A stretch of DNA of 36,906 nucleotides, taken from the IMG/VR virus record IMGVR_UViG_638341087_000007. One strand, 5' to 3'. This stretch comes from a virus (taxonomy: Duplodnaviria; Heunggongvirae; Uroviricota; Caudoviricetes). The notes under the pieces were generated by a model that did no database searches, had not been told where the DNA came from, and saw only the letters and a program-made list of their open reading frames with translations. The position numbers were made by a program, and so were the translations under genes. Below, in pieces: positions 1 to 36,906 of the stretch; within the stretch, counting starts at the first letter, position 1, and the number at the start of each line of letters is the position of its first letter.

Positions 1-188
1 AGAACGGCGACTGATGCTACAGTGGTGGGCCGATTTTCTGGATGCAAACAGAGAAAGATTTATCAGTCCATTTGAATATGCAAAGATTAATAATCCATTA
101 AAACAGTAATCATCCCGGGCAAATGCCCGGGAACCTACTCCAGGATTATTTTCTTTGTTAAAAAAACAGACAAAACGGTATTAACTTC

Positions 189-1743
189 GTAAGCGTACAG
201 CGAGGGCCGTATTGACGGGGATGTGTTATTCAGCTGGCAGTGCTATGCGCCACGGAAGCAGTTCGCTGACCCGGTTGACCGGCCAGTCTGCTATGACGCC
301 AAGCACATGGCGAAGGTAGCTTTCTGGATCCACGTCATTCAGTTTGCACATCCCGATCAGGCTGTACAGTAGCGCTCCCCGCTCACCACCATGGTCAGAG
401 CCGAAGAACAGGAAGTTTTTACGACCCAGACTGACCGCCCGCAGGGCATTTTCAGCGATGTTGTTGTCGATTTCCACCCAGCCATCGTTCGCATAGTACG
501 TCAGTGCCGGCCACTGGTTAAGTGCGTACGCGAACGCCTTCGCCAACTCTGAGTGTCGCGACAGGGTCTTCATCTTTTCACGCAACCAGCTTTCCAGGGA
601 TTTCAACAGCGGTTTCGTTTTTCGCTGACGTTCAGCAAGCCGCTGCTCTGCCGGCATTCCCCTTATATCCGCCTCTATGGCGTACAACTGACCGATCTGC
701 TCCAGGGCTTCTTCCGTCAGTGCTGACGGGATGCGGACGTGCACATCGTGGCTCTTTCGGCGGGCATGAGCCCAGCAGGCAGCTTCCGTTATCCCACCAT
801 TGCGATACAGCTCGTTGAACCCGGCGTACGCATCCGCTTGCAGCACACCGCTGAAGCAGGCAAGATGAGTCTGCGGATGGATGCCTTTTCTGTCCGGGCT
901 GTAAGCGAACCACACTGCAGGTGCCAACGCTGACCCTGTATTGCGGTCATCACGAACATACGCCCACAACCGCCCGGTCTTCGTCTTCTTATTACCCGGC
1001 AGCAGTACCTGGACCGGGGTATCATCGGCATGGAGTTTGCCGTCAGTCATGACATAGCCATGAAGCGCCTCTTCCAGCGGAGACAGCAGCCGGCAGCATG
1101 CATCCACCCAGCCCGACAGCAGTGAACGCCTCAGCTCCACACCTTGCCGGCCGTATATTTCTGACTGGCGATACAGCGGGGTGTGCTCTGCATACTTCGA
1201 GGTCAGCACGCGGGCCAGCAGTCCCGGTCCGGCGATACCCCGCTCGATGGGCCGCGAAGGTGCAGGTGCCTGCACGATGGCATCGCACTGAGTACAGGCA
1301 TGTTTTTCCCGTACCGTCCGGATAACCCGGAAGGCGCTACGCATCAACTCCAGCTGTTCGGCGGTATCCTCGCCCAGATAGCTCAGTGAACCGCCGCAGT
1401 TCGGGCAGCACGGCGCCGCAGGCAACAGTCGCTTTTCGTCACGGGGTAGTGATTCAGGGAACGGCTTACGGGTGCGGGTCTGACGCAACGGACGCTGTAC
1501 TGCCGGGTCATACACCCTACCAGTCAGCGTATCGCTCTCTTTCTGAAGCCGGTTCAGATCGGCTTCCATTTGTGCGATACGGCGGGAGACTTTTTCGGAA
1601 CGACTGCCGAAGTTCATCCGGCGGAGTTTATCCAGCTGCGCCTGCAGATGGTCTATTTCGCGCTCCCGGTTGCTCAGCTTTTCCTGCAGGGCGTGGATCA
1701 GCGCTTCCTGTTCGGCCAGGCGCTGTTTCAGCAGGAAGATTGA
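189..1743 (-). mobile_element. IS66-family insertion sequence remnant (right end plus tnpC), interrupted by the prophage left end
   Basis: Terminal GTAAGCG at 189-195, which I recall as the typical IS66-family IR start; TnpC-like frame stays open on the minus strand up to about 1743 with no start codon. Confidence 0.7.
226..1617 (-). pseudogene. IS66-family transposase TnpC, 5'-truncated
   Basis: 463-aa ORF with IS66 TnpC-like sequence (leucine-zipper region, CxxC zinc motif, DDE-like core). In-frame coding continues upstream of the annotated Met to 1743 ([21 protein letters not shown]...) without an initiator, so the N-terminus is missing. Confidence 0.8.
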
Positions 1744-1937
1744 TCAGACATGAGATAAATGAAGGGGGATCTGTGAGATAAATAACGAATTGGAGTGGGT
1801 TAACATGGGTTCTGGTGAACAGAACTGAAATTCTTTTCCGCTATACGATAGATAAGTCGGGCATTGAAATCATCCTTCCTGGCAACTTAGAATCGAGTTT
1901 GCTGAAACATGACCCGCAACAAAAAGGATGATTCCAA

Positions 1938-2099
1938 TGACTACTCAAAACAATAAGCATGATAGCCTGGATTACTCAGAAAAGCCCAAAAGCAAGCACA
2001 TCGTGACGTTCGAGCGCGATTCCGGTAGAAAAGGAGAATCGTCTTCCTCTGCCAATAAAACCACTATGCCGGCAGCCCCTGCCCCAGGGAAAAAATAAA
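1938..2099 (+). CDS. small hypothetical protein (53 aa, Lys-rich), low confidence
   Basis: ORF MTTQNNKHDSLDYSEKPKSKHIVTFERDSGRKGESSSSANKTTMPAAPAPGKK with AAGGA about 10 nt upstream; not in the ORF track because under 60 aa. Confidence 0.2.
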
Positions 2100-2101
2100 C
2101 A

Positions 2102-2734
2102 TCATTCATCGTTCGTTGCACGAACGCGCCTGATCTCCACTCTGGCAATCTGATCTGCTGGAATATAGGTTGCCAGAGCTCCCCAGTACTTATCAACCAC
2201 GCCTTTATACTCTTCCCATTCGTTACTGCCTGAAGGGCTGCTGTGCGTGACGTAAAGAACCATATCGCCTTTATTCCCCAGGGTAAACGGACCGTTAGGC
2301 CACTCTTCAAAGTTCCCTGGCAGCCGTGACATCATACCGGAACCATCGCGAAGAATCACTCTGACCTCGGTAACGCTGAAGCCTGTTTGATCAAACATTG
2401 CCTGCCATGCTGAGCTGGTATCGTCAGACCATGAAATATCATTATTCCACAGTAATCTGTACATCCATTTGCGACCGTACCTGCGCCACCACGCACCGCA
2501 TGTAACGGCACACAGAAGTGCTGGTGGTGTTGCCAGCCAGGCATTCAGACCTGCCCACATAACAGCCTGGTAAGCCATCATTGCTGTCAGGCCAAAAATC
2601 AGCGAAGAAAAAGTCACCTCAATGGGCTTGTGGTGATCCTTCAGTCCCACATTCGCAATAAAATACCCAATATAGCCACTGGTCAGGGTCACCAGTGTTG
2701 CCCATGGCAGATTTAACAACGAAACGTCAAACAT
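2102..2734 (-). CDS. membrane protein, 3 predicted TM helices plus soluble C-terminal domain; function unknown
   Basis: ORF 2102..2812; likely start is the internal Met (MFDVSLL...) at 2734 preceded by AGGGAG. Three hydrophobic helices then a roughly 110-aa hydrophilic domain. Sits just after the early-operon terminator. Confidence 0.6.
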   Translation of the reverse strand: MFDVSLLNLPWATLVTLTSGYIGYFIANVGLKDHHKPIEVTFSSLIFGLTAMMAYQAVMWAGLNAWLATPPALLCAVTCGAWWRRYGRKWMYRLLWNNDISWSDDTSSAWQAMFDQTGFSVTEVRVILRDGSGMMSRLPGNFEEWPNGPFTLGNKGDMVLYVTHSSPSGSNEWEEYKGVVDKYWGALATYIPADQIARVEIRRVRATNDE

Positions 2735-2772
2735 ATTTTCTCCCTGCATCCTGAATACTAAAGAGAGAGCAT

Positions 2773-2807
2773 AAAAAAAGCACGGTAAGGGGTCTACCGT
2801 GCTTTTA
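2773..2807 (-). terminator. rho-independent terminator after mor
   Basis: Perfect 9-bp stem AGCACGGTA/TACCGTGCT with 7-nt loop, flanked by an A6 run on plus strand, which is a U7 run on the minus-strand transcript. Confidence 0.65.
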
Positions 2808-2848
2808 TACAATAAGGAGATTTTTGAAAGGACTTTAACAAGCAGGAA

Positions 2849-3247
2849 TTATCTGGATTTGTTAACGTCTTTCGTCTCCTCTGGCAGATCTTCATCAAAC
2901 AACCTGCCCTGCATCCGATCCAGTTCTTCTTTTCTGACCCGCTTAACCACGCTGTAGACCCACTGAAGCGAAACACCAAACTTGCGGGCCAGTTCGTGGT
3001 GGTTGCGTCCGTTAAACTCCCTGAAGATTTCCCGGTCGCGCTGACTGACCTTCCATACCATGCCCATCGGGAAATAAACGTTTTGCCCGCCCCAGACCTG
3101 CATCATTCGGTTCGCGACGGCCTGACCAATCTGGTCGGCAATTGCGGGCTCAATATCAATAATCTCGCGAACGGTCTCAGAGGTATGCTGTGCCAGCTCC
3201 ACCAGGAGTTCCGGCCCTTTACTTCGAAACTGATTCAGGTCGCTCAT
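2849..3247 (-). CDS. mor: Mor/C-family transcriptional activator
   Basis: 132 aa; C-terminal HTH region (...REFNGRNHHELARKFGVSLQWVYSVVKRVRK) resembles Mu Mor as I recall it; position downstream of GemA. Confidence 0.7.
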   Translation of the reverse strand: MSDLNQFRSKGPELLVELAQHTSETVREIIDIEPAIADQIGQAVANRMMQVWGGQNVYFPMGMVWKVSQRDREIFREFNGRNHHELARKFGVSLQWVYSVVKRVRKEELDRMQGRLFDEDLPEETKDVNKSR

Positions 3248-3671
3248 GTTTTACTCCCGCAGCTCTGTGCTGCCACTTCTTCAGTTTCTCAATAACACTG
3301 CTTGCCTGTTCAGTATTGAGCCAGCGCAGGGCGCTGATGCCCGTTTCCCGCTTGATCCACCGCGCTAATGCATTTTCTGAACGGTCACGAACAATGCCGG
3401 CAGCAGCCATTTCAAGCCATAGCGCACGGATTTTCCTGGACTGCGGATGGTTATCCAGCGGTAAACCGGAGCTGGCTTTTCCGGCAGGCTTAACGCGAAA
3501 GCCTTTCCTTTTCATGGATTCCAGCACGCAGTTTAGTTGTGTGGTATCCATTCCTTTGGTTGAGGCTTTACCGGTCAGCCCCTGTAACATCTGGCGGTAG
3601 GTGTCTTCATCCATACCCAGTTCATTACGGGCAATATGAATGAGCTGGATAAGACGTTGTTTAGTCATCAT
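3219..3671 (-). CDS. GemA/gp16-like protein (DUF1018 family)
   Basis: N-terminal TKQRLIQLIHIARNELGMDEDTYRQ is characteristic of Mu gp16/GemA-like proteins; start taken at internal Met, overlaps mor as in Mu. Confidence 0.65.
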   Translation of the reverse strand: MMTKQRLIQLIHIARNELGMDEDTYRQMLQGLTGKASTKGMDTTQLNCVLESMKRKGFRVKPAGKASSGLPLDNHPQSRKIRALWLEMAAAGIVRDRSENALARWIKRETGISALRWLNTEQASSVIEKLKKWQHRAAGVKHERPESVSK

Positions 3672-3876
3672 CGTTGCTCCTTTTACCTGCGCCACCGATA
3701 TAATCGACATATAAAGGAAGCGCCACAGGCCAGCACAGGAACATCACCGACCAGCTAATCCAGTAGCCGGCACCACTGTAACGTGAATAAAACCCTGAAC
3801 GGCGGTGCAGTTCAGCAGTACACCAACCGACAAAACAATACCAGAACAGGGCACATACAACAGATTCAGCAGTCAT
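3661..3876 (-). CDS. small membrane protein (71 aa)
   Basis: Hydrophobic ORF starting at internal Met of the 3661..4032 track ORF; overlaps the 3' end of the upstream gene by 11 nt. Confidence 0.4.
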   Translation of the reverse strand: MTAESVVCALFWYCFVGWCTAELHRRSGFYSRYSGAGYWISWSVMFLCWPVALPLYVDYIGGAGKRSNDDD

Positions 3877-4096
3877 TCTGAATATCCCCCCAACTGATAT
3901 GAATATTACGGGCAGCAATGACAGGGTCGTTATTCCACCATGCACCTGACATGTATTTTTCAACCTGTTCGCGTCCGGCAATAACACCAATTGTGATCCC
4001 CGGCCTGACGTTCTTAAAAAAGGCGCGGGCAAAAAGGTATCTGGCAGATATTCGGCAGGCTTTTAATTTCCGGCTGTTACCTGATAGCGTAATCAT
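3866..4096 (-). CDS. hypothetical protein (76 aa)
   Basis: ATGA stop/start overlap with the upstream gene at 4093-4096 and GGAGG RBS; translational coupling supports a real gene. Confidence 0.5.
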   Translation of the reverse strand: MITLSGNSRKLKACRISARYLFARAFFKNVRPGITIGVIAGREQVEKYMSGAWWNNDPVIAARNIHISWGDIQNDC

Positions 4097-4776
4097 CTGG
4101 CCTCCAGTTTCTGTTGTTCCTGCCCACTGACCGGGCGGTGCAGTCTGACGTTCTGCCCTTCACGAAACCCCGCATAGCGCGAGGCGTCGCCATTGCGGCT
4201 TCTTCCCGGTTGACGCGCCCTGGTGGTTTGCGTTTGCGGGTATTTATGTTCCAGCCACTGTTGCATCAGTTCACGCTCATCATCGGTCAGGGCAAAGGAC
4301 TGTATTTTACTGATAACGGCCAGTACCCAGCCTTCAGCAAACTGGTCTCCACGGCTGGTACGGGTGGCGTTTTTTATTCTTTTGTTCTGTGCGCTGATAT
4401 ACTGCTGACGCGCCTTTTTCAGCTGGCGGACCAGCACTTCCCAGGTGTACGCAGCCAGTGCCGCTCGTTCCCGGTTACCGTAGAACCCCACAGACGGATG
4501 CGTGCCGGGGTGAATGATGGAGTTAACACCAAATGCCTCGCGGATGATGTTCATCAGGCCCAGCATGTAGCGCGGTGGACGGAGACTGCCTGTCGGCCAG
4601 TAATGACTGATGGTTTCATCAATATCACTCATAGCAATGTCGGAATGTGTGATGCCGTGAACATCCATCAGTTTACGGGCTCGGCGCAGTGCCAGAGCGG
4701 CCTCGTGCGGGTTGCCGGATGCGGCCAGCGCCAGCAACTTTTTCAGTTTCTCAATGTGTTTATTCTGGTCTGTCAT
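4093..4776 (-). CDS. DUF2786-like phage protein
   Basis: N-terminal IEKLKKLLALAASGNPHEAALALRRARKLM motif typical of DUF2786 proteins; start at 4776 forms an ATGA overlap with the upstream gene stop. Confidence 0.5.
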   Translation of the reverse strand: MTDQNKHIEKLKKLLALAASGNPHEAALALRRARKLMDVHGITHSDIAMSDIDETISHYWPTGSLRPPRYMLGLMNIIREAFGVNSIIHPGTHPSVGFYGNRERAALAAYTWEVLVRQLKKARQQYISAQNKRIKNATRTSRGDQFAEGWVLAVISKIQSFALTDDERELMQQWLEHKYPQTQTTRARQPGRSRNGDASRYAGFREGQNVRLHRPVSGQEQQKLEAR

Positions 4777-4988
4777 TGTTCTGTATCTCCGGTATTTTTC
4801 TGCCGTTTCCATGCCCGGACAGCGTCGGACAGCTCTTTCAGGCTGTATGCTGCTTTAAGCTTTTCCCATAACCACTGTGTTGTTATGTGCATCAGCAGGG
4901 CAGCCAGGGCTGCCCCCGCACTGAGGCATGTCGCCAGGCCAGTAAGAATCAGTATCCATGCGGTGATTTCCCTGAGTATGTCAGCCAT
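4773..4988 (-). CDS. small membrane protein (71 aa)
   Basis: ORF with one clear TM segment (ITAWILILTGLATCLSAGAALAALL). Confidence 0.4.
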   Translation of the reverse strand: MADILREITAWILILTGLATCLSAGAALAALLMHITTQWLWEKLKAAYSLKELSDAVRAWKRQKNTGDTEQ

Positions 4989-5002
4989 TGAATGCCTCCC
5001 GG

Positions 5003-5299
5003 TTACTCGTTCGTGTAAATCACGCCCAGTCGTGCAGCCAGACGTTCCAGTTTTTTCTGTTTGTGGAAGTCAATCAGCCGGTCCATCCCCTGAAGGCGCA
5101 ATTGCTCTGTCATGATTTCCACGTCTGCCAGCTCTGCCGCGAGGTCGCTTTCGCTGCCCTGTCCGTTCAGATTGCGGGCAGCACTGGCCGCCAGTTCAGC
5201 GGCCTCTTCTGTCAGTTTCAGGGCCTGTGCGTCCGGCCCGAAACGCTGCAGGGCCAGACGGTAGAGGGCGGTGCGGGTGAGTATGGTGTTCCGTGTCAT
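5003..5299 (-). CDS. MazG-like nucleotide pyrophosphohydrolase domain protein (putative)
   Basis: 98 aa with EEAAEL ... ELADVEIM ... KQKKLERL spacing that resembles the EExxE / ExxD metal-binding motifs of small MazG-like proteins. Confidence 0.45.
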   Translation of the reverse strand: MTRNTILTRTALYRLALQRFGPDAQALKLTEEAAELAASAARNLNGQGSESDLAAELADVEIMTEQLRLQGMDRLIDFHKQKKLERLAARLGVIYTNE

Positions 5300-5308
5300 G
5301 CCGCGCCC

Positions 5309-5581
5309 TCAGTGCTTCCGGTCAACAATGATGTGCAGGTCGCCTTCTGCAGTGATTTCCATCCGGTACGGCACCTCGTGCTCTGCCGCGTGGGTGAGTG
5401 TGTTCACTAGTATCTGCAGGGCGGCCTCCTTTCCGTTAGTCGCCACAATGGCCTGCGTGGCCATGCTGATTAACGCCGTCAGGGCGCACATGATATCGGT
5501 GAGGTCACGGCATTCACACTCGTTGAGATACCGTTCAACAAGGGCGCGGGTGCGCTGATGTGCTTCCTGTGGGGTAATCAT
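5309..5581 (-). CDS. hypothetical protein (90 aa)
   Basis: ORF in the early operon with tight spacing to neighbours. Confidence 0.4.
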   Translation of the reverse strand: MITPQEAHQRTRALVERYLNECECRDLTDIMCALTALISMATQAIVATNGKEAALQILVNTLTHAAEHEVPYRMEITAEGDLHIIVDRKH

Positions 5582-5772
5582 TGCGCTTCCTCCCTGTCAG
5601 GGCGGGAGAATTCCATAACGGGCACATCTGCCGAAAAATGCTGACTGCAGTACGGACAGACCAGGGTGACGCGTACTGCAGGTACGTGGTATTTACCGGA
5701 CATCACGGCGATGGCGCTGTGAAAACGCAGGGCTGTTATATCCCTCTCGCACTGAATACATTTAAATATCAT
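5578..5772 (-). CDS. hypothetical zinc-ribbon-like protein (64 aa)
   Basis: CxxC ... CxxC cysteine pairs (CIQC, CPYC); AGGAGA RBS; ATGA overlap with the downstream gene. Confidence 0.45.
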   Translation of the reverse strand: MIFKCIQCERDITALRFHSAIAVMSGKYHVPAVRVTLVCPYCSQHFSADVPVMEFSRPDREEAQ

Positions 5773-5869
5773 AATTTAATTCTCCTCTGTTTCCGGCGTG
5801 CAGAAGCCCACGGCGCTGACGCCGGAATAAAAAAGAAAATGTTTTTATTAAATAATTAACGTGGTGTGT

Positions 5870-6400
5870 TTACTGCACATCCTGCTCAAAAGGAATTATT
5901 GAAAAATCCTCAATATCACTTTTTATGGTAATGCCGGGAATATTTTTCACGGCCTCTTTTTCATTCAGAATGGCATCTTTATTTATTTCCTCTTTTACAC
6001 GAATAAAGCGCTCAAGCCCCAGACGTCTCAGTAGTTCAATAACATTATCCGCTCCACGGATACTGACTGATGGCGGACGGTTTCGCCATTGCACCTCGCC
6101 GGTGGTGAGGTTAGCGAACTTCACCTTCCCGTTGCCGGTCAGTTCATCACGGTGTGCCTCACACCATGTCTGGATACCGGACTGCAGTTCTGACATGCGT
6201 TTTTTCAGGCTCTCGGTGAGCGGGGCATAACGTGCGGTGATATCGCCAATGGCGTCATTCATTTCTGTTTCAGCCCTGACCAGTTCACGTTGTGCGTCAC
6301 CGAGCAGTCTGATGCCCTCAATGACCTCTTCGCGTGTCCCCGGTACCCAGAGTGCCGCTGCGGACTTGATACGTTTTGCCCCTTTTGTACTTTTTGCCAT
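5870..6400 (-). CDS. gam: Gam-like host-nuclease inhibitor (Ku-like DNA-end binding protein)
   Basis: 176 aa; close match along the whole length to Mu Gam as I recall it (KRIKSAAA..., ETEMNDAI..., RPPSVSIRG..., GIEDFSIIPFEQ). Confidence 0.88.
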   Translation of the reverse strand: MAKSTKGAKRIKSAAALWVPGTREEVIEGIRLLGDAQRELVRAETEMNDAIGDITARYAPLTESLKKRMSELQSGIQTWCEAHRDELTGNGKVKFANLTTGEVQWRNRPPSVSIRGADNVIELLRRLGLERFIRVKEEINKDAILNEKEAVKNIPGITIKSDIEDFSIIPFEQDVQ

Positions 6401-6427
6401 ATTTTATGATTTCTCCGGTTGTGCTGA

Positions 6428-6697
6428 TTACCACAAAGATTCCGGCCACACGACGCGACAGCCGTGCAGTTCGAAAACGCCCTGACGGAAATGTCCCCTG
6501 TGGTCATGACCGGTATACAGATAACTGGCTTTCCCCTGTTCAAGCATGCGCATGCAATGCGCACTCCGGGAAACGCGGATGACAGGTTTATTGCCCCTGA
6601 TGGTGATGCTTTGTACATCCGTGTTCGTTGCCATAAGCGCCATAATGGCTGACTGCACTTTGCTGATTTGCTGGTTGATACCTGTGATGGATTTCAT
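6428..6697 (-). CDS. hypothetical protein (89 aa), positional analogue of Mu kil
   Basis: ORF immediately downstream of B; no recognisable motif. Confidence 0.4.
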   Translation of the reverse strand: MKSITGINQQISKVQSAIMALMATNTDVQSITIRGNKPVIRVSRSAHCMRMLEQGKASYLYTGHDHRGHFRQGVFELHGCRVVWPESLW

Positions 6698-6699
6698 TA

Positions 6700-7866
6700 T
6701 TAAACCCCTTTGACAACGTCAGCGTTGACCTGTGGAACCCCGATTTCAGCGGCCAGATTCATGGCGGCTATCACCAGGTTACTGACGGCCAGCGGATACA
6801 GCAGGCTGACCCTGTTTTTACGATGACTTCCCGGATTGCTCAGGCGGGCACGTATGGCATCCACTGCGCCGGCGTCCATAATGTCCGTCAGTTGTTTACC
6901 GGCCCGTTGCAGTTTGAACGTCAGAAACTCTTCAAGGTTATTGTCGAGAGGCAGAAGTTCGACCACCTCACAGCGCTGAACGACTTCACGGACTTCCATA
7001 TTGCGTTCAGACAGTTTTGTCGCCAGTTCCGGCTGGCCAATCAGCACGATGGACAGCAGTTTTTTGAAACCGGACTCCAGCTCAAAAAAGCGTTTGAGGT
7101 GTTTCAGTGTCGGAACGGGCAGACTGTGGGCTTCCTCAATCACCAGAACGTGGCTGAACCCCGCCTGGCGGCTGTCTTTCAGGACGCGATGCAGCTGGCG
7201 AAAGCGGGCGTCCTGACTGCGTCTGATGCTTTCCAGTGGTGCGATGGTACTGATAATGGCTTCGGCAATCGCTGCTGCCTTCAGGGTTTTCCCTTTCACA
7301 TCGTTGTCTTCCATGGCGATGACGTATGGCTCGATAATAATTACCGGCGCATTCTCGCGGTTGATACGTTCAGTCAGGTCACGGCGCAGCGTGGATTTAC
7401 CCGCACCGGACTCACCGATGACAGCCATAAACCCGCCATGACGGGCTGTCTGGTACAGCGCCTCACGCACGTAGCGAATGTCCGGGGTGGTGAACACATC
7501 ATCAGAACCCTGCATGGCTTCGTCGGCGAACGGGTCACGGAAAAGACCAAACGCTTTTTTGGTTGCTGGAAATAACACCTGTTTTTTGAGTAACATATTC
7601 TCTTCCTCACTGAGGCTCGTTTTATCTGTGGTACCCGCTGTACGGGGCGTGGCCGCGCCCTGTACAGCATCAAAACTCTTCGCTGTATCAATCCCCTGAC
7701 TTTCCAGCCAGGACGCAAGACGCCGGCGCACTTCTCCGGGGCTGGTGCGGGGCCACGCGTTATGATTCACAATCTGGGCCAGCGTGGCCTCAGAAACATC
7801 GACAGCTCTCGCCACCACCGCCTGTGGAATACGGGCCTCTTTCAGTTGCTGCTTCAGTACCAGCAT
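6700..7866 (-). CDS. Mu B-like AAA+ ATPase, transposition target-DNA activator
   Basis: Walker A GESGAGKST, Walker B VLVIEEAH; N-terminal HTH; start chosen at the Met preceded by AAGGAGG (7866) rather than 7893. Confidence 0.8.
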   Translation of the reverse strand: MLVLKQQLKEARIPQAVVARAVDVSEATLAQIVNHNAWPRTSPGEVRRRLASWLESQGIDTAKSFDAVQGAATPRTAGTTDKTSLSEEENMLLKKQVLFPATKKAFGLFRDPFADEAMQGSDDVFTTPDIRYVREALYQTARHGGFMAVIGESGAGKSTLRRDLTERINRENAPVIIIEPYVIAMEDNDVKGKTLKAAAIAEAIISTIAPLESIRRSQDARFRQLHRVLKDSRQAGFSHVLVIEEAHSLPVPTLKHLKRFFELESGFKKLLSIVLIGQPELATKLSERNMEVREVVQRCEVVELLPLDNNLEEFLTFKLQRAGKQLTDIMDAGAVDAIRARLSNPGSHRKNRVSLLYPLAVSNLVIAAMNLAAEIGVPQVNADVVKGV

Positions 7867-7876
7867 GTTTCCCTCC

Positions 7877-9646
7877 TTAGTTGCCGTTAACAATGCTGAT
7901 AACGCTGCTGCGGGCCGGCGTGGTCAGCGTGGCCATGACTTCATCCAGTGCAGCTTCCGGTACGCCGTCCGGGTACTGTGCCGTTAACTGGCGGTAATGT
8001 TCCGGCGTCCAGGTAAGGCCGTTGGCGCTGAACTTCCCGCGCAGGGCTTTCGCGGCCTCCACATGAGTCATGGGACGCTGTTCAGTGCGCGGTCCGCGTA
8101 CGTCAGAGGCCTGACCTCGCTTCGGCATATAGGCCGGAAGTGTGGCGTCATCAATATGTTTATACGGGTCAAGCCGCCCGCCGAACGGCAGCGCCTTCGC
8201 CTTGCGTGCGGCAGCTGCATCTGCGGCGTTGTCTGTACCGGTGACCAGCGCTTCGGTTTCTTTTGCCGCCGTCTGTGCCGGTGTTTCCGGCAGGGCTTTG
8301 TAACTTTCGCCAAATACCGCCGCGCCTTCAGCAAAGCCAAACTCGTTCTTTCTGACCTCTTCGACCAGGAAGAACGTCTCGTGGCCGTCCTCACCGGTCA
8401 GAACCACCTGTGCCACATCGCTGCGCCACGGGTTACGGGTAATCATCAGTTTTTCACCGACCAGTACGCCCGGTACCGTTGATACGTCAAATTCAGTGCC
8501 CCGGAACGAGACACGAAGTTTTGGCGTGACTTTGCGGAGTTCTGGTGCCGCCACAGCCAGTTCACGGCATACCTCAACGGAAGGCGCTTTTTTCAGCTGC
8601 TCAGCAGTAATCTTCAGCCAGATATCCGTGCGGGTTTTACCGTGGCGGCTGTGAACAGCCGTGGCGTTAAAGTGGCTGCGCCATTTCGCGGCCAGCGCGT
8701 TGAGTTCTTCCAGACTGTGAACCGGCCGGAACTTCAGACCCGGCTCCAGCTTGCGTTCGATAATGTCACGCGCCTTTTCCACCTGTCCGGTGGCGCGGGC
8801 GTTATGCGGCTTGTGCGCTATCAGGTCGATGCCCAGTGAGCGACACATGTTTTTCGTCATACCCGCGGTGTTTGCCGAGCCGGGGTCGAGATAGAGTATT
8901 TTCGGCACGCCGTGCAGCACGTCTGCGCCGCCACGCTCCTGCATGGCGTTGATAAGCACAGAACACAGGTTCTCACCGGATTCCGCCCCCGTCACATACT
9001 CAACGTAAATCCAGCCGCTGGCATGGTCGGTAATCTCGTAACTCCACACGCGGTCACTGGCGATACGGGCAAGGTTAGCGGGCTTGTTCTTGTAGAACTT
9101 CGCGCTGTCCATCACCTGCAGCCCTTTATGTCCATTGCTCAGGTAGTAAAGCGTGCAGAGTGAGGCGTCAATCTGCCAGACATGATTGGGATGCAGACTG
9201 GCCACTTCGGTATGTGGTGCAGGGGCATCCAGTTGTTCCGGGTGCAGGCCATAGTTACGCAGGGCACGGCTGATGGCATCTTCAGACAACGGGAAAAACT
9301 CACCGGTGGTTTCATCTGTTCTGCCTGCGGTGATAAAGCCGTTAGCCCGCAGGGTTTCCACTGCATCTGCGATGGAATAGAGACGCTTACCGTTCTTGCG
9401 GGTGGCCTCACGCAGTGTGGCAGATATCAGCGCGGCTTCGTCGCGGGTCAGGGCGCTGCGCCCGGCATCGGCGCGTTTTTTGCGTTTATCAGTCACAGAG
9501 ACCTCCTTCAGCCTGCGCAGCAGAGTGGCGCGGGACATGCCAAGTTCAGCACAGGCAGCGTCGTATACTGCACCGCGTTTACCATGCCCCGCGTCACGTG
9601 CCGCGCGGGCGACATAAACCAGTCGTTCAGTCAGGGCAGCATTCAT
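7877..9646 (-). CDS. Mu A-like DDE transposase (integrase catalytic core)
   Basis: 589 aa; N-terminal HTH, retroviral-integrase-like core with candidate catalytic residues (HVWQIDAS..., YLDPGSANT...); followed by the B ATPase as in Mu. Confidence 0.8.
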   Translation of the reverse strand: MNAALTERLVYVARAARDAGHGKRGAVYDAACAELGMSRATLLRRLKEVSVTDKRKKRADAGRSALTRDEAALISATLREATRKNGKRLYSIADAVETLRANGFITAGRTDETTGEFFPLSEDAISRALRNYGLHPEQLDAPAPHTEVASLHPNHVWQIDASLCTLYYLSNGHKGLQVMDSAKFYKNKPANLARIASDRVWSYEITDHASGWIYVEYVTGAESGENLCSVLINAMQERGGADVLHGVPKILYLDPGSANTAGMTKNMCRSLGIDLIAHKPHNARATGQVEKARDIIERKLEPGLKFRPVHSLEELNALAAKWRSHFNATAVHSRHGKTRTDIWLKITAEQLKKAPSVEVCRELAVAAPELRKVTPKLRVSFRGTEFDVSTVPGVLVGEKLMITRNPWRSDVAQVVLTGEDGHETFFLVEEVRKNEFGFAEGAAVFGESYKALPETPAQTAAKETEALVTGTDNAADAAAARKAKALPFGGRLDPYKHIDDATLPAYMPKRGQASDVRGPRTEQRPMTHVEAAKALRGKFSANGLTWTPEHYRQLTAQYPDGVPEAALDEVMATLTTPARSSVISIVNGN

Positions 9647-9649
9647 TGG

Positions 9650-10561
9650 TTATGCCTCCAGCCCGTTAATCTGTGGCGTCGGCTCAGTCAGCCATGAAGG
9701 CGCGACATCGCCTGTTGGCTCGTCCGGCAGGTCAAATGTGGAGCGCAGGCTACGCGCTGTGCTTTCCAGTTGACAGACCAGGCCTGCCATGAAGTCTCTG
9801 GGGGTATCAATCATGTTTTCAGCACAATATGCGCACAGTGTCTCAAAAGCGCTGGACAGTCGAACGGCGATGGCAGATTCCGCCTCAACCGCTAATGCTG
9901 TCACTTCCGCCCGCAGCTTCTTAACCTCCTCATCAGGCTCAGGCGGCTGAATACGGGATTTCTTCTCCAGTCTGGTGGAGAGTGAGTCTATTTTTTCATT
10001 TTTGTCGGCGAGTACGCGCTGTTGTGCTGCGTTGGTTTCGCGCGCTTCGCGCAGGGCCTGACGCAATTCACGTACTGACATGCGATCAACATCGTCAAGC
10101 GTCAGTCCTGCGACTGTGCCGCCGTCGGCCAGTTCAGCAAGGTCGTCGTCATCTTCAGCAACAAGTTCAAATAATTTTGCCTTACCTAAAAGCGACAACG
10201 TTGTCGCTTTTGGCTCTAGTTTTGGTGAAAGGTATTTCAAAGATGCTTTCATCATTCGTTGTGCTGCGCGCACATGCAGACCAAGTTGTTCTTCTACAAT
10301 TCCAACAAAGTCCCCGTGTGGTTCATTTTCTTTGAGAATAATAAGTCGTTTACCTGCTTCCAGCATGGCCTCAGCGCTCTGTGCCATATAAAACCGAGCC
10401 TCATGAACTATGCGATCACGCTCATAGGGCTGACCATCGCCAAACTGCTGCATGATCTCCATGCGATGCTGTGTCATGGCGTTCAGACTGACATTGAGAT
10501 CATCCGACAGCGGTACCTCGGCGTTCAGTTCAGTGTTAATCGGTGATTTGGTGCGTCCCAT
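9650..10561 (-). CDS. hypothetical protein (303 aa), acidic with coiled-coil region
   Basis: ORF between ner and the transposase; no family recognised. Confidence 0.5.
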   Translation of the reverse strand: MGRTKSPINTELNAEVPLSDDLNVSLNAMTQHRMEIMQQFGDGQPYERDRIVHEARFYMAQSAEAMLEAGKRLIILKENEPHGDFVGIVEEQLGLHVRAAQRMMKASLKYLSPKLEPKATTLSLLGKAKLFELVAEDDDDLAELADGGTVAGLTLDDVDRMSVRELRQALREARETNAAQQRVLADKNEKIDSLSTRLEKKSRIQPPEPDEEVKKLRAEVTALAVEAESAIAVRLSSAFETLCAYCAENMIDTPRDFMAGLVCQLESTARSLRSTFDLPDEPTGDVAPSWLTEPTPQINGLEA

Positions 10562-10571
10562 TTATTACTCC

Positions 10572-10886
10572 TTACAAACGACTACCTGAAATGACACGTT
10601 GGTTGATTTCGTTAATGCGATCCTGTGCACGTGCCATCTCGTTACTGTGGGCCATAGCGATCTGCAGTAACTGGATGCCCGGCGCGAAACGCCCGTTTTC
10701 CAGTTTCAGGGCCAACCCTTCTTCAATGAGGGTGTTGAGTGCCCGGTTGATGTTTGCCGGTGACTCGTGCAGTGCTGCCGCCAGTTCACCGTTGGAAATA
10801 CCGTTCAGGGCATGACCGCGCAGCGCTTTGAGTACCCGGAGGATGCGACTGCCGGAGCTTGAAACATTCGTCTTACTCATCTGCAT
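10572..10886 (-). CDS. IclR-like winged-HTH DNA-binding protein (HTH domain only)
   Basis: SRILRVLKALRGHALNGISNGELAAALHESPANINRALNTLIEEGLA matches the IclR-type N-terminal HTH pattern. Confidence 0.5.
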   Translation of the reverse strand: MQMSKTNVSSSGSRILRVLKALRGHALNGISNGELAAALHESPANINRALNTLIEEGLALKLENGRFAPGIQLLQIAMAHSNEMARAQDRINEINQRVISGSRL

Positions 10887-10932
10887 ACCTCTTTTGCGAT
10901 ATGTGATAACCTTTTACAAAGACTCAAAATCT

Positions 10933-11121
10933 TCAGGCTGCCTGAGCTGTTGATTTCAGCCCCAACTTCACGGCGATTTCATGGGATTTACCGTAACGGG
11001 CTTTGGTCTGCCCATTGAGAACGCGGTATACCTCATTGCGGTTGTAGCCGTTTTCTTCTGCCCAGCGGGTGAAAGTGATCCCGCGCTGGCGGAAGAGAGC
11101 TTTGACTTGTTCTGCAGTCAT
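10933..11121 (-). CDS. ner: Ner-like DNA-binding protein (Cro-like early regulator)
   Basis: 62 aa; HTH resembling the Ner/Nlp family; AAGGAGA RBS; divergent from the repressor gene. Confidence 0.65.
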   Translation of the reverse strand: MTAEQVKALFRQRGITFTRWAEENGYNRNEVYRVLNGQTKARYGKSHEIAVKLGLKSTAQAA

Positions 11122-11221
11122 CGTTGTCTCCTTTGTTGATGCAATGATGTTTGCCTTATGTGTGATAGATTATGGTGCAGATTATCTCACCAGTCAACTT
11201 AAAGAGTGCAGAAAAACTCAC
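11122..11221. promoter_or_regulatory. repressor/ner intergenic operator-promoter region
   Basis: 100-bp AT-rich divergent intergenic region with direct AGATTAT repeats and the element GTGAGATAAT on the minus strand. Confidence 0.5.
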
Positions 11222-11560
11222 ATGATCGGGTTACGTATTAAAGAAGAAAGAGAGCGTCTATCTCTTACACAGCAAGGGTTGGCTGATGCTATAGGTGTGG
11301 CAAAGAGAACTTTCATTGATTGGGAAAAAGATCGCACTTCTCCTACTGCAGTGCAGTTATCTGCACTATCAGAAATCGGTGTAGATATTTTGTATGTAGT
11401 TACTGGGGTGCGGAGTCAGCCTGTTGTTGCACCTTATGTGTCACAAGAAAAGAAAGAGTTAATGGATGCATTCGACGAAATGAGCCCCGAACAACGGAGG
11501 GCAATTCTTGAGGTCGGCAAAGTCTTCATTCAACCCAAACCAAGCAAACTCGCAGGCTGA
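11222..11560 (+). CDS. XRE-family HTH repressor (putative immunity repressor)
   Basis: Starts MIGLRIKEERERLSLTQQGLADAIGV, an XRE-type HTH; the 11069 start in the track would overlap ner. Confidence 0.6.
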   Translation: MIGLRIKEERERLSLTQQGLADAIGVAKRTFIDWEKDRTSPTAVQLSALSEIGVDILYVVTGVRSQPVVAPYVSQEKKELMDAFDEMSPEQRRAILEVGKVFIQPKPSKLAG

Positions 11561-11645
11561 TTTTGACCTGGACACAAAGGGCGCGTGGTTGATCTGGATG
11601 CTTTCAGAAAACATCGCCAGTGACATAGTGGAAGTTGTTTGGTTT

Positions 11646-11677
11646 ACCGGAAAGCATTGTGCTTTCCGGTTTTGTTC
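11646..11677 (+). terminator. rho-independent terminator downstream of the repressor gene
   Basis: Perfect 10-bp stem ACCGGAAAGC/GCTTTCCGGT, 5-nt loop, followed by TTTGTTC. Confidence 0.55.
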
Positions 11678-12440
11678 AGAAGTTGCAGATTACCAGTTCA
11701 CGGCGTGGCGTGGGTTTCCCCGCCAGACTGTAGTTGATATTCACCGTCTGTATGTTCAGTTCAGTGAACACCCGACGCATCTGCGGAATGTCATTCACCG
11801 AGATAATCATCTTTCCTCTGATGCACCGTGCCAGTTCTGCGAGTAGTGTGTAGTTCTCTTCAGGAAAATCCACACCATAGCCTTCCGTCCCCAGATAGGG
11901 CGGATCACAGTAGAACAGCGTGTGCGGACGGTCATAACGCTTAATGCACTGGTGCCAGTCCATGTGTTCTATCACCGTTCTGGAAAGCCGCAGGTGTGCC
12001 GCTGACAGTTCTTCTTCAATCCGTAGCAGGTTGAAGCGTGGCGGGGAGGTGGTGGAGGTGCCGAAGCTGTGCTCTGCCACCTTGCCCCCAAACGCCTGCT
12101 TCTGGAGGTAGTAGAACCGTGCCGCACGCTGGATATCCGTCAGTGTTTCTTCCGGGGTGATCTGCAGCCATTTGTAGATCTGCCGGCTAACCAGCGCCCA
12201 TTTGAATTGGCGGACAAATTCTTCCAGATGATGCTTTACTACCCGATACAGATTTACCAGTTCACCGTTGATATCGTTAATGACTTCGATCTTGCTGGGA
12301 GTCTTGAGAAAATAAAGTGCTGCTGCGCCGCAGAATGGCTCCACATAGCAGGTATGGAGTGGGAACTGAGGCAGAATGTGTTTGGCCAGACGACGTTTTC
12401 CCCCAATCCAGGGGACGATGGGTAAAGATTGTTCTTTCAT
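11676..12440 (-). CDS. Dam-like DNA N6-adenine methyltransferase (orphan)
   Basis: N-terminal PIVPWIGGKRR AdoMet-binding motif and DPPY catalytic motif; the track start at 12521 is a GTG, first ATG is at 12440. Confidence 0.85.
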   Translation of the reverse strand: MKEQSLPIVPWIGGKRRLAKHILPQFPLHTCYVEPFCGAAALYFLKTPSKIEVINDINGELVNLYRVVKHHLEEFVRQFKWALVSRQIYKWLQITPEETLTDIQRAARFYYLQKQAFGGKVAEHSFGTSTTSPPRFNLLRIEEELSAAHLRLSRTVIEHMDWHQCIKRYDRPHTLFYCDPPYLGTEGYGVDFPEENYTLLAELARCIRGKMIISVNDIPQMRRVFTELNIQTVNINYSLAGKPTPRRELVICNF

Positions 12441-12590
12441 TATCTGTAAGCCTTTTTCATTAGATGAAAATGCGATAGGCTTCCCTTGTTCTCGAGAACG
12501 GAAGAGCCTCGGTTGACTCACAGCTCATACCTGTAAGTTGATGACTCGCCTTGTGTTCGCTGCACAAGGTGAGTCGCTCTTTTCATGTTA
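12395..12590. repeat. direct repeat copy A (dam 5' end, leader and hairpin)
   Basis: About 190 bp, by-eye roughly 70% identical to 13029-13222; hairpin at an equivalent position. Confidence 0.6.
12543..12585 (+). terminator. hairpin plus T-tract (terminator-like RNA element) in repeat A
   Basis: 13-bp stem GACTCGCCTTGTG/CACAAGGTGAGTC (one G-U pair on the plus-strand transcript), 7-nt loop, followed by CTCTTTTC. Confidence 0.45.
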
Positions 12591-12634
12591 TTTGCATATT
12601 TCATGGGCGACAATTAAAGGGAGTTACTAATACC

Positions 12635-13015
12635 ATGGCCCCAAAAAATATTGAGCGGTTTAATGAAATAGTTGGTGAGATATTTGGGAGACTCTACGAA
12701 TCTTTCCCCGTCAAAATTGATATAAAGGCAGTTGATATCGTTAGACAGAATGAACTTACTTTTTTTCTTGATACCGTAGACTGGCTTAAAAACAGTGGCT
12801 ATTTAATCGGGGCGCGTAGTTCTGGGGGGATCCACAACGCAGTGCTAACGGCTAAAGGTCTTGAGGTATTAAACGCTACGCCTGGAAGTCTGGAAAAACC
12901 GTTGGGGGCCAGAATATCTGACTCTATAAAAATTGAAGGGAAAGAAGCGTTGCGATCACTGGTTAGCCAGACTCTAGGAATAGGTCTGCAATATATGTCT
13001 CGTGGTCTTATGTAA
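12635..13015 (+). CDS. small protein X1 (126 aa), predicted winged-helix-like; paralogue of 13479..13883
   Basis: Shares with X2 the pattern G-x-IF-x-RL ... F-x-DT-x-x-WL ... VLT-x-K-x-L-x-x-LNA-x-P; AT-rich codon usage compared with flanking phage genes. Confidence 0.6.
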   Translation: MAPKNIERFNEIVGEIFGRLYESFPVKIDIKAVDIVRQNELTFFLDTVDWLKNSGYLIGARSSGGIHNAVLTAKGLEVLNATPGSLEKPLGARISDSIKIEGKEALRSLVSQTLGIGLQYMSRGLM

Positions 13016-13075
13016 TATCGCAAGGCAGCGTTTGCCACCAATCCATGGAACGATGGGTAATGTCTGCGTTTTCAT
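12974..13075 (-). pseudogene. dam 5' fragment (second, truncated copy)
   Basis: Minus-strand translation MKTQTLPIVPWIGGKRCL... matches Dam N-terminus MKEQSLPIVPWIGGKRRL...; frame ends after 33 codons and overlaps the X1 3' end. Confidence 0.6.
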
Positions 13076-13222
13076 AATCTGTAAACATTTTACAATTATT
13101 AAAAATATGGCAGGCTAGTCTGGTCTCACGAGACTGACTGAACCTCGGTCGGCTCACAGTGCATTCCTGTGGGACGATGGCCAGCCCGGCTTTCGGGTGC
13201 CGGGCTGGTCGTTCTTTCATGA
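13029..13222. repeat. direct repeat copy B (dam' 5' end, leader and hairpin)
   Basis: Alignable with 12395-12590. Confidence 0.6.
13181..13221 (+). terminator. hairpin plus T-tract (terminator-like) in repeat B
   Basis: 10-bp stem CCAGCCCGGC/GCCGGGCTGG, 8-nt loop, followed by TCGTTCTTTC; same relative position as the hairpin in repeat A but different stem sequence. Confidence 0.5.
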
Positions 13223-13264
13223 TGCGGCAGGGATAGTGGGATTTCTGTTAATGCGGTTTAGGGA

Positions 13265-13480
13265 TTATCCGGGGTGATTTTCTGACCTTATCTGGTCCAG
13301 GGCGTAAGTGAGCCCTTCTGCAAAAACAGAAGTATCAAACTGCTTTTGTATTTCCTGAAAATGAACAGTGGCACGACAGATACTCAGTTCTCCGCGATGT
13401 AACCGGATAATATCTTCCAGAACATTGTTCACTGCTTCAGCACGGCGCTGATGTTCTGTTAACGTTAATCGGGGATTCAT
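13265..13480 (-). CDS. hypothetical small protein (71 aa), uncertain
   Basis: Strong RBS (AAGGAG, 6 nt spacing) but its start codon overlaps the X2 start codon divergently by 2 nt. Confidence 0.3.
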   Translation of the reverse strand: MNPRLTLTEHQRRAEAVNNVLEDIIRLHRGELSICRATVHFQEIQKQFDTSVFAEGLTYALDQIRSENHPG

Positions 13481-13883
13481 GATGCACTCCTTAAATGATG
13501 ATTTTTATGTACTCACCGGCAAAATATTCTGCCGATTACTGAACACGCATCCGGTACCTCAGGTTTTGATTTATTCTGGTTTTTTCGATATCCCGGACCA
13601 GGTTGATCACGACCAGAAAAAGTGCCGGTATTTTATTGATACGCTGATATGGCTTCGGGATAACAGCTATATTCGTTACTCTCAGTTGCTGGCTGTGGGA
13701 GCGGCTGATGTCGTCCTCACGGAAAAAACGCTCTGTCTGCTCAATGCCATGCCGACCTTTCTGCAGCCCCGGCCCGTGCCATTTAAAGAGTCGCTTCTGG
13801 ATGCAGTAAAAACCGGTGAAAATGCAGTCATCGCTGAATGCGTATCCCGGATTATGCGTTACGTGTTTAATGAACGTAAGTGA
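13479..13883 (+). CDS. small protein X2 (134 aa), paralogue of X1
   Basis: Same conserved pattern as X1; GGGGA RBS; 3' end overlaps the convergent NTPase gene by 25 nt. Confidence 0.6.
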   Translation: MMHSLNDDFYVLTGKIFCRLLNTHPVPQVLIYSGFFDIPDQVDHDQKKCRYFIDTLIWLRDNSYIRYSQLLAVGAADVVLTEKTLCLLNAMPTFLQPRPVPFKESLLDAVKTGENAVIAECVSRIMRYVFNERK

Positions 13884-14602
13884 GGTTTATCCGTTGTCTG
13901 CATAATCCCGATAGCCAGTGCGAGGGGAAGCAATTCCGGGGAAACTTTTTCAAACAGCGATTCCCATTCTCCTCTCGCCATCACTCTGTCCAGCCCGCCC
14001 TCCAGCTGCATTTCAGCAATCTTCCTGATTTCCCGGAACAACGCCGCTTTGATCTCTTCATGCTCAGCTTTATTTTCCGGTGTCAGAATGTATTCGTCGA
14101 AGAACCGGGGAGGCTGGTTAACGGGGATTGTGTTCACCGGGATGTGTTCCTGCTTCCCGTACTTCGGGGCCGAAAAACATTCTGTTGGCTGACCAGCGAG
14201 TTTACGTAACTCCTTCATGAGCAGCTCCTGATCGTAAACTGTCATCAGTGCCGCAATGGTGGCATGCAGTGCATCGGGCAGTATCCAGGGTTGCCGGCCC
14301 GTGGGGCATATAACATCCAGCAGCTCATTCGTCCGACAGATACGCTCCTCGCCGTATGACAACAGGCCCTGTCCCGTGTATTCCTCCAGCCTGATCACTG
14401 TGCCAGCCCGTGGCTTCTGCCAGGTCGTCAGATCATCGCCACTCATACGGCGCTCATTCTCCACGTCAGCAGCATCGACAATGACGCTGTTTCCGAGTTC
14501 CTGTTTCACCATCTCTTCTATCCGCGCCAGTACGTAACTTTTACCGCTGCCCACAGGACCGGACACAGTGACAGTGATGACCGGATTCAGTGTGTGCGTC
14601 AT
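13859..14602 (-). CDS. P-loop NTPase, small-kinase-like N-terminal domain with unknown C-terminal domain
   Basis: Walker A VSGPVGSGKSYV near the N-terminus, candidate Walker B VIVDAAD; no further family recognised. Confidence 0.6.
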   Translation of the reverse strand: MTHTLNPVITVTVSGPVGSGKSYVLARIEEMVKQELGNSVIVDAADVENERRMSGDDLTTWQKPRAGTVIRLEEYTGQGLLSYGEERICRTNELLDVICPTGRQPWILPDALHATIAALMTVYDQELLMKELRKLAGQPTECFSAPKYGKQEHIPVNTIPVNQPPRFFDEYILTPENKAEHEEIKAALFREIRKIAEMQLEGGLDRVMARGEWESLFEKVSPELLPLALAIGIMQTTDKPHLRSLNT

Positions 14603-14662
14603 ATCGTATTCTCCTCTGTGAATAATTCATCGTTTATCCTGCACACCCCGTATCCCCGGCTC

Positions 14663-14683
14663 TCTTAACGCGCTTTAAAATCC
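14663..14683 (+). promoter_or_regulatory. candidate late promoter element upstream of the lysis operon
   Basis: TCTTAACGCGCTTTAAAATCC, one of three similar elements upstream of late operons. Confidence 0.4.
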
Positions 14684-14732
14684 TTCGCGCCCTGTATTTG
14701 TGATGCTGTCTCCACCAGACAAGGAGACACAC

Positions 14733-15083
14733 ATGAAAAGCCTGAAAAAATTCATTCCCCCTGTTAAAAAACCTCGCCTCAGCGGCTGGCTGCTGACCTC
14801 AGTGCTGTTGCTGGGCACCATCGCTCTGGTCTCGCCACAGCAGTTGCCTGTTGTGATCTACAAGCTGGCACTCATCACGCTGGCAGCAGTGCTGGGTTAC
14901 TGGCTTGACCGTTCGCTCTTCCCCAAAGCCCGTCCCGGTCAGTACCTGAAACATGACGACAGGCTGATGGCTGAAGGGCGTTTCCCTGTGCAGACCGGCC
15001 TTCACCTTGTGTTTGCTGCTGCGTTAATCCGCCGTGCACTGATTGTTGCAGCGATCTGTCTGGCTGTGGCAACAGGACTGTGA
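14733..15083 (+). CDS. membrane protein, putative holin
   Basis: 116 aa with three hydrophobic segments, first gene of the lysis cassette, AAGGAG RBS; holin role is positional inference only. Confidence 0.4.
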   Translation: MKSLKKFIPPVKKPRLSGWLLTSVLLLGTIALVSPQQLPVVIYKLALITLAAVLGYWLDRSLFPKARPGQYLKHDDRLMAEGRFPVQTGLHLVFAAALIRRALIVAAICLAVATGL

Positions 15084-15085
15084 CC

Positions 15086-15811
15086 ATGAACTGGCCTCAA
15101 ATCACCCTCATTATTCTGTTCGCCTTTGGTCTGGGCGTAACCGCCATCAGACACGGAGAACCACGTAACGATAAATACAGCTTCTGGTGGCAACTTACTG
15201 GCAACCTGGTGATTGTCTGGCTGCTCTGGTGTGGCGGCTTCTTCAGTCAGGCCCGCGCAGCGCAGCCTCCGCAGGCTGCGCTGCAGTATCGCGATGATGT
15301 GATCCGTAATGCCCGGCTTGAATGGGGACTGTCTGCGCCGGTGGCTGATTTCGCTGCGCAACTGCATCAGGAAAGCGGCTGGCGACCTGATGCGATCTCG
15401 CCGGCTGGCGCTCAGGGACTGGCGCAGTTTATGCCTGCCACTGCCGACTGGATAAGCCAGTTGATGCCGGCGCTGAGCAGTCGAGAGCCGTTTAATCCGG
15501 CATGGGCTATCCGGGCGCTGGTCAGTTATGACCGCTGGCTGTGGCAGCGCGTCAGCGCCGCCAACGACTGCGAGCGTATGGCCATGACACTGTCGGGCTA
15601 TAACGGTGGTCTGGGCTGGGTACAGCGGGACAGGCAACTTGCATCACAGAAAGGGCTGGACCGTACCCGCTGGTTCGGACATGTCGCCACGGTGAATGCC
15701 GGACGCAATGCTGCCAGCTGGCGGGAGAACCGTCATTATCCCCAGCGCATCCTGTTCACGCTGGCCCCGCGTTATCTCTCATGGGGAGGGGCAAGCTGTG
15801 TGGGTACGTAA
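15086..15811 (+). CDS. lytic transglycosylase (SLT domain) endolysin with N-terminal TM/SAR-like segment
   Basis: SLT-type motif HQESGWRPDAISPAGAQGLAQFMPATA; N-terminal 60 aa contain two hydrophobic helices. Confidence 0.7.
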   Translation: MNWPQITLIILFAFGLGVTAIRHGEPRNDKYSFWWQLTGNLVIVWLLWCGGFFSQARAAQPPQAALQYRDDVIRNARLEWGLSAPVADFAAQLHQESGWRPDAISPAGAQGLAQFMPATADWISQLMPALSSREPFNPAWAIRALVSYDRWLWQRVSAANDCERMAMTLSGYNGGLGWVQRDRQLASQKGLDRTRWFGHVATVNAGRNAASWRENRHYPQRILFTLAPRYLSWGGASCVGT

Positions 15812-16451
15812 GTTACGGTCGCTGCCGTGGCGGGTCATTATGCTGGCCATTCTCCTGAACACCTTCCTGCTGGCGATCTGGTGGCTGGGATACAGCACAG
15901 GCCACGACCGGGCCTCCGCTGACGGTCAGGCGGCGCTCAGCCGCCTGCAGGCGGATTTTGACGGATACCGGGCAGAACAGGCCCGGCGTGAGGTGGCGGC
16001 GTTGCGCGCATGGTCTGAGCGTTATCAGGAGCAGGTAGCCGCCGGGCAACGGGCTGAAGCTGGTTATCTTGAGCAGATTGCTCAACTGGAGGACCAGAAC
16101 AAACAACTACAGGGGCAAATTAACGATGTCACACAGCGCTGGATTGATGAAAAAGGTAAGAGCCATCCCATTGAGTGCGTGTTTACTCGCGGTTTCGTGC
16201 GCCAGTACAACGCCGCACTCGGATACGACAACGCATCCGTCGACACCGGTCATTCAGACTCAGTTGCCGCCGCTGGCACCGGCACTGGCGCAGCGACCGG
16301 GCAACCTGAAACCGCTGACGCCCGGTTACGCAATTCGGGTGTCTCCCAGCTTGACGTCCTTGCCAACATCATCGACAACGCAGGGCAATGTCGTCGCTGG
16401 CGAAACCAGATAAACGCGCTACTGGATGAACGGGAAGGATTACAGAAATGA
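15798..16451 (+). CDS. Rz-like i-spanin
   Basis: N-terminal TM (VIMLAILLNTFLLAIWWLGY) then coiled-coil-rich periplasmic domain; GTG start with GGGGAGGGG RBS; alternative ATG at 15840. Confidence 0.5.
   Translation: MWVRKLRSLPWRVIMLAILLNTFLLAIWWLGYSTGHDRASADGQAALSRLQADFDGYRAEQARREVAALRAWSERYQEQVAAGQRAEAGYLEQIAQLEDQNKQLQGQINDVTQRWIDEKGKSHPIECVFTRGFVRQYNAALGYDNASVDTGHSDSVAAAGTGTGAATGQPETADARLRNSGVSQLDVLANIIDNAGQCRRWRNQINALLDEREGLQK
16147..16413 (+). CDS. Rz1-like o-spanin, nested in the +1 frame of the i-spanin gene
   Basis: MKKVRAIPLSACLLAVSC lipoprotein-like signal followed by a proline-rich sequence, fully embedded in the i-spanin gene. Confidence 0.5.
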   Translation: MKKVRAIPLSACLLAVSCASTTPHSDTTTHPSTPVIQTQLPPLAPALAQRPGNLKPLTPGYAIRVSPSLTSLPTSSTTQGNVVAGETR

Positions 16452-16774
16452 CACTGCAGGTTGAATTCTGGACGGTGGTGAGTTTTTTGCTCACCTTCAT
16501 GGGGTTTGTGGGAGGGCTCGCCAAATGGTTGTTCAGTAAAACAGAAGAACGCCAGGCGGCACGATTCGCCTCCCTTGAGCAGGCCCTGCAACAGTCCGCC
16601 TCCAACTGGGGCGAACTGGAAAAAGAATTTATGCGATTTAAAGCGGATTTACCGCTGAATTATGTCCGTCGCGAGGATTATATCCGTGGCCAGACAGTCA
16701 TCGAGGCCAAACTGGACGCGCTCTACAACAAACTGGAAGTGGTACAGCAGTACCGCAATACCGGAGGTCAATAA
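16448..16774 (+). CDS. Mu gp25-like membrane protein (DUF2730-like)
   Basis: N-terminal TM, conserved position after the lysis genes, ATGA overlap with the i-spanin stop. Confidence 0.45.
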   Translation: MTLQVEFWTVVSFLLTFMGFVGGLAKWLFSKTEERQAARFASLEQALQQSASNWGELEKEFMRFKADLPLNYVRREDYIRGQTVIEAKLDALYNKLEVVQQYRNTGGQ

Positions 16775-17085
16775 TGGTCGATATTACCCGGGTACGCCGT
16801 GAATCCCTGCGCTGGAGTCTGCTGGTTGCCCTGAACAAAACCCGCCCTTATACCGCCAGCGAGACGCTGCTGCTGGAAGTGTCCCGCGCCATCTACCCGG
16901 ACACCACGCAACTGGAGCTGCGCCGTGAGCTTGATTACCTGGCAGATCGCAAGATGGTGGAACTGGAGAAGAGGCCTTCCGGTGACTGGTTTGCCGATCT
17001 GAGTCGCCTTGGTGTGGATATTGTGGAATACACCGTGGAATGCGGCCCCGGTATTGCCCGCCCGGAAAAATACTGGAGTGAGTGA
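16774..17085 (+). CDS. Mu gp26-like protein
   Basis: Conserved position immediately upstream of the terminase small-subunit-like gene. Confidence 0.4.
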   Translation: MVDITRVRRESLRWSLLVALNKTRPYTASETLLLEVSRAIYPDTTQLELRRELDYLADRKMVELEKRPSGDWFADLSRLGVDIVEYTVECGPGIARPEKYWSE

Positions 17086-17087
17086 TT

Positions 17088-17630
17088 ATGGGACGTCGCA
17101 GCAGCATTGATTCTCTGCCGAAGGAGGTCCGTCGCTGGCTTGAGCGGGCACTGACGGAGAATAATTTCACCGGCTATGCAGAGCTTGAAAGTCTGTTGAA
17201 GGAAAAGGGGTACAGCATCACCCGCTCTTCCCTGCAGCGGTTTGGCTACAAAATGGAGCAGCAACTGGCCCGGGTGCGGGCGGCAACCGAGGCAGCGCGT
17301 CTGCTTGCCCGGGAGGCCGGAGACGATCCTGATGACCGTTCAGCCGGGCTGATAACCCTCGTCCAGACCGAAATGACGGATATCCTGATGCGCCTGCAGG
17401 AGTCGCGGGAAAACGACGATCCCTTCGCCCGGGCAAAACTGCTGGCAACGGCTTCAAAAAATATCGCCACACTGACCCGCGCCTCGGTCAACCTCAAGCG
17501 CTATCAGGCAGAAGTCAGAGAGAGGGTTGAACGTGCTGCCGCTGCCGCCGAGAAAATTGCCCGTAAGGGCGGGCTCTCTGCGGAAGCCGTACAGGCACTG
17601 CGCCGGGAAATTCTGGGGGTGGTATCATGA
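17088..17630 (+). CDS. Mu gp27-like protein (DUF3486), terminase small-subunit candidate
   Basis: N-terminal MGRRSSIDSLPKEVRRWL resembles Mu gp27-like proteins; directly upstream of the large terminase. Confidence 0.6.
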   Translation: MGRRSSIDSLPKEVRRWLERALTENNFTGYAELESLLKEKGYSITRSSLQRFGYKMEQQLARVRAATEAARLLAREAGDDPDDRSAGLITLVQTEMTDILMRLQESRENDDPFARAKLLATASKNIATLTRASVNLKRYQAEVRERVERAAAAAEKIARKGGLSAEAVQALRREILGVVS

Positions 17631-19150
17631 CGGAGCTGCCGCCGCACATTCCTGACACCGCGAGTTATAAGGCCCCTCCCGTTCTGTTGCCCTACCAGCA
17701 GCGCTGGGTGGCAGATGCCTCTCCGCTTAAGGTGATAGAAAAGAGCCGTCGTACCGGTATTACATGGGCTGAGGCATCCGATAACGTACTGACCGCCGCC
17801 TCTTCTGCGCCAGCAGGCGGGATGAATGTGTATTACATCGCTTATAACCAGGACATGACCGTCGAATACATTCAGGCGTGTGCGATGTGGGCACGGGCAT
17901 TCAACTATGCGGCCAGTGAAATTGAAGAAGGATTCTGGGAAGAGGACGACGACGACAAACACATCAGGACTTACACCATCAAATTTCCTGACTCCGGCTT
18001 TCGTATTGTTGCGCTCTCCAGCCGCCCGTCTAACCTGCGTGGCCGTCAGGGTATTATTGTTATCGACGAAGCGGCGTTCCATGAGCAACTGGACGAACTG
18101 CTGAAAGCGGCGCTGGCGATGCTTATCTGGGGGGGAAAGGTACGCGTTATCTCCACCCATGACGGTGACGACAATCCGTTCAATACGCTTATCGGGGATA
18201 TCCGTGCCGGACGTCAGGGAGGCAGCGTACATCGCATCACTTTCCGGGAAGCCGTATCTGAGGGGCTGTTCCGGCGCGTTTGTCTGCGCACCGGGAAGGA
18301 ATGGTCGGAGGCATCCGAGCAGGCCTGGATGGCGTCAGTGTACAAATTCTACGGTGCCGGTGCATCCGAAGAGCTTGACTGTATTCCGGCCAACGGTGGC
18401 GGTGCCTGGCTGTCCCGAGCCCTGATAGAGTCCCGCATGTCCGCTGATACGCCGGTATTGCGTCTGACCTGCAAGGAAGGTTATGAGCTGCTGTCTGATG
18501 AGGTTCGCTTCCGCGAGACGCAGGACTGGCTTGATGAGCATCTGAAACCCTTGCTGGAGGCGCTCCCCGCTGGTGCCCGCTCTTTTCTGGGGCGCGACTT
18601 TGGCCGTAGCGGTGATTTGTCGGTGGACTATCCCCTGCTGCAGGAGAAGAACCTGATACGACGCGTGCCATTCGTACTGGAGTTGCGTAACGTGCCGTTC
18701 AGGCAGCAGGAGCAAATCACCTGGTATCTGATGGATGGCCTGCCCGGTCTGCTGGGTGCTGCGTTTGATGCCCGTGGTAATGGTGCCTATCTGGCTGAAT
18801 ACGCCATGCAGCGCTACGGCTCCAGCCGGGTTCAGCAGGTGATGCCAACCGAAGGCTGGTACCGGGAGCATATGCCTCCGGTCAAAGCTGCACTGGAAGA
18901 CGGTAACCTGGTGGACTTACCAAAGGATGAAGACACACTGGATGACCTGCGGGCCGTTCAGGTGGTGAACGGTGTCCCCCGCGTGCCGGAGCAACGCTCA
19001 AAAGCAAAGGCTGATGGTGGTAAACGCCACGGGGATTCAGCCATCGCACTGGCGCTGGCGTATTTCGCCAGCCGTGAAATTAACAAAGGGCCGGTGAAGG
19101 CAAGCTCACGCCGTCGTCGTCAGGCGGCCCGTATGCTGGAGGGATTCTGA
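17627..19150 (+). CDS. terminase large subunit (Mu gp28-like)
   Basis: 507 aa, position and size; nuclease-type acidic motifs in the C-terminal half. Confidence 0.75.
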   Translation: MTELPPHIPDTASYKAPPVLLPYQQRWVADASPLKVIEKSRRTGITWAEASDNVLTAASSAPAGGMNVYYIAYNQDMTVEYIQACAMWARAFNYAASEIEEGFWEEDDDDKHIRTYTIKFPDSGFRIVALSSRPSNLRGRQGIIVIDEAAFHEQLDELLKAALAMLIWGGKVRVISTHDGDDNPFNTLIGDIRAGRQGGSVHRITFREAVSEGLFRRVCLRTGKEWSEASEQAWMASVYKFYGAGASEELDCIPANGGGAWLSRALIESRMSADTPVLRLTCKEGYELLSDEVRFRETQDWLDEHLKPLLEALPAGARSFLGRDFGRSGDLSVDYPLLQEKNLIRRVPFVLELRNVPFRQQEQITWYLMDGLPGLLGAAFDARGNGAYLAEYAMQRYGSSRVQQVMPTEGWYREHMPPVKAALEDGNLVDLPKDEDTLDDLRAVQVVNGVPRVPEQRSKAKADGGKRHGDSAIALALAYFASREINKGPVKASSRRRRQAARMLEGF

Positions 19151-20643
19151 TGGCGAGGGGTATCTGGGTTTCACCCGATGAATTTGTTGCTTTTTCTGAG
19201 CCTCAGAAATCACTGACCGCGCAGATTGCCTCCCGCAGCCGCGCGATCGACTTTTACGGACTGGGCATGTATCTGCCCAATCCTGATCCCATTCTCAAGG
19301 CTCAGGGACGGGATATCCGTATCTACCGCGAACTGCGCACCGACCCGCTGGTCGGGGGCTGTATCCGCAGACGTAAAGCAGCGCTCAAATCGCTGGAGCG
19401 TGGACTGGAGCGCGGTCACGCTTCTGCCCGGGTCTTCCGTTTCATCCGCGACATGCTCGACGATCTGGATCTGTCCCGCATCATCGGTGAGATGAGCGAT
19501 GCCGTGCTCTACGGGTATCAGCCCTGTGAAATCATGTGGGGCCGTTCGGTCAGGGCGTGGGCGGTGACGGATATTGTCGGCAAACCGCCTGAGTGGTTTC
19601 AGTTTGATACGGACAACTGCCTGCGCTTCCGGGCGCGTGATGCGGGTGTGGAGGGTGAGCTGCTGTCACCGTCAAAATTCGTGGTGCCGGCACAGGATGC
19701 CTCGTATGACAATCCTTACGGTTTCCCTGACCTGTCCATGTGCTTCTGGCCGGTCGCCTTCAAGAAAGGCGGGATGAAATTCTGGCTCCGCTTTGCCGAA
19801 AAGTTTGGCTCCCCGTGGGTGATCGGTAAGCACCCGAGGGGTGCAAATGATGCAGAGATTGAAAAACTGCTGGACTCCATGGAGCAGATGGTGGAGGACG
19901 CGGTGGCCGCCATCCCCGATGACAGCAGCATCGAACTCAAAGCCGCGGATGGTAAGGCGGACAGCAGCGAGGTATTCCGCGAGCTGATCACACTGTCACG
20001 CAGTGAGATCTCCATTGCATTACTTGGTCAGAATCAGACCACGGAAGCGAACAGTAACAAGGCCTCTGCACAGGCCGGGCTGGAGGTAACGGCTGATATC
20101 CGCGATGCGGATGCGGACATCATTCAGGCAGCAGTGAATCAGGTTATCAGAACGGTGGTCACCCTGAACTTCGGCGATGTGCCGTGTCCGGTCTGGGCCA
20201 TGTGGGAACAGGAGACCATTGATGACACCCGCGCCACCCGCGACGAAAAACTCACCCGCGCGGGACTGCGCCTGACCCCGCAGTACTTCATGCGGGAGTA
20301 CCAGCTGCAGGAGGGGGATATTGACCTCTCTGATGCACCGGTTGCGGACGGGGCAGTGCCTGCGGAATTTGCCGAGGCGATAAGCGCCGATCATGATGCA
20401 CAACAGCAGCTTGACGACGCGCTGGACATTCTGATGAACGGAGGTGTGTTAAATGGCACGCTGGAACCCGTCCTGGCACCTCTGTTTAAGCGGGTCGAAA
20501 ATGGGGTTAACCCGTCTGAGCTGCTGGGCGAACTGGCGGAGCTCTACCCTCAGATGAACACGGACGATCTGCAGGAACGGTTGGCCCGCATTCTCTTTGT
20601 GGCAAATATCTGGGGGCGTCTGCATGAGCGTGACAACGGCTGA
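19150..20643 (+). CDS. portal protein (Mu gp29 / DUF935-like)
   Basis: 497 aa, follows terminase with overlapping stop/start. Confidence 0.75.
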   Translation: MARGIWVSPDEFVAFSEPQKSLTAQIASRSRAIDFYGLGMYLPNPDPILKAQGRDIRIYRELRTDPLVGGCIRRRKAALKSLERGLERGHASARVFRFIRDMLDDLDLSRIIGEMSDAVLYGYQPCEIMWGRSVRAWAVTDIVGKPPEWFQFDTDNCLRFRARDAGVEGELLSPSKFVVPAQDASYDNPYGFPDLSMCFWPVAFKKGGMKFWLRFAEKFGSPWVIGKHPRGANDAEIEKLLDSMEQMVEDAVAAIPDDSSIELKAADGKADSSEVFRELITLSRSEISIALLGQNQTTEANSNKASAQAGLEVTADIRDADADIIQAAVNQVIRTVVTLNFGDVPCPVWAMWEQETIDDTRATRDEKLTRAGLRLTPQYFMREYQLQEGDIDLSDAPVADGAVPAEFAEAISADHDAQQQLDDALDILMNGGVLNGTLEPVLAPLFKRVENGVNPSELLGELAELYPQMNTDDLQERLARILFVANIWGRLHERDNG

Positions 20644-21445
20644 ACTGGCGTACTGCATGACGCTTCCCCCGAAGCGGGCAATCAGCTACCTGAAGTCCAA
20701 AGGGTATCAGATTACCTGGGACTGGGAAGAAATGTGGCAGGAAGCCCATGCCCGCGCCTTTACCGTCGCTAAAGTGACCCGCCTGGATATCCTGGAAGAT
20801 ATTCGTGGGGCACTGCAGCAGGCTGTCGATGAAGGAAAAACCGATCGCTGGTTCCGACAGGAGCTGGAGCCGGCGCTGAAGCGCAAGGGATGGTGGGGAC
20901 CGCGTGACACGACTGACCCGGTAACGGGTGAGCCGGTCACCATTCAGCAGGGCAGTCCGTGGCGGCTCGATACCATCTTTCGCACCAATATGTCCGTACT
21001 CTACAGCGCCGGTCGTTGGGCGGAACAGATGGAAAACGTCGACGACAGGCCGTACTGGATGTATACCGGCATCAACGACAGCCATACCCGCAGGAGCCAT
21101 CTGGCGCTGCATGGTCTGGTGCTGCGCTGGGATGACCCGTTCTGGCAGGCATTTTACCCGCCGAACGGCTGGCGCTGCCGCTGTAGTGTGATTGCCCTGA
21201 GTGCGGCGGATGTCCGTGCCCGTGGCCTGAAGGTTATCAGCTCCGGCTCTGCCATGGGCCGGGAACTGAAACTGGTCTCAGAGAAAACCGGCGAAATGCG
21301 GAACGTGGCCACCTTTAATACCGGCACCACGAAGGTGACCACCGACGTCGGCTGGTCTTATGCACCGGGGGCAGCATACCGTCCCGACCTGGCCCGCTAT
21401 CAGGGTACGCTTCAGCCACTGGCACAACAGGAACTGAGAGGATAA
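20624..21445 (+). CDS. head morphogenesis protein (Mu F-like)
   Basis: Conserved C-terminal region (PNGWRCRCSV); start uncertain (20597, 20624 or 20657). Confidence 0.65.
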   Translation: MSVTTAELAYCMTLPPKRAISYLKSKGYQITWDWEEMWQEAHARAFTVAKVTRLDILEDIRGALQQAVDEGKTDRWFRQELEPALKRKGWWGPRDTTDPVTGEPVTIQQGSPWRLDTIFRTNMSVLYSAGRWAEQMENVDDRPYWMYTGINDSHTRRSHLALHGLVLRWDDPFWQAFYPPNGWRCRCSVIALSAADVRARGLKVISSGSAMGRELKLVSEKTGEMRNVATFNTGTTKVTTDVGWSYAPGAAYRPDLARYQGTLQPLAQQELRG

Positions 21446-21447
21446 CA

Positions 21448-21906
21448 ATGGCTTCCGATAACCTGGTCAGTATCACCATTAACGATAAATCCCTGCGCCG
21501 GAGCCTCCGTGCGCTGGATCTTGCTGCCACAGACCTGGAGCCCGCGATGCGCAAAATCGCCGGAACCCTGCTGGCGGAAACACAGTTTAACTTTCTTGAT
21601 GAGGGGCGTCCGGGGTGGATGCCCTCGCTGGCAGCGGAAGAACGTGACGGGCAGACACTGCAGGATACCGGGCGTCTGATGGGGTCAGTATCAACCGACC
21701 ATGACGACCGGCAGGCTGTTGTGGGGACCAACGTTGTTTACGGTGCCATTCACCAGTTCGGGGGTAAAACGGGGCGTAATGAGTCTGTTGAACTTCCGGC
21801 CCGCCCGTTCCTGCCGGTGACGGGGGATGGAGAACTACAGCCTGAAGTGGTAATCCCCATCCTAGATACCATTGTCCGCCATCTTGAATCAGCGGCCCGT
21901 CGCTGA
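21448..21906 (+). CDS. virion morphogenesis protein (Mu G-like)
   Basis: 152 aa, conserved position after F. Confidence 0.55.
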   Translation: MASDNLVSITINDKSLRRSLRALDLAATDLEPAMRKIAGTLLAETQFNFLDEGRPGWMPSLAAEERDGQTLQDTGRLMGSVSTDHDDRQAVVGTNVVYGAIHQFGGKTGRNESVELPARPFLPVTGDGELQPEVVIPILDTIVRHLESAARR

Positions 21907-22046
21907 GTTTTCTCTCTTCAGGCGGGTGATTTATCATTGCCAGCGAATGAGGGGCTGTATTACCTTTATAAAGGCTTTACAGCCTCTGTTTTATAACCGC
22001 CTCCGGTTCACCGCATTGCTTTCCCTGTCCTTCTCCCCTGATGTTT

Positions 22047-22066
22047 TCTAAAGCAGATTAAAATCG
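22047..22066 (+). promoter_or_regulatory. candidate late promoter element upstream of the protease/scaffold gene
   Basis: TCTAAAGCAGATTAAAATCG within a 214-bp intergenic region. Confidence 0.4.
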
Positions 22067-22120
22067 CCGGGCCTGCATTTCTCACAAACTGTCTCCGACA
22101 ACATAACGCGGGACAGCAAA

Positions 22121-23236
22121 ATGTCAGCCATTCACATTTTTAAAGCCGGTACTCATACCGATATGCACGGCAAAAAACTGCCGTTCACGCCAGACGATCT
22201 TGCCGCCTGCGTGAAAGCCTATGACCCGTCCGTCCATGAAGCACCACTCGTGATTGGTCATCCCAGAACGGAAGACCCGGCGTGGGGCTGGGTGAAAGCC
22301 CTGTCGCTCAGCGGCGTCGATCTGATGGCAGAGCCTGCCCAGCTGGACCCGCAGTTTGCTGAGATGGTCACCGACGGACGATTCAAAAAAGTGTCCGCCT
22401 CTTTCTACCTCCCGGATTCACCGTCCAATCCGAAGCCCGGCGTGCTCTACCTTCGCCATGTGGGCTTTCTCGGTGCACAGCCACCTTCCGTCAAGGGGCT
22501 GAAACAGGTGTCCTTCAGTGAGCAGGAAGAAGGTGTGGTGGAGTTCGCCGACTGGCAGGCCATCACGAATGCCTCCCTGTGGGGAAAGCTGCGCGATTTT
22601 CTGATCGCCCGCTTCAGTCTGGACGAAGCAGAAAAAGTCCTGCCGGAATGGCAGCTCAACAATCTGCGCGAAGAGGCGTACCGCGACACACCGTCGCAGG
22701 ATGCAGCAGGTGCACAATTCAGTGAGACAGGCCAGGTGCCGTCTTCCGCAAGTAACGAGGAATCATCGATGACAAAAGAAGAGATTGAAGCCCTTCAGGA
22801 GGAGAACCGCCGCCTGAAGCAGCAGGCTGCTGATCGCGATGCGCGTGATGCACAGGCCAGACAGGAGCAACTGCATAAGGACAATGTGGCCTTTGCAGAA
22901 AAACTGGTCGCAGAGGGGCGTCTGGCTCCCCGCGCCTCCTCCGTGGTGGTTGCCCTGCTGGATGCCGTCGCCGGTGGCGACAAGCCGGTGGAGTTTGCTG
23001 AGGGGGAAAGCCGCACGCCGCTGGCCACCGCCTTCCGTTCATTGCTCTCCGACGGGGAGCCGGTGATGAATTTCGCCGAACAGGCCACAAAGGAGCGTGT
23101 CGGCGACACGGTGAAGGTGGATGTGGCGGAGTTTGCGGAAGCCGATCCTGAGCGTCTGGCCCTGCATCAGAAAGCAGTGGCCCTGTCCAAAAAAGAAGGC
23201 ATCAGCTATGAGGCTGCTGTCGCACGCTGCCTGTAA
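22121..23236 (+). CDS. head maturation protease / scaffold (Mu I-like)
   Basis: 371 aa with Mu I-like N-terminus; coiled-coil C-terminal half consistent with a scaffold. Confidence 0.7.
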   Translation: MSAIHIFKAGTHTDMHGKKLPFTPDDLAACVKAYDPSVHEAPLVIGHPRTEDPAWGWVKALSLSGVDLMAEPAQLDPQFAEMVTDGRFKKVSASFYLPDSPSNPKPGVLYLRHVGFLGAQPPSVKGLKQVSFSEQEEGVVEFADWQAITNASLWGKLRDFLIARFSLDEAEKVLPEWQLNNLREEAYRDTPSQDAAGAQFSETGQVPSSASNEESSMTKEEIEALQEENRRLKQQAADRDARDAQARQEQLHKDNVAFAEKLVAEGRLAPRASSVVVALLDAVAGGDKPVEFAEGESRTPLATAFRSLLSDGEPVMNFAEQATKERVGDTVKVDVAEFAEADPERLALHQKAVALSKKEGISYEAAVARCL

Positions 23237-23250
23237 TTTAAGGAGAAATC

Positions 23251-24204
23251 ATGTCTGATTACTTAAAAGGTAAACGTGTCGTTGATCCGGTACTGACCAG
23301 TATCGCCCGAGGCTATAAAAATGCCGCATTCATTGGCGAACGTATTTTCCCCGTCGTGCTGACGGACAAGGAAGGCGTGCGTGTGCCGACCTTCGGGAAA
23401 ACCGCCTTTGTGGAATATGACACTGAGCGTGCCGTCGGGGCGGACAGCAATGTTCTGGTCCGTGAGAAAACCGGCACGCTTGATCTGGTGCTGGGTGAGC
23501 ACGATCTGGCTGCGCCGGTGGACTATCGCGAGCAGGCGGAGTCCATGTTTAACGAGGAGAGCAAGGCCATCCGTCGCGCCACGAATGGCGTGAATCTGCG
23601 CCGTGAACTTATCGCCGCCCGTCTGGCTCAGGATGAAAAGGTCTACCGTACCGGGCACGTTAAAAAACTGACAGCCAGTGATCGCTGGGCCGGTGGTAAG
23701 GGGGACCCCATCGGGGTGATTGAAGCCGGTATGGAAGCGGTCCGTACGGCCACGGGGCTGCGTCCTAACCTGATGACCATGGGTGCCAGCGTGATGGCGC
23801 TGCTGAAGTTCCACCCGGCGATTCAGGCTGCCATCGGAGCCAACGAACGCAAGCGCATCACTACGGAGATCCTGCAGGACCTCTTTCAGATCGAAGAGAT
23901 CGTCATCGGTGCCCCTGTCTCCCTGCCATCCATGAAAGCGGCAATGGATAGGGACAGCGTGCCGGCGGATATCTGGGGAGACAACCTGATGCTGCACTAC
24001 GTCGGCAAGCCGCAGCCGGGGGCGGACAGCGCGGACGAGAACGAGCCGTCCTTCGGCTACACCCTGCGCCGTAAGGGGATGCCTGTTGCAGACAAATACG
24101 ACGGTGCCGGTGGCAAGGTGAAGTACTGCCGTTATACCGATATCTACAAAGTCGCCGTGGTTGGTGGCGATGCCGGGTATCTCATCACCGGTATCAGTAA
24201 ATAA
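23251..24204 (+). CDS. major capsid protein (Mu T-like)
   Basis: 317 aa, GGAG RBS, position after the protease. Confidence 0.75.
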   Translation: MSDYLKGKRVVDPVLTSIARGYKNAAFIGERIFPVVLTDKEGVRVPTFGKTAFVEYDTERAVGADSNVLVREKTGTLDLVLGEHDLAAPVDYREQAESMFNEESKAIRRATNGVNLRRELIAARLAQDEKVYRTGHVKKLTASDRWAGGKGDPIGVIEAGMEAVRTATGLRPNLMTMGASVMALLKFHPAIQAAIGANERKRITTEILQDLFQIEEIVIGAPVSLPSMKAAMDRDSVPADIWGDNLMLHYVGKPQPGADSADENEPSFGYTLRRKGMPVADKYDGAGGKVKYCRYTDIYKVAVVGGDAGYLITGISK

Positions 24205-24213
24205 GGAGGCGTT

Positions 24214-24552
24214 ATGGGAACCACTCAGCAGGTCATTCTGATTACAACCGTAACGGCAGGGGCAGAACTGGCACAGCAGCGTTTTGTCGGGGCAGATAAT
24301 ACCCCCTGTAAAGCCGGTGCCGCAGCGCTCGGGGTTGCCGAAGTGGATGCTGTTACCGGCGACAGCACGCCGGTGAGCGTTCTGGGCATTATTGCTGTTG
24401 AGGCCGGTGCTGCGGTCAGCCGTGGTGTGGCTGTTCAGTCAGATGCTCAGGCCAGAGCCGTGCCGCAGTCCGGCGACGGTAAATCCTGTGGTATTGCACT
24501 TGATGAAGCCGGGGGTGAAGGCGACGTCATTCGTATCCTGCGCGGGGTGTGA
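24214..24552 (+). CDS. small head-associated protein (DUF2190-like), putative
   Basis: 112 aa, Gly/Ala-rich, immediately after the capsid gene. Confidence 0.4.
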   Translation: MGTTQQVILITTVTAGAELAQQRFVGADNTPCKAGAAALGVAEVDAVTGDSTPVSVLGIIAVEAGAAVSRGVAVQSDAQARAVPQSGDGKSCGIALDEAGGEGDVIRILRGV

Positions 24553-24553
24553 C

Positions 24554-25000
24554 ATGTACTGCACCCTGGAGGATTTGCTTGAGCAGGTGCCGGAACGAAC
24601 GCTGATCGAGCTCACCAGTGAAGAGATGGACTTCGACTCGCCTGCGACAGTGAATACCCGTGTGGTGGAGAGCTGTATCCGCTATGCCGACGAGCTGATT
24701 GATGCCCATCTGCGCGGACGCTATATCCTGCCGCTGGCGGAGATACCGACCGTTCTGCGGGACATTGCCATCACGCTGGTCCGTTACCGGCTCTACGCCC
24801 GCCGCCCGGAAGGTGACCTCCCGGATACGGTGAAGGATGACCACAAAGAAGCGCTGCGGCAACTGAAGGAGTTACGTGATAACAGGCTTACGCTGGGGCT
24901 GCCGTCCACTCAGAAAGATATGCCTGAGCCAGGAGAGTTTCGTGTACGCAGCCGCCCGGCCACTTTCGGCGGTCGTGACGGCTTACTGGAGAAATACTGA
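24554..25000 (+). CDS. Mu gp36-like protein (DUF1320-like)
   Basis: Start at internal Met MYCTLEDLLEQVPERTL of the track ORF. Confidence 0.5.
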   Translation: MYCTLEDLLEQVPERTLIELTSEEMDFDSPATVNTRVVESCIRYADELIDAHLRGRYILPLAEIPTVLRDIAITLVRYRLYARRPEGDLPDTVKDDHKEALRQLKELRDNRLTLGLPSTQKDMPEPGEFRVRSRPATFGGRDGLLEKY

Positions 25001-25464
25001 TGAATGTTCTGCCCGTCCTTGATGCGGTGCTGGCCCGGTTGCGCGAGAAGCTGCCTCAGCTGCAGGTTGAGTACTTCCCGGAAAAGCCGTCCGAATACCG
25101 CCTCAATCATTCTGTCGGGGCGTTGCTGCTGAGCTATGCAGGATCGCGTTTCGACAGGCCGGATGATACCGGTGCGGTGATCCAGCCTCAGACTATCCAG
25201 CTCTGCGTCACGGTGGTCTTCCGACAGCTCAACGGTAAAAAAGGGGCGATTAATGTCCTGGATGCTGTCCGCCGCATTCTTGGTGGCTACACCCCGCCCG
25301 GGTGCCGCCGCCGTATCTGGCTGACCCGCGAGGTGTTTATCGGTGAAGTCAGGGGGCTGTGGCAGTACGCCCTCGACTTCGCGACTGAAAGCGTCTTTAT
25401 CGAAGACAGCGATTTACCGTCCGGCCCGCTGTTAACTGAAGTGAACTATGAGGAAAGCGAGTGA
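25000..25464 (+). CDS. Mu gp37-like protein (DUF1834-like)
   Basis: 154 aa, conserved position before the sheath gene. Confidence 0.5.
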   Translation: MNVLPVLDAVLARLREKLPQLQVEYFPEKPSEYRLNHSVGALLLSYAGSRFDRPDDTGAVIQPQTIQLCVTVVFRQLNGKKGAINVLDAVRRILGGYTPPGCRRRIWLTREVFIGEVRGLWQYALDFATESVFIEDSDLPSGPLLTEVNYEESE

Positions 25465-25715
25465 TGAAAGAATACCGCTATTCCGGCCCGGCCAGCGGCG
25501 TCACGCTGTCGGACGGAACCGAAATCCTGCTCTGGCCGGGGAAGACTGTTTCCCTGCCGGAGGAGCATGACTACGTGAAGGTACTGGTGGCGCTGAAGCA
25601 TCTGACGCCGGTATCTGAAGAAATTAAACCCGCCGGCACACCGGCTGTGCAGTCACCAAAGCGCAGGAACGGCGGTGACAGCGAGGTGAAAACGGAGGAC
25701 GCCCATGTCAGCTAA
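25464..25715 (+). CDS. small conserved protein (Mu gp38-like)
   Basis: 84 aa, overlapping start/stop with neighbours. Confidence 0.4.
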   Translation: MKEYRYSGPASGVTLSDGTEILLWPGKTVSLPEEHDYVKVLVALKHLTPVSEEIKPAGTPAVQSPKRRNGGDSEVKTEDAHVS

Positions 25716-27132
25716 CTATCTGCATGGTCCGGAAACCATTGAAGTGGAAAACGGTGCCCGCCCGGTTAAAACGGTGAAATCTGCCGTTATTGGCCTGATT
25801 GGTACCGCACCAATGGGGGATGTCAATACGCTGGTACAGTGCCTGTCTGAGAAAGACGCTGCGGCATTTGGCAGCCAGTTCACCGGCTTTACCATTCCAC
25901 AGGCGCTGGATGCGATTTATGACCATGGTGCAGGCACCGTTCTGGTCATTAACGTACTCGATCCGTCTGTGCATAAAACCGCTGTGGTCAGTGAGAATGT
26001 GTCGTTCGACAAGGCGACAGGCAGAGCCCGGCTGGCTAATCCGGTGGTCGCGCAGCTGGTACTGAAACCGGACAGCGACGGTCAGCCTTATGTTGAAGGT
26101 CAGGACTACTCGCTTGATGCACAGACCGGGGTGATTACTAACCTGGGTAAAAGCATTGCTGCAGATGCAACGGTGAAGGCCAGCTATAACTATGCTGATC
26201 CGACCAAAGTCACCCCGGCTGATATCATCGGTACCGTTAACGCTGCAGGCAACCGTACCGGCATGAAGCTGCTTAACGACAGTTTTAACCTGTTTGGCTA
26301 CTTCGCCAAAATCCTGATTGCTCCGGTATTCTGCACCCAGAACAGCGTCTCGGTTGAGCTTATCGCCATGGCTGAGAAACTGGGAGCAGTAACCTATATT
26401 GATGCGCCGGTTGGTACCACTTTTGCGCAGGCTCTGGCGGGACGAGGCCCGGAAGGCACCATTAACTTTAATACCAGCTCTGACCGTGTCCGCCTGTGCT
26501 ACCCGCATGTGAAGGTATATGACCCGGTGACGAACACGGAACGTCTGGAGCCACTGAGCCAGCGTGCGGCGGGCCTGCGTGCCAAAGTCGACCTGGACAA
26601 AGGGTACTGGTGGTCATCCTCCAATCAGGAAATTCTGGGGATCACCGGCGTGGAGCGCCAGCTGTCGGCAATGATTGACGATCCGCAGAGCGAGGTGAAC
26701 CTGCTTAACGAACAGGGGATCACCACGGTATTCAGCAGTTACGGCAGCGGCCTTCGTCTGTGGGGTAACCGGACGGCAGCATGGCCAACGGTCACCCATA
26801 TGCGTAACTTTGAGAACGTTCGCCGCACCGGTGATGTGATCAATGAGTCCATTCGTTACTTCAGCCAGCAGTACATCGACATGCCGATTACTCAGGCGCT
26901 GATTGATGCACTGACGGAGTCGGTCAACGCCTACGGTCGCAAAATGACTGGTGATGGCGCGGTACTGGGCTTCCGTTGCTGGTTTGATCCGGCCCGCAAT
27001 CCGGAAACGGAGCTGGCCGCCGGGCACCTGTTGCTGAGCTACAAATATACGCCACCACCGCCGCTGGAGCGACTGACGTTTGAGACTGAGATCACCTCGG
27101 AATACCTGTTAACCCTGAAAGGGGGCAACTGA
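25705..27132 (+). CDS. tail sheath protein (Mu L-like)
   Basis: 475 aa, immediately upstream of the tube gene. Confidence 0.75.
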   Translation: MSANYLHGPETIEVENGARPVKTVKSAVIGLIGTAPMGDVNTLVQCLSEKDAAAFGSQFTGFTIPQALDAIYDHGAGTVLVINVLDPSVHKTAVVSENVSFDKATGRARLANPVVAQLVLKPDSDGQPYVEGQDYSLDAQTGVITNLGKSIAADATVKASYNYADPTKVTPADIIGTVNAAGNRTGMKLLNDSFNLFGYFAKILIAPVFCTQNSVSVELIAMAEKLGAVTYIDAPVGTTFAQALAGRGPEGTINFNTSSDRVRLCYPHVKVYDPVTNTERLEPLSQRAAGLRAKVDLDKGYWWSSSNQEILGITGVERQLSAMIDDPQSEVNLLNEQGITTVFSSYGSGLRLWGNRTAAWPTVTHMRNFENVRRTGDVINESIRYFSQQYIDMPITQALIDALTESVNAYGRKMTGDGAVLGFRCWFDPARNPETELAAGHLLLSYKYTPPPPLERLTFETEITSEYLLTLKGGN

Positions 27133-27653
27133 TGTCAAAGATTGAGATAAACCGAATCACGAATGCCAACATCTATCTGGATGGTACTAACCTGCTGGGA
27201 CGGGCTGAGGAGGTTAAACTCCCCGATGTCTCCATGATTATGCAGGAACACAAGGCACTGGGGATGGTGGGTAAGGTGGAACTCCCGGCTGGTTTTGACA
27301 AACTGGAAGGCGAAATCAAATGGAACAGCTTTTACCGCGATGCGATGCTGTCTGCCGCGAACCCGTACAAGTCGCTGGCGCTGCAGTGTCGCTCCAGCGT
27401 CCAGCGCTACAGCTCGCAGGGGCTGATCGACGAAATCCCGCTGGTCACCTTCCTGACAATTATGTTCAAGAAGAACCCGCTGGGGACGTTTAAACAGCAC
27501 GAGAACGCCGAGTTCTCCAGTAGCTTCACCTGCACGTATATCAGACAGGTACTGGATGGTGAAGAGTTGCTGCAACTGGACTATCTGGCCAACATCTTCC
27601 GCGTCGGTGGCGTTGATCAACTGACTGACTATCGGATCAATATCGGGGGCTGA
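27132..27653 (+). CDS. tail tube protein (Mu M-like)
   Basis: 173 aa, directly after the sheath. Confidence 0.65.
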   Translation: MSKIEINRITNANIYLDGTNLLGRAEEVKLPDVSMIMQEHKALGMVGKVELPAGFDKLEGEIKWNSFYRDAMLSAANPYKSLALQCRSSVQRYSSQGLIDEIPLVTFLTIMFKKNPLGTFKQHENAEFSSSFTCTYIRQVLDGEELLQLDYLANIFRVGGVDQLTDYRINIGG

Positions 27654-27655
27654 CG

Positions 27656-27937
27656 GTGAGTGTTGAACTGACTGACAAAGGAGGGCGATGTGCGTCACTG
27701 GGCATGTCAAATGGTACGTGGTTTACCCTCCTTGATATTCCGGGGGTGGAAACCCTTTTTAATACCCGTAAAACCAATGACCCGATTGACTGCACACGTT
27801 CAAAGGCCCGCAAACTGGCCGATTTGATTGAAGCATGGGAGCCGCCCGACCACTGGTTCTCCGGCATCGGCAAATCTGAGGGAAAGGCGCTTCTCATCGC
27901 TTTCCTGCGTAACTGCAAGGGTTTTCGCACTTGCTGA
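27656..27937 (+). CDS. hypothetical protein (93 aa)
   Basis: GTG start, no clear RBS; followed by a terminator hairpin. Confidence 0.3.
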   Translation: MSVELTDKGGRCASLGMSNGTWFTLLDIPGVETLFNTRKTNDPIDCTRSKARKLADLIEAWEPPDHWFSGIGKSEGKALLIAFLRNCKGFRTC

Positions 27938-27943
27938 CATCAC

Positions 27944-27966
27944 AGGGGCTCCGGCCCCTTCTTCTT
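27944..27966 (+). terminator. rho-independent terminator after the tail tube operon
   Basis: Stem AGGGGC/GCCCCT with loop TCCG followed by TCTTCTT. Confidence 0.45.
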
Positions 27967-27983
27967 AATCTCCTTTAATATCC
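27963..27983 (+). promoter_or_regulatory. candidate late promoter element upstream of the tail chaperone operon
   Basis: TCTTAATCTCCTTTAATATCC, similar to the elements at 14663 and 22047. Confidence 0.35.
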
Positions 27984-28028
27984 GTCACGTCCACCGCCAG
28001 ACATACTGCTCTGAATTTACAAAGGAGT

Positions 28029-28370
28029 ATGATCATGTCACAGACCCAGTCCGATACTTTTACGCTGTCTTATCCTTTCACCACTGCTGCAGGTACCAGA
28101 ATTGAACAGATTGAACTGAAACGCCTGACAGTAAAAGACCTGAAGCAGGTGCGCAAAATCAACAAAGACCCGGCAGACTGGGACGAACCACTGATTGCCC
28201 GTAGCACCGGTATCCTCCCGGAAGACCTCGATAACATGGATCTTGCCGACTATATGGAGCTGCAGAAACGATTTCAGAAAATCACTGGGCTGGGCAAGAG
28301 CGACAAAAACACTGATGCAGGCGCAGGGCCTGCTGGCGAGATGGTTCAGGTTTCAGCCGGGGGAGATTGA
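28029..28370 (+). CDS. tail assembly chaperone
   Basis: 113 aa between tube and tape measure; AAGGAG RBS. Confidence 0.6.
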   Translation: MIMSQTQSDTFTLSYPFTTAAGTRIEQIELKRLTVKDLKQVRKINKDPADWDEPLIARSTGILPEDLDNMDLADYMELQKRFQKITGLGKSDKNTDAGAGPAGEMVQVSAGGD

Positions 28371-28452
28371 TGCCCTCGATACTGACGATCTGGAGATGTG
28401 GCTGGAGCAGGCTGAAGAGCAAATCAAAAGCGAGTTCGGCGACAATCAGTAA
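28195..28452 (+). CDS. tail assembly chaperone frameshift extension (overlapping +1 frame)
   Basis: ORF overlaps the chaperone 3' half in the +1 frame and ends just before the tape measure gene. Confidence 0.45.
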   Translation: MPVAPVSSRKTSITWILPTIWSCRNDFRKSLGWARATKTLMQAQGLLARWFRFQPGEIDALDTDDLEMWLEQAEEQIKSEFGDNQ

Positions 28453-28544
28453 CAACGTATCACTTAACAGCCGCCAGTCGCGGCTGTTCTGCATGGGGTT
28501 CAGACACTTCCCTTCCGTTTTTTTGCTTTCAGAGGATAGCCACC

Positions 28545-31010
28545 GTGGCCAGTGAATTTTCAGTCGGCGTCATTATTGGCGGCATTGTCGGGAGCAGCTT
28601 CCGCTCAGCCGTCAGTGGCACCCGACGCGCCCTTGATTCCCTTGGTGATACCTCCCGCCGTCTGCAGGAACGCCAGAATGCCTTAACCCGGGCAACAGAA
28701 CGTTATGGTCAACTGGGTTCTTCCCGGATGCAGCATCTCAACAGCGAGTTGCTGCGGGTAAGCCGCACCATGGAGCAAATTGAACGTCAGCAGCGCCGTC
28801 TGTCAGCAGTATCAGCCACCGGTGATGCGTTGAAGGCTAACCGCCTGGCGCTCTATGGTCAGGGTGCAGAAACCTATGCTATTGGCAGAACGCTGGGCGC
28901 ACCGGTCATGGCCTCGGTTAAACAATATGCCTCGTTTGAATCACAGTTACGGGATATCAGTGTCACAGGAGACCTGGATGCAAAACAGGAACGTGCAATT
29001 GGCCTGGCTATCAGACAGGCCTCGCTGAAGGTTAACCAACTGCAGGAGTCTCTGTTAGGGGGAGTCGGACAATTAGTTGCTGATGGTATGGCCCCCGAAC
29101 GGGCAGCAACGTTTGCAGAGATGCTTGGAAAGACCGCTACAGCAACCAAAGCCGATATGACCGACCTTGCCAAAATGACTTATGCCTTCAGCGATGCACT
29201 CAGAATCACTGATGCGAAAGAACTTGAACAGGCATTTGGTATTGCGGCAACAGGAGCCAAACTTGGGTCATTTGAGCTGAAGGATATGGCAAAAGCATTA
29301 CCCGGTATGGCTAAAGCCTTCGCTGCCCGTGGCATTTATGGAAAAGATGCGATTACCCAGATTGTTGCCAGTCTGGAGGTCGGTAAAGGTAGTGGCTCTG
29401 CAGAGGAAGCGGTCACCAATATGTCCAACTGGCTGGCAGCAATGGGCCGCGGAGATACCATCCAGAAATATGCTAAAGCCGGGGTGGATTACCAGGGGTC
29501 AATGCAGAATTACGTCGCTCAGGGTTTTTCGCAGTACGAAGCTTCACTGATGATTGCCAACCGTTTTATCGACAGTAAAGGCAAAGCGTTTTTGCAGCAA
29601 TGGAAAGCTGCAGGAGCAAGAGGCGATCAGGAAGGTCAGCAGAAACTCATGGAGTCATTTGGTCTGGCTGAGGTCTTTACCGATATTCAGACTGTCAACC
29701 ATTTACTGTCAATGCGACAGGGCTGGGATAAATACCTTTCCAGTAAGCAGGAAATGAATGCTCCGGCTGCAATGTCTACCCTGGATAAGGATGCTGCAAA
29801 GCAGAATGATACGCTTGAAGGTCGCTGGCGCAGAATGCAGATCGGCTTTAATGATTCTGCTATCAGCATCGGGCAATCCTTGCGTCCGGCTTTGCTCCAG
29901 TTGGGTGAAACATTTATTCCTTTAATGGACAGCGTCGGCAAATGGATAGCGGCAAATCCGCAGCTCGTCAGCAGCACCATAAAGGTTGTGGGCGCATTAC
30001 TCGCTTTCAGGATGGCCACTATCGGTCTCAAGCTTGGGCTGAATCTCCTTATTTCCCCCTTTGTAAGCGTCTGGAAAAATGCTGTTTTACTGCGGACCAA
30101 CTGGCGTCGACTGACTACCGCACTCGGAGAAGGTGGCAAATTACGCTGGCTTGTCACTGGATTCAGCCGGCTGGCCAGCGGAGGACTGAAACTCAGCAAA
30201 GTTCTGGCGGGCAGCCTCGTTCGCGGTTTTATGATTGCTGCACGTGCCCTTCTCTGGATTGGCCGGGCGCTGATGATGAATCCCATCGGTCTCGCTATCA
30301 CCGCCGTCGCGGCAGCAGCTTACCTTATCTACCGCAACTGGGGCGCAGTCAGTAGCTGGTTTAAACAGCGCTGGGCTGACATTCAGGAAGCCTTTAACGG
30401 CGGCATCGCGGGAATTGGTAAACTGCTGGTTAACTGGTCTCCGGCGGGTCTGCTTTATAAAGCCTTTGCGGCTGCGCTGAAATATCTCGGCGTTGATTTG
30501 CCGGCGAAGTTCACCGACTTCGGTGGTCATCTTATCGACGGGCTGATAAATGGCATCAGAAACAAATGGGAGTCACTGAAAACCAGCATAACCGGAATGG
30601 GTGACAGCATCAGTGACTGGTTCAGCGAAAAGCTGGGCATCCATTCACCGAGTCGCGTGTTTATAGGCTTTGGTGACAATATCGCGCAGGGTGCCGCCAT
30701 TGGCCTGCAACGGACCACTCCGCTTGCTGCACTGGCCGGGCAGCGCCTGGCCGCTGAAATGACACCGGATGTTCCCCGTATCCCGTCGCCGGAAATCATG
30801 GCTGCCGGATATTCAGGCCGTGGCGCAACTGCAACCGGCGGTGGAGCGTCTGGCGGTATCCAGGTCAGCTTTAATCCTCAGTTTTTCCTCAATGGTAAGG
30901 AAACCGCAGCGCCTGCCGGGCTGGCTGGTGCCCTGAATATGAGCCTGCATGAGCTGGAAAAAATGCTGGAGCGTCTGCTGGCTCAGAAACAACGTAAGGA
31001 GTACAGCTGA
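28545..31010 (+). CDS. tail tape measure protein
   Basis: 821 aa, alpha-helical, Ala/Gly-rich, hydrophobic segments in the C-terminal third. Confidence 0.8.
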   Translation: MASEFSVGVIIGGIVGSSFRSAVSGTRRALDSLGDTSRRLQERQNALTRATERYGQLGSSRMQHLNSELLRVSRTMEQIERQQRRLSAVSATGDALKANRLALYGQGAETYAIGRTLGAPVMASVKQYASFESQLRDISVTGDLDAKQERAIGLAIRQASLKVNQLQESLLGGVGQLVADGMAPERAATFAEMLGKTATATKADMTDLAKMTYAFSDALRITDAKELEQAFGIAATGAKLGSFELKDMAKALPGMAKAFAARGIYGKDAITQIVASLEVGKGSGSAEEAVTNMSNWLAAMGRGDTIQKYAKAGVDYQGSMQNYVAQGFSQYEASLMIANRFIDSKGKAFLQQWKAAGARGDQEGQQKLMESFGLAEVFTDIQTVNHLLSMRQGWDKYLSSKQEMNAPAAMSTLDKDAAKQNDTLEGRWRRMQIGFNDSAISIGQSLRPALLQLGETFIPLMDSVGKWIAANPQLVSSTIKVVGALLAFRMATIGLKLGLNLLISPFVSVWKNAVLLRTNWRRLTTALGEGGKLRWLVTGFSRLASGGLKLSKVLAGSLVRGFMIAARALLWIGRALMMNPIGLAITAVAAAAYLIYRNWGAVSSWFKQRWADIQEAFNGGIAGIGKLLVNWSPAGLLYKAFAAALKYLGVDLPAKFTDFGGHLIDGLINGIRNKWESLKTSITGMGDSISDWFSEKLGIHSPSRVFIGFGDNIAQGAAIGLQRTTPLAALAGQRLAAEMTPDVPRIPSPEIMAAGYSGRGATATGGGASGGIQVSFNPQFFLNGKETAAPAGLAGALNMSLHELEKMLERLLAQKQRKEYS

Positions 31011-31894
31011 TGTTTGCCGTACTGGGTGATATTGAGTTTGAACTGATTACCTACTGGGACGGCTTCGAGGCCACGTTTGGCGTCGATTATGCGGAGCATG
31101 CCCGCATCGAGGGTAAACCCGGCCTGCAGTTTGTCGGCGACAGGCTGGACGAAATCCAGATAAGCCTGGTCTTCCATCAGCATTATTGTGTGCCCGACGT
31201 GGAGCTGGCGAGAGTGCGAACAGCCATGAAGGCCCATCAGGCACTGGCGCTGGTCTTCGGCAACGGTGACTATCGCGGCTGGTTCGTGATTACCGATGTG
31301 ACCGCAACCAGCGAGCAGACAGACAGCACCGGTAACGTGCTGGCTGTCAGTGCCACCGTGTCTCTCCGGGAATACACCGGTGACCCGAAAAATCCTCTGC
31401 AACCGCCGGCAATACGCAGGCAGGTTCCCGGTGCCGGAGCTGTATCGGGTGCTGTTCCATCGCCTTCCGGGGTGGCGCAGTTCGTCCGTAACGGCGTCAA
31501 CTATGCGAAACAGGCGCAGTCTGTACTCCAGACCACTATCAGTGCCGTTCGGGTGGCGCAGAAAATGAAGGGTAACCCCGTTGTCGCGCTGACCCGTGTG
31601 CCGGGACTGATGAGCGGACTGGGTAATATATCCGGCGCTCTGGGGAAAAGTATTCCGGCGTTTAATGCACTCTCTGAATCCATGCCCGATGCCATCAGTC
31701 TGGCCAGAACAGCCAGTGAGGCAGCCACGTATGTACAGCAGGCGCAGTCGGCGCTGAGTGGTGTGGACAAAAGAAATATTGCAGGTGCTCTGGATACCGT
31801 TTCCGGGCAGCTTAACGCCGCCGGCACAGCATTCAACCGCATGTCTCCGGGATTAAGTGCAATGGCCGCCAGAATACTGACGAGGAGTGTGTGA
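31010..31894 (+). CDS. DNA circularization protein N-like / P2 gpU-like tail protein
   Basis: N-terminal domain pattern resembles the Mu N and P2 gpU family. Confidence 0.55.
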   Translation: MFAVLGDIEFELITYWDGFEATFGVDYAEHARIEGKPGLQFVGDRLDEIQISLVFHQHYCVPDVELARVRTAMKAHQALALVFGNGDYRGWFVITDVTATSEQTDSTGNVLAVSATVSLREYTGDPKNPLQPPAIRRQVPGAGAVSGAVPSPSGVAQFVRNGVNYAKQAQSVLQTTISAVRVAQKMKGNPVVALTRVPGLMSGLGNISGALGKSIPAFNALSESMPDAISLARTASEAATYVQQAQSALSGVDKRNIAGALDTVSGQLNAAGTAFNRMSPGLSAMAARILTRSV

Positions 31895-32106
31895 TGTTTC
31901 TTGAACATATTACCCGTGACGGAGAGCGCTGGGATTCGCTGGCATGGCAGTACTACGGTGACCCGCTGGGCTATCCCCGGATTATTGCAGCCAATCCGCA
32001 CGTGGCCATTACGCCGGTGCTGCCCTCCGGGTTGTTGTTACTGATCCCGGTTATTGAGGCTGAAGATGCCCGTACAGAAGAGGATATTGCCCCATGGCTG
32101 AGATAA
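31894..32106 (+). CDS. tail protein X-like (LysM-like)
   Basis: About 70 aa with RWDSLAWQYYGDP motif typical of P2 gpX-like proteins. Confidence 0.6.
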   Translation: MFLEHITRDGERWDSLAWQYYGDPLGYPRIIAANPHVAITPVLPSGLLLLIPVIEAEDARTEEDIAPWLR

Positions 32107-33248
32107 ACAGTACTGCGCAAGCCACATCAGCGTTAACCGGCGTCAGCGATGTGCTGACGCCGGTATTCACTCTGTGGTATCTGCAGAAAAACATCACCTC
32201 TGATATCGCGCCTTATGTCACCCGTGTGGTCTGGAGCGATAACATCAAAAATGAGTCCGATACCATTGAGGTGGAGCTGGACGACACCGATGGCCGCTGG
32301 CTGGATAAGTGGTATCCGGGCAAGGGTGACACGCTGACGCTGAAAATGGGTTATCAGGGCGAGAAACTGCTGTCCTGCGGTACATTCTCAATAGACGAGA
32401 TCGAAGTGAGTTCGCCCGCGTCCGTTGTCGCTATCCGTGGGGTGGCCACCTCGGTTAACAGTGCTCTGCGGACTAAATCCAGCCGTGGTTTTGAGAACAC
32501 CACGCTGGCAGCTGTTGCGGGGCGGATTGCCAGAAAGCACCGGCTGAAACTGGTGGGCAGCATTGAGTCCATCAGAATCGACCGGGTGACCCAGTATGCT
32601 GAAACCGACGTGGGTTTTCTGCGCCGGCTGGCCAGCGAGTATGGTTATGCAGTGAAAGTGGTCAGTGACCAGTTGATTTTTTCTCATCTGGCCACACTGC
32701 GCAGTCAGGAGCCGGTCAGGCAGTTAAAACCGCAGGATGTGGCCTGCTTTTCCCTGCGTGACACCATCAACCGGGTCTATAAATCTGCAAAGGTAAAACA
32801 CCAGAAAAGCAGCAGTAAAAAACTGATCGTCTACGAAGCTGATGGTGGTACCCGTGAAAGCGACAAAAAGCTCAAAGGCGGTAAGGTTACCAGCGCTGAC
32901 TCACTTAAAGTTAACAGCCGCGTCAGCGACCCGGACAGTGCCCGGATTAAAGCGGATTCAGCACTGGCCAGACATAACGAATACCAGCAGAACGGCTCCC
33001 TGACGCTGACGGGAACGCCTCAACTGACAGCAGGCAACAAAATTGAACTGGTGGGCTTTGGACAGTTATCCGGTCCATGGCTGATAATCACTGCCCGCCA
33101 TGCGTTTGAGCGTAACAGCGGCTACACCACAGAGCTGGAAGTGGCACGGGGGCCAGTCACAAGAGGGAAAAAACAAAAAACTCAGAAACTCACGGTTTAT
33201 CACCCGGATGGCAGTACATCGACGGTGATTAAGGAGAAGAAAAAATGA
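32094..33248 (+). CDS. baseplate hub / late control D-like protein (Mu P-like)
   Basis: 384 aa, position after the X-like gene. Confidence 0.65.
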   Translation: MAEINSTAQATSALTGVSDVLTPVFTLWYLQKNITSDIAPYVTRVVWSDNIKNESDTIEVELDDTDGRWLDKWYPGKGDTLTLKMGYQGEKLLSCGTFSIDEIEVSSPASVVAIRGVATSVNSALRTKSSRGFENTTLAAVAGRIARKHRLKLVGSIESIRIDRVTQYAETDVGFLRRLASEYGYAVKVVSDQLIFSHLATLRSQEPVRQLKPQDVACFSLRDTINRVYKSAKVKHQKSSSKKLIVYEADGGTRESDKKLKGGKVTSADSLKVNSRVSDPDSARIKADSALARHNEYQQNGSLTLTGTPQLTAGNKIELVGFGQLSGPWLIITARHAFERNSGYTTELEVARGPVTRGKKQKTQKLTVYHPDGSTSTVIKEKKK

Positions 33249-33772
33249 CTGGTGTCACCCGTCAGATCGGTACGGTCAGTGCCGTTGATGCCGACAGGGT
33301 TCAGGCCCGCGTTCGTCTGCCTGAATGCGATAATCTGCGCACAAACTGGCTTAACGTGCTACAGCGCAATACCCAGGATAACAAGGATTACTGGCTCCCT
33401 GACGTGGGGGAGCAGGTTGAGGTGCTGCTCGATGCCAACGGCGAGGATGGTGTTATTCTGGGCGCGGTGTACTCAGACGTCGATAAACCGCCGTTCAGTG
33501 ATAAAAACGTCCGGGGTACGAAATACGCTGATGGCGCGGAGTTCAGTTATAACCGCGCGACCCATACGCTGACGGTCAGAGGAGGTATTGAGCGTATCGT
33601 GGTGGAGGTTGCCGCTGATATCTCTCTCAAAGGGAAAAACCTCGACCTCACGGGAGTTACCACGATCAACGGCCCCGCGACACTCAATGGTGATCTGGAA
33701 ATCAACGGAAGCGCCCATGCAACGGGTAACATATTTGCTGATGGTCAGAACTCTAATCACCATTCCCATTGA
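33245..33772 (+). CDS. baseplate spike protein (P2 gpV / Mu gp45-like)
   Basis: 175 aa, OB-fold-like N-terminus and beta-rich C-terminus. Confidence 0.65.
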   Translation: MTGVTRQIGTVSAVDADRVQARVRLPECDNLRTNWLNVLQRNTQDNKDYWLPDVGEQVEVLLDANGEDGVILGAVYSDVDKPPFSDKNVRGTKYADGAEFSYNRATHTLTVRGGIERIVVEVAADISLKGKNLDLTGVTTINGPATLNGDLEINGSAHATGNIFADGQNSNHHSH

Positions 33773-33828
33773 ACCTTCTTAAACGCCTTTAATATCGGCG
33801 CTTACTTCCCGGGGGCAATACTGCCTCC

Positions 33829-34176
33829 ATGAAAACGACCTCAGTATTCTGGCAACCAGCTCTGCAGGCTCCCGGCGAAATCGTCCGGGGGCTGGATGAT
33901 ATCCGGCAGTCCATCCAGATCATCCTGCGGACTCCCCGCGGCAGCGACCCGCATCGCCCGGAGTTCGGCAGCAATCTGCACCTTTATATCGACTGGCCTG
34001 TCGACCGGGCCATTCCGCATGTGGTTCGCGAATCCGTCGATGCCATCAGGCGCTGGGAACCCCGCTGCCAGCTTATGTCGGTTAAACCCGCCGTCGACGG
34101 CGAACATCTTACGCTCCGGGTGAGCTGGAAAGGCTCAGACGGACAACCCCGTACTCAGGAACTGCTATGGCGCTGA
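33829..34176 (+). CDS. baseplate wedge protein (T4 gp25 / P2 gpW-like)
   Basis: 115 aa, conserved position. Confidence 0.65.
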   Translation: MKTTSVFWQPALQAPGEIVRGLDDIRQSIQIILRTPRGSDPHRPEFGSNLHLYIDWPVDRAIPHVVRESVDAIRRWEPRCQLMSVKPAVDGEHLTLRVSWKGSDGQPRTQELLWR

Positions 34177-35270
34177 CAGAACCCGATTTTATTGAACGCG
34201 ATGCCGATAAAATCACGGCAGAAATGATTGCGAAGTATGAAGAGGATACCGGAAAAACGCTGTACCCGGCACAGGCTGAACGTCTGCTGATTGACCTGTG
34301 GGCCTATCGCGAAATGCTGGTCAGGGTGGCAGTACAGGAGGCGGCGAAGCAGAATCTGGTCGCTTTTTCCCGTGAGCCGATGATTGATTACCTCGGTGAA
34401 CTGGTCGGTGTATACCGCCTTGCTGCGCAGCCTGCCACCACCACACTTCAGTTCTCTGTGGATGAGGCACTGGCCATTGATGTGCTGATCCCGGCAGGCA
34501 CCCGCGTCAGCGCTTCCGACAGTATTATTTTTGCCACCGATACAGATGTGGTGCTGAAGGCCGGATTGCTGCTGGTCAATGTCACGGCCACCTGTACCGA
34601 GCCGGGTACCGCTGGCAACGGCTGGCAACCGGCGCAGGTCAGTCAGTTACTCGATGAGATTGATAACATTGACCTGCTGGTGACCAATCTGACGGCCAGC
34701 TCTGGCGGTTCAGAGCAGGAAGACGATGACCGGCTCCGGGAGCGTATCAGGCTGGCCCCGGAGTCATTCACCAATGCCGGAAGCCGTGGTGCATACCGTT
34801 TTCATGCTATGGGGGCGCATCCCGGCATTGTCGACGTTGCTGTTCTTTCTCCCGCTCCCGGCACTGTCGAGCTGTATCCGCTGCTCAGCACTGGTCTGCC
34901 GGACAGCAGTATCCTCACTCTGGTAGAGAGTTTCTGTTCTGACGAAAAAGTCAGACCACTCACTGATACCGTGCGGGCTAAAACACCTGTTCAGGTGGAT
35001 TACACCATTGAAGCCAGGATTACGATCTATCGTGATCAGGATGCAAGGTTGGTAAAGGACAACGCTAACAGCGCCATACAGAACTGGGTGGCATCCCGTA
35101 CCGCCACGCTGGGGCGCGATATTGTTCCCAGCCAGATTATCAGCGTGTTGTCCGTTTCCGGGGTGTACCAGGTCGAACTGGTGACACCGGCACTGAGGGT
35201 GGTGGCAGAAAACGAATGGGCAAACTGTACGGCGATCACTCTTAACATGACCGGGGTGTCCGATGGCTGA
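34167..35270 (+). CDS. baseplate J-like protein (Mu gp47-like)
   Basis: 367 aa, overlapping start. Confidence 0.7.
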   Translation: MALTEPDFIERDADKITAEMIAKYEEDTGKTLYPAQAERLLIDLWAYREMLVRVAVQEAAKQNLVAFSREPMIDYLGELVGVYRLAAQPATTTLQFSVDEALAIDVLIPAGTRVSASDSIIFATDTDVVLKAGLLLVNVTATCTEPGTAGNGWQPAQVSQLLDEIDNIDLLVTNLTASSGGSEQEDDDRLRERIRLAPESFTNAGSRGAYRFHAMGAHPGIVDVAVLSPAPGTVELYPLLSTGLPDSSILTLVESFCSDEKVRPLTDTVRAKTPVQVDYTIEARITIYRDQDARLVKDNANSAIQNWVASRTATLGRDIVPSQIISVLSVSGVYQVELVTPALRVVAENEWANCTAITLNMTGVSDG

Positions 35271-35841
35271 GGTGCTACAACTCCCGCCACCGCTTGAGGG
35301 TGATATCAGTCTCAGAACGCTGGGAAGACTGGCCGGACGGCTGGATAACATCGACCTGAGCGTACTGATGGTCGGTCTCGTCGATATTGTCGACAGTTCC
35401 GCGCTGCCATGGCTTGGCGAGCAGTTCTCGCTGTTCGGCGATGGCTGGGAACTGGCGGAATCGGACGATGTACGCCGCATGCTTATCAAATCCGCTATCG
35501 AGCTACACCGCTATAAAGGAACACCGTGGTCAATCCGGGAAATTATCCGCCGTTTTGGCTTCGGCGAAGTGGATCTGATTGAAGGTACGGGGCAGATTGG
35601 CTATGACGGCAGACACACGTACAACGGGCTTTTCGTCCATGGTGATGCACAAGCCTGGGCAGTCTATCGCGTCATCCTTCAACAACCCATCACTAACGAT
35701 CAGGCGGCGCTGTTACGTCAGACGCTTGCTGCCTTTGCTCCGGCTCGCTGTCATCTGGCAAGTCTGGAATATCAGTCTGTCGCCATTCGATACAACAGTA
35801 CTACCCGTTATGACGGTAGTTACAACCACGGGAGCAGTTAA
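35263..35841 (+). CDS. tail protein (P2 gpI / Mu gp48-like)
   Basis: 192 aa, immediately upstream of the tail fibre gene. Confidence 0.6.
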   Translation: MAEVLQLPPPLEGDISLRTLGRLAGRLDNIDLSVLMVGLVDIVDSSALPWLGEQFSLFGDGWELAESDDVRRMLIKSAIELHRYKGTPWSIREIIRRFGFGEVDLIEGTGQIGYDGRHTYNGLFVHGDAQAWAVYRVILQQPITNDQAALLRQTLAAFAPARCHLASLEYQSVAIRYNSTTRYDGSYNHGSS

Positions 35842-35843
35842 TT

Positions 35844-36804
35844 ATGGCAAATCTACCCGAAACCCCGCAGTGGGAAAGCGGCATATACCAGATTGAGGTC
35901 TCTGACCCCGTTCTGGGCGGACCTGACGGAATTTCTAACCGCCAGGCTAAACAACTGGCCAGCCGAACGTCATACCTCAAACAGAAGGTCGAAAAAAGCG
36001 GAACAGACCTGGCTGCACATATCGCGGCAGTTGACCCGCATACCCAGTACGCGACGAAAGCCAGTCCGACATTCACCGGCACACCAACAGCACCTACACC
36101 TGCAAATGGTGATAACAGCAAAAAGCTGGCGACGACGGAGTTTGTGGCCAAAGCACTTGCGGCACTTGCAGGCAGCGCCCCTGAGACACTGGATACGCTT
36201 AAAGAGCTGGCTGACGCTCTCGGTAATGATCCAAACTTTGCGACTACGGTACTGAACAAGCTGGCGGAAAAGCTGGCTAAAGACCAGAACGGCGCAGATA
36301 TTCCTGAGCCTGCGCTGTTTGTCAAAAACCTTGGTTTGGGGGAAGGCTCNGCGCTGCCCGTTGGTGTGCCTGTTCCGTGGCCCTCAGCCACACCNCCAAC
36401 NGGNTGGCTGAAATGTAACGGTGCAGCATTTTCTTCTGAAATGTANCCCAAACTGGCAAAAGCTTACCCCACCAATAAATTACCGGATTTACGGGGTGAA
36501 TTTATTCGTGGCTGGGATGANGGGCGGGGAATTGATTAATAGACGCAACCTACTGTCTGCACAGTCTGACACTATTCAGAATATAGTTGGCACTTTTGGA
36601 CGAACTCAGCTTTTTAAAGATGCTTTAAATTCAGGGCCATTTAGTCAAACTGACTCTATATTATCAGTAGGCTTGCAACCAACTGAGAATATTGAAGGAT
36701 ATGGCGCCTCTGTATGGACATTCGACGCCTCTCGCTCAGTTCGCACAGCATCTGAAACACGTCCTCGTAACATTGCGTTTAATTACATCGTAAGGGCGGC
36801 ATAG
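35844..36804 (+). CDS. tail fibre protein, reading frame broken near 36521-36540 (ambiguous bases)
   Basis: Conserved fibre N-terminus (ASPTFTGTPTAPTPANGDNSKKLATTEFV), crossover motif PVPWPSAT..GWLKCNGA, then C-terminal fibre motifs (LLSAQSDTIQNIVGTF, ETRPRNIAFNYIVRAA) in the next frame; six N bases in 36350-36521. Confidence 0.7.
36322..36420 (+). repeat. tail-fibre crossover-region repeat, copy 1
   Basis: About 100 bp, near-identical to 36806-36906; encodes LGEGxALPVGVPVPWPSAT..GWLKCNGA. Confidence 0.75.
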
Positions 36805-36805
36805 A

Positions 36806-36906
36806 AACGTTGGTTTGGGGGAAGGCTCAGCGCTGCCCGTTGGTGTGCCCGTTCCGTGGCCCTCAGCCACACCGCCAGCAGGGTGGCTGAAATGTAACGG
36901 CGCAGC
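36806..36906 (+). repeat. tail-fibre crossover-region repeat, copy 2 (start of a start-less alternative C-terminal cassette)
   Basis: Begins 2 nt after the fibre stop codon, same orientation, 479-bp period, no start codon in its frame; runs to the window end. Confidence 0.7.

Follow-up and report, generated by a model that had tools for sequence, protein, structure and literature searches.

The window analysed here, a stretch of 36,906 nucleotides, begins in host DNA. Positions 1–109 (plus strand) hold the 3′ end of a tyrosine integrase gene belonging to a tRNA-Phe-associated genomic island and are colinear with Escherichia coli FORC 064, in which the gene order is tRNA-Phe, integrase, ISEc8. 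Positions 189–1740, on the minus strand, correspond to the right 1,552 bp of the 2,442-bp ISEc8, a member of the IS66 family, and the terminal inverted repeat of this element, GTAAGCGTACAGC (starting GTAAGCG), lies at 189–201 and is the same as at both ends of the intact FORC 064 copy (L001). Alignment with the intact copy showed a single mismatch within 1–1740, at position 1222, and identity to ISEc8 running to 1740 with none beyond. A megablast match of ISEc8 reaching 1756 was rejected, as the alignment showed it to be a weak gapped over-extension. ISEc8 is multicopy.

The minus-strand frame 226–1743 encodes, on translation, an IS66-family TnpC, with Pfam matches to DDE_Tnp_IS66 (354.6 bits), LZ_Tnp_IS66, zf-IS66 and DDE_Tnp_IS66_C and an NCBIfam match to transpos_IS66 of 454 bits (cut-off 180). 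The tnpC body itself occupies 226–1740 and lacks its first eight codons. Its native start, which in an intact gene would map to window coordinate 1764, is gone; a TGA at 1744–1746 ends the open frame on its upstream side, and the first in-frame ATG lies at 1617. The 890 bp of ISEc8 absent from the window comprise the tnpC start (MNDISSDD), tnpB, tnpA and the left inverted repeat, so that this copy, lacking the full set of tnpA, tnpB, tnpC and two inverted repeats, is truncated. The profile matches and the alignment thus bear out the initial annotation, which had described an IS66 tnpC gene cut on the minus strand and deprived of its start codon. It had also been right that IS66 homology ends at the phage end, but the breakpoint lies at 1740/1741 rather than at 1743. 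A look-up of the 463-aa truncated TnpC product led to a single contig, AIHD01000061, which was discarded as a source of the junction because tnpB lies directly upstream there, as in a full-length-type ISEc8.

The left terminal nucleotide of the prophage is 1741, directly after the ISEc8 breakpoint, and its left terminus TGATCAGACA (1741–1750, plus strand) begins with TG. The prophage is roughly 38.3 kb long, which places its right end outside the window, about 3.1 kb past the last position. In relatives the corresponding start, TGATCAGACATGAGATAAATG, directly abuts unrelated host DNA (otsA in M-17, fepE in JNEC-KY180), and the same first base adjoins unrelated flanks in six E. coli genomes and at 29 IMG/VR loci, the latter with 27 distinct flanks. 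Insertion sites are spread over unrelated loci, namely otsA, fepE, ygjJ, the slyB region, the inaA region, ISEc8 and the 27 IMG/VR flanks. The right terminus is CA in the M-17 prophage and in the other relatives examined, and the terminal TG at 1741 would pair with such a CA. The proposal that the element begins with TG at 1741 is confirmed by this recurrence of one terminus after unrelated flanks. The M-17 and JNEC-KY180 prophages each differ from the window by one SNP over about 34.5 kb, and the presence of such near-identical prophages at different loci indicates that the phage is currently mobile, disrupting genes such as otsA and fepE. The prophage type is very common: at least 80% of its left-end 7.2 kb (window 1757–9000) is held by 613 of 5,426 complete E. 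coli genomes (about 11%). The IMG/VR contig 2737471845_000031 shows two mismatches to window 1937–19646 and ends short of the junction.

A junction of this kind could also be produced by misassembly, if a contig ending in the IS had been joined chimerically to a phage contig. Towards its right end the window contains six Ns and collapsed tail-fibre repeats, which mark the assembly as draft-quality, and ISEc8 is multicopy. However, the join falls exactly at the phage terminal nucleotide, inside unique IS sequence and off any repeat boundary, and a random mis-join would reach the terminal base only by coincidence, making an artefact most improbable. Insertion of a transposable phage into an IS, as originally suggested, agrees with the exact abutment of the terminal TG on the cut tnpC gene; it fixes the prophage boundary at 1741 and accounts for the broken ISEc8 copy.

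Comparison of left and right junctions in related prophages showed a 6-bp target duplication in 11 of 11 matched pairs, and a duplication of 6 bp has been published for B3 (PMC8705779). Duplications of 5 or 7 bp were ruled out by the SA53-3 and Ec1117 junctions: these two pairs exclude 7 bp, and no pair fits 5 bp with TG..CA termini. The duplication to be expected here is therefore one of 6 bp, in place of the 5 bp given in the initial annotation. On the model of these relatives, the target hexamer GAAGAT at 1735–1740 is predicted to be duplicated at the right junction, and the remaining 890 bp of ISEc8 are predicted to lie at the right end of the prophage. A simple insertion would give a right junction composed of TTTATCGCGCGGCGCATCA, GAAGAT and GTCGTCAGAAGAGATGTCGTTCAT in succession, after which tnpB, tnpA and the left inverted repeat of ISEc8 would come. 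Searches of genome, metagenome and viral contig collections returned no match to this predicted right junction (GCGCGGCGCATCA, N0-10, GTCGTCAGAAGAGATGTCG) or to the exact left junction, and the left junction was found in no complete E. coli genome.

The prophage of strain JB2 was the one among the 12 examined whose flanks did not match; JB2 has two loci matching the left 7.2 kb, and its mismatched flanks, which share no duplication, indicate that secondary rearrangements do occur. Transposable phages replicate by transposition, which yields such rearrangements, as is established for Mu. The junction in the window might likewise involve a true phage end and still be secondary, formed by recombination between prophage copies or by intramolecular replicative transposition with an adjacent deletion or inversion. 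This would place the missing part of ISEc8 away from the right end and leave no GAAGAT duplication. Matching 6-bp duplications in 11 of the 12 prophages argue against such an origin, as does the window, where there is no sign of a second copy, and we regard it as unlikely. Simple insertion remains the preferred reading of the junction.

Two direct copies of TGAGATAAAT lie just inside the terminus on the plus strand, where the initial annotation had placed them. The outer repeat L1 (1751–1760) is at offset 11–20 from the terminus and the inner repeat L2 (1774–1783) at offset 34–43, giving a spacing of 23 bp. The window contains no further exact copy on either strand; by chance, about 0.07 exact copies of a 10-mer would be expected in 2 × 36,906 positions. 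At the right end of the M-17 prophage, ATTTATCTCA, the reverse complement of TGAGATAAAT, occurs at offset 34–43 and GTTTATCGCG at 11–20, and the outer repeat of E. coli right ends (offset 11–20) reads CGCGATAAAC or CGCGATAAAT. The reverse-complement motif expected at the right end is exact for the inner site in the M-17 prophage, whereas the outer site CGCGATAAAC is a degenerate copy and no exact reverse complement. The BcepMu outer repeat, also at offset 11–20, is TGAGATATTT at the left end and CGCGATATTT at the right end, and the left end of B3 has the looser TGAGAAATAC. BcepMu shares the layout of two sites per end, B3 has it in a looser form, and the spacers are unrelated. Among 71 distinct right ends retrieved with the first 20 nt alone constrained, 57 carry the inner motif G[ACT]GATAWW[TC] at offset 34/35 (background 1.5e-4 per nt). 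The inner site was also present in all 12 distinct left ends retrieved by the outer site alone.

These comparisons strengthen the earlier proposal that the repeats are candidate transposase end sites, since they recur inverted at the same offsets at right ends in near-identical prophages and BcepMu and, more loosely, in B3. For phiE255 and BcepMu, imperfect terminal repeats of 23 bp have been put forward as the sites that the transposase recognizes (PMC2920897). On the grounds of position and comparative conservation, the TGAGATAAAT pair most likely represents the two sites at which the transposase binds the left end, L1 and L2 being the candidate first and second sites.

Further inward, the left end carries phased TGGAG/TGGGT/TGGGT/CTGGT units (1791–1816, plus strand) and a hairpin followed by a T-rich block (TGAAATTCTTTT...; 1808–1849, plus strand). 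Similar repeats, phased about 10 bp apart, occur at IMG/VR, BcepMu and B3 left ends and are absent from right ends, and this left-end-specific family element is a candidate pac site; the pac site of BcepMu-type phages is located at the left end (PMC2920897). The T-rich block resembles a subterminal element of related phages, which is roughly 26 bp long with the core AAAAGAATTRCA and has an identical absolute orientation near both ends. Given these further conserved elements and the left-end position of the BcepMu-type pac site, the TGAGATAAAT repeats might themselves serve another end function, as a pac site, as a repressor or Ner-type operator or in host-factor binding. However, a pac site or operator needs no symmetry of the kind found here, in which the motif is inverted at both ends at identical offsets from the cleaved termini and is conserved while the spacers diverge, across transposases 57–69% identical. 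In phiE255 and BcepMu, moreover, the terminal repeats of 23 bp have already been assigned to the transposase (PMC2920897), and another function for the TGAGATAAAT repeats is very unlikely. Beyond the probable role of these repeats in transposase recognition, it is conceivable, though doubtful, that Tn552-related transposable phages carry more cis elements at their ends, and less symmetrically arranged ones, than the published '23-bp terminal repeat'. The features in question are a conserved second transposase-type site at both ends (offset about 34–43), the left-only GGG array and the subterminal block. If so, the array and the block could serve as signals for packaging, termination or directionality that have not yet been described.

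The first phage gene is a 53-aa ORF at 1937–2098 on the plus strand (phrog_15726; a hypothetical protein in M-17), which gave no PADLOC match and, scanned as a 56-aa ORF at 1928–2098, no Pfam match. It is followed on the minus strand by a 210-aa ORF (2102–2734; phrog_12870), part of a variable accessory module that separates the end from mor, for which Pfam, NCBIfam and PADLOC returned no match. The mor, ATPase and transposase genes lie on the minus strand within 2849–9646, and the plus strand carries the late genes, from about 14.7 kb onwards. This early region encodes a Mor-family late-transcription activator (2849–3247; Pfam Mor, 148 bits), an AAA+ transposition ATPase, TnpB, equivalent to MuB (6700–7866; Pfam AAA_22; phrog_296 'DNA transposition protein'), and a 589-aa DDE (rve) transposase, TnpA (7877–9646; phrog_310 'transposase'), for which rve is the sole Pfam match. 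An inverted early operon of this layout has been described (PMC5977238, PMC3091646). The late genes are annotated as those of a contractile tail (sheath, tube). The tail-fibre region is invertible and made up of multiple cassettes, and in relatives a serine recombinase is found at the right end; protein look-up of the N-containing tail-fibre ORF found no matching record.

TnpA is 68.5% identical to BcepMu gp09 and 56.6% identical to B3 TnpA (at least 98% of length). Its best NCBIfam match is a partial one to IS481 (67.6 bits, below the cut-off of 224), and PDB sequence searches yielded nothing informative for either the transposase or the ATPase, and no match to MuA. The 40 listed of its 69 protein matches in the phage collection come from Pseudomonas, Burkholderia, Stenotrophomonas, Ralstonia, Klebsiella and cyanobacterial phages; the Escherichia records among these listed matches are PhiKM and Phi06_2974 B, and Mu is not among them. 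A Tn552-related Rve transposase and TG..CA termini have been described for the BcepMu group (PMC2628397), and such termini are typical of Mu and B3-like phages (PMC8705779). These results demonstrate that the phage is a B3/BcepMu-type transposable phage and exclude Mu proper. If the initial description of the ends as Mu-type is taken to mean Mu itself, it is contradicted by the Tn552-related rve transposase and the inverted early genes.

Taken together, the findings are very probably explained by the insertion of a B3/BcepMu-type transposable myophage into a chromosomal ISEc8 by transposition, with the TGAGATAAAT repeats as transposase sites. The insertion would have split ISEc8 between codons 8 and 9 of tnpC, making 1741 the left terminal nucleotide. 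The TGAGATAAAT repeats would be the outer and inner left-end recognition sites of the 589-aa rve-type DDE transposase, the putative protein binding L1 and L2, and a matching pair of sites would stand inverted at the right end. Mu and Tn552 suggest a mechanism by analogy: protomers of the transposase may bind the two sites of each end and synapse the ends, exposing the 3′ ends at the terminal TG/CA. Together with the AAA+ ATPase of the adjacent gene, they would then join the ends to the target with a 6-bp stagger, resulting in the 6-bp duplication.

The phage group, the transposase lineage, the termini and the duplication length are all published, and nothing here is biologically new in kind. 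The analysis provides annotation criteria for this prophage type in E. coli: TG..CA termini, a target duplication of 6 bp and, at each end, two sites of the GATAAAT type. In the phage collection, Escherichia phage PhiKM (PQ738613) and Klebsiella phage KP12 are the nearest records. PhiKM shows 94.6% nucleotide identity over 82% of window 1741–12000, and its transposase is 98.1% identical. PhiKM and KP12 differ in that their homology does not start until about window 2890; some 1.15 kb at the far left (the end sequences and the two accessory ORFs) are unmatched at the sensitivity of the search. BcepMu (Bcepmuvirus) and phiE255 share the arrangement of early genes (mor to ATPase and transposase) opposite to the late genes as well as the TG..CA termini, and BcepMu has the same end layout, TGA + 7 nt + [T/C]G[A/C]GATAWWT, a spacer and a second copy at about offset 35. 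However, they are Burkholderia phages with no nucleotide-level similarity to this phage of E. coli, which in addition has two ORFs between the left end and mor and the invertible tail-fibre region.

Mu is likewise a temperate transposable phage with TG..CA ends and near-random, gene-disrupting insertion, and homologues of its Mor and Gam and Mu-like head genes are present in the window. It differs in its 5-bp rather than 6-bp duplication and in its early genes, which are inverted in the window phage, and the transposase here has no MuA-specific Pfam domain, only rve (E <= 1e-3). Mu has three MuA sites per end, whereas two clear repeats per end were detected in window-type phages. SfMu, a true Mu relative, was set aside as a relevant comparison. 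B3 is a siphovirus, in contrast to the contractile tail annotated among the late genes of the window. B3 (Pseudomonas, Beetrevirus) has the same TG..CA termini, 6-bp duplication and inverted early operon (PMC5977238), and its end repeats, TGAGAAATAC and GCGCGATAAAG, are related to TGAGATAAAT but more degenerate. It is grouped with the 'Tn552-related transposase' transposable phages of Toussaint and Van Gijsegem, and the literature places their transposases in the lineage of Tn552 (PMC2628397, PMC8705779). Tn552 itself, from Staphylococcus, differs in being a small transposon and not a phage, and the similarity is remote. Each of its ends carries two 23-bp transposase sites in direct repeat, and it generates 6–7-bp duplications, which match the 23-bp spacing and the 6-bp duplication found here.

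The minus-strand frame at 226-1743, initially annotated as IS66 TnpC-like, was found with Pfam and NCBIfam to encode an IS66-family TnpC, with the Pfam domains DDE_Tnp_IS66, zf-IS66, LZ_Tnp_IS66 and DDE_Tnp_IS66_C and an NCBIfam transpos_IS66 score of 454 bits (cut-off 180). As had been noted, it lacks its start codon: TGA at 1744-1746 closes the frame and the earliest ATG is at 1617. The left flank of the window is colinear with a tRNA-Phe island common to many E. coli genomes, in which an integrase gene is followed by ISEc8. The intact 2,442-bp ISEc8 of E. coli FORC 064 carries GTAAGCGTACAGC at each end, and window 189-1740 corresponds to its right 1,552 bp; the sole mismatch to FORC 064 across window 1-1740 is at position 1222. 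Pairwise alignment to intact ISEc8 showed identity through ...CAGCAGGAAGAT (1740) and nothing past it, so that the claim of a cut IS gene holds, with its edge moved from 1743 to 1740/1741. A megablast match reaching 1756 proved to be a gapped over-extension. Since intact tnpC starts at window-equivalent 1764, the break lies between codons 8 and 9; the 890 bp of ISEc8 missing from the window comprise the codons for MNDISSDD, the genes tnpB and tnpA, and the left inverted repeat. On the minus strand, the truncated tnpC retains a 463-aa ORF starting at ATG 1617, which could be expressed only via transcription exiting the phage left end; an ORF of identical sequence and length is also called in the unrelated contig AIHD01000061, there 3′ of an intact tnpB.

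The prophage occupies window 1741 onward. TGAT[C/T]AGA... follows directly on unrelated DNA in six E. coli genomes and in 29 IMG/VR loci with 27 distinct flanks, and this constant start beside unrelated flanks indicates that 1741 is the terminal base, exactly where an element beginning with TG had been placed approximately. The phage terminus thus directly abuts the cut ISEc8 tnpC, as expected of a transposable phage inserted into an IS. The right end of relatives reads ...TTTATCGCGCGGCGCATCA, and all 11 matched left/right junction pairs of relatives showed a 6-bp direct duplication, five in E. coli (TCCAGC, TCCTGT, TTGATT, TATGAT and ACTAGC) and six in IMG/VR contigs, instead of the 5 bp first anticipated; 6 bp is also the published length for phage B3 (PMC8705779). 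A 7-bp duplication was ruled out by the SA53-3 and Ec1117 junctions. The hexamer duplicated at the window insertion is predicted to be GAAGAT (1735-1740), and the other ISEc8 half is predicted to lie beyond the prophage right end. A weak target bias was seen in 27 independent left flanks (IMG/VR left ends L018-L096): hexamer position -4 was C/T in 23 and G in none, and position -3 was A in 14.

The predicted right junction had no match in genome, metagenome and viral collections, nor did the actual left junction in these or in complete E. coli genomes. The prophage of E. coli JB2 (NZ_CP182203.1) has flanks that share no 6-bp duplication (CGTTTT versus GGTGAG), and two places in the JB2 genome match the phage's left 7.2 kb, which suggests recombination or transposition-mediated rearrangement between copies. 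A similar secondary rearrangement is an improbable origin for the window junction, and direct insertion into ISEc8 is preferred.

The window ends (36906) within a multi-cassette tail-fibre region, and the right end is estimated from the 38,313-bp M-17 prophage to lie ~3.1 kb further on. Tail-fibre cassette heads are repeated at 36326-36430 and 36805-36906, and six Ns occupy cassette-variable positions in 36350-36521; window 36326-36906 has the look of an invertible host-range segment whose multiple cassettes were collapsed. Relatives carry a serine recombinase gene just past the equivalent of the window end, adjoining the right end.

The paired direct repeats were confirmed as TGAGATAAAT at 1751-1760 and 1774-1783, that is, at offsets 11-20 and 34-43 from the terminus with a spacing of 23 bp. 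Neither strand of the 36.9-kb window contains a further exact copy (~0.07 expected by chance). A reverse-complement motif had been proposed for the right end; in the M-17 relative, which reads inward TGATGCGCCG CGCGATAAAC GTACCTATTT CCGTGAGATA AAT..., an exact inverted copy is present at offset 34-43 and only a degenerate one at 11-20. Another E. coli right-end variant carries CGCGATAAAT and GTGCGATAAAT at unchanged offsets with a different spacer. In a less biased test, in which IMG/VR right ends were retrieved by their first 20 nt only (71 distinct sequences), G[ACT]GATAWW[TC] occurred at offset 34 or 35 in 57, against a background of 1.5e-4 per nt in the same loci, and the spacers were highly variable. 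Similarly, the inner site was present in 12/12 distinct left ends retrieved via the outer site alone. The two ends of BcepMu share this two-site layout, which is looser in B3, and the pattern is kept across transposases merely 57-69% identical. Judged from these comparisons, the repeats form a phylogenetic footprint, element-symmetric and fixed relative to the cleaved termini. Position, symmetry and conservation agree with the proposal that they are candidate transposase end-recognition sites, a role proposed earlier for the outer 23 bp in phiE255 and BcepMu (PMC2920897).

A possible mechanism builds on the observed breakpoint, terminus, symmetric two-site ends and adjoining transposase and ATPase genes, and on the 6-bp duplication seen in relatives. 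On the model of Mu and Tn552, protomers of the transposase would bind the outer and inner sites of both ends and pair them, the AAA+ ATPase would capture the target, the terminal CA 3′-OH groups would join target phosphates 6 bp apart, and repair or replication would then duplicate the hexamer.

Further features were seen near the ends. Just inside the second repeat, left ends (window 1791-1816; L018-L096; BcepMu; B3) carry three to four TGGG(A/T)-type units phased at ~10-11 bp, which are absent from right ends; this array may be the pac site of the left end or some other signal specific to that end. A ~26-bp block, TG(T/C)AATTCTTTT.CA..AT...GAAAC on the plus strand, is conserved near both ends (window 1824-1849, after a terminator-like hairpin at 1808-1826; offset ~57-85 in IMG/VR right ends L097-L176; ~40238-40266 in the M-17 prophage record). 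Its core reads AAAAGAATT(A/G)CA inward from the right end; having the same absolute orientation at both ends, the block is a direct, not an inverted, repeat. The conserved inner site, the phased array and this block go slightly beyond the available literature.

At least 80% of the left-end 7.2 kb (window 1757-9000) was found in 613 of 5,426 complete E. coli genomes, and the junction is an ordinary one, a very common known prophage joined to a known IS. Over 34.5 kb (window 1741-36300), the prophage differs by one SNP each from those of the unrelated strains M-17 and JNEC-KY180, inserted in otsA and fepE, respectively, indicating that the phage moved very recently and implying very recent spread of an active, gene-disrupting phage.

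The minus-strand early genes comprise mor (Pfam Mor, 148 bits), gam, an AAA_22 ATPase (Pfam; 6700-7866) and a 589-aa rve transposase (Pfam; 7877-9646), followed by lysis, head and contractile-tail genes on the plus strand. With BcepMu gp09 the transposase shares 68.5% identity and with B3 TnpA 56.6%; its top partial NCBIfam match, IS481, fell under the cut-off, and the Pfam scan detected no Mu-specific domain in it. Gene order and transposase relatedness therefore assign the prophage to a group already described in the literature, the transposable phages that combine a Tn552-related transposase with an early region in inverted orientation (PMC2628397, PMC5977238, PMC8705779, PMC3091646). The initial annotation is supported with three corrections: the 1740/1741 breakpoint, the 6-bp duplication, and a transposase that is Tn552-related instead of Mu-type.

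Whereas mor is the first gene in BcepMu and B3, two ORFs precede it here, at 1937-2098 (plus strand, phrog_15726) and 2102-2734 (minus strand, phrog_12870). Neither matched PADLOC or Pfam (scanned as 1928-2098 and 2102-2812), nor did the second match NCBIfam. The 1.15-kb module carrying them is lacking in Escherichia phage PhiKM and Klebsiella phage KP12, the nearest records in the phage collection, and seems to represent a variable accessory ('moron') region. The likeness to Mu is one of mode of working, and the element is not a MuA-type phage: of the two Mu-specific features tested, neither the transposase domains nor the 5-bp duplication (judged in relatives) was found. In contrast, the features tested agree with the B3/BcepMu group, the target duplication being known from the relatives' junctions.

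What the first reader, a model, noticed from the sequence alone, without database searches (positions are those of the whole stretch)
2102..2807. Membrane protein gene at the extreme left end, downstream of the early-operon terminator, in the slot where Mu has C
After mor there is a strong terminator (9-bp stem plus U7 on the minus-strand transcript) and then, only about 25-40 nt later, a gene for a 3-TM protein with a soluble C-terminal domain. In Mu the late activator C occupies this position. A terminator-flanked, end-proximal membrane protein is typical of lysogenic-conversion cargo such as superinfection exclusion or abortive-infection effectors.
Basis: partly seen in the sequence, partly recalled or inferred. 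Interest (0 to 1): 0.5.

Follow-up and report, generated by a model that had tools for sequence, protein, structure and literature searches.

The report
Prophage cargo: membrane protein plus proline-rich microprotein
The gene is real and is optional cargo at the end of a Mu-like E. coli prophage, but it is only half of a widespread, uncharacterised two-gene cassette (a membrane protein with an Sm-like cytoplasmic domain plus a tiny proline-rich protein) that hops between unrelated phages and is a testable candidate for a new phage-exclusion or toxin-antidote module.

Summary
A strong terminator (2776-2806, minus strand) follows mor. About 40 nt later comes a 210-aa gene (2102-2734, minus; not 2807) for an N-out/C-in 3-TM protein. 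Its cytoplasmic beta-barrel has an Sm/LSm-like fold.

The phage is BcepMu-like (Bcepmuvirus), not Mu-like in layout, and its end is at 1741. The "C slot" analogy therefore fails: in BcepMu, mor is simply the last gene.

The cargo reading is supported. 640 complete E. coli genomes carry near-identical mor-gemA, but only about 120-130 carry this gene.

The main new result is that the gene is half of a conserved cassette. A 53-aa disordered, proline-rich microprotein gene (1937-2098, plus) lies tail-to-tail with it, 3 nt apart, behind a conserved sigma-70 promoter. The same pair recurs in Mu-like ends, in head and tail modules of siphophage-like prophages, in Bradyrhizobium islands and in a cyanophage. 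A published P. stutzeri proteomics study detected similar microproteins next to a DUF6338 gene.

Function is unproven. My best guess (about 0.4) is a tightly repressed membrane effector controlled by the microprotein, acting in phage exclusion or abortive infection. No known defence, Sie, holin or channel family matches.

The parts
1741..1783 (.). Left terminus of the transposable prophage, with two direct TGAGATAAAT repeats (1751-1760, 1774-1783) that look like transposase-binding sites.
   Evidence: Four independent insertion sites diverge exactly before 1741. Direct repeat D1. Their role as transposase sites is inferred.
1808..1826 (+). Small hairpin followed by a T-rich stretch. It may insulate against read-in transcription from host DNA.
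   Evidence: Terminator-like site in the scan. Weak, and function is inferred.
1864..1893 (+). Sigma-70-type promoter of the microprotein gene (TTGAAA-18-TAGAAT). It points inward, antisense to the membrane gene.
   Evidence: 10 of 12 consensus match. The same hexamers, spacing and distance to the ATG (37-43 nt) are kept in 8 divergent enterobacterial cassettes.
1862..1939 (+). 16-nt inverted repeat (1862-1877 and 1924-1939) joining the -35 region to the Shine-Dalgarno and start codon of the microprotein gene.
   Evidence: 94% complementary. 5 of 15 pairs show compensatory changes among 7 loci. Meaning unknown.
1937..2098 (+). Gene for a 53-aa hydrophilic, proline-rich, disordered microprotein (MTTQNNKHDSLDYSEKPK...PAAPAPGKK). 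It is the partner of the membrane gene.
   Evidence: RefSeq WP_001571575. PHROG 15726. A convergent abutting partner is present in nearly all complete loci. Reciprocal look-ups succeed. dN/dS is 0.11-0.25. AF2 gives no secondary structure and pTM 0.13.
2102..2734 (-). Gene for the 210-aa inner-membrane protein: three TM helices, N-out/C-in, cytoplasmic Sm/LSm-like beta-barrel. It is a sub-threshold relative of DUF6338.
2735..2775 (-). 5' UTR of the membrane gene, with SD GGGAG. No sigma-70-like promoter is detected. A CUCUCUC/GGGAGAG pairing could mask the SD.
   Evidence: No minus-strand promoter-like site. The MFE structure pairs the SD. The SD-masking idea was not tested for conservation.
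2776..2806 (-). Intrinsic terminator closing the early operon and forming the upstream boundary of the cassette. It may also stop plus-strand antisense transcripts.
   Evidence: 13-pair stem plus U-run. z = -3.3. A hairpin plus T-run lies 41-44 nt before the ATG in divergent cassettes, with different stem sequences. Bidirectionality is inferred from the TTTTAT that follows on the plus strand.
2849..3247 (-). mor, the last gene of the leftward early operon (context only, not part of the cassette).
   Evidence: Pfam Mor, E 1.1e-43. RefSeq annotation.

Best explanation
Window 1860-2806 is a self-contained accessory cassette (a 'moron') carried at the outer end of a BcepMu-like transposable prophage. 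It has two genes.

1. A 210-aa inner-membrane protein (2102-2734, minus). It has three TM helices, its N-terminus faces the periplasm, and it carries a cytoplasmic Sm/LSm-like beta-barrel.
2. A 53-aa intrinsically disordered, proline-rich microprotein (1937-2098, plus). It is encoded tail-to-tail with gene 1 and ends in a polyproline-plus-lysine tail.

Shown:
- The pair is conserved as a unit across unrelated phages and across bacterial classes.
- It is dispensable for the phage.
- The microprotein ORF is under purifying selection and has a conserved sigma-70 promoter.
- The membrane gene sits behind a strong terminator without a recognisable promoter of its own.

Inferred mechanism:
- The membrane protein is made only at a low level, or only when early (or, in other phages, late) transcription reads through.
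- The microprotein is made constitutively. Its transcript also runs antisense across the membrane gene.
- The microprotein docks by its PPxP-K/R tail on the Sm-like (SH3-like barrel) cytoplasmic domain and holds or tunes the membrane protein.
- When that control is lost or overridden, for example on infection by another phage, the membrane protein, probably as an oligomer, perturbs the inner membrane. This either excludes the incoming phage or aborts the infection.

Confidence by layer: about 0.9 that this is a mobile two-gene accessory cassette; about 0.6 that the two products act together as proteins; about 0.4 that the biological role is phage exclusion or abortive infection through the membrane.
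For: Accessory status:
- BcepMu lacks the cassette.
- mor-gemA is in 640 E. coli genomes, the gene in 118-132.
- Cargo-less relatives end about 150 nt after mor.

Mobility between phage types:
- After Mor in enterobacterial Mu-like prophages.
- Between the head-tail connector and head-closure genes.
- Between tail genes.
- Between capsid and tail-completion genes.
- In Bradyrhizobium/Afipia chromosomal islands.
- In Synechococcus phage Ssp-JY41.

Pairing of the two genes:
- A 42-60 aa convergent ORF has its stop -20 to +7 nt from the gene's stop (43 nt in one Serratia locus) in nearly all complete, distinct loci. The background is 11% for other long ORFs in the same loci.
- Reciprocal look-ups from three microprotein homologs all land next to a 207-214 aa partner.
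- 20 of 24 partners have at least 3 Pro in the last 10 residues and K/R in the last 4, against 14 of 646 other small ORFs (the motif was defined after seeing the data).
- pS exceeds pN, with dN/dS 0.11-0.25.
- In P. stutzeri, three Pro-rich small proteins ending ...APPPPKK and ...PPPPPKKGG lie on the same strand directly after a DUF6338 gene. They were detected by mass spectrometry with 44-114 PSMs (PMC10433244). The association therefore survives a change of orientation, which favours a protein-level partnership.

Tight control of the membrane gene:
- Conserved terminator 41-44 nt upstream, with different stems in different lineages.
- No promoter-like site for the membrane gene.
- Conserved inward promoter for the microprotein.

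Fold and topology.

Defence neighbourhood: one distant copy lies about 1 kb from a RosmerTA-like RmrA gene.
Against: - There is no experimental datum on function.
- No hit to any PADLOC model, to Sie/Abi/holin Pfam families or to NCBIfam.
- Binding of the microprotein to the Sm-like domain is conjecture.
- Profile similarity between these microproteins and the P. stutzeri or cyanophage ones is weak. At least as good a score came from 2 of 500 shuffles for SEP2 and 10-12 of 500 for JY41_a and JY41_b. SEP1 (123 of 500) and JY41_c (158 of 500) were not significant.
- Some enterobacterial microproteins end in acidic residues (...APPPRD...PFPSEE), not K/R.
- Lack of an own promoter, together with co-orientation with the early or late operon, would also fit a lytic-cycle function.
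- GC content does not mark the cassette as foreign.
Confidence: 0.4

Rival explanations
1. Non-toxic superinfection exclusion. The membrane protein sits in the inner membrane of the lysogen and blocks DNA entry of incoming phages, as HK97 gp15 or T4 Imm do. The microprotein is a regulator or a cofactor.
For: Moron-like placement in tail and head modules and at a prophage end. Inner-membrane location with periplasm-facing conserved LPW at the N-terminus. Accessory distribution.
Against: No promoter for the membrane gene is detectable in the lysogenic configuration, and a strong terminator stands in front of it. The largest and best conserved soluble part is cytoplasmic, not periplasmic. No similarity to known Sie proteins.
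Confidence: 0.15
2. Addiction or toxin-antidote module without a defence role. The membrane protein is a toxin, the labile microprotein (plus its antisense transcript) is the antidote, and the pair stabilises itself and its carrier element.
For: Convergent layout with an antisense promoter, insulation of the large gene, and a small, abundant, disordered partner (PMC10433244). Tandem extra copies of the small gene in two lineages.
Against: A transposable prophage gains little from plasmid-type addiction. The cassette is frequently degraded or absent without obvious cost. Known membrane toxins of type I systems are under 60 aa, whereas here the large protein is the membrane one.
Confidence: 0.15
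3. Lytic-cycle helper. The protein would be a holin-like, antiholin-like or membrane-remodelling factor, expressed by read-through of the early (Mu-like) or late (siphophage) operon, that tunes lysis timing or protects the producing cell.
For: The topology (3 TM, N-out/C-in) is that of class I holins. There are weak BFVD matches of the TM part to holins, E 0.04-1. The gene is always co-oriented with the operon it sits in and has no promoter of its own.
Against: The prophage has its own holin, SLT and spanin-like cassette. About 80% of near-identical E. coli relatives do without the gene. The 110-residue folded C-terminal domain and the partner microprotein are not holin features. No holin Pfam family is hit.
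Confidence: 0.1
4. Peptide-handling system. The membrane protein processes, exports or gives immunity to the proline-rich peptides, which act outside the cell or on ribosomes, like proline-rich antimicrobial peptides or a signal.
For: Multi-copy tandem small genes in P. stutzeri and in the cyanophage. The P. stutzeri paper notes DUF6338 in biosynthetic gene clusters and raises an antimicrobial role. Invariant His35 in the conserved DHHK loop, and an SWSD motif.
Against: The peptides have no signal or leader, no Cys, and no recognisable core/leader split. The conserved loop and the folded domain are cytoplasmic. No transporter or peptidase family is hit.
Confidence: 0.1
5. One reading: the gene replaces or stands in for the late activator C of Mu.
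For: It is the next gene after mor.
Against: It is a membrane protein with no HTH. The genome has the BcepMu layout, in which mor is terminal. The gene is absent from most relatives.
Confidence: 0.01

Closest known systems
Pfam DUF6338 (PF19865) and the P. stutzeri ATCC 14405 locus Pstu14405_RS12030 with three proline-rich small proteins (PMC10433244)
   Same: A membrane protein of about 200 aa. Homologs of the window protein hit the DUF6338 profile at 23.9-25.9 bits, E about 1e-5. It is directly adjacent to small proteins of 36-47 aa that are hydrophilic, proline-rich and end in PPPPKK. Three tandem copies occur, as in the cyanophage.
   Different: All hits fall below the gathering score of 26.5 bits, and the window protein itself gives none. 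In P. stutzeri the small genes are co-directional and downstream, whereas here the small gene is convergent. The authors thought the small proteins were confined to P. stutzeri. No function is known for either locus.
Prophage morons encoding inner-membrane superinfection-exclusion proteins (HK97 gp15, T4 Imm, P22 SieA). From general knowledge, not tested here.
   Same: A small accessory gene inserted in otherwise conserved phage modules. Its product is an inner-membrane protein and it is dispensable for the phage.
   Different: No sequence or family relationship. Those are single genes expressed in the lysogen from their own promoter. Here there is a partner microprotein, no visible promoter and a large cytoplasmic domain.
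Two-part membrane abortive-infection systems (lambda RexA/RexB; P22 SieB with its Esc antidote). From general knowledge.
   Same: A prophage-borne polytopic membrane component plus a second soluble component that controls it.
   Different: RexA is a 279-aa folded sensor, and Esc is an in-frame fragment of SieB. Here the partner is a separate 53-aa disordered protein. No homology.
TM-plus-small-beta-barrel effectors of signalling defence systems (CBASS Cap15, Pycsar TM effectors). From general knowledge.
   Same: N-terminal TM helices followed by a small cytoplasmic beta-barrel that would receive the activating or inhibiting input.
   Different: No cyclase or other signal-making gene is nearby. 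The barrel is Sm/LSm-like rather than the Cap15 barrel. PADLOC, which holds those models, gives no hit.
MscS-type mechanosensitive channels
   Same: Three TM helices, N-out/C-in, followed by a cytoplasmic domain of the Sm-like fold class. Sm folds tend to form rings.
Class I holins
   Same: Three TM helices and N-out/C-in topology. Weak structural matches of the TM part.
   Different: A 110-residue folded C-terminal domain instead of a short charged tail. It is not in the lysis cassette, which the phage has separately. It is absent from most relatives.

Membership tests
Pfam DUF6338 (PF19865) | Whole-protein score at or above the curated gathering score (26.5 bits). | tested here: not met
   The window protein has no hit at E of 1 or less. 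19 of 36 family members hit, the best at 25.9 bits and E 8.5e-6, all just below 26.5. It is a sister or outlying branch rather than a formal member.
Pfam DUF6338 (PF19865) | Integral membrane protein of about 200 residues (profile length 205). | tested here: met
   210 aa with three TM helices. The matched stretch covers TM3 to the start of the beta domain, profile positions 54-143 of 205.
PHROG 12870 (phage protein family, function unknown) | Full-length significant match to the family profile. | tested here: met
   E 6.3e-134, residues 1-210 against profile 1-210 of 210.
Moron (accessory gene unit in a phage genome) | Present in some but absent from closely related phages, with flanks conserved. 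| tested here: met
   640 genomes have mor-gemA and 118-132 have the gene. BcepMu and two E. coli relatives end just after mor. The cassette sits at different positions in other phage types.
Moron (accessory gene unit in a phage genome) | Own promoter and terminator, allowing expression from the repressed prophage. | tested here: inconclusive
   The cassette is bounded by a terminator (2776-2806) and holds a conserved sigma-70 promoter, but that promoter drives the microprotein and not the membrane gene. No promoter was found for the latter.
Moron (accessory gene unit in a phage genome) | Base composition different from the neighbouring phage genes. | tested here: not met
   GC is 0.44-0.51 in the cassette against 0.48-0.55 in the adjacent early genes, so there is no clear step.
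Known anti-phage defence systems (PADLOC-DB v2) | Match of either protein to a model of a known or candidate defence protein. | tested here: not met
   0 families for both proteins at E of 1 or less.
Superinfection-exclusion or abortive-infection function | Reduces plating or productive infection of other phages when present. | not testable with these tools
   Needs plating, adsorption and DNA-entry assays with and without the cassette.
Mu C / Mor transcription activators | Mor/C family domain with a C-terminal helix-turn-helix. | tested here: not met
   No Mor hit for the 210-aa protein, while the neighbouring gene hits Mor at E 1.1e-43. The protein is membrane-embedded.
Class I holin | Three TM helices, N-out/C-in. 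| tested here: met
   Positive-inside analysis over 36 sequences. AF2 helices.
Class I holin | Short charged cytoplasmic tail, position in the lysis cassette next to the endolysin, and conservation in related phages. | tested here: not met
   110-residue folded C-terminal domain. The lysis cassette lies elsewhere (putative holin and SLT, M-17 locus 14702-15780, about 31 bases higher in the window). The gene is absent from most relatives. No holin Pfam hit.
MscS-like channel | MS_channel sequence signature, or structural match of TM3 plus beta domain to MscS. | tested here: not met
Sm/LSm-like fold (C-terminal domain) | N-terminal short helix followed by a strongly bent five-stranded beta-sheet, recognised by structure comparison. 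| tested here: met
Toxin-antitoxin module | The large product is toxic when expressed alone and is neutralised by the small one. | not testable with these tools
   Only the layout (insulated large gene, promoter-driven small convergent gene) is suggestive.

The most novel reading that the evidence does not exclude
A previously unrecognised two-component phage-exclusion or abortive-infection system that moves as a 1-kb moron between Mu-like, HK97-like and other tailed phages of Proteobacteria and cyanobacteria. A membrane-tethered Sm-like domain would assemble into a ring-shaped pore or membrane-perturbing oligomer. A constitutively made, intrinsically disordered microprotein would keep it shut by plugging in through its C-terminal polyproline-lysine tail. 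Because that tail (PPP/PPPP) needs EF-P for translation, the microprotein could also act as a built-in sensor of translational takeover by an infecting phage.
Probability: 0.2. Interest if true: 0.8.

Novelty: new variant of a known kind. Interest (0 to 1): 0.55.

Why it matters
Prophage morons are a main source of new anti-phage and host-modifying functions. This one is compact (about 950 bp), present in about 2.4% of complete E. coli genomes, including the well-studied strain 83972 and the probiotic M-17, and spread across very different phages.

It links an orphan Pfam family (DUF6338 and relatives; 522 clusters at 50% identity) to a class of proline-rich microproteins that annotation pipelines mostly miss. 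The only paper that saw such microproteins considered them species-specific.

If the pair proves to be a defence or toxin-antidote system, it would add a new architecture: a membrane-anchored Sm-like domain controlled by a disordered microprotein. It would also explain why such microproteins are abundant. If it proves to be a lytic-cycle helper, it would still assign a role to a widespread phage protein family.

Either way, the experiments needed are simple and the constructs are small.

Tried and rejected
- Family searches. Pfam, NCBIfam and PADLOC on both proteins gave nothing usable. PHROGs gave only families of unknown function.
- PDB by sequence profile. Nothing below E 0.5.
- AFDB fold search. 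The library was not available.
- Complex prediction. I built 19 fused membrane-linker-microprotein pairs to model the complex with AF2.
- P. stutzeri locus. I tried to fetch it by searching SEP2 and found no match in the protein collection. Homology between its DUF6338 protein and the window protein therefore rests only on the sub-threshold Pfam hits.
- Microprotein profile against the P. stutzeri and cyanophage small proteins. Only weak support for SEP2, JY41_a and JY41_b. SEP1 and JY41_c were not significant. I therefore call them similar in kind, not proven homologs.
- 'Alternative cargo' after mor in Klebsiella phage KP12. The 109-aa ORF is a fragment of a Mu gp27-like terminase subunit, so that record is a permuted partial assembly and says nothing about the slot.
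- Promoter for the membrane gene. None was found by the scan, and nothing between terminator and ATG is conserved among lineages.
- Rfam on 1650-3000. Only chance-level matches.
- GC composition. No clear foreign signature.
- Domain fusions in longer family members. The extensions are low-complexity or mis-called starts and give no information.
- MscS and holin kinship. Considered and not supported.
- Literature. Searches for the prophage, for strain 83972 and for similar modules found nothing on function.
Full report
WHAT IS THERE

Window 226-1740 (minus) is an IS66-family transposase gene (Pfam DDE_Tnp_IS66, E 5e-106). It is cut by a prophage whose terminus lies at 1741. Copies of the same prophage inserted in tdh, fliC and fadM share sequence with the window only from TGATCAGACATGAG... 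onward.

From about 11,000 down to 2849, a leftward early operon encodes a DDE transposase, an ExeA-type ATPase, Gam, GemA and Mor. Late genes run rightward from about 13.5 kb.

The closest phage record is Escherichia phage PhiKM, classified in Bcepmuvirus (95% identity over 87% of 24 kb). In BcepMu itself the Mor homolog gp01 is the last gene, 364 bp from the end. This is therefore a BcepMu-type transposable phage, not a Mu-type one. The early operon points outward, and there is no position equivalent to Mu's C.

THE OBSERVATION

It has a 13-pair stem (GC-rich core GCACGGTA/TACCGTGC), a 5-nt loop and a U7 run, at 2806-2776 on the minus strand. The mor-to-ATG intergenic RNA folds at -29.9 kcal/mol, z = -3.3.

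The gene is real, but it runs 2102-2734 (210 aa, ATG, SD GGGAG), as in RefSeq (WP_000460689/690) and as in all homologs. The stretch up to 2807 is the 5' UTR plus the terminator.

AF2 with a 36-sequence alignment gives mean pLDDT 84.7. It shows helices at 11-27, 37-60 and 65-97, and a beta-rich domain at 119-205 with pLDDT mostly 86-95.

Charge counts over the family put the N-terminus and loop 2 outside, and loop 1 (the conserved DHHK) and the very basic stretch after TM3 inside. This gives N-out/C-in topology with a cytoplasmic C-terminal domain (inference by the positive-inside rule).

FAMILY

The window protein has no Pfam, NCBIfam or PADLOC hit. It matches PHROG 12870, of unknown function, full length.

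Nineteen of 36 homologs hit Pfam DUF6338 just under threshold (up to 25.9 bits against 26.5), over TM3 and the start of the beta domain. The family is large: 522 representatives at 50% identity, nearly all 200-215 aa with the same architecture and no informative fusions.

The most conserved part is, unusually, TM1 through TM2 (LPWATLVTLASGY.GYFIANVG.KDHHK.ID.TFSTL.FG). An SWSD motif follows TM3, and there are motifs inside the barrel.

IT IS CARGO

Near-identical mor-gemA occurs in 640 of 5,426 complete E. coli genomes. The cassette occurs in 118 at high identity. Any version of the gene detectable by blastn occurs in 132, all chromosomal.

In most of the others, homology to the window stops about 40 nt inside the 3' end of mor. 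In the two I inspected, host genes begin about 145-160 nt after mor.

The prophage has its own putative holin, SLT transglycosylase and downstream lysis genes, and only one Mor-family gene.

THE MAIN NEW RESULT: A TWO-GENE CASSETTE

Three nucleotides beyond the stop of the membrane gene, on the other strand, ends a 53-aa ORF (1937-2098; RefSeq WP_001571575; PHROG 15726).

In every complete, non-degraded locus I could read, an ORF of 42-60 aa lies in the same tail-to-tail position. The stop codons are -20 to +7 nt apart, or 43 nt in one Serratia locus. These loci are:
- Enterobacterial Mu-like prophages (Citrobacter, Serratia, Salmonella, Symbiopectobacterium and others).
- Bradyrhizobium and Afipia islands.
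- An HK97-like prophage where the pair sits between the head-tail connector and head-closure genes.
- Prophages where it sits among tail genes, or between capsid and tail-completion genes.

Only 11% of other long ORFs in the same loci have such a neighbour.

Going the other way, microprotein homologs from Ensifer, Ochrobactrum and E. coli each sit next to a 207-214 aa partner.

The small ORFs are hydrophilic and proline-rich (16% Pro against 7% background). 20 of 24 end in a proline run followed by K/R (...PPPSPKKK...VPPPPKK...PAPKPPGK...PAAPAPGKK), against 14 of 646 other small ORFs. I chose this motif after seeing the sequences.

Pairs that are not saturated give dN/dS 0.11-0.25, so the ORF is translated and constrained. 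AF2 predicts no secondary structure, with pTM 0.13.

In Synechococcus phage Ssp-JY41 the membrane gene lies at one end of the record. Three tandem small ORFs ending ...PPPPKPKR...PPPPKPKR and ...PPPPKR lie at the other end, pointing at it across the presumed circular junction.

INDEPENDENT EXPERIMENTAL SUPPORT FROM THE LITERATURE

A digest-free proteomics study of Pseudomonas stutzeri ATCC 14405 (PMC10433244) found three unannotated proline-rich small proteins of 36, 47 and 41 aa. Examples are MVSSPGSGVQTNGANPPAPANVRPAMAPTAPPPPKK and ...SAPPSAPPPPPKKGG.

They are encoded directly after a DUF6338 gene of 194 aa, on the same strand. They were detected with 44-114 spectra under two growth conditions. 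The membrane protein was not seen, but membrane fractions were not analysed. The authors judged the small proteins to be confined to P. stutzeri.

I could not retrieve that locus. Profile similarity of those peptides to mine is weak: SEP2 was matched or beaten by 2 of 500 shuffles, and SEP1 was not significant. I therefore treat them as the same kind of partner, not as proven homologs.

The association holds in both orientations. This argues that the partnership is between the proteins, and not only an antisense-RNA arrangement.

REGULATORY ANATOMY

The microprotein gene has a sigma-70-type promoter (TTGAAA-18-TAGAAT, 1864-1893). Its hexamers, spacing and distance to the ATG are kept in eight divergent enterobacterial cassettes. 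Transcripts from it would run antisense through the whole membrane gene up to the terminator hairpin, which is followed by TTTTAT on the plus strand (inference).

The membrane gene has no promoter-like site. A hairpin plus T-run lies 41-44 nt before its ATG in several lineages with different stem sequences: GCACGGTA..., GCACGGTGG..., GACACAGTGG... and GCGCAA.... The terminator is therefore part of the design.

The MFE fold also pairs the SD with an upstream CUCUCUC. I did not test this pairing for conservation.

A 16-nt inverted repeat joins the -35 region and the SD/ATG of the microprotein gene, with some compensatory changes. Its meaning is open.

Taken together, the large gene looks deliberately kept low, and the small gene looks constitutively on.

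MECHANISM: WHAT IS SHOWN AND WHAT IS GUESSED

Shown:
- The unit is mobile, accessory and made of two genes.
- The topology and fold of the large protein.
- The disorder and constraint of the small protein.
- The promoter and terminator layout.

Inferred:
- The two proteins interact. The proline-plus-basic tail is the kind of ligand that SH3-like small barrels bind, and LSm domains are known to bind short peptides. This comes from general knowledge.
- The small protein restrains a membrane-active large protein.
- The biological pay-off is exclusion or abortion of competing phages.

The last point rests on analogy with other prophage morons, on the tight repression, and on a single defence-island neighbour (RmrA-like). 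I put it at about 0.4.

Rivals are non-toxic Sie (0.15), plain toxin-antidote (0.15), lytic-cycle helper (0.1) and peptide handling (0.1).

COMPARISON WITH KNOWN SYSTEMS

The cassette works most like two-part membrane Abi systems (RexAB, SieB/Esc) or TM-plus-barrel effectors (Cap15). It is placed like HK97 gp15-type morons. It is a member of none of these families.

It shares 3 TM plus an Sm-like domain with MscS, and 3 TM N-out/C-in with class I holins. It fails the sequence and structure tests for both.

Its only family ties are PHROG 12870 and a sub-threshold link to DUF6338, both without known function.

VERDICT

- The cargo interpretation is supported.
- The C-slot analogy is rejected.
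- The exclusion function is plausible but untested.

The finding becomes more interesting than first stated. It is a conserved membrane-protein and microprotein pair spread over many phage types, with published proteomic evidence for the microprotein class.

Noticed in passing
window 226-1740 (minus), junction at 1740/1741: An IS66-family transposase gene is interrupted by the prophage insertion. Its N-terminal part must lie beyond the other prophage end, outside the window.
   Followed up: partly
window 1-130: The first about 105 nt read as the C-terminal end of an ORF (...QWWADFLDANRERFISPFEYAKINNPLKQ*), followed by a perfect CCCGGGCAAATGCCCGGG hairpin. It looks like the 3' end of an integrase-type gene, so the IS66 may sit in a genomic island. 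This was read by eye and not checked.
   Followed up: no
window 1750-1894: About 145 nt of the prophage left end (terminal repeats up to the microprotein promoter) occur at about 90% identity, unannotated, on more than 100 large E. coli plasmids, many from poultry/APEC strains. These may be remnants of a related Mu-like end.
   Followed up: no
window 1862-1877 and 1924-1939: A 16-nt inverted repeat links the -35 region of the microprotein promoter to its SD and start codon. It is kept, with compensatory changes, in other enterobacterial cassettes. It could be an operator pair, or an SD-masking hairpin that forms only in read-in transcripts.
   Followed up: partly
L076 925-1354 (Synechococcus phage Ssp-JY41, record 19924-20353): Three tandem unannotated small ORFs (50, 47, 43 aa), each ending in PPPPKPKR or PPPPKR. 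They face the family's membrane gene across the record ends and mirror the three tandem small proteins of P. stutzeri.
   Followed up: partly
L068 3184-3420 (E. coli SCU-105); L011 7690-7977 (Serratia marcescens): Some cassette-bearing prophages have one more small gene of unknown function (78 aa, 95 aa) between mor and the cassette. The post-mor region therefore behaves as a cargo hotspot.
   Followed up: partly
L006 4524-4853 (Klebsiella phage KP12, OM835952): The ORF after mor in this record is a fragment of a Mu gp27-like terminase small subunit. The record, filed under Vequintavirinae, appears to be a permuted or chimeric partial assembly of a BcepMu-like phage.
   Followed up: partly
window 11676-12440 (minus), about 13265-13480 (minus), 13859-14602 (minus): Between the early and late regions lie a Dam-type adenine methylase and two further genes on the opposite strand to the late operon, one of 247 aa with a faint AAA hit. 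These may be further accessory genes.
   Followed up: no
L013 9756-11371 (Allosphingosinicella MAG): A distant copy of the cassette lies about 1 kb from a DUF4411 plus Peptidase_M78 pair whose large protein matches RmrA of the RosmerTA defence system, E 4e-21.
   Followed up: partly
L070 38824-39944 (E. coli M-17, beyond the window's right edge): The complete prophage (about 38 kb, inserted in otsA in strain M-17) ends with an oppositely oriented tail-fibre gene and a recombinase family gene. This suggests a Gin-like invertible host-range segment.
   Followed up: no
window 2735-2768 (minus): In the predicted fold of the 5' UTR, the Shine-Dalgarno of the membrane gene pairs with an upstream CUCUCUC run. 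This is a possible translational brake.
   Followed up: no

What the first reader, a model, noticed from the sequence alone, without database searches (positions are those of the whole stretch)
11676..14602. Mosaic accessory locus between the immunity switch and the lysis operon: candidate uncharacterised system
Five or six genes sit between the repressor terminator and the late promoter and have no counterpart in the canonical Mu layout as I recall it. They are a Dam-like methyltransferase, two paralogous small winged-helix-like proteins facing away from it, a truncated second dam 5' end, a possible 71-aa ORF, and a P-loop kinase-like NTPase transcribed divergently from the lysis operon. The locus has its own repeats and hairpins and the X1 region is more AT-rich than the surrounding phage genes, which suggests horizontally acquired cargo. 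A methyltransferase plus NTPase plus small DNA-binding proteins is the kind of gene set seen in defence, anti-defence or DNA-modification modules, but I cannot assign it to any named system from sequence alone.
Basis: partly seen in the sequence, partly recalled or inferred. Interest (0 to 1): 0.8.

Follow-up and report, generated by a model that had tools for sequence, protein, structure and literature searches.

The report
Variable accessory-gene slot of a BcepMu-like prophage
This stretch is the fast-changing accessory-gene slot of a BcepMu-type transposable prophage found in about one in ten E. coli genomes: it holds a stand-alone DNA adenine methylase with a conserved structured leader plus three uncharacterised, independently shuffling phage gene families, not one coherent defence system.

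Summary

The window is an E. coli Bcepmuvirus prophage, not Mu proper. The interval is a variable cargo slot, 1.3-5.2 kb long in 47 related prophages. The "one system" reading is not supported, because the genes assort independently:
- Dam occurs alone in many genera.
- X2 is cleanly deleted in natural variants.
- X-plus-small-ORF pairs also sit in the gpA-gpQ hotspot of P2-like prophages.
- The "NTPase" is a 75-aa P-loop head fused to shuffled cassettes.

No PADLOC or Pfam system matches anything except the methylase. X2 has a winged-helix fold, but the family is acidic, so DNA binding is unproven.

The window's arrangement (two X genes plus the dam scar) is a rare recombinant, found in 6 of 5426 complete E. 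coli genomes.

New here is a ~150-165-nt conserved, covarying leader upstream of dam. Its first hairpin is an opposite-strand terminator; the rest could mask the dam ribosome-binding site.

Function is unassigned beyond the DNA methylase. Interest is moderate.

The parts
11646..11670 (+). Intrinsic terminator at the end of the repressor gene, abutting the dam stop codon
   Evidence: Terminator scan: 11-bp stem followed by TTTTGTT.
11676..12440 (-). Orphan Dam-family (D12 class) N6-adenine DNA methyltransferase, 254 aa, with a DPPY motif
   Evidence: PF02086 E=1.5e-27; phrog_56 E=6e-98; PADLOC MTase_II E=1e-112; RefSeq start. Nearest solved structures are DpnM and E. coli Dam. pN/pS is 0.09. 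No nuclease partner lies in the slot.
12441..12584 (-). Conserved structured dam leader (live copy). It comprises a long-range helix A:B, hairpin H1, the invariant CACAG/CUGUG hairpin H2 (12519-12535), a covarying palindrome, and helix C:D (12477-12481 with 12449-12453) that would pair with the Shine-Dalgarno region
   Evidence: Alignment A10 of 36 distinct loci: 89% of cells paired against 31-46% when slid, and 14 pairs with changes on both sides. A Dam start follows 70-86 nt downstream in 81 of 87 IMG/VR contigs carrying the motif. No Rfam match.
12542..12576 (+). Hairpin H1 of the leader, acting as an intrinsic terminator on the + strand (followed by CTCTTTTCAT)
   Evidence: Terminator scan. 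On the dam-sense strand there are 65 A.C/C.A cells against 16 G.U cells, so the helix is maintained on the opposite strand.
12635..13015 (+). X1, a 126-aa member of the X family (phrog_2266), lying between two copies of the dam leader
   Evidence: phrog_2266 E=2e-35; paralog of X2. Present in only 6 of 5426 complete E. coli genomes. Homologs of 57% identity lie next to dam in Photorhabdus.
13020..13264 (-). Recombination scar: the first ~55 nt of a second dam allele (13020-13074) plus its complete leader, including a second H1 terminator copy at about 13178-13210
   Evidence: Alignment to the intact ABU 83972-type dam 5' region; direct repeat D1; BLAST junction at 13020.
13265..13480 (-). orf71, a small conserved protein whose start codon overlaps the X2 start by 2 nt, head to head
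   Evidence: phrog_4490 E=5e-50. A Serratia 73-aa homolog has the same arrangement. Analogous 63-64-aa partners occur in P2-like phages. pN/pS is 0.50.
13479..13883 (+). X2, a 134-aa winged-helix-fold protein encoded antisense inside the leftward gene row; its 3' end overlaps the next gene by 25 nt
13859..14602 (-). Mosaic protein, 247 aa: a conserved ~75-aa N-terminal P-loop head (GPVGSGKS) followed by shuffled C-terminal cassettes. It is the first gene divergent from the holin
   Evidence: phrog_3787. The exhaustive search gave 54 hits, and distant ones share only residues 1-75. Cassette map. Same position in Salmonella, Serratia and other Bcepmuvirus prophages. AF2 pLDDT was 44, unusable.
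14603..14732 (.). Divergent intergenic region between the mosaic gene and the holin; presumed to hold the leftward promoter and the late/lysis promoter
   Evidence: Gene map. No consensus sigma-70 site was found, so promoter positions are inferred only.

Best explanation
The interval is the hypervariable accessory slot of an E. coli Bcepmuvirus (BcepMu-like transposable) prophage. It lies between the immunity repressor and the lysis/late operon. It is a patchwork of at least three independently mobile modules, not one multi-gene machine.

(1) Orphan Dam-family methylase with a conserved ~150-165-nt leader.
- Shown: the fold family, the catalytic motif, strong purifying selection, and the covarying leader.
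- Inferred: the leader's first hairpin is a + strand terminator. It would stop read-through from the repressor side before it reaches the lysis genes.
- Inferred: the remaining helices gate dam translation by pairing with the ribosome-binding site.
- Inferred: Dam is made during lytic growth and modifies phage DNA. It would do so either to protect that DNA from restriction or to time phage functions.

(2) X-family small acidic winged-helix proteins (X1, X2).
- Each is encoded antisense within a leftward gene row.
- X2 is locked head to head with the small orf71.
- The same X-plus-small-ORF unit sits in the gpA-gpQ hotspot of P2-like prophages.
- Inferred: they are regulators or protein-binding modulators. 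Their expression would be mutually exclusive with the row they are embedded in, through transcriptional interference.

(3) A polymorphic protein with a constant 75-aa P-loop head and exchangeable tail cassettes.
- It always occupies the first position divergent from the holin.
- Inferred: it is a phage conflict or accessory effector whose tails are under diversifying exchange.

The window's own layout arose when a second dam cassette carrying X1 was joined to the common layout. Most of the older dam was lost, leaving a 55-nt dam stub and a duplicated leader.
For: - Identity of the element: the sequence is 100% identical in E. coli M-17 and other strains. It is Bcepmuvirus by the PhiKM record, and BcepMu itself has different genes in the slot.
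- Variable slot: the Ner/IclR-to-holin distance is 1.3-5.2 kb in 47 loci, with about 20 different recurring gene clusters.
- Independent assortment. Dam is present in 31 of 47 loci, without orf71, X2 or a full-length relative of the 247-aa protein outside E. coli. The P-loop family occurs with Dam only in Salmonella and Serratia (L026, L018). A clean X2 deletion leaves its neighbours intact. The L125 type lacks window 13277-14136. The Serratia layout has only the tail cassette as an 89-aa gene.
- X pairs in P2-like prophages lie between gpA and the portal. Rousset et al. 2022 (PMC9122126) define that region as a hotspot of genetic diversity.
- Mosaic structure of the P-loop protein.
- Leader structure and its linkage to dam.
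- In ST131 strain EC958, prophage Phi2 carries this locus. A Phi2 orphan D12 methylase, M.EcoMIV, was transcribed significantly less than host dam in the lysogen and gave no assignable motif (PMC4659465). This fits lytic-phase, tightly controlled expression.
- Purifying selection acts on all the genes.
Against: - No transcript, promoter or protein activity was measured. No consensus promoters were found for the leftward row, X1 or X2.
- orf71, X2 and the 247-aa protein co-occur in about 480-490 E. coli genomes. Some functional coupling among these three therefore cannot be excluded, although that co-occurrence is largely clonal inheritance of one prophage type.
- The mapping of M.EcoMIV to this gene rests on its being the Phi2 D12 methylase, not on a sequence check.
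- The SD-masking helix C:D is nearly invariant, so covariation cannot test it.
- The terminator role of H1 is inferred from strand-specific G.U patterns and a T-tract only.
Confidence: 0.6

Rival explanations
1. One reading: the five or six genes act together as one uncharacterised defence, anti-defence or DNA-modification system (methylase + NTPase + DNA-binding proteins).
For: - The genes are tightly packed with overlapping ends.
- The row of the mosaic gene, X2, orf71 and dam is conserved as a block in about 480-490 E. coli genomes.
- The X family also occurs in a hotspot of P2-like prophages that is rich in defence systems.
Against: - The components assort independently across genera and even within E. 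coli.
- No PADLOC model other than generic methylase models reaches significance: 0 families for X1, orf71 and X2 at E<=1, and only P-loop-level noise (best E=0.015) for the 247-aa protein.
- No nuclease or other effector domain is present.
- The P-loop head lacks a conserved Walker B.
- The related dam M.EcoMIV was transcribed significantly less than host dam in lysogens. That argues against a lysogen-expressed defence role for that gene.
Confidence: 0.12
2. Counter-defence cluster. Dam protects phage DNA from restriction. The acidic X proteins and the polymorphic P-loop-head protein are inhibitors or sponges aimed at host immune systems, made early after infection or induction.
For: - The X family is acidic (median pI 4.9) and most P-loop-head family members have pI 5-6.
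- Cassette shuffling and rapid turnover are typical of conflict genes.
- In every genomic context examined here, the P-loop-head family lies in prophage or phage-like DNA. Distant members sit in gene arrays of large phage-like contigs, beside a gene with a faint Acb2/Tad1-hairpin hit.
- Low dam transcription in lysogens fits lytic-phase expression.
- A P-loop could bind nucleotide signals.
Against: - There is no similarity to any known anti-defence protein.
- BFVD fold search found nothing significant for X2.
- The Acb2/Tad1 hit is faint and lies in a neighbouring gene, not in the family itself.
- The timing of expression is unknown.
Confidence: 0.2
3. X2 and orf71 form a toxin-antitoxin or addiction pair that stabilises the cassette.
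For: - It is a two-gene unit of small proteins, conserved as a pair in two unrelated phage families.
- A natural deletion removes X2 but keeps orf71. That would be tolerated if X2 were the toxin.
Against: - The genes are divergent with overlapping start codons, not a co-directional operon.
- X1 exists without any small partner.
- No toxin or antitoxin family is hit in Pfam or PADLOC.
- The small partners are only ~19% identical between the P2-like and Bcepmuvirus versions.
Confidence: 0.06

Closest known systems
Accessory ('moron') and diversity hotspots of temperate phages, e.g. the gpA-gpQ hotspot of P2-like prophages (Rousset et al. 2022, PMC9122126)
   Same: - It is a fixed position flanked by conserved core genes, filled with different small gene sets in related prophages.
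- X-plus-small-ORF units occur in both hotspots.
   Different: - The phage family is different (transposable Bcepmuvirus), and the slot lies between immunity and lysis rather than next to cos.
- None of the cargo seen here matches a known defence system.
- One occupant, dam with its leader, is semi-conserved rather than variable.
Phage orphan Dam methyltransferases (T4 Dam, P1 Dam; E. coli Dam, DpnM)
   Same: - D12-class fold family.
- DPPY catalytic motif.
- No cognate nuclease.
   Different: - Only distantly related to E. coli Dam (NF008152 scores 64 bits against a cutoff of 441).
- The recognition site is unknown.
- The ST131 homolog M.EcoMIV gave no assignable motif and low lysogen transcription.
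Mu com-mom module (a small regulator upstream of a DNA-modification gene whose translation start is masked by an RNA stem)
   Same: - A small ORF lies directly upstream of a DNA-modification gene in the common E. coli layout.
- A structured leader could mask the ribosome-binding site.
   Different: - Dam is unrelated to Mom.
- orf71 has one cysteine and no zinc-finger pattern.
- The leader is conserved in many loci that lack orf71 altogether, so orf71 cannot be its obligatory partner.
ABC-type and other P-loop NTPases
   Same: A strand-Walker A-helix-strand element whose sequence resembles the start of ABC nucleotide-binding domains.
   Different: - The domain stops after ~75 residues.
- There is no Q-loop, signature motif, conserved Walker B or H-loop.
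- All Pfam hits are below threshold.
- Walker A is GKN in some members.

Membership tests
D12-class N6-adenine DNA methyltransferase (Dam family) | Pfam PF02086 match above the gathering score | tested here: met
   97.3 bits against a cutoff of 22, covering profile positions 1-248 of 253.
D12-class N6-adenine DNA methyltransferase (Dam family) | Catalytic DPPY motif and an FxGxG-like SAM-binding motif | tested here: met
   The translation contains ...FYCDPPYLG... and ...EPFCGAAALYF....
D12-class N6-adenine DNA methyltransferase (Dam family) | Orthology to E. coli Dam, or GATC specificity | tested here: not met
   NF008152 scores 64.5 bits against a cutoff of 441. TIGR00571 scores 112.3 against 114.85. 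Specificity itself is not testable here, and the literature on the ST131 homolog found no motif.
Restriction-modification system | A cognate endonuclease gene adjacent to the methylase | tested here: not met
   No nuclease family is hit by any neighbouring protein in Pfam, NCBIfam or PADLOC.
P-loop NTPase | Walker A motif GxxxxGK[ST] | tested here: met
   GPVGSGKS at residues 15-22. G20 and K21 are invariant, but S22 is replaced by N in several members.
P-loop NTPase | Conserved Walker B acidic residue and a complete alpha/beta core | tested here: not met
   The candidate IVDA aspartate is not conserved in the distant group. Conservation ends at about residue 75. No Pfam P-loop family is above threshold. 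The structure model was too poor to judge the core (pLDDT 44).
Winged-helix DNA-binding regulators | Winged-helix fold | tested here: met
Winged-helix DNA-binding regulators | DNA binding (basic recognition surface; operator) | tested here: inconclusive
   The family median pI is 4.9, and only three conserved basic positions exist (K83, K105, K111 in X2 numbering). No operator was identified.
Pfam DUF2513 (label given by UniRef to some X-family members) | Match to the Pfam model | tested here: not met
   There was no Pfam hit for X1, X2, P0012 or the P2-like homologs, even at E<=10.
Known anti-phage defence systems (PADLOC v2) | Significant match of the non-methylase proteins to any system component | tested here: not met
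   X1, orf71 and X2 hit 0 families. The mosaic protein gave only P-loop-level noise (best E=0.015). Other slot cargo was also negative apart from one weak KwaA hit.
Type II toxin-antitoxin pair (X2/orf71) | Co-directional two-gene operon in which both partners are required | tested here: not met
   The genes are divergent with overlapping starts. X2 is deleted in nature with orf71 kept. X1 has no partner.
Mu com-mom type control | Zinc-finger Com-like activator and a Mom-family modification enzyme | tested here: not met
   orf71 has a single Cys and no Pfam hit. The enzyme is Dam family, not Mom. Only the idea of a masked translation start is shared.

The most novel reading that the evidence does not exclude
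Two things could be new. First, the polymorphic P-loop-head proteins and the antisense-embedded acidic winged-helix X proteins may be new families of phage conflict effectors (counter-defence or exclusion factors). They would be carried by about 10% of E. coli genomes, including ST131. Second, the dam leader may be a previously undescribed dual-purpose element: an opposite-strand insulator terminator fused to an RNA switch that gates methylase translation.
Probability: 0.3. Interest if true: 0.7.

Novelty: new member of a known kind. Interest (0 to 1): 0.45.

Why it matters
- Prevalence: the prophage type is common. DNA similar to the locus is in 636 of 5426 complete E. coli genomes, including ST131 EC958 and ABU 83972, yet four of its five slot genes have no assigned function in RefSeq, PHROGs or Pfam.
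- Focus for experiments: the slot is a patchwork, not a system. That points experiments at single modules.
- Testable objects: the work defines a constant-head, variable-tail protein family tied to one genomic position. It also defines an X-plus-small-ORF unit shared by two unrelated phage families.
- The dam leader: its conserved structure gives a concrete hypothesis for why the ST131 prophage methylase appears silent in lysogens.

Tried and rejected
- AlphaFold of the 247-aa protein with the only alignment allowed (11 near-identical E. coli sequences) gave pLDDT 44, so no fold search was run on it.
- The afdb50 fold library was unavailable. BFVD gave nothing significant for X2.
- Sequence or profile searches against PDB gave nothing useful for the tail of the mosaic protein (best E=1.7) or for the X-family profile (best E=0.42, weak winged-helix hits).
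- Rfam found no family for the hairpins or leader.
- An antisense-RNA reading of the leader was considered. The TTTTCA/TACAAT promoter seen in the remnant copy has a variable -10 position in other alleles (my reading of A10). It was therefore dropped in favour of a read-through terminator.
- A leader-peptide reading was rejected, because the ATG at the leader's start is absent in most genera.
- Literature searches by RefSeq protein accession found no paper.
- A first guess at the EC958 coordinates missed the prophage; it was found on a later try.
- GATC avoidance in the early region was checked in relatives and is not general.
Full report
**What the window is.**
- The 4.2 kb around the finding is 100% identical to chromosomal DNA of E. 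coli M-17 and three other strains. Similar DNA is present in 636 of 5426 complete E. coli genomes.
- The closest phage record, Escherichia phage PhiKM, is classified as Bcepmuvirus.
- Gene order is: DDE transposase, DUF3102-like, IclR-type and Ner-like regulators on the minus strand, then an HTH repressor on the plus strand, then the slot. After the slot come a Holin_2-3 holin, an SLT endolysin and Mu-type head genes on the plus strand.
- This is the BcepMu layout, not that of Mu. In BcepMu itself the same slot holds gp18-gp20, all on the plus strand, with no dam.

**Check of the observation.**
- Dam is 11676-12440 (-) by the RefSeq start. It scores PF02086 E=1.5e-27, phrog_56 E=6e-98 and PADLOC MTase_II E=1e-112, and it carries DPPY.
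- X1 (12635-13015, +) and X2 (13479-13883, +) both hit phrog_2266. They are 28% identical with E=4e-12.
- Positions 13020-13264 are a second copy of the dam 5' end (about 55 nt) plus its upstream region. This copy is almost identical to the intact dam 5' region of the common E. coli type.
- orf71 (13265-13480, -) matches phrog_4490 end to end.
- The 247-aa protein (13859-14602, -) carries GPVGSGKS and is divergent from the holin.
- GC falls to 0.43 over X1.

**The slot is variable.**
- A genome-wide scan with the endolysin returned 79 loci from many Enterobacterales and some beta- and gammaproteobacteria.
- In 47 loci with both flanks, the distance from the Ner/IclR regulator to the holin ranges from 1.3 to 5.2 kb. 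The content falls into about 20 recurring ORF clusters.
- Dam is the commonest occupant, in 31 of the 47 loci.
- Other cargo includes DUF2441 proteins, an NdpA-like NA37 protein paired with a 395-aa protein, and many proteins with no Pfam or PADLOC hit.
- The "variable cargo hotspot" part of the interpretation therefore holds. It is not a hotspot of recognised defence systems.

**The genes do not behave as one system.**
- Outside E. coli, none of the 79 loci has orf71, X2 or a full-length relative of the 247-aa protein.
- Within E. coli there are several layouts:
  - the common type B: mosaic gene, X2, orf71, dam;
  - type A, this window, with X1 and the dam scar added;
  - type C, with a clean 325-bp deletion inside X2 while the neighbours stay intact;
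  - a type identical to the window minus 13277-14136, which leaves a 158-aa P-loop protein, X1 and dam;
  - types with a truncated P-loop gene and no dam.
- Salmonella diarizonae and Serratia prophages have a P-loop-head gene directly followed by dam (L026, L018).
- Another Serratia type has an 89-aa gene, an X homolog (53% identical to X2), a 73-aa orf71 homolog and dam.
- The X1-containing arrangement is rare, in 6 of 5426 complete genomes. X2 is in about 492 and the P-loop gene in 483-583.

**The X family.**
- A profile search gave 125 relatives in Enterobacterales, Pseudomonas and Vibrio.
- There is no Pfam hit, including DUF2513.
- The family is acidic (median pI 4.9) and its conserved residues are mostly hydrophobic. 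DNA binding is therefore not established.
- The context is striking: X genes are encoded antisense inside a row of oppositely oriented genes.
- In P2-like phages and prophages (Midge, FSL SP-004, ST147-VIM1phi7.1 and very many Salmonella, E. coli and Klebsiella prophages), a 143-145-aa X gene sits head to head with a 63-64-aa ORF. The start codons overlap by 2 nt, exactly as for X2 and orf71. The pair lies between gpA/DinI and the portal.
- That interval is the hotspot of genetic diversity described by Rousset et al. 2022 (PMC9122126).
- The small partners are only ~19% identical to orf71, so the correspondence is mainly positional.

**The "NTPase".**
- Word-indexed search found only E. coli relatives.
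- An exhaustive phmmer search over 1.84 billion representatives found 54 hits. All distant ones (32-59% identity) match only residues 1-75.
- This head is strand-Walker A-helix-strand plus a W-x-x-P motif and one more strand.
- It resembles the first ~45 residues of ABC nucleotide-binding domains and designed P-loop prototypes, and nothing more.
- Walker A is GKN in some members, and no Walker B-like acidic residue is conserved.
- The remainder is a set of cassettes that recur in different orders, or alone:
  - window residues 106-135 match the extreme C-terminus of another member at 63% identity;
  - residues 182-233 match the stand-alone 89-aa Serratia protein at 46%;
  - the 107-aa stand-alone gene next to the holin in Klebsiella, Erwinia and other loci matches the tail of three further members.
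- Every member whose context could be read in a Bcepmuvirus prophage is the first gene divergent from the holin.
- A distant subgroup lies in arrays of small unknown genes on large phage-like contigs.
- AlphaFold failed on the shallow alignment (pLDDT 44).

**The hairpins: a conserved dam leader.**
- The ~165 nt upstream of the dam start are conserved in 42 distinct loci from more than ten genera.
- On a 36-sequence alignment, a structure with seven helices has 89% of cells paired, against 31-46% when partners are slid. It has 14 pairs with changes on both sides and a covariation score of 0.207 against 0.02-0.06.
- The big hairpin H1 shows 65 A.C/C.A cells against 16 G.U cells on the dam-sense strand. 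It is therefore maintained on the opposite (window +) strand.
- On that strand H1 is followed by a T-run and is picked up as a terminator (12542-12576).
- In many relatives dam abuts the holin. There, this terminator lies between the plus-strand repressor side and the plus-strand lysis genes. My inference is that it insulates the lysis genes from read-through.
- The downstream helices carry G.U pairs only on the dam-sense strand.
- Helix C:D would pair AGCCU with the AGGCU of the ribosome-binding region. Segment B can pair with A or with C. This suggests, but does not prove, an alternative-structure control of translation.
- The motif CACAG-N7-CTGTGAGYCRACC occurs in 87 IMG/VR contigs. In 81 of them a Dam start follows 70-86 nt downstream.
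- Rfam has no match.
- The window has two copies of this leader, one live and one in the scar, flanking X1.

**Link to published data.**
- Prophage Phi2 of ST131 strain EC958 carries the type B locus.
- Forde et al. 2015 (PMC4659465) describe a Phi2-borne orphan D12 methylase, M.EcoMIV. In mid-log LB it was transcribed significantly less than host dam, and no methylation motif could be assigned to it. No recognition site is known for any homolog above 65% identity.
- I take M.EcoMIV to be this gene because it is the D12 methylase annotated in Phi2. I did not verify the locus-tag mapping by sequence.
- This fits a tightly controlled, probably lytic-phase methylase. It also means GATC specificity is only a guess from family membership.

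**Selection.** Among E. coli alleles, pN/pS is 0.09 for dam, 0.24 for the mosaic gene, 0.32 for X2 and 0.50 for orf71. All are consistent with coding genes, the last only weakly.

**Verdict.**
- The best-supported reading is a patchwork of independent modules in a fixed phage slot, not a single new system.
- Beyond the methylase, function remains unassigned. My leaning is towards lytic-phase accessory or conflict functions, but that is inference.
- The most useful new objects are the constant-head, variable-tail protein family, the antisense-embedded X-plus-small-ORF unit shared with P2-like phages, and the conserved dam leader.

Noticed in passing
window 12441-12584 (live copy) and 13075-13235 (scar copy); alignment A10: A ~150-165-nt conserved, covarying leader lies upstream of dam in 42 distinct Bcepmuvirus-type loci. 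It has no Rfam match. Its first hairpin works on the opposite strand as a terminator, and the other helices may mask the dam ribosome-binding site. The core motif is followed by a Dam start within 70-86 nt in 81 of 87 IMG/VR contigs.
   Followed up: yes
window 3995-10084, and the whole window: GATC is under-represented: 101 sites against 141-173 expected. The early/transposition region has a 6.1-kb stretch with no GATC at all. Relatives from other genera do not show an early-region-specific depletion, though several close relatives are GATC-poor overall.
   Followed up: partly
L088 and L091 (7745-7800); L125 (5381-5640); proteins P0024, P0026, P0028, P0030: Natural decay or rearrangement variants exist. 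They include a clean 325-bp deletion inside X2 and a deletion equivalent to window 13277-14136. Variants of the P-loop protein of 182, 158 and 141 aa lack internal or C-terminal parts.
   Followed up: partly
L132 6001-7681 and L134 4150-6775: Distant P-loop-head homologs (35-40% identity over the head) lie in arrays of small unknown genes on large phage-like contigs. They sit next to DUF7941 genes and to one 340-aa gene with a faint Acb2/Tad1-hairpin Pfam hit.
   Followed up: no
L116 4801-9013 (Pseudomonas tohonis): A 155-aa X-family member sits between a 328-aa and a 767-aa protein, neither with a Pfam hit. They form a small island beside an AraC regulator and a Bro-N-like gene. This may be a different X-associated module.
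   Followed up: no
L015 6430-8645, L030 7225-9416, L034 6321-8512: In Mixta, Pectobacterium and Brenneria prophages the same slot carries an NdpA-like nucleoid-associated protein (PF04245, E=9e-86). It is followed by a 395-aa protein with only a weak KwaA-like hit.
   Followed up: partly
L226 6272-8552 (EC958 chromosome 1030271-1032551): ST131 reference strain EC958 carries the common form of this locus in prophage Phi2. Its methylase is most likely the published M.EcoMIV, which was poorly transcribed in the lysogen and has no assigned motif.
   Followed up: partly
L004 (OM835952.1, 'Klebsiella phage KP12 clone KP12_2'): This record is filed under Vequintavirinae, but the 35-kb sequence has the Bcepmuvirus gene order (transposase, IclR-type regulator, dam, holin, SLT, Mu-type terminase). 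It is probably a co-purified induced prophage.
   Followed up: no

Follow-up and report, generated by a model that had tools for sequence, protein, structure and literature searches.

The dam locus and its direct repeat

The stretch of DNA analysed here (36,906 nt in length, called the window below) is a BcepMu-like transposable prophage of E. coli. On its minus strand it harbors a functional dam gene, upstream of which a first repeat unit, the cargo gene X1, a stub of another dam allele and a second repeat unit follow one another (Table 1). According to our BLASTN analysis, positions 12394-12534 align with positions 13028-13170 on the same strand, with 102 of 142 positions identical (72%), one gap and an E-value of 2e-17, which rules out a chance repeat. 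A repeat search of the window gave 72% over 97 nt. The direct repeat, which an initial annotation had located near 12395-12590 and 13029-13222, was thus confirmed. It is not limited to the approximately 50 bp encoding the Dam N-terminus: the similarity extends about 95 nt beyond the dam start codon, so the repeat is not confined to the coding part. Behind the aligned part, each copy contains a perfect hairpin directly followed by a T-rich run and, the two stems, described as different in that annotation, are of unrelated sequence (P3 in Table 1).

Table 1. Features of the dam locus in the window
Feature	Position	Strand	Basis or remark
dam, functional, D12-class N6-adenine DNA methyltransferase	11676-12440	-	ORF list; RefSeq annotation of the identical locus; PF02086, E 1e-27
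dam translation-initiation region	12444-12454	-	sense RNA AAGGCUUACAG; start codon 12440-12438
Copy 1, dam-divergent structured RNA element	12457-12584	+	cmsearch 94.9 bits, E 1e-25
Copy 1, weak -35-like TTTTCA	12454-12459	+	
Copy 1, -10-like hexamer TAGGCT	12476-12481	+	matches TA...T core of extended -10 (TGnTAnnnT)
Copy 1, 5' hairpin P0	12488-12499	+	GTTCTCGAGAAC; perfect 12-nt palindrome, TCGA loop included
Copy 1, P1 5' strand	12500-12507	+	GGAAGAGC; pairs with 12576-12584; RNAalifold, pair counts
Copy 1, helix P2 (hairpin B)	12513-12541	+	TTGACTCACAG - loop - CTGTAAGTTGA
Copy 1, helix P3 (hairpin C)	12543-12575	+	GACTCGCCTTGTG...CACAAGGTGAGTC; hairpin of the initial annotation
Copy 1, P1 3' strand and U-rich continuation	12576-12592	+	GCTCTTTTC (12576-12584); "T-tract" of the initial annotation
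X1, 126 aa, cargo gene of unknown function	12635-13015	+	phrog_2266
Stub of the resident dam allele	13019-13075	-	19 codons, R17C change
Copy 2, alternative sigma-70-like promoter	13069-13096	+	TTTTCA, 16 nt, TACAAT; promoter scan, 9/12 matches
Copy 2 of the RNA element, resident allele	13092-13219	+	cmsearch 98.9 bits; 96-97% identity to ABU 83972 prophage
Copy 2, hexamer CAGGCT	13111-13116	+	
Copy 2, P0	13123-13134	+	long form 13117-13139
Copy 2, P1 5' strand	13135-13143	+	
Copy 2, P2	13151-13175	+	
Copy 2, P3	13179-13210	+	GGCCAGCCCGGC...GCCGGGCTGGTC
Copy 2, P1 3' strand	13211-13219	+	
Paralogue of X1, 134 aa	13479-13883	+	phrog_2266; resident accessory-gene region between RNA and lysis genes

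The products of X1 and of its paralogue share 28% identity (BLASTP, E 4e-12) and match phrog_2266 of PHROGs with E-values of 1e-35 and 8e-45. The 5'-terminal dam pseudogene proposed previously is real, but its length had to be corrected from approximately 17 to 19 codons, since the homology to the resident dam allele stops at 13019. Its Shine-Dalgarno sequence was lost through substitutions at 13085 and 13087, and the corresponding minus-strand ORF (13075 to 12974) begins MKTQTLPIVPWIGGKRC. The dam homology ends 4 nt past the stop codon of X1 (13013-13015), and an illegitimate junction lies at 13016-13019.

Comparison with homologous prophages, proposed as a check in the initial annotation, revealed that related E. 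coli prophages have a single copy, which is 96-97% identical to copy 2. With the prophage of strain ABU 83972, the window is essentially identical left of approximately 11690, diverged at 11700-12534, without homology at 12535-13018 and again 96-97% identical from approximately 13020 on. In line with this profile, the dam gene is an imported allele with about 88% DNA identity to the resident allele of related prophages. The double-copy form was found in six genomes, the only ones within E. coli which contain X1; 516 of the 556 matching records fall into the 90-95% identity band, and among the matches listed beyond the six genomes all align as two pieces covering approximately 80% of the query, which corresponds to the single-copy form. 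We therefore rejected an in-situ tandem duplication: the two copies agree at just 72%, and an allele that is single in related prophages shares 96-97% identity with copy 2. Of the cassette duplication or recombination suggested earlier, the recombination holds. By its divergence profile, copy 1 with dam and X1 is an imported, diverged module. The window probably has two copies because a foreign dam-RNA-X1 module took the place of most of the resident dam, with 19 codons of the old gene and its RNA element left over. Thus, the odd dam pseudogene is probably the scar of the module exchange that brought in X1. A simple donor arrangement for the module was not found, X1 homologues in prophages of the Photorhabdus/Xenorhabdus type being located on the other side of dam.

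A structured RNA element opposite dam

Using a covariance model built from relatives of the window element, we found that both copies are full-length members of the same family, and a search of the whole window revealed no third member. Judged from these comparisons, the repeat is two diverged copies of a widespread, uncatalogued structured RNA element of approximately 105-125 nt, located head-to-head with phage Dam genes. In Rfam 15, the whole window gave no match at the gathering threshold, and nothing relevant was found at E<=10 for 12300-13500. Among 12 diverse relatives, only sub-threshold matches to symR (29.8 bits versus 61) and ctRNA_pGA1 (29.5 versus 45) overlap the element. These look generic, and a known RNA family was rejected as an explanation. 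We also found no description of the element in the literature on BcepMu, Mu-like com/dam, VP882, phiE125 and prophage Dam antisense.

The modelled fold of the element is a 5' hairpin (P0) followed by a three-way junction, which is closed by helix P1 and encloses P2 and P3. P1 joins a purine segment to the pyrimidine- and U-rich 3' tail about 70 nt away, and six of its eight pairs show compensatory changes. In a sequence-only MAFFT alignment, 92% of the cells were paired as compared to 38-52% in slid controls, double (compensatory) changes were found in 24 of 29 pairs, and the covariation score was 0.57 versus 0.24 in shuffles, none of 500 reaching the observed value. Pairing and covariation were replicated on 77 IMG/VR sequences. 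That the structure is retained while the sequence changes, as initially proposed, was therefore borne out; the two copies, from which covariation had been claimed, would have been insufficient alone, and it is among approximately 125 distinct relatives that it is real. In copy 1 the consensus fold was recovered in the minimum free energy fold of 12488-12590 (-42.3 kcal/mol, z -4.6), and P1 strands form a more stable duplex with their own partner (-10.7 kcal/mol) than in cross combinations (-5.6 kcal/mol).

These data change the view of the "T-tract" described behind the hairpin. It forms the 3' half of P1, the helix that closes the junction, and covaries with the purine segment upstream. Of 65 members, 50 have five or more T within a stretch of 8 nt close to the 3' end, and the first 8-9 nt after P3 pair in P1. 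The initial annotation was right in assuming a conserved RNA element, but the hairpin, thought to be a plus-strand terminator or riboregulator, is helix P3 of the three-way junction and not a stand-alone terminator. Its apical sequence GGUGUUnnnGCACC is conserved. The palindrome of P0 varies in sequence between phages, and its four-nt loops are self-complementary in 78 of 94 cases, while about six are expected. Such a palindrome including the loop is not explained by intramolecular RNA folding.

The functional strand suggested earlier, the plus strand, was confirmed in two ways. G.U pairs exceed A.C combinations 176:24 and 307:22 in two counts, favouring the strand antisense to dam, so that on the dam strand half of the sequences would have C.A mismatches (the P3 of copy 1 holds one G.U pair, which is an A.C mismatch when read on the minus strand). 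Further, when both strands were folded, it was the plus strand that gave the better fold of the region comprising hairpins B and C in 61 of 65 cases.

Distribution, promoter-like motif and dam leader

The covariance model matches 70 of 80 genome loci selected by Dam, from Gamma-, Beta- and Deltaproteobacteria, and all these matches lie immediately upstream of dam or com-dam, in the orientation opposite to dam. The element is also present in the phages B3, VP882, phiHAP-1, phiE125 and KS9. In a reciprocal sample of 79 IMG/VR contigs chosen by the RNA, 72-73 have an adjacent divergent Dam gene, and two others (L142 and L119; examined in L142) represent a variant with com and a different methylase. 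The analysis points to a single conserved RNA element that accompanies a single Dam clade in transposable phages, lambda-like Burkholderia phages and telomere phages; the laboratory models B3, VP882 and phiE125 are among them. Com-like ORFs were seen in L028, L031, L084, L142, B3 (by annotation) and others. The Com zinc-finger gene is absent from the window and its enterobacterial relatives and present in many other family members, and the element is retained in lineages without com. In many phages dam is inside a late operon. The putative RNA gene starts 17-36 nt from the start codon of dam or com, a gap too short to accommodate a dam promoter.

An extended -10 motif (TGnTAnnnT) precedes the element on the plus strand. 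In an in silico profile of 134 distinct relatives, G at -14 is conserved in 89%, T at -12 in 92%, A at -11 in 98% and T at -7 in 99%, and a purine is found at the seventh nt downstream of the hexamer in 69%. In copy 1, -15 is C and not the T typical of the family, and +1 is predicted near 12488. The promoter predicted at 13069-13096 for copy 2 overlaps with the stub's start codon, and an RNA starting from it would be extended at the 5' end. We also considered whether GGCU/AGCC pairing extends the 5' hairpin into the hexamer. This was rejected, since the variants (TAGAAT, TAAACT, TACGCT and others) lack compensation, and the hexamer is therefore read as a -10 element. In many members, the six nt after the hexamer can pair with the first nucleotides of the P1 5' strand, which is hard to reconcile with transcription starting 7 nt downstream. 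This alternative pairing could constitute an attenuator-like switch, of which only a weak signal was seen in the comparison of own and cross pairings (-7.2 versus -5.5 kcal/mol), with no clear strand bias. GATC sites within 40 nt of the promoter were counted by eye in about 5 of 74 cases.

In the dam leader, the complement of the P2 5' arm is an anti-RBS segment matching the ribosome-binding region of dam or com in a lineage-specific manner; in the window, the initiation region of dam resembles the P2 5' arm. The similarity between ribosome-binding region and P2 5' arm was 7.17 within the own locus and 6.66 with other loci, a difference reached in none of 2000 permutations. The anti-RBS segment was predicted to pair with the ribosome-binding side at a level of 0.55, versus 0.15 for shuffled sequences and 0.25 for swaps among family members (p about 1e-8 to 5e-10). 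These values are ensemble tendencies and not robust per sequence: in the functional copy 1 of the window, a local hairpin is predicted to win over leader masking (P 0.07). For pairing in trans between the small RNA and the dam ribosome-binding region, a crude test with imperfect start-codon calls gave no signal (-14.8 versus -14.7 kcal/mol).

A candidate antisense mechanism and its alternatives

We regard it as fairly probable that a cis-antisense RNA and a self-masking leader gate Dam, the second copy resulting from the module exchange, and that this explains the repeat. Each repeat unit would be a gene-like element for a structured RNA of approximately 105-125 nt, encoded on the plus strand opposite dam. 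The extended -10 motif overlapping the dam ribosome-binding region would start this RNA, P0 and the three-way junction would follow, and the U-rich end with P3 and P1 probably ends it, the 3' end in copy 1 likely being located at 12576-12592. Because the putative RNA gene starts about 20-35 nt from the start of dam or com, any dam mRNA would bear the complement of the RNA as its leader, which would make the RNA a cis-antisense partner of the (com-)dam leader. In the leader itself, the anti-RBS segment may mask the ribosome-binding region of dam or com. A constitutively made RNA together with the self-masking leader could prevent or gate the synthesis of Dam until late transcription sets in, which would be functionally analogous to the control of com-mom in Mu at several layers. 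The repeat, its structure and strand, the promoter-like motif, the linkage to dam and the match between anti-RBS segment and ribosome-binding region are observed; that the RNA is transcribed, that it pairs as an antisense RNA and in which direction it would regulate Dam are inferred from the sequences, with repression appearing more probable than activation.

In Mu, a divergent overlapping promoter, momP2, is located upstream of com-mom and fires away from the modification operon, and the translation of mom is controlled by leader RNA structure (PMC3378877). The loci described here are similar in that a DNA-modification gene, in relatives often preceded by a Com gene, borders the late region or lies within it; control of translation by leader RNA structure is predicted, and of the divergent promoter a motif is seen. 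They differ from Mu in that the methylase is of the Dam type instead of Mom, and Mu has 94 nt between gin and com. Homology to the Mu com-mom upstream region was rejected: with the cmsearch filters off, the best score in 34300-36717 was 4.9 bits, and neither homologous sequence nor homologous structure was found there. A structured product of momP2 is not known to us. Dam methylases are frequently encoded by phages, and to our knowledge it is essentially only for Mu mom that the timing of such expression is understood. The element, the promoter hexamer, four helices and ribosome-binding-site mimic of which are open to testing, could provide a direct experimental handle on the control of phage DNA methylation.

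Mobile elements harbor cis-encoded antisense small RNAs such as SymR/symE, Sok/hok, IS10 RNA-OUT, lambda OOP, P22 Sar and plasmid ctRNAs, which are short and structured, have constitutive-looking promoters and are opposite to the 5' region of genes whose untimely expression is undesirable. Our element belongs to none of these families, but it shares with them, in silico, a promoter-like motif on the strand opposite dam and a predicted end consisting of a GC-rich hairpin and a U-rich tail. Unlike them, it misses the Shine-Dalgarno sequence and the start codon if started where predicted, and its palindromic 5' hairpin and the closure of its three-way junction by the 3' tail are unusual. In hok mRNA, long-range pairing masks the ribosome-binding site, and the dam mRNA seems to do the same.

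It is tempting to speculate on a different role of the RNA, although this appears rather unlikely: as a counterpart of Com, its P2 5' arm, a copy of the dam/com ribosome-binding region, would compete with that region for the anti-RBS segment and switch Dam translation on, or a dimer formed via the P0 palindrome would bind Dam or another factor. If true, either role would mean that the DNA-modification modules of hundreds of phages share a regulatory principle that is new.

The hairpins could also be ordinary intrinsic terminators or insulators against plus-strand read-through into the late and lysis genes, the rest being the promoter-leader of dam. A scan flagged 12542-12576 as terminator-like, P3 is a GC-rich hairpin of 12-15 bp followed by a U/pyrimidine-rich stretch, this 3' region is U- or pyrimidine-rich in the whole family, and in the minimal E. 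coli arrangement the element is located just upstream of the holin operon. However, a conserved GC(Y)(Y) opens the stretch, which forms covarying base pairs with a segment located about 70 nt upstream. The conserved apical GGUGUUnnnGCACC of P3 is not needed by terminators, three further helices and the junction sequences are conserved across three proteobacterial classes, a conserved -10 motif lies about 100 nt upstream on the same strand, and in most phages the element is oriented against both neighbouring genes. Terminators alone are thus quite unlikely; since termination of the RNA itself is still likely, they are part of the cis-antisense explanation and not an alternative to it. It is also rather unlikely that the functional molecule is the dam-sense 5' leader only (a translational switch, or a protein- or ligand-binding leader such as a Com target or a riboswitch) and the plus-strand structure its mirror image. 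The position of the element, always immediately upstream of dam or com, and the lineage-specific complementarity between ribosome-binding region and anti-RBS segment in the sense strand are consistent with this, as is the leader hairpin of Mu mom, which is opened by Com (PMC3378877). The excess of G.U over A.C in both counts, the better folding of the plus strand in 61 of 65 sequences and TGnTAnnnT on that strand argue against it; further, no riboswitch model or other Rfam family matches either strand, and the element is retained where com is absent.

For the enterobacterial BcepMu-like phages, a late leader of the lambda PR'/6S-RNA type was considered, in which the promoter would yield a short terminated RNA and antitermination would let transcription run on into the holin and structural genes. 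At the loci L004, L005 and L017, the RNA points at the holin gene about 100 nt downstream, and TAnnnT could double as a sigma-dependent pause element. But this upstream, co-oriented placement is found only in some enterobacterial prophages. In phiE125, KS9, VP882, phiHAP-1, B3 and most GC-rich prophages, a dam-strand gene ends 1-20 nt from the RNA 3' end, so there is nothing downstream to antiterminate. The holin gene has a conserved promoter-like motif of its own in front of it, and in the window cargo genes on both strands stand between the RNA and the holin gene, which makes the late leader very unlikely. A function mainly at the DNA level, in which the perfect palindrome at the promoter start would bind a dimeric protein as its operator, form a cruciform or act as the recombination hot spot behind the duplication, would account for the self-complementary P0 loops (78 of 94 versus about six expected) and for the mosaic junction in this region of the window. 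It is likewise highly improbable, as the palindrome differs among phages and the module is not accompanied by a candidate for the cognate protein, the remaining helices are non-palindromic with many G.U pairs, and the illegitimate junction at 13016-13019 is away from the palindrome.

For annotators, the element would be a new RNA gene in a place where tiny ORFs are currently annotated, for example in B3 (ORF45/46) and VP882. That small proteins are encoded, in the window by the minus-strand ORFs 12518-12613 and 13008-13220 of the two copies, is hardly credible. The two ORFs differ in frame, length and sequence, the substitutions track base-pair covariation and not codons, and a coding small ORF was rejected since the frames are not conserved between the copies.

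The repeat and a conserved RNA structure upstream of dam

Alignment of the segments 12394-12534 and 13028-13170 (72% identity over 142 nt, E 2e-17) bore out the direct repeat of the dam 5' end and its leader proposed in the initial annotation. Besides the first 15-19 codons of dam, the similarity takes in about 95 nt ahead of the start codon, and therefore the objection that the likeness might be confined to the coding part fails. As had also been noted, a perfect hairpin with a T-rich run behind it is present in each copy, the two hairpins being unrelated in sequence, and the second dam is a pseudogene. This stub ends 4 nt beyond the stop codon of the 126-aa gene X1. The idea that the hairpin is an RNA element was right insofar as a conserved structure is common to a broad set of relatives, but it under-described this structure, in which the hairpin is one helix of a larger RNA.

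A set of 80 loci with close Dam relatives, taken from one genome per species, showed that the region upstream of dam is conserved far outside E. coli, among Gamma-, Beta- and Deltaproteobacteria. From 48 distinct sequences aligned with MAFFT without structural information, RNAalifold derived a consensus with four helices. Pair counting in this alignment gave 92% paired cells, compared to 38-52% when the partners were slid by 1-3 columns, and compensatory double changes at 24 of 29 pairs. The covariation score was 0.57 versus 0.24 for shuffled alignments, and none of 500 shuffles reached 0.57. Among 77 distinct IMG/VR sequences, the alignment of which was fitted to the covariance model with helix P2 fixed by the search pattern, 95% pairing and double changes at 22 of 29 pairs were observed.

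The T-tract (GCUCUUUUC in the window; GCUUCCUCU, GCCCUGUCU or GCACCGUCU in relatives) supplies the 3' strand of P1, a helix that closes the structure and whose 5' strand (GGAAGAGC, GGGGAAGC, CAGGGC, ACGGUGC) is located approximately 70 nt upstream. Covariation was detected at six of eight P1 pairs, and the P1 duplexes had a mean of -10.7 kcal/mol with their own sequences versus -5.6 kcal/mol across sequences. The resulting architecture has P0, a 5' hairpin, and then a three-way junction in which P1 encloses P2 (CUCACAG - loop - CUGUGGG) and P3, the long GC-rich hairpin noticed initially. The MFE fold of copy 1, the element facing the functional dam, corresponds exactly to the consensus structure (12488-12590; -42.3 kcal/mol, z -4.6).

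At the DNA level, P0 is a near-perfect palindrome including its 4-nt loop. Such self-complementary loops were found in 78 of 94 cases, while about 6 were expected; they include TCGA, CGCG, GTAC, GATC, GCGC and others, and the palindrome sequence differs between phages. Intramolecular RNA folding cannot select for a palindromic loop. The palindrome may point to dimerisation or to a symmetric site in the DNA, or both transcripts may need the same hairpin.

Linkage to dam and origin of the two copies

Run on the window, a covariance model built from the MAFFT alignment of 48 sequences detected two copies and no more (94.9 and 98.9 bits); of the 80 Dam loci, 70 gave one copy each. Among the ten others, two are truncated by contig ends and in one an insertion interrupts the element. 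Every match lies on the strand opposite dam, directly upstream either of dam itself or of a zinc-finger gene resembling Mu Com that precedes it. Phages phiE125 and KS9 carry the element between the methylase and Rz; in VP882 and phiHAP-1 its neighbours are the methylase and tail gene D, and in Pseudomonas phage B3 it lies upstream of the annotated Com and Dam and overlaps the tiny ORF45/46. A Com-like ORF separates element and dam in phage B3 (L087) and in the loci L028, L031, L032, L045, L053, L058, L059, L062, L074, L075, L078 and L084; the E. coli prophages have none at this position. The com-dam operons of the relatives are analogous to com-mom of Mu.

Reverse sampling, in which IMG/VR was scanned with a pattern for part of the RNA, resulted in 79 contigs with full model matches. 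A divergent adjacent Dam is present in 72-73 of them, three matches are at contig edges, and two have something else. Two more (L142 and L119) share one variant: in L142 (667-1825) the element lies ahead of a Com-like gene and, in place of Dam, a methyltransferase of 318 aa with a DPPY motif. Since this methyltransferase belongs to a different family, the element may travel with com/modification modules in general. Two further loci showed peculiarities. In L009 (Pantoea stewartii), unrelated sequence located about 90 nt upstream of dam cuts off the element right after the hexamer (CAGGCTA); this is probably a disrupting insertion, perhaps transposase-like. In L081 (3399-4488, a gammaproteobacterial MAG) 16 CRISPR-like direct repeats with sub-threshold matches to CRISPR-DR32 are located about 900 nt downstream of dam.

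The window comprises nearly all of a BcepMu-like (Bcepmuvirus) transposable prophage of E. coli. Six complete E. coli genomes, e.g. that of strain M-17, are 98-100% identical to it in the 2.4 kb around the repeat; matches to phage PhiKM and to over 500 further E. coli genomes come in two pieces only (about 80% covered). The reference for the mosaic comparison was the common single-copy form in the ABU 83972 prophage (L002). Of the duplication or recombination footprint suggested initially, recombination holds, and the duplication is a scar of module exchange. The high identity to L002 to the right of X1 identifies copy 2 and the stub as the resident allele; dam, copy 1 and X1 constitute an imported, diverged module. 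This module is bounded by a homologous exchange close to the 3' end of dam on one side and, at 13016-13019, by an illegitimate junction on the other. In E. coli, X1 is limited to the six genomes with this arrangement. In Photorhabdus/Xenorhabdus-type prophages its homologues are found on the opposite side of dam, so that no simple donor could be reconstructed.

The stub shows some decay. Compared to the resident single-copy allele, its Shine-Dalgarno sequence was destroyed by changes at 13085 and 13087 (AAGGC to AAUGU). Compared to L002, copy 2 has one changed base in the palindromic P0 loop (13128) and a compensatory double change in the apical pair of P3 (13190 C/A with 13199 G/T, i.e. C-G / A-U). 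A strong terminator-like hairpin with a T-run is present at 11646-11670 (plus strand) between the repressor gene and the convergent dam 3' end; the left recombination boundary of the module (~11690-11700) is just past it.

Features of the prophage around the repeat, with the comparison to L002
Feature	Position	Strand	Remark
Early operon ner, A, B		-	
Repressor gene	11069-11560	+	
dam	11676-12440	-	
Segment	left of ~11690		practically identical to L002
Segment	11700-12534		4-18 differences per 50 nt vs L002
Segment	12535-13018		without homology to L002
Segment	from ~13020		96-97% identity to L002
Copy 1 hexamer TAGGCT	12476-12481	+	C instead of T at -15
Copy 1 P0 palindrome	12488-12499		
Copy 1 hairpin	12543-12575		
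X1	12635-13015	+	126 aa
dam stub	13075..13019	-	19 codons, R17C
Sigma-70 match, copy 2 lineage	13069-13096		TTTTCA, 16 nt, TACAAT
Copy 2 hexamer CAGGCT	13111-13116	+	
Copy 2 P0 palindrome	13123-13134		
Copy 2 hairpin	13179-13210		
Resident paralogue of X1	13479-13883		134 aa
Holin/lysis and structural genes	from 14733	+	

Strand, promoter-like motif and proposed control of dam

G.U pairs exceed A.C pairs 176:24 in the MAFFT alignment and 307:22 in the IMG/VR set, and in the P2+P3 region the plus strand gave the better fold for 61 of 65 sequences. Approximately 7 nt upstream of P0, a hexamer shows the information profile of an extended -10 element (-15 T 63%, -14 G 89%, -12 T 92%, -11 A 98%, -7 T 99%), with variable middle positions (TAGGCT, TAGAAT, TAAACT, TACGCT, TATGAT and others) and a purine 7 nt downstream in 69%. 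The -35 region is weak and overlaps the ribosome-binding site and start codon of dam. The lineage of copy 2 has a better sigma-70 match slightly upstream, and this predicted promoter would yield a 5'-extended RNA. In many members, the start of the P1 5' strand is paired with the 6 nt that follow the hexamer, so the predicted RNA 5' end or the promoter used is only tentative.

The RNA gene starts 17-36 nt from the dam or com start codon, and in many phages dam lies inside a late operon, the preceding gene ending 1-20 nt from the RNA 3' end. Thus, any dam mRNA must include the complement of the whole RNA in its leader or intergenic region, which makes the RNA a predicted cis-antisense partner of this mRNA. 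Further, there is a likeness between the junction plus 5' arm of P2 and the dam/com ribosome-binding region, which reads AAGGCUUACAG in E. coli and GAGGCUUGCAG, GGAGGCUCACAUG, AAGGCAAUUCA or GAGCCUACG in others; the complement of this arm in the sense mRNA is therefore an anti-RBS segment. The likeness follows lineage (7.17/12 at the own locus versus 6.66 across loci; 0 of 2000 permutations reached the own-locus value). In ensemble folding of 72 leaders, the anti-RBS segment paired with the ribosome-binding side with a mean probability of 0.55, compared to 0.15 in shuffled controls and 0.25 when the ribosome-binding side was swapped between family members (p ~1e-8 or lower). This second signal, the RBS-like P2 arm, points to translational control. 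For copy 1 of the window leader masking was not predicted (P 0.07), single-sequence MFE folds of the leaders were unstable, and a crude test gave no signal for pairing of the RNA with the ribosome-binding region in trans.

Based on the cis-antisense placement and the RBS/anti-RBS likeness, we propose a sense/antisense riboregulatory module that would gate Dam (or Com-Dam) synthesis. Our favoured guess is repression rather than activation. In addition, the dam-sense RNA contains, in the window (12454-12470) and at the equivalent positions of enterobacterial and betaproteobacterial relatives, a decoy, AAUGAAAA, a short way upstream of the true start (AUAAUGAAAG). Decoy and true start can each pair with AUUUUCAU, a possible second mask of the start codon that is confined to these lineages.

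Known systems and neighbouring genes

No Rfam 15 family matched the window or 12 diverse relatives; the only hits were sub-threshold (symR and ctRNA_pGA1, same strand as the element), and our literature searches did not find a description of the element. The proposed gating of dam would have a functional parallel in Mu, where com-mom is under multilayer control and a divergent overlapping promoter, momP2, is likewise present (PMC3378877). The element and com-mom are not homologous; the covariance model found nothing in Mu. In essence, this is a broadly conserved structured RNA outside Rfam that is linked to phage Dam modules. Cis-antisense riboregulators of phage genes are a kind already known; the family with a tail-closed three-way junction, a palindromic 5' hairpin and a ribosome-binding-site mimic appears to be new.

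X1 and the resident 134-aa protein are paralogues (28% identity, E 4e-12). Both belong to phrog_2266 (function unknown) and neither has a Pfam match. Together with a 71-aa (phrog_4490) and a 247-aa gene (phrog_3787), their genes fill a variable accessory slot between the RNA element and the holin gene, which in other relatives is empty or holds a 188-aa gene. Upstream of the holin gene, a TTAACGCGCTTTAAAATCC motif within 14665-14730, the single match in the window, is conserved in many relatives and may be a late promoter or activator site. GTCTCC at 14708-14713 is able to pair with the holin Shine-Dalgarno sequence AAGGAGAC (14720-14727) and might in this way mask translation.

Follow-up and report, generated by a model that had tools for sequence, protein, structure and literature searches.

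X1 and X2, two small proteins encoded on the plus strand of an Escherichia coli prophage, are on alignment evidence real but distant, anciently diverged copies of an uncharacterised winged-helix family, here termed FAM. Judged by gene layout and profile matches, X2 and the 71-residue protein encoded head-to-head with it on the opposite strand are a typical cassette of FAM and a small helical partner, Y, in which the two start codons overlap. Our best explanation as a whole is that X1 and X2 are old FAM members, that Y and FAM form a start-on-start cassette whose two genes would be expressed reciprocally, one in the lysogen and the other when the phage operon is active, and that Y modulates FAM; taken together, we regard these propositions as having about an even chance of being right.

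Genomic setting of X1 and X2

The window, by which we mean the whole stretch of 36,906 nucleotides that was analysed (IMG/VR record IMGVR_UViG_638341087_000007), is by gene content and order an E. coli BcepMu-like transposable prophage, and the region recurs, identical, as a prophage of E. coli M-17 and of three further complete E. coli genomes. Gene order runs from the transposase (labelled in RefSeq as an integrase catalytic domain-containing protein) and the Ner-like and repressor genes, through the variable interval that holds X1 and X2, to the holin, the SLT lysin, a Mu gp27-like protein, the terminase and a Mu-type portal. The variability of this interval is illustrated by related prophages with another gene at the site, such as the one for a DUF2441 protein in phage KP12. 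Among 5,426 complete E. coli genomes, the segment with the 71-aa gene and X2 is present in 499 (~9%) and X1 in 6. The features of the interval are as follows.

11676-12440, minus strand: intact dam, encoding a D12-class N6-adenine methyltransferase (PF02086, E=1.5e-27; RefSeq coding sequence of 254 aa)
12542-12576, plus strand: hairpin 1, an intrinsic terminator with U-tract (dG -26 kcal/mol, z -5.9; terminator scan and folding)
12635-13015, plus strand: X1, 126 aa, a solo (partner-less) FAM member, phrog_2266, with its own Shine-Dalgarno sequence AAAGGGAG
13019-13264, minus strand: dam' remnant, made up of codons 1-19 of the common dam allele (13019-13075) and the native upstream region
13179-13210, plus strand: hairpin 2, an intrinsic terminator with U-tract (dG -32 kcal/mol, z -4.9), followed by UCGUUCUUUC
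13265-13480, minus strand: Y', 71 aa, helical, the partner of X2 and divergent from it; phrog_4490, E=4.8e-50; its start codon overlaps that of X2
13478-13481, both strands: CATG, the palindromic overlap of the start codons, in which CAT is the minus-strand ATG of Y' and ATG is the start of X2
13479-13883, plus strand: X2, 134 aa, a FAM member paired head-to-head in a canonical cassette
13859-14602, minus strand: P-loop (NTPase) protein, 247 aa, with an N-terminal Walker-A motif GPVGSGKS and a C-terminal Y domain; convergent with X2, with an overlap of 25 nt

A preliminary description of this DNA had placed X1 and X2 as two plus-strand open reading frames at 12635-13015 and 13479-13883, the first between an intact dam gene and a fragment of dam and the second overlapping the 3' end of the NTPase gene. 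Both frames are there, the fragment is a 5' remnant of dam codons 1-19, and the overlap with the P-loop gene is the 25 nt listed above.

Two distant members of one family

BLASTP aligns X1 with X2 at 28% identity over 120 residues (E=4e-12), and both proteins match the full-length profile of phrog_2266 from end to end (X1, E=9.6e-36, residues 3-122; X2, E=8.1e-45, residues 2-133), so that they can be taken as true homologues. Against a profile of FAM itself both score below E=1e-44, X1 reaching E=3.6e-50. The three motif pairs from which paralogy had initially been proposed (GEIFGRL/GKIFCRL, FLDTVDWL/FIDTLIWL and VLTAKGLEVLNATP/VLTEKTLCLLNAMP) are all present and collinear, and the proposal survives pairwise as well as profile alignment. 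Because the identity is just 28%, the split between X1 and X2 would be old. The further idea, that a regulator was duplicated to serve different cargo, is borne out just in part: the copies are homologous, but a local duplication for two cargos is at odds with so old a split and with the putative origin of X1 as a rare import, described below.

FAM is a large family. An exhaustive profile search, at E<=0.001, returned at least 1,886 sequences that each represent a cluster of 50% identity; among the best 150 of these 1,886 representatives, almost all are 130-160 aa long, with a few longer or truncated, and nearly all have a single match that spans the profile. The motifs are kept down to ~25% identity in Enterobacterales, Pseudomonas, Bilophila and Desulfobacteraceae, and the genes are carried as accessory cargo by Mu-like, lambda-like and P2-like prophages.

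The Y-FAM cassette

The conserved neighbour of FAM is Y, a helical protein of 63-97 aa, measuring 74-97 aa across the loci surveyed for pairing, with the core QLTG-x-MDWVRAR-x-YW...LAEAL, whose Pseudomonas members match phrog_25421. We assembled ~150 loci with FAM relatives from one genome per species, IMG/VR and named phages; open reading frames in the fetched loci were called crudely, and the choice of search patterns has biased the sets. Within this material Y adjoins FAM in ~72 of 105 FAM loci, and ~56 loci have it immediately upstream on the other strand; conversely, when IMG/VR was searched with Y, 42 of the 48 loci recovered had a neighbouring FAM. FAM is solo in 33 of the 105 loci, X1 included, and Y in 4 of 46, and each is therefore able to stand alone. 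In P2-like phages FAM has a 63-aa partner without significant similarity to Y.

The preliminary description had paired X1 with dam and X2 with the NTPase gene. This pairing is not supported, given that the conserved FAM partner is the small head-to-head helical protein Y, represented for X2 by the 71-aa gene and additionally by a Y domain on the C terminus of the NTPase. The 71-aa product, Y', occupies the position that Y has in ~56 other loci, and it aligns with the Y family across the G-x-D-x-x-RA...AE-L core (hhalign probability 84%, E=7.5e-6; HMM E=0.0016-0.07); these profile comparisons support homology with Y, though of a remote kind. The P-loop protein matches phrog_3787 at E=2.4e-164 and P-loop Pfam models weakly, and its C-terminal ~70 residues (~13862-14095) match the Y profile at E=5.8e-35. 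At the same position Serratia has a stand-alone Y of 89 aa, to which the C terminus of the P-loop protein is 46% identical. Truncated forms of the P-loop protein measure 182, 158 and 141 aa. An AF2 model of the 247-aa protein, made from a shallow alignment, was unusable (pLDDT 42). The minus-strand unit thus runs from NTPase-Y through Y' to dam, with X2 embedded in antisense.

The geometry of the junction is conserved. The start codon of FAM is part of a CATG in 56 of 69 distinct contexts, the Shine-Dalgarno sequence of Y, GGAG, lies in FAM codons 3-5 in 37 of 38 contexts, and that of FAM lies in the first codons of Y; in the window, Y' has AAGGAG within X2 codons 3-5. In the annotation of phage Midge, made independently, each of the two ribosome-binding sites is likewise placed within the opposing gene. 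This combination of CATG and ribosome-binding sites has been retained in phages of three unrelated types, at five or more sites of insertion, and in most contexts that contain Y, FAM is antisense to the flanking phage genes and Y co-oriented with them. Scans with the sigma-70 consensus inside the cassettes of E. coli, Serratia, Midge and the Klebsiella phage gave no convincing promoter in either gene.

FAM genes are inserted between TerL and gpW/portal in lambda-like Pseudomonas prophages, between holin and TerS, between tail tube and tape measure, in the repressor-to-lysis interval of BcepMu-like prophages and in the gpA-to-portal hotspot near cos of P2-like phages, which has been defined previously (PMC9122126). 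They are present or absent among related phages, at several unrelated sites and in recognised hotspots, and by this distribution FAM is optional cargo of temperate phages, a 'moron'. We also considered FAM as a core late regulator of BcepMu-like phages and rejected this role, as KP12 is without FAM and FAM is also found in lambda-like and P2-like phages.

X1 as a solo import

X1 is without a partner, the minus strand past its CATG holding only an 11-codon open reading frame, and in Serratia quinivorans and Brenneria the closer relatives of X1 are co-directional with the repressor gene and stand behind it. The 5' end of intact dam and the dam' remnant form a direct repeat of 97 nt with 72% identity, and the whole remnant (13019-13264) is a close match to the 5' end and upstream region of dam in the common E. 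coli variant (E. coli ABU 83972). To judge by this arrangement, X1 is a rare solo import that arrived via recombination within dam, duplicating the dam 5' end in the process; with such a history, the adjacency of X1 and dam would be accidental and uninformative on function.

The same succession of dam, hairpin, X1, dam' and hairpin is found in Salmonella at ~95% identity, with an X1 copy that is itself 95% identical. In a Salmonella relative a deletion took Y', X2 and the Y domain together, so that X1 was kept and a P-loop stump of 158 aa was left. This 158-aa protein was entertained as a native partner of X1 and discarded, since it is the same NTPase, shortened by the deletion of Y', X2 and the Y domain.

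Folding gives hairpin 1 greater stability on the plus than on the minus strand, and hairpin 2 has an equivalent at the same position in Serratia (locus L004, 5737-5770). From their positions, hairpin 1 would insulate X1 from upstream plus-strand transcription, while hairpin 2 would end the X1 unit and insulate the Y'-X2 cassette. Because plus-strand terminators bracket X1 and precede the cassette, X1 and X2 would be separate plus-strand units, and the promoter of X2 would have to lie in the antisense of Y'.

A winged-helix fold in an acidic family

The confident structure model of FAM shows helix 1, strand 1, a short helix 2, helix 3 and a hairpin wing, and superposes on solved winged-helix domains. 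In X2 the predicted winged-helix domain spans residues ~5-80 and three C-terminal helices follow. The winged-helix fold is well supported by this predicted model, and to that extent the earlier suggestion of a winged-helix-like signature holds; its second half, a protein of MarR/PadR type, does not, in view of the missing profile match, the acidic sequence and the lack of a conserved basic residue. In a Foldseek search of the PDB, winged-helix domains came out on top, none of them significant and nothing below E=0.08, and a fold search of the viral structures in BFVD gave nothing below E=0.06.

Searches at the level of families gave a consistent picture. Neither X1 nor X2 matched any Pfam, NCBIfam or PADLOC model. 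In the Pfam tests, which were based on an alignment of 21 FAM sequences, MarR (PF01047 / PF12802) had no match at E<=1 and PadR (PF03551) no match for X1, X2 or the 21 relatives, and the HTH models matched none of the 21 members. A sequence search of the PDB with FAM gave nothing significant, the best hits being AspA (E=0.18) and, for MarR-family chains, one at E=1.2; a PDB profile search with Y was likewise without significant result. PADLOC-DB 2.0 had no match for X1, X2, the 71-aa protein or the neighbours of solo copies and only weak ones (E>0.01) for the P-loop protein, and scans of Y', Y and the solo-copy neighbours with Pfam, NCBIfam and PADLOC models gave nothing informative. DUF2513 is a small phage and bacterial winged-helix-like family, without known function. 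Pfam matches among the 21 relatives were confined to stray ones below threshold. Three FAM relatives are named 'DUF2513 domain-containing protein' in UniRef, but only 1 of the 21 relatives matched the DUF2513 model (PF10711), at E=0.073 and short of the gathering threshold, and X1 and X2 did not match it. Our literature searches found nothing on the Y-FAM cassette and nothing relevant on DUF2513.

These results bear directly on the reading that X1 and X2 are dimeric MarR/PadR-type repressors acting at operators in the hairpins or the divergent junction and controlling dam, the 71-aa gene and the NTPase. FAM does resemble MarR, PadR and ArsR proteins in its winged-helix topology and in an LT-x-KG turn into the next helix. 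However, it differs from them in the absence of a significant match, in an acidic recognition-helix region, in the segment expected as helix 2, which is variable and at times nearly absent, and in a different C-terminal helical hairpin. The family has a median pI of 5.0 and a net charge of -5, with mean net charges of -3.1 in the helix-3 region and -0.5 in the wing, and no column of helix 3 or the wing reaches 40% Lys/Arg; acidity of this order, along with the lack of any conserved basic position in helix 3 and the wing, leaves DNA binding of the MarR/PadR type unsupported. Centred on CATG there is no dyad symmetry or palindromic operator beyond the two ribosome-binding sites, and the palindrome TTAACGTTAA at 13459-13468 is specific to E. 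coli and absent from Serratia. Winged helices also mediate protein contacts, and those of cohesin, RPA32 and cullin match the FAM fold equally well. Membership of X1 and X2 in the MarR or PadR families is ruled out by the absent profile match and the acidic recognition-helix region, and we consider the repressor reading as a whole unlikely. The acidity of FAM slightly favours a protein target, or a non-classical mode of nucleic-acid binding, over a classical operator.

Discussion

The preferred explanation starts from the layout of the cassette, from which we would predict that FAM and Y probably cannot be expressed together. Neither gene has non-coding DNA upstream, each promoter would lie inside the other gene, and the two mRNAs would be complementary to each other over the ribosome-binding site and start codon of each gene. 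Joint expression would then limit itself, as promoters would be occluded, polymerases would collide and a duplex would form over both initiation regions. It is this complementarity at the initiation regions, along with promoters placed within the opposite gene, that leads us to expect reciprocal expression of FAM and Y. FAM would be made while the phage operon is silent, as in the lysogen, whereas transcription of the operon would bring on Y, both assignments being drawn from orientation only. We propose that FAM acts as a lysogen-expressed binding factor through its winged-helix domain, regulating or excluding by way of a nucleic-acid or protein target, and that Y modulates or antagonises it.

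This mechanism could be taken a step further, with Y-FAM as a self-contained sensor of prophage state whose two proteins are read from initiation regions that occlude each other: FAM, present only in the lysogen, would block competing phages or lock late functions, Y, present only when the operon is transcribed, would be the antidote that spares the resident phage, and X1 and X2 would represent two specificities. We put this extension forward as a doubtful one.

A two-gene cassette of small proteins, with an antisense overlap that recalls type I systems, could also suggest a toxin-antitoxin or abortive-infection module, in which one protein would be toxic and be neutralised by the other, and of which the P-loop-Y fusion would be an effector variant. 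Winged-helix antitoxins are known. The location fits as well, since the cassette occupies a phage defence hotspot and lies beside a reverse transcriptase in the Klebsiella phage ST147-VIM1phi7.1 (PMC9122126 for the hotspot). The frequency of solo FAM (33 of 105 loci, X1 among them) and the four loci with solo Y nevertheless argue against an obligate toxin-antitoxin pair and favour FAM as the active factor with Y as its modulator. FAM and Y are, furthermore, divergent and not co-transcribed, contrary to what defines a type II system; no toxin or antitoxin model of PADLOC or Pfam matches; and the Salmonella relative lost Y', X2 and the Y domain at once, while X1 remained. We judge a toxin-antitoxin or abortive-infection role to be very unlikely.

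That the open reading frames are decaying or non-functional passengers, with the head-to-head layout a by-product of the site at which a mobile segment inserted, might be read from high dN/dS at shallow divergence (0.3-0.9 for X2; 1.85 for X1, on seven substitutions), from an in-frame stop codon in one X2 allele and from the truncations of the P-loop protein to 182, 158 and 141 aa, but is scarcely credible beside motifs kept to ~25% identity from Enterobacterales to Desulfobacteraceae, a confident structure model and a CATG and ribosome-binding-site layout maintained at no fewer than five sites in phages of three unrelated types. At this shallow depth, where substitutions are few, selection on X1 and X2 is weak.

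In favouring the start-on-start cassette with reciprocal expression, we are dealing with proteins that have no Pfam model, name or phenotype, despite the presence of the cassette in ~9% of complete E. coli genomes and of FAM in at least 1,886 clusters. The start-on-start layout would be an unusually compact route to mutual exclusivity, and it recurs in three unrelated lineages of temperate phages and in known defence hotspots. If expression is indeed reciprocal, Y-FAM would constitute a simple, portable genetic toggle and, with self-immunity built in, a prophage accessory function of a new class; even otherwise, the cassette reveals a large blind spot in how prophages are annotated. In PHROG, phrog_2266 (FAM), phrog_25421 (Y) and phrog_4490 (Y') are all assigned 'unknown function' and the families are not linked to one another, so that relative to this resource the FAM-Y pairing and the overlapping starts appear to be new here.

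Several known phage modules share individual features with Y-FAM. As optional cargo at operon junctions or beside cos, directed against the late genes, it is comparable to opposite-strand morons that prophages express, namely lambda bor and, from the P2 hotspot near cos, old and tin; however, there is no sequence relationship to any of these, and Y-FAM has no PADLOC match. A closer parallel in organisation is the immI region of phage P22 (mnt and arc-ant, with the sar antisense RNA), an accessory regulatory module among late genes in which one small gene runs against the late operon and its counterpart runs along with it; their divergent control overlaps and includes antisense RNA. Y-FAM is also an embedded accessory module with one gene opposite and one co-oriented. 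In P22, Mnt and Arc are both ribbon-helix-helix repressors, a true operator region lies between the genes, and an antirepressor gene comes after them, whereas Y-FAM combines a winged-helix protein with an unrelated helical protein, leaves zero intergenic DNA and has no identified antirepressor.

Antisense overlap as a principle is familiar from excludons, in which divergent genes have long 5' or 3' UTRs, and from type I systems, in which an mRNA is paired with a non-coding RNA. Read from the DNA alone, the Y and FAM transcripts would similarly be forced into complementarity over both initiation regions, the logic that defines antisense control of the mutually exclusive kind. Unlike in these systems, each RNA of the Y-FAM cassette is the message for a conserved protein, and the two start codons lie at the centre of the overlap.

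Mosaic structure of the locus and its cargo

When the window is compared with other E. coli copies, synonymous divergence in dam, the intact methyltransferase gene (11676-12440), amounts to 0.25-0.5, whereas across X2, the 71-aa gene and the NTPase gene (13265-14602) it is only about 0.02-0.1. Because divergence in dam is so much the greater, the locus is mosaic, and a boundary left by recombination lies within dam or close to it. In the related Klebsiella phage KP12, the corresponding interval between repressor and holin contains a 188-aa DUF2441 protein (locus L003, 3956-4522) in place of FAM (the winged-helix family of X2), its small helical partner Y and the NTPase, and the interval is therefore an exchangeable cargo slot.

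The NTPase, or P-loop protein, itself comes in several sizes (247, 182, 158 and 141 aa, counting the window copy at 13859-14602 and relatives P0193-P0199). The 182-aa form is an internal deletion, and the Y domain is missing from the short forms. The N-terminal P-loop domain seems restricted to E. coli and Salmonella, and its structure prediction was unusable (pLDDT 42).

One subgroup of Y proteins, from Pseudomonas prophages (loci L010, L013, L039, L055, L064 and L070), ends in a cysteine-rich basic tail, e.g., PRGRCCRCC or CRCCRHRG, whose composition suggests metal binding or some modification; in contrast, neither the 71-aa Y' protein of E. coli nor the Y domain carries this tail. In one IMG/VR record (L036, 3393-3797) the X2 gene is split by an in-frame TAG, and the neighbouring 71-aa and NTPase genes are intact.

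Hairpins, repeat and palindrome

A strong hairpin precedes both copies of the dam 5' region in the window, and an imperfect repeat lies on both sides of the 71-aa gene:

12542-12576, more stable on the plus strand: hairpin 1, -26 kcal/mol, followed by a U-tract on that strand
13179-13210, more stable on the plus strand: hairpin 2, -32 kcal/mol, followed by a U-tract on that strand
13243-13266 and 13454-13477: imperfect 24-nt direct repeat, 71% identity, TTCTGTTAA..GGGATT

From their sequence, the hairpins are predicted plus-strand terminators that point away from dam. In the minus-strand mRNA they would form part of the leader that follows the 71-aa gene and precedes dam, where they might also influence dam translation or stability.

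A perfect palindrome, TTAACGTTAA, falls within the second repeat copy at 13459-13468. It lies 11-20 nt ahead of the X2 start codon and is not present in the Serratia relative. The palindrome could represent a regulatory site or have arisen by chance.

Setting in other genomes

On the Pseudomonas tohonis chromosome (L007, 4801-9013) a solo FAM gene lies between genes for 328-aa and 767-aa proteins, which have no significant Pfam or PHROG match and no PADLOC match, and a Bro-N protein adjoins; this region could be an unrecognised island. The P2-like Klebsiella phage ST147-VIM1phi7.1 (L107, 3799-5798) carries the head-to-head pair of partner and FAM genes (64 and 143 aa) at the cos-proximal hotspot. 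The pair immediately adjoins a reverse transcriptase accompanied by an XRE regulator, and these last two look like a retron-type defence system.

Follow-up and report, generated by a model that had tools for sequence, protein, structure and literature searches.

The 247-aa gene that adjoins the lysis genes of this prophage is a genuine, conserved accessory gene, and its product appears to belong, as an extended fusion, to an uncurated family of "mini P-loop" proteins. Here, "the window" denotes the whole stretch of viral DNA that was analyzed, 36,906 nucleotides in length. We tentatively favor, at a little short of an even chance, a late-expressed, nucleotide-binding modular accessory protein that would serve in host takeover or conflict and not in core replication, packaging or lysis. 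Our confidence in the anatomy of the protein is moderate; in its activity, it is low.

The gene is a complete coding sequence in a BcepMu-like (Bcepmuvirus) transposable prophage, which matches E. coli M-17 at 100% identity over the tested 2.6 kb. In 633/5426 complete E. coli genomes (about one in nine, ST131 included), there is a related version of the tested stretch. Of the sequenced phages, PhiKM is the closest (94% nucleotide identity), and among GenBank phages searched by tblastn the 247-aa gene is found essentially only in PhiKM. A scan of a genome-contig collection for the gene returned two weak loci only, one of them a PilT false positive. The gene layout, taken from the RefSeq annotation of M-17 and from ORF comparison across loci, is as follows.

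2849..3247, minus strand: Mor-family transcription activator gene (RefSeq), at the end of the early operon
6700–7866: MuB-like ATPase gene
10933–11121, minus strand: Ner-like gene, first of the early operon
11102–11560, plus strand: repressor-type HTH gene
11676–12440, minus strand: dam methylase gene, accessory block
12635–13015, plus strand: PHROG 2266 copy A, a paralogue of X2, accessory block
13265–13480, minus strand: PHROG 4490 gene (p4490), accessory block
13479..13883, plus strand: X2, PHROG 2266 copy B, convergent with the 247-aa gene
13859..14602, minus strand: 247-aa P-loop gene, a PHROG 3787 member
14611..14616, minus strand: strong Shine-Dalgarno sequence GAGGAG, read from the sequence 8 nt upstream of the ATG of the 247-aa gene
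14733..15083, plus strand: holin gene (Holin_2-3, E 2e-40), first of the lysis/late operon and divergent from the 247-aa gene
17627–19150: TerL gene

The early operon extends leftward, beginning with the Ner-like gene and closing with the Mor-family activator. In the rightward direction the holin opens the late genes, followed by an SLT transglycosylase gene, Rz-like genes and, further on, the terminase and later genes. Between repressor and holin lies a hotspot for cargo, with the 247-aa gene at its late-promoter border. Hotspot contents vary among relatives, including dam, TM proteins, DUF2441 and multi-gene cassettes, and the 247-aa gene is divergent from the holin in every BcepMu-like locus that carries it, regardless of the adjoining cargo. 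BcepMu itself has unrelated genes (gp18-20) in the corresponding region.

Sequence features and selection both mark the gene as real. The initial annotation had described an ATG-started ORF of 247 aa, a Walker A motif near its N terminus, a divergent spacer of 130 bp (14603–14732) before the holin ATG, a control region shared divergently with the lysis operon, and a 25-nt convergent overlap with X2 (13859–13883), and all of these were recovered. It had left the protein unassigned, and the best family description is PHROG 3787, function unknown. RefSeq carries the same frame as a hypothetical protein (WP_000149907), and literature searches by accession number and for small P-loop phage proteins found no publication on the 247-aa protein. 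The gene is under purifying selection over its whole length, with pN/pS of about 0.2–0.6 in the N-terminal, middle and C-terminal thirds (orthologues 90–97% identical; small counts). The Walker A string alone is weak evidence, because the six frames of the window hold four [AG]x4GK[ST] strings, and two of the four fall in spurious ORFs. In E. coli, many copies of the gene carry truncations or frameshifts, which, together with 182-aa forms that lack strand β3 (below), suggests that the function is dispensable, at least in prophages. The predicted protein has a mass of 27.7 kDa and a pI of 5.2 (about 5.0 for the N-terminal module alone), and a search for transmembrane segments found none (maximum KD19 hydropathy 1.33). 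Being acidic and free of membrane segments, it is weakly disfavored as a nucleic-acid-binding or holin-like protein.

The protein reads as three beads (residues 1–75, 83–136 and 175–247), since its modules recur alone or recombined in other prophages. Its parts map to the minus strand as follows.

14378..14602, minus strand: N-terminal mini P-loop module, residues 1–75, the sole family-wide conserved part
14537..14560, minus strand: Walker A motif GPVGSGKS, residues 15–22, intact in 199/202 family members
14195..14356, minus strand: helical module a, residues 83–136 (PWILPDALHATIAALMTVYDQELLMKELRKL)
14084..14194, minus strand: predicted disordered linker, residues 137–173, pLDDT about 30
13862..14080, minus strand: helical module b, residues 175–247 (..GGLDRVMARGEWESLF..)

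The N-terminal module belongs to a family most of whose members are nothing more than that module, which is why we read the 247-aa protein as an extended, fused form. PHROG 3787 matches the whole protein (E 2.4e-164, residues 1–247 against profile positions 1–242), and its profile is a 242-aa enterobacterial fusion form from which the mini-domain, the real core of the family, has not been separated out; the stand-alone mini-proteins match the first ~70 profile positions. The mini-domain core has no Pfam, NCBIfam or PADLOC family. An exhaustive phmmer search of 1.8 billion representatives found 54 matches, which, outside the near-identical E. coli proteins, align over residues 1–76 only. A profile built from 21 diverse N-modules (alignment A5) matched 382 proteins (E <= 0.01), of which the top 120 are all <=136 aa and mostly 68–90 aa. 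The family consensus is hTVTVSGPxGxGKSxhxxEIEIALKAhGhxVxxxD..SEKxMTxADW...YxPxVVhxE, and many mini-proteins stop at its end. Across 202 collected members, 199 carry G-x4-GK[STN], with GKN replacing GKS/T in three, and the domain is always N-terminal, starting within the first few residues. Alignments A2, A3 and A5 show invariant G15/G18/G20/K21/S22, I28, G37 and E50 and a near-invariant P64. Among candidates for a Walker B acid, D46, E50 and the Glu closing β3 (E73/E74) are conserved family-wide, and VIVD43 is conserved in the enterobacterial subgroup only.

Stand-alone members are genes in their own right. Short forms at three loci (L044, L046, L048) sit in tightly packed phage operons with overlapping or abutting neighbors, which identifies them as real genes and not truncation artifacts. 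Every family context is a phage or a prophage, and the stand-alone form is widespread among temperate phages, those of Proteobacteria and others. Some stand-alone members are found within runs of ~70-aa ORFs of early or accessory type, and in a Serratia Mu-like prophage a member is immediately upstream of GemA-Mor, so expression timing is not uniform across the family. Among 18 distinct loci we found no partner gene conserved across the family; in 7/18 a homologue lies 1–3 genes upstream of genes for an HNH endonuclease, TerS and TerL, which recur in one phage group only.

P-loop membership of the protein is supported at the level of motifs, and the predicted module is smaller than a complete P-loop fold. 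The initial annotation had proposed a short kinase-like core. The conserved region is not kinase-sized, being a ~70-residue β-P-loop-α-β-(α)-β module, and a search for a structural match to the 247-aa protein found none. The predicted order within residues 1–75 is β1, Walker A, α1, β2 (VIVDAAD), a loop or helix carrying E50/W61/P64, and β3 (TVIRLEE). A first AF2 model from a shallow alignment was poor (pLDDT 44.6) and placed strands at residues 8–14, 41–44 and 69–75. A model from a 38-sequence alignment reached pLDDT >90 for residues 11–70, with 50–65 for the helices at 83–136 and 175–246 and about 30 for linker residues 141–173, and DSSP assigned no strands within its confident N-module. A three-layer α/β core with a parallel sheet of at least five strands is not seen in the 247-aa protein. 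Catalysis is doubtful because 70 residues are too few for a canonical five-stranded NTPase core.

The C-terminal modules appear to be drawn from a pool that prophages of Escherichia, Salmonella and Citrobacter exchange by recombination. The C terminus had been described as free of recognized motifs, and it indeed has no family match in Pfam, NCBIfam, PADLOC or the PDB. Salmonella and Citrobacter prophage members of 200 to 364 aa share the same N-module and end in quite different C termini, built of recurring 45–70-residue blocks in varying order, with module identity between genera of 40–55% at the protein level. Two Salmonella members (P0024, P0026) and the 141-aa E. coli variants end in module a, which also occurs without a P-loop in P0063; modules related to b are present in the Salmonella members P0028, P0030, P0033 and P0038. 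Other E. coli variants include 158-aa forms, in which the cargo junction cuts inside the linker, and 182-aa forms, which are missing residues 52–124 and hence β3. In one relative (L003), the 107-aa ORF that occupies the slot divergent from the holin has no P-loop and is 39–41% identical (E ~1e-10) to a C-terminal block of Salmonella P0037 and P0051. The earlier reading of this DNA had missed the C-terminal mosaic, the stand-alone mini-protein family, and the late (Mor-type) promoter geometry that we describe below.

The spacer between the 247-aa gene and the holin contains one dyad with a −10-like hexamer on each side at the same distance.

14636..14641, minus strand: leftward −10-like hexamer CAGGAT, nt 31–36 from the dyad center
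14665..14678, no strand: imperfect dyad with half-sites TTAACGC and GCTTTAA, centered between 14671 and 14672, a candidate Mor-family binding site
14702..14707, plus strand: rightward −10-like hexamer GATGCT of the lysis/late promoter, nt 31–36 from the dyad center

In an alignment of this spacer from nine loci, CAGGAT (CAGAAT in L006) and [GAC]ATGCT each occupy nt 31–36 from the dyad center. The left hexamer is kept in L017, L018 and L020 despite diverged 23-nt spacers; in L004, which lacks the 247-aa gene, the dyad is kept and the left hexamer is absent. L003 has a similar CAGAAT at the same offset, seen by eye only, in a spacer where the script did not detect a dyad. As a −10 element the left hexamer is poor, matching only at A2 and T6. 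We found no sigma-70 consensus promoter on the minus strand, and a regular-expression search upstream of the BcepMu holin found no such dyad. The window contains a second dyad-like intergenic site at 33779–33792.

In Mu, the 16-bp dyads bound by dimers of Mor and of C are centered at −43.5, in promoters that have a −10 and no −35 (PMC4390567, PMC2582627). The dyad center here lies at about −42.5 to −43.5 in both directions, and the spacer has the geometry of a Mor/C-type promoter, with a dyad near −43.5, a −10 hexamer and no −35. Shared with Mu middle and late promoters are thus the dyad ~43 bp upstream of the inferred start, the −10, the lack of a −35, and the presence of a Mor-family gene. 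Unlike in Mu, a single dyad apparently serves two mirror-image −10 hexamers and would be bidirectional, and its sequence (half-sites TTAAnGC and GCTTTAA) belongs to this phage group and differs from Mu's. Because this mirror geometry matches Mu Mor/C promoters, the 247-aa gene is probably co-activated with the lysis genes: we infer a bidirectional Mor-dependent promoter that would switch both on together, with the Mor-family gene of the early operon as the presumed activator.

These features suggest how the protein may work. During lytic growth and not in the lysogen, a Mor-type activator at the shared dyad would turn on the leftward 247-aa gene. The mini P-loop of the product would take up a nucleotide or another phosphoryl ligand, any hydrolysis perhaps needing self-association, and the variable C-terminal modules would dock the protein onto a host or phage partner. 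A more specific proposal, which we consider doubtful though worth stating, is that residues 1–75 form a predicted autonomous ~70-residue Walker-A domain, widespread as a stand-alone mini-protein and sufficient by itself to bind a nucleotide or phosphoryl ligand. Such a mini-domain, perhaps oligomeric, could for instance be a sponge or a switch for nucleotides that serve host metabolism or immune signaling, and enterobacterial BcepMu-like phages would have fused it to exchangeable targeting modules under a bidirectional Mor-type late promoter. To our knowledge, no natural P-loop protein as small as a Walker-A domain of ~70 residues has been described.

All four rival explanations are less well supported than a late modular accessory protein, and the one drawn most directly from the initial annotation, a toxin or abortive-infection component paired with X2 and coupled to it in expression by the 25-nt overlap, strikes us as extremely improbable. 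The convergent overlap is there, and X2 adjoins the gene in most E. coli copies. However, coupling to X2 does not define the gene: L006 has lost 318 bp of the X2 interior in frame (window 13533–13850), in a deletion that ends 8 nt beyond the stop codon of the 247-aa gene and leaves its ORF intact, and other relatives (L008-L012, L017-L020) carry the gene without X2, beside wholly different cargo. Because of this deletion and these loci, X2 is dispensable, and we reject it as an obligate partner or an antitoxin. In the common arrangement, convergent transcription may still modulate expression. The X2 paralogue at 12635–13015 is likewise unassociated with any P-loop gene, and matches of the 247-aa protein to Zeta_toxin and to AbiEii-type families are sub-threshold and confined to the P-loop. 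PADLOC-DB 2.0 gave no hits on X2, p4490 or the X2 paralogue (p2266A). Two other ideas about neighbors were discarded. An X2-like neighbor at a Pseudomonas-type locus (L024) looked alike by eye and showed no similarity by phmmer, and a leftward operon of the 247-aa gene, p4490 and dam was dropped because dam has its own TATAAT-type promoter, a hairpin intervenes, and dam is present in L004 without the 247-aa gene.

The remaining alternatives grant the gene a different timing, a different task or none at all. A lysogen-expressed moron for defense or superinfection exclusion, in which the P-loop would be a switch or effector and the hypervariable C terminus a sensor of incoming phages, would fit the gene's place at the border of a variable cargo hotspot between repressor and holin, its mosaic C terminus of the kind seen in conflict genes, and the frequency of the related prophage region (633/5426 complete E. 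coli genomes). We judge it unlikely, since no PADLOC model matches past the P-loop, there is no sigma-70-type promoter and the geometry instead mirrors an activator-dependent late promoter, many prophage copies are truncated, and most family members are stand-alone proteins of 70–90 aa in lytic-cycle operons, unlike a sensor-effector defense protein. Somewhat more improbable is a helper of the late program, for example in setting the time of lysis or in initiating DNA packaging. Its divergence from, and probable co-regulation with, the lysis/late operon would suit such a helper, as would the homologues 1–3 genes upstream of HNH-TerS-TerL in 7/18 distinct loci; yet BcepMu, L003 and L004 lack the gene and have complete lysis and packaging modules, prophage copies are frequently truncated, homologues elsewhere sit in early arrays well away from the late genes, the protein has no membrane segment, and the early/late junction is a generic hotspot for accessory genes. 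The gene might also have no current function, as a decaying fusion ORF retained only because its 5′ end borders the late promoter and acts as an anchor for recombination in cargo exchange. Recombination junctions do fall inside it, as the 141-, 158- and 182-aa variants show, and frameshifted fragments are common. Against decay, pN/pS is below 1 in all three parts, 199/202 members retain Walker A, the modules are 40–55% identical between genera at the protein level, and the Shine-Dalgarno sequence and left hexamer are conserved too, which together make this a very improbable account.

If a 70-residue module does fold and bind nucleotides alone, nature would have an equivalent of the minimal β-(P-loop)-α prototypes that laboratories have built as models of how P-loop NTPases arose. 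Such a module would also enlarge, by a new and abundant class, the set of small phage accessory proteins that are mined for host takeover and counter-defense functions. The symmetry of the promoter suggests that a single dimer of a Mor-type activator may fire two divergent late transcripts, and the shuffled C-terminal modules make a small, self-contained system in which to study domain exchange, in a prophage whose related forms occur in about one in nine complete E. coli genomes, ST131 included. If none of this holds, the 247-aa gene is one more hypothetical accessory gene.

Compared with known families, the protein shares the P-loop and little else. Sequence searches of Pfam, NCBIfam, PADLOC and the PDB returned only sub-threshold generic P-loop matches, at residues ~4–56. 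We rejected membership of the kinase, zeta toxin, ABC, KAP, STAND, helicase, MuB and terminase families, whose matches in the family libraries were likewise sub-threshold and generic. A standard replication or packaging ATPase had been considered contrary to the initial proposal, and searches of Pfam, PHROG and NCBIfam revealed no such homology (MuB, DnaB/DnaC, TerL); the window's own MuB-like ATPase and TerL are unrelated to the 247-aa protein. Nothing favors the suggested toxin, abortive-infection or nucleotide-modifying roles. Zeta_toxin (PF06414) matches at E 0.15 with 11.9 bits, below the cut-off of 22.3, and only within residues 11–47, and PADLOC-DB 2.0 gave a best E of 0.015 on the P-loop only, with no defense model beyond it. 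Zeta toxins and small nucleotide kinases have in common with the protein a Walker A near the N terminus and a similar full length, whereas the 247-aa protein has no substrate-binding or lid region and its C terminus consists of unrelated helical modules. ABC_tran matches at E 0.23 over residues 4–49 only, and reading the sequence by eye found no ABC signature motif (LSGGQ); KAP (PF07693) matches at E 0.025 and 14.3 bits against a cut-off of 20, over residues 4–43, in a protein without a transmembrane segment. The database names "ABC transporter ATPase" (141-aa variants) and "KAP family NTPase" (E. coli fragments) stem from the Walker A motif alone.

The modular plan recalls the logic of "polyvalent proteins", which we take to be that of small modules joined by flexible linkers, and modules of the 247-aa protein likewise occur alone or reordered in related elements. 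At 247 aa, however, it is far smaller, none of its modules is a known anti-defense or enzymatic domain, and nothing points to packaging or injection of the protein. With the P-loop NTPase superfamily the shared elements are an N-terminal β-strand followed by G-x4-GK[ST] and an amphipathic helix, and TVIRLEE, a predicted hydrophobic strand with an acidic end, resembles a Walker B motif in sequence. Profile matches to the AAA_30, AAA_16, AAA_22, ABC_tran, T2SSE and KAP_NTPase families cover β1-P-loop-α1, fall below curated cut-offs and end at about residue 50. Canonical P-loop NTPase cores have at least 150 residues and five strands, and unlike canonical members the 247-aa protein has no ABC signature, sensor or lid motif. 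In the PDB, the family profile matched β1-P-loop-α1(-β2) only, in ABC nucleotide-binding domains, kinases, PilT, 6c2u and 9jix. Among the best of these matches are the designed "phosphate-loop protein" 6c2u (E 7e-6) and the de novo ATPase 9jix PL2x4_2 (E 2e-3). Both are artificial, so that the similarity is to an idealized consensus and implies no evolutionary link; like the mini P-loop module, they are little more than β-(P-loop)-α units.

The PHROG 2266 genes of the window are two diverged paralogues, copy A (12635–13015) and X2 (13479–13883), both on the + strand and within 1 kb (phmmer E ~1e-6 between them), and neither finds a match in Pfam, NCBIfam or PADLOC. X2 (+) is divergent from the PHROG 4490 gene (−), and their start codons overlap in the CATG at window 13478–13481; the promoter of each must therefore sit within the coding sequence of the other. 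In L006, an IMG/VR relative, X2 is shortened by a precise in-frame 318-bp deletion (L006 6746–6752 versus window 13533–13850) that leaves the P-loop gene untouched where its end overlaps X2.

A 5′ fragment of the methylase gene dam, carrying its TAATAAT promoter and upstream hairpin, is duplicated to the left of the PHROG 4490 gene (MKTQTLPIVPWIGGKR..., window 13010–13075, −; dam counterpart at 12440), and the copy A cassette sits between this fragment and intact dam. Only 17/633 E. coli genomes with related versions of the region cover the dam-fragment/copy A part, which is absent from most E. coli relatives. The arrangement resembles a scar left by insertion or recombination. Close by is a candidate transcription stop:

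13190–13225, +, GC-rich hairpin GGCCAGCCCGGC...GCCGGGCTGGTC, then GTTCTTTC, in an orientation that would halt rightward transcription

L004, a locus with dam and without the P-loop gene, has the same element in the interval that separates dam from its late promoter. A terminator scan made no call for the 13190–13225 hairpin.

Other loci carry different genes at the hotspot between the repressor and holin genes:

L003 (E. coli FDAARGOS_1252) ~3294–3617, −, unannotated 107-aa ORF divergent from holin
L019 6502–9308, 173-aa Cys-rich protein, 297-aa protein and 153-aa multi-TM protein
L008 6515–8173, two membrane proteins (196 aa and 328 aa) encoded downstream of the repressor

The 107-aa ORF has no P-loop, is homologous to a C-terminal module of Salmonella family members and adjoins a DUF2441 cargo gene. 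The L019 and L008 cargo may represent lysogenic-conversion or defence cassettes.

At its left end in M-17 (window ~1740; L005 3052–3240), the prophage adjoins a truncated fragment of otsA (trehalose-6-phosphate synthase), with flhDC and uspC nearby. This location is consistent with Mu-like transposition at random, here into a gene of the host.

Within window 14636–14707, mirror-image −10-like hexamers (CAGGAT leftward, GATGCT rightward) are equidistant from a single dyad at 14665–14678. The window holds a second dyad-like element:

33779–33792, dyad-like site TTAAACGCCTTTAA in an intergenic gap

With its dyad and mirrored hexamers, the 14636–14707 region resembles a bidirectional Mor-type late promoter.

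Follow-up and report, generated by a model that had tools for sequence, protein, structure and literature searches.

In 1990-1992, Sandmeier, Iida, Arber and co-workers reportedly described Min, a multiple DNA-inversion system on p15B, a plasmid related to P1; it is said to comprise several 26-bp crossover sites at which one constant 5' part of a fibre gene is joined alternately to different 3' cassettes, with more than two sites, overlapping invertible segments and a serine invertase of the Din family adjoining the region. The 1991 work of Sandmeier et al. is said to have arrived at 240 isomers and six alternative open reading frames (ORFs) for this system. In the transposable phage Mu, the G/Gin system follows the fibre gene, close to the right end of the phage, and combines a constant part (Sc) with variable parts across sites of 12-2-12 layout with AAACC..GGTTT (Mu gix reads TTATCCAAAACC-TC-GGTTTACAGGAA); its two sites allow for two alternatives, and each alternative comes with a chaperone of its own (S/U and S'/U'), and the P1 C/Cin and e14 P/Pin systems are two-site relatives as well. 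The R64 shufflon also uses multiple inversions to put alternative C-termini on a constant N-terminal part, in this case that of PilV, and also favours inversion over deletion. For P2-like prophages, long-read work on Escherichia coli EC958 revealed high-frequency inversion in culture at a site of the Phi2 prophage that reads ...TAAACGTT GGTTTGGGGGAA (PMC4134206), and a tail-fibre "shufflon" with 3 repeats and 4 coexisting variants was described in a P2-like prophage of EPEC E2348/69 (PMC4272514).

Here, we analyzed a stretch of viral DNA of 36,906 nucleotides, referred to as the window, which very probably finishes within a multiple DNA-inversion switch of the Min type, located at the right end of a prophage that is Mu-like. 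By every feature tested here, the locus belongs to the same kind as the Min system of p15B, with which it shares the traits named above, from the several 26-bp sites and the alternately joined cassettes to the adjoining Din-family invertase and the overlapping invertible segments. It is unlike p15B in its carrier, which is a Mu-like prophage with a P2-type tail and a 319-aa fibre rather than a P1-type plasmid prophage with a fibre of roughly 750 aa, and in the number of sites, which ranges from 2 to 6 between otherwise near-identical prophages. The layout of the sites is that of Mu, as is the place of the locus, behind the fibre gene and towards the right end of a transposable phage; in contrast to Mu, the locus has up to six sites, cassettes of about 145-190 aa, only one chaperone gene, and TT instead of TC as the core dinucleotide. 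It differs from P1 C/Cin and e14 P/Pin in its number of sites, and from the R64 shufflon in that Rci is a tyrosine recombinase acting at 19-bp sfx sites on a pilus adhesin, whereas the recombinase here is a serine invertase. The similarity to EC958 Phi2 is close: its 3' site, GAGAGATAAACGTT GGTTTGGGGGAA, lies in a 227-bp repeat and is essentially the same site and head as found here, its cassettes likewise carry Collar domains, and inversion was seen in its reads (PMC4134206). Both the EC958 and the EPEC system, however, are built from 2 or 3 sites in P2-like prophages, whereas 5-6 sites are reached here in a Mu-like prophage, with one-headed cassettes stacked head-to-tail.

At its largest scale, the window consists of two parts:

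1-1740, no strand assigned: left flank, made up of an integrase gene and part of an IS66-family element that is multicopy (ISEc8), outside the switch.
1741-36906, plus strand: transposable prophage of the Mu-like type, with a contractile tail module of P2 type; it carries the switch and is truncated where the window ends.

The second part is collinear, at 96-99% identity, with a prophage of E. coli 12089 (locus L006, 5166-39515). The annotation of that prophage includes DDE transposase, MuB-like ATPase, Gam, GemA, Mor, a DUF935 portal, a Mu-F-like head protein and a P2-type tail (sheath, tube, tape measure and gpU/X/D/V/W/J/I). As genes for transposase, MuB-like ATPase, Gam, GemA, Mor, portal and Mu-F-like head protein are present in this collinear prophage, we classified the element in the window as a Mu-like transposable prophage. 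The window begins in one repeat family and finishes in another, which would be the typical look of a short-read contig. The public assembly collection indexes the gpI protein, whose gene adjoins that of the fibre, in about 10,900 blocks.

The switch itself occupies the last kilobase of the window, where the following features were delineated:

35844-36330, plus strand: constant 5' part of the tail-fibre gene, with its ATG at 35844 and 162 codons to the crossover core.
36319-36344, plus strand: crossover site 1, of 12-2-12 layout, TTGTCAAAAACC-TT-GGTTTGGGGGAA, with its left half fixed in the constant part.
36331-36804, plus strand: cassette 1, the currently expressed C-terminal receptor-binding cassette, with a Collar domain and a small variable domain.
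36333-36535, plus strand: conserved cassette head, present in all cassettes at about 90-95% identity, containing all six Ns.
36536, plus strand: extra T that breaks the fibre frame, at the column where the cassettes diverge.
36798-36823, plus strand: crossover site 2, in direct orientation, GGCATAGAAACG-TT-GGTTTGGGGGAA, with a left half that carries the last codons of cassette 1 and TAG.
36810-36906, plus strand: head of the silent cassette 2, without a start codon and cut by the window end.

The initial annotation of this region, made from the sequence alone, had described a segment of roughly 100 bp that recurs in direct orientation 479 bp downstream. A repeat search of the window indeed returned a single direct repeat family, with copies of 102 nt at 36326-36427 and 36805-36906 and a start-to-start spacing of 479. 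In a pairwise alignment, the copies are 92% identical when Ns are counted as mismatches, the 8 mismatches being 4 Ns and 4 real differences, and the window contains the 21-mer AAACSTTGGTTTGGGGGAAGG two times, for an expectation of 0 from 100 shuffles. The downstream copy was said to start 2 nt after the fibre stop codon; its actual start is 1 nt after the TAG at 36802-36804. This copy reaches the last base of the window, where its full extent is hidden; in relatives, the common cassette head is about 205-210 nt long. The reading of the gene as a tail-fibre gene with a constant 5' part, and of the repeat as its conserved crossover region, was borne out: the constant part is 97-99% identical in all related loci, irrespective of the cassette behind it. 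Equally sound was the view of the downstream copy as a start-less alternative C-terminal cassette that can be fused in frame, as both copies have an identical codon phase across the TT core, and the C of the codon CTT comes from the constant part. The fibre ORF at 35844-36539 stops early and resumes in a different frame as 36421-36804, where cassette 1 terminates in ...RPRNIAFNYIVRAA-TAG, with the stop codon inside the left half of site 2 (36798-36809). For cassette 1, the Pfam Collar domain (PF07484) was found in the intact homolog. Two other candidates in this region were set aside: an antisense ORF of 216 aa (35801-36451), which is a mechanical ORF opposite the fibre gene and was not taken as real, and the inverted repeats I1/I2 (14 nt, 36075-36088 versus 36360-36373 and 36839-36852), which are short, intragenic and at chance level, and have no role.

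To see beyond the window end, we relied on related loci, ten more of which were obtained by a look-up with the exact gpI protein. Among these ten, L013, in a 5.1-Mb contig with an E. coli-type flank, is 99.93% identical to positions 25263-36906 of the window over 11.6 kb; apart from 1 SNP, the two differ only by the window's six Ns and its single extra T. With this identity and so few differences, no better view of the window's own locus is available than L013. Its five sites are arranged as +++--, and it encodes an intact 319-aa fibre, two further "+" cassettes, a Caudo_TAP chaperone, two "-" cassettes and an invertase gene; cassette 2, of which the window holds the head, goes on in L013 as an ORF of 143 aa (11552-11983). 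L001, the complete genome of strain 12089, has one more "+" cassette behind the fibre gene; next come a gene for tail-fibre assembly on the "-" strand and four "-" cassettes, and then a 190-aa protein with Resolvase and HTH_7 domains. From these near-identical loci, we infer that the invertase, the inverted sites and the remaining cassettes of the window's locus are located outside the window. A Collar domain is present in all four "-" cassettes of L001, and in all cassettes examined. Silent cassettes are routinely annotated as separate "phage tail protein" genes.

Across 13 related loci, all 55 crossover sites have the core TT and a right half that is either GGTTTGGGGGAA or a one-base variant of it. 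They consist of two imperfect, inverted 12-bp half-sites around the 2-bp core, as in the Gin/Cin/Hin type, and agree well with Mu gix and with a consensus table for such sites (PMC4134206). The number of sites per locus ranges from 2 to 6 (six in L001 and L016, five in L013, two in L014, and 3-5 in others); homologous fibres of other genera mostly come with two sites only. In every one of the 13 loci, all "+" sites precede all "-" sites, giving the order (+)^m(-)^n. At least one "-" site is found downstream in every related locus, and the outermost one adjoins the invertase gene; the window itself has two direct sites only, owing to its truncation. This order follows from the way in which the cassettes are built. 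Each cassette opens with a right half-site and a conserved head of ~205 nt, and most cassettes finish in a conserved tail, with the stop codon built into the left half-site. Because that left half-site belongs to the next site, one-headed cassettes can be stacked head-to-tail without a spacer. One segment is two-headed, consisting of two opposed cassettes and the chaperone gene, and the two left halves at the outer ends stay in place, the first within the constant part of the fibre and the second next to the invertase gene. As a head must meet a tail at every junction, any one-headed cassette located left of the two-headed segment has to be direct, and any located right of it inverted. In other words, the direct repeat in the window is a structural necessity of such a switch. 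The ORFs of the cassettes begin only at the in-frame TTG of GGT TTG GGG.

We simulated this grammar, allowing inversions only between oppositely oriented sites, respecting the pairing of heads and tails, and starting from the arrangement of L001 with its six sites. From there, 240 configurations were reachable and all six cassettes (ORFs) could be expressed, which equals the numbers reportedly published for p15B; a directly repeated cassette needed two inversions for its expression.

The initial annotation had also suggested looking for an invertase gene downstream, and such a gene is present in the near-identical loci. In L013 and L001, beyond the point at which the window ends, it encodes a protein of 190 aa with a Resolvase domain (E = 1.7e-51) and HTH_7, which matches the Mu Gin structures 4m6f/3uj3 with E = 4.5e-91 and is 72.7% identical to Mu Gin. 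NCBIfam returned no specific family for either the invertase or the fibre, all matches being below cut-off. A Fis-like motif is common to the invertase gene and Mu gin at the same position (nt 94-108, centre about 101), while a second Fis motif, about 48 bp away, was not clearly conserved when the 5' end of the invertase gene was aligned to Mu gin and scanned for motifs. With Gin and Hin, the Fis/enhancer invertasome makes inversion of reverse-oriented sites the favoured outcome, ahead of deletion between sites in the same orientation. The invertase is presumably active in the window's strain, and may depend on Fis and an enhancer.

With these elements, we propose the following mechanism. The cassettes are promoter-less and start-less, and would be expressed through the constant 5' part, which ends in a left half-site. 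Inversions between oppositely oriented sites, driven by the Gin-like serine invertase encoded after the last site, would permute the segments in such a way that any cassette could come to lie in frame behind the constant part, and the change of cassette would be expected to change the host range. Cassette 2 would reach the position of expression by two successive inversions with the "-" sites downstream.

The related loci contain isomers that differ in just this manner. Cassette 1, which is expressed in L001 and L013, occupies position 2 of L002 as a silent cassette; L001 and L002 have the two-headed segment in opposite orientations; the cassette expressed in L003 is one of the "-" cassettes in L001; and L013 and L015 are a single 2.2-kb inversion apart. 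The most telling evidence is given by five loci that share one insertion site, with flanks that are 99.99-100% identical over 11 kb and 5.7 kb. Because Mu-like phages insert almost anywhere, the shared insertion site points to a single ancestral lysogen. The loci of this clonal set differ from one another by inversions bounded by the sites and by loss of cassettes, with 5, 5, 4, 3 and 2 sites. Their flanks are only about 80% identical to E. coli, which indicates that the host is another enterobacterium, probably Salmonella. As judged from these sequence comparisons, inversion does take place in this locus family. Isomers within a single strain were also considered for E. coli strain 8178, of which three complete genomes seemed to differ; all three isolates have one identical configuration, and the apparent difference came from the joining of match pieces.

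The two direct copies could also be read as a switch in their own right, as was done in the initial annotation: recombination between them, whether by RecA or by the invertase, would drop cassette 1 and join the constant part to cassette 2. The predicted product stands, as the fusion is in frame across the TT core, and about 205 nt at 90-95% identity are sufficient for homologous recombination; cassettes have evidently been lost as well, given that loci with 5, 5, 4, 3 and 2 sites coexist in one clonal background. As a route for switching, however, recombination between the direct copies is not upheld and seems very improbable to us. The enzyme is of the Gin type, which acts on inverted sites, and DNA inversion systems favour inverting the segment between reverse-oriented sites rather than deleting the one between sites of the same orientation (PMC11850598). 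Moreover, deletion is irreversible, and accounts neither for the inversion isomers in the same clone nor for the retention of cassettes in both orientations under the strict (+)^m(-)^n order, while a path of two inversions to cassette 2 exists. The cassette losses in the clonal set show that deletion does occur with time, although as decay rather than switching. We therefore retain inversion between oppositely oriented sites as the mode of switching.

A different concern is whether the second cassette exists in the first place, since the region contains Ns and an indel, is located at the very end of the sequence, and may have been falsely duplicated from a contig of an alternative allele or from misjoined reads, leaving only one true cassette; that alternative-allele contigs can make artefactual duplications is a warning given in the EC958 paper (PMC4134206). 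This we consider scarcely credible. The junction formed by the stop codon, site 2 and the head of cassette 2 is 100% identical over 153 nt in L013, an independent 5.1-Mb contig, and it recurs in the complete genomes L001, L002 and L015, as well as in many others with different cassettes. Head-to-tail junctions of this type occur 1-4 times in most related loci, and are absent only from L014, which has no more than two sites. The window has exactly six Ns, at 36350, 36395, 36401, 36404, 36446 and 36521, in accordance with the statement of the initial annotation that all of them fall in or just after copy 1, and they lie within 172 nt of the conserved head. We aligned the head of the window's cassette to the five cassette heads of L013, giving 208 columns. 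Ns are found in 5 of the 7 columns where cassette 1 differs from all 4 others, in 1 of the 2 columns where it differs from 3 of them, and in 0 of the remaining 199 columns; calculated from these counts, the chance that 6 of 208 columns would all be among the 9 that differ from at least 3 of 4 paralogs is about 8e-10. Two columns, 36330 and 36461, have no N, yet all other cassettes differ from cassette 1 there. Position 36330 lies in the fixed left half-site and never moves with a cassette, in keeping with the absence of an N; 36461 is an exception to the pattern. The earlier suggestion that the Ns reflect heterogeneity of a rearranging, multi-copy region is thus well supported, with Ns appearing only where cassette 1 differs from at least three of the four other L013 cassettes. 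The reading frame had been reported to break next to the N at 36521. The frame is indeed broken in this sequence, but the cause is the extra T at 36536, 15 nt downstream of that N, where the window reads GATTAATAG and L013, L001 and L002 read GATAATAG. This is the column of divergence, at which cassette 1 reads GATAAT and other cassettes GATTCA or GATGCA.

The Ns and the frameshift might instead be real, marking a pseudogenised fibre in a decaying prophage, or be random low-quality calls of a locally poor run, with no relation to the cassette family. Prophage fibres are often pseudogenes, and among the related loci the fibre ORF of L002 is shortened and L009 has an IS in its expressed cassette. 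Even so, we regard either possibility as decidedly unlikely, considering that the six Ns of a 36.9-kb sequence are all at columns that differ from at least 3 of 4 paralogs, and that the extra T is located exactly at the divergence column of the cassettes and is absent from the 99.93% identical relative. Most likely, assembly of a multi-copy region left its footprints here, in the form of the six Ns, the insertion of 1 nt and the point at which the sequence ends. Reads of other cassettes would have been merged over the conserved head, whether through a mixture of isomers in the culture or through recruitment of paralogous reads, giving rise to ambiguous calls and a spurious insertion, and the contig would have broken at the repeat; the frameshift is then probably an error of the consensus and not biology. 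Indeed, inversion in EC958 gave rise to spurious contigs and to clusters of substitutions and indels relative to the 454 draft (PMC4134206). Draft assemblies of other species are fragmented likewise, with contigs of 1.0-1.7 kb that hold a single cassette and one contig that breaks off at residue 164 of the fibre. The combination of Ns, a 1-nt indel and a contig end in the conserved cassette head is a signature by which such a switch can be recognized in draft genomes, rather than a sign of pseudogenisation.

Similar cassette heads and invertases are found beyond Mu-like prophages. Matches to the cassette head, at 91-95% identity, were obtained in 164 plasmids, with several of them in each record; the plasmids are mostly non-mobilizable and about 93-116 kb in size (sizes from the 12 records listed). 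A P1-like phage-plasmid with a very long array of cassettes has, next to that array, an invertase that is 96% identical to the one described here. One P1-like plasmid invertase was found to be 98.5% identical to Min (PMC6906374). A further reading, which we think unlikely, is that head-to-tail cassettes form an open exchange platform between Mu-like prophages, P2-like prophages and P1-like phage-plasmids, in which units are gained and lost, possibly by recombination between direct sites or between molecules. The features behind this reading are the conserved head of ~205 nt, the conserved tail of ~50 nt and the stop codon placed in the next half-site. Compatible with it are the variation in cassette number from 2 to 6 in near-identical prophages, with at least 15 cassettes annotated on one plasmid, the deletion variants in one clone, and the presence of 96% identical invertases in unrelated phage backbones. 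If this were true, the number of cassettes would be an evolving, integron-like trait, beyond the shuffling of a fixed set.

The mechanism itself has been known since about 1990, and nothing in it is surprising to a specialist. The switch is a textbook case of bet-hedging, in which a phage varies its host range through site-specific inversion, and the copy in the window is the multi-cassette, Min-type form of it, carried by a Mu-like prophage that is very common in E. coli and its relatives.

The left end of the window lies outside the Mu-like prophage, which starts at approximately position 1741, and is occupied by sequence found in thousands of E. coli records:

Window 1-1740: partial transposase gene of ISEc8 (IS66 family) and, after it, a gene for a tyrosine integrase

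Because the left end falls in this ISEc8/integrase stretch and the right end in the cassette repeat, the arrangement suggests that the window is an entire contig from a short-read assembly, with a break at a repeat at either end. The same assembly behavior is seen in draft genomes of other species, where lone cassettes make up separate tiny contigs of 1.0-1.7 kb in their entirety (L028, L048, and L080), and where one contig stops precisely in the crossover region (L024, 8001-8492). Among the positions at which the expressed cassette differs from the other cassettes of L013, the locus nearly identical to the right part of the window, position 36461 (A in cassette 1 versus G in all 4 others) is cleanly called rather than N, and is the sole exception to the pattern of ambiguous bases left without an explanation.

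Within the prophage, 3 stretches match the prophage of E. coli 12089 weakly or not at all (window 11173-11531, 12534-13020, and 17500-19087), and the remainder is 96-99% identical to it. The early, lysis, and terminase regions have undergone mosaic replacement in these stretches.

In both the E. coli 12089 locus (L001) and L013, a tail-fiber assembly gene goes with only 1 cassette out of five or six:

L001 8454-9071: tail-fiber assembly (Caudo_TAP) gene
L013 12477-13094: tail-fiber assembly (Caudo_TAP) gene

The remaining cassettes appear either to need no dedicated chaperone or to share the single Caudo_TAP gene, which in the latter case would apparently serve other cassettes while wrongly oriented for co-transcription.

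Five loci from a host other than E. coli, probably Salmonella, share one common insertion site with flanks that are 99.99-100% identical, and carry 5, 5, 4, 3, and 2 crossover sites (L007, L010, L011, L012, and L014; about 11000-14300 in each). A single clone therefore shows both inversion isomers and irreversible loss of cassettes. Features were also noted at two further loci:

L009 11390-12598: five-site locus, typical except that an IS (DDE_Tnp_1 transposase) interrupts its expressed cassette
L098 6030-14229: at least 15 annotated Collar cassettes adjoining an invertase gene, on a 97-kb phage-plasmid (NZ_CP135665.1)

Since the upstream head and tail genes of L009 are also partly replaced, this locus looks like a decaying copy. 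Several of the L098 cassettes share identical protein accessions, and the array is either a real expansion or an assembly artifact of the kind against which the authors of the EC958 study caution (PMC4134206).

In Erwinia, Pantoea, and Limnobaculum (L018, L022, and L023, around 8483-10600), the homologous fiber has just two sites, in +- orientation, whose left halves are TTGTCAAAAACC and TTTCCAAAAACC. The form with multiple cassettes seems to be an elaboration, found mainly in Escherichia and close relatives.
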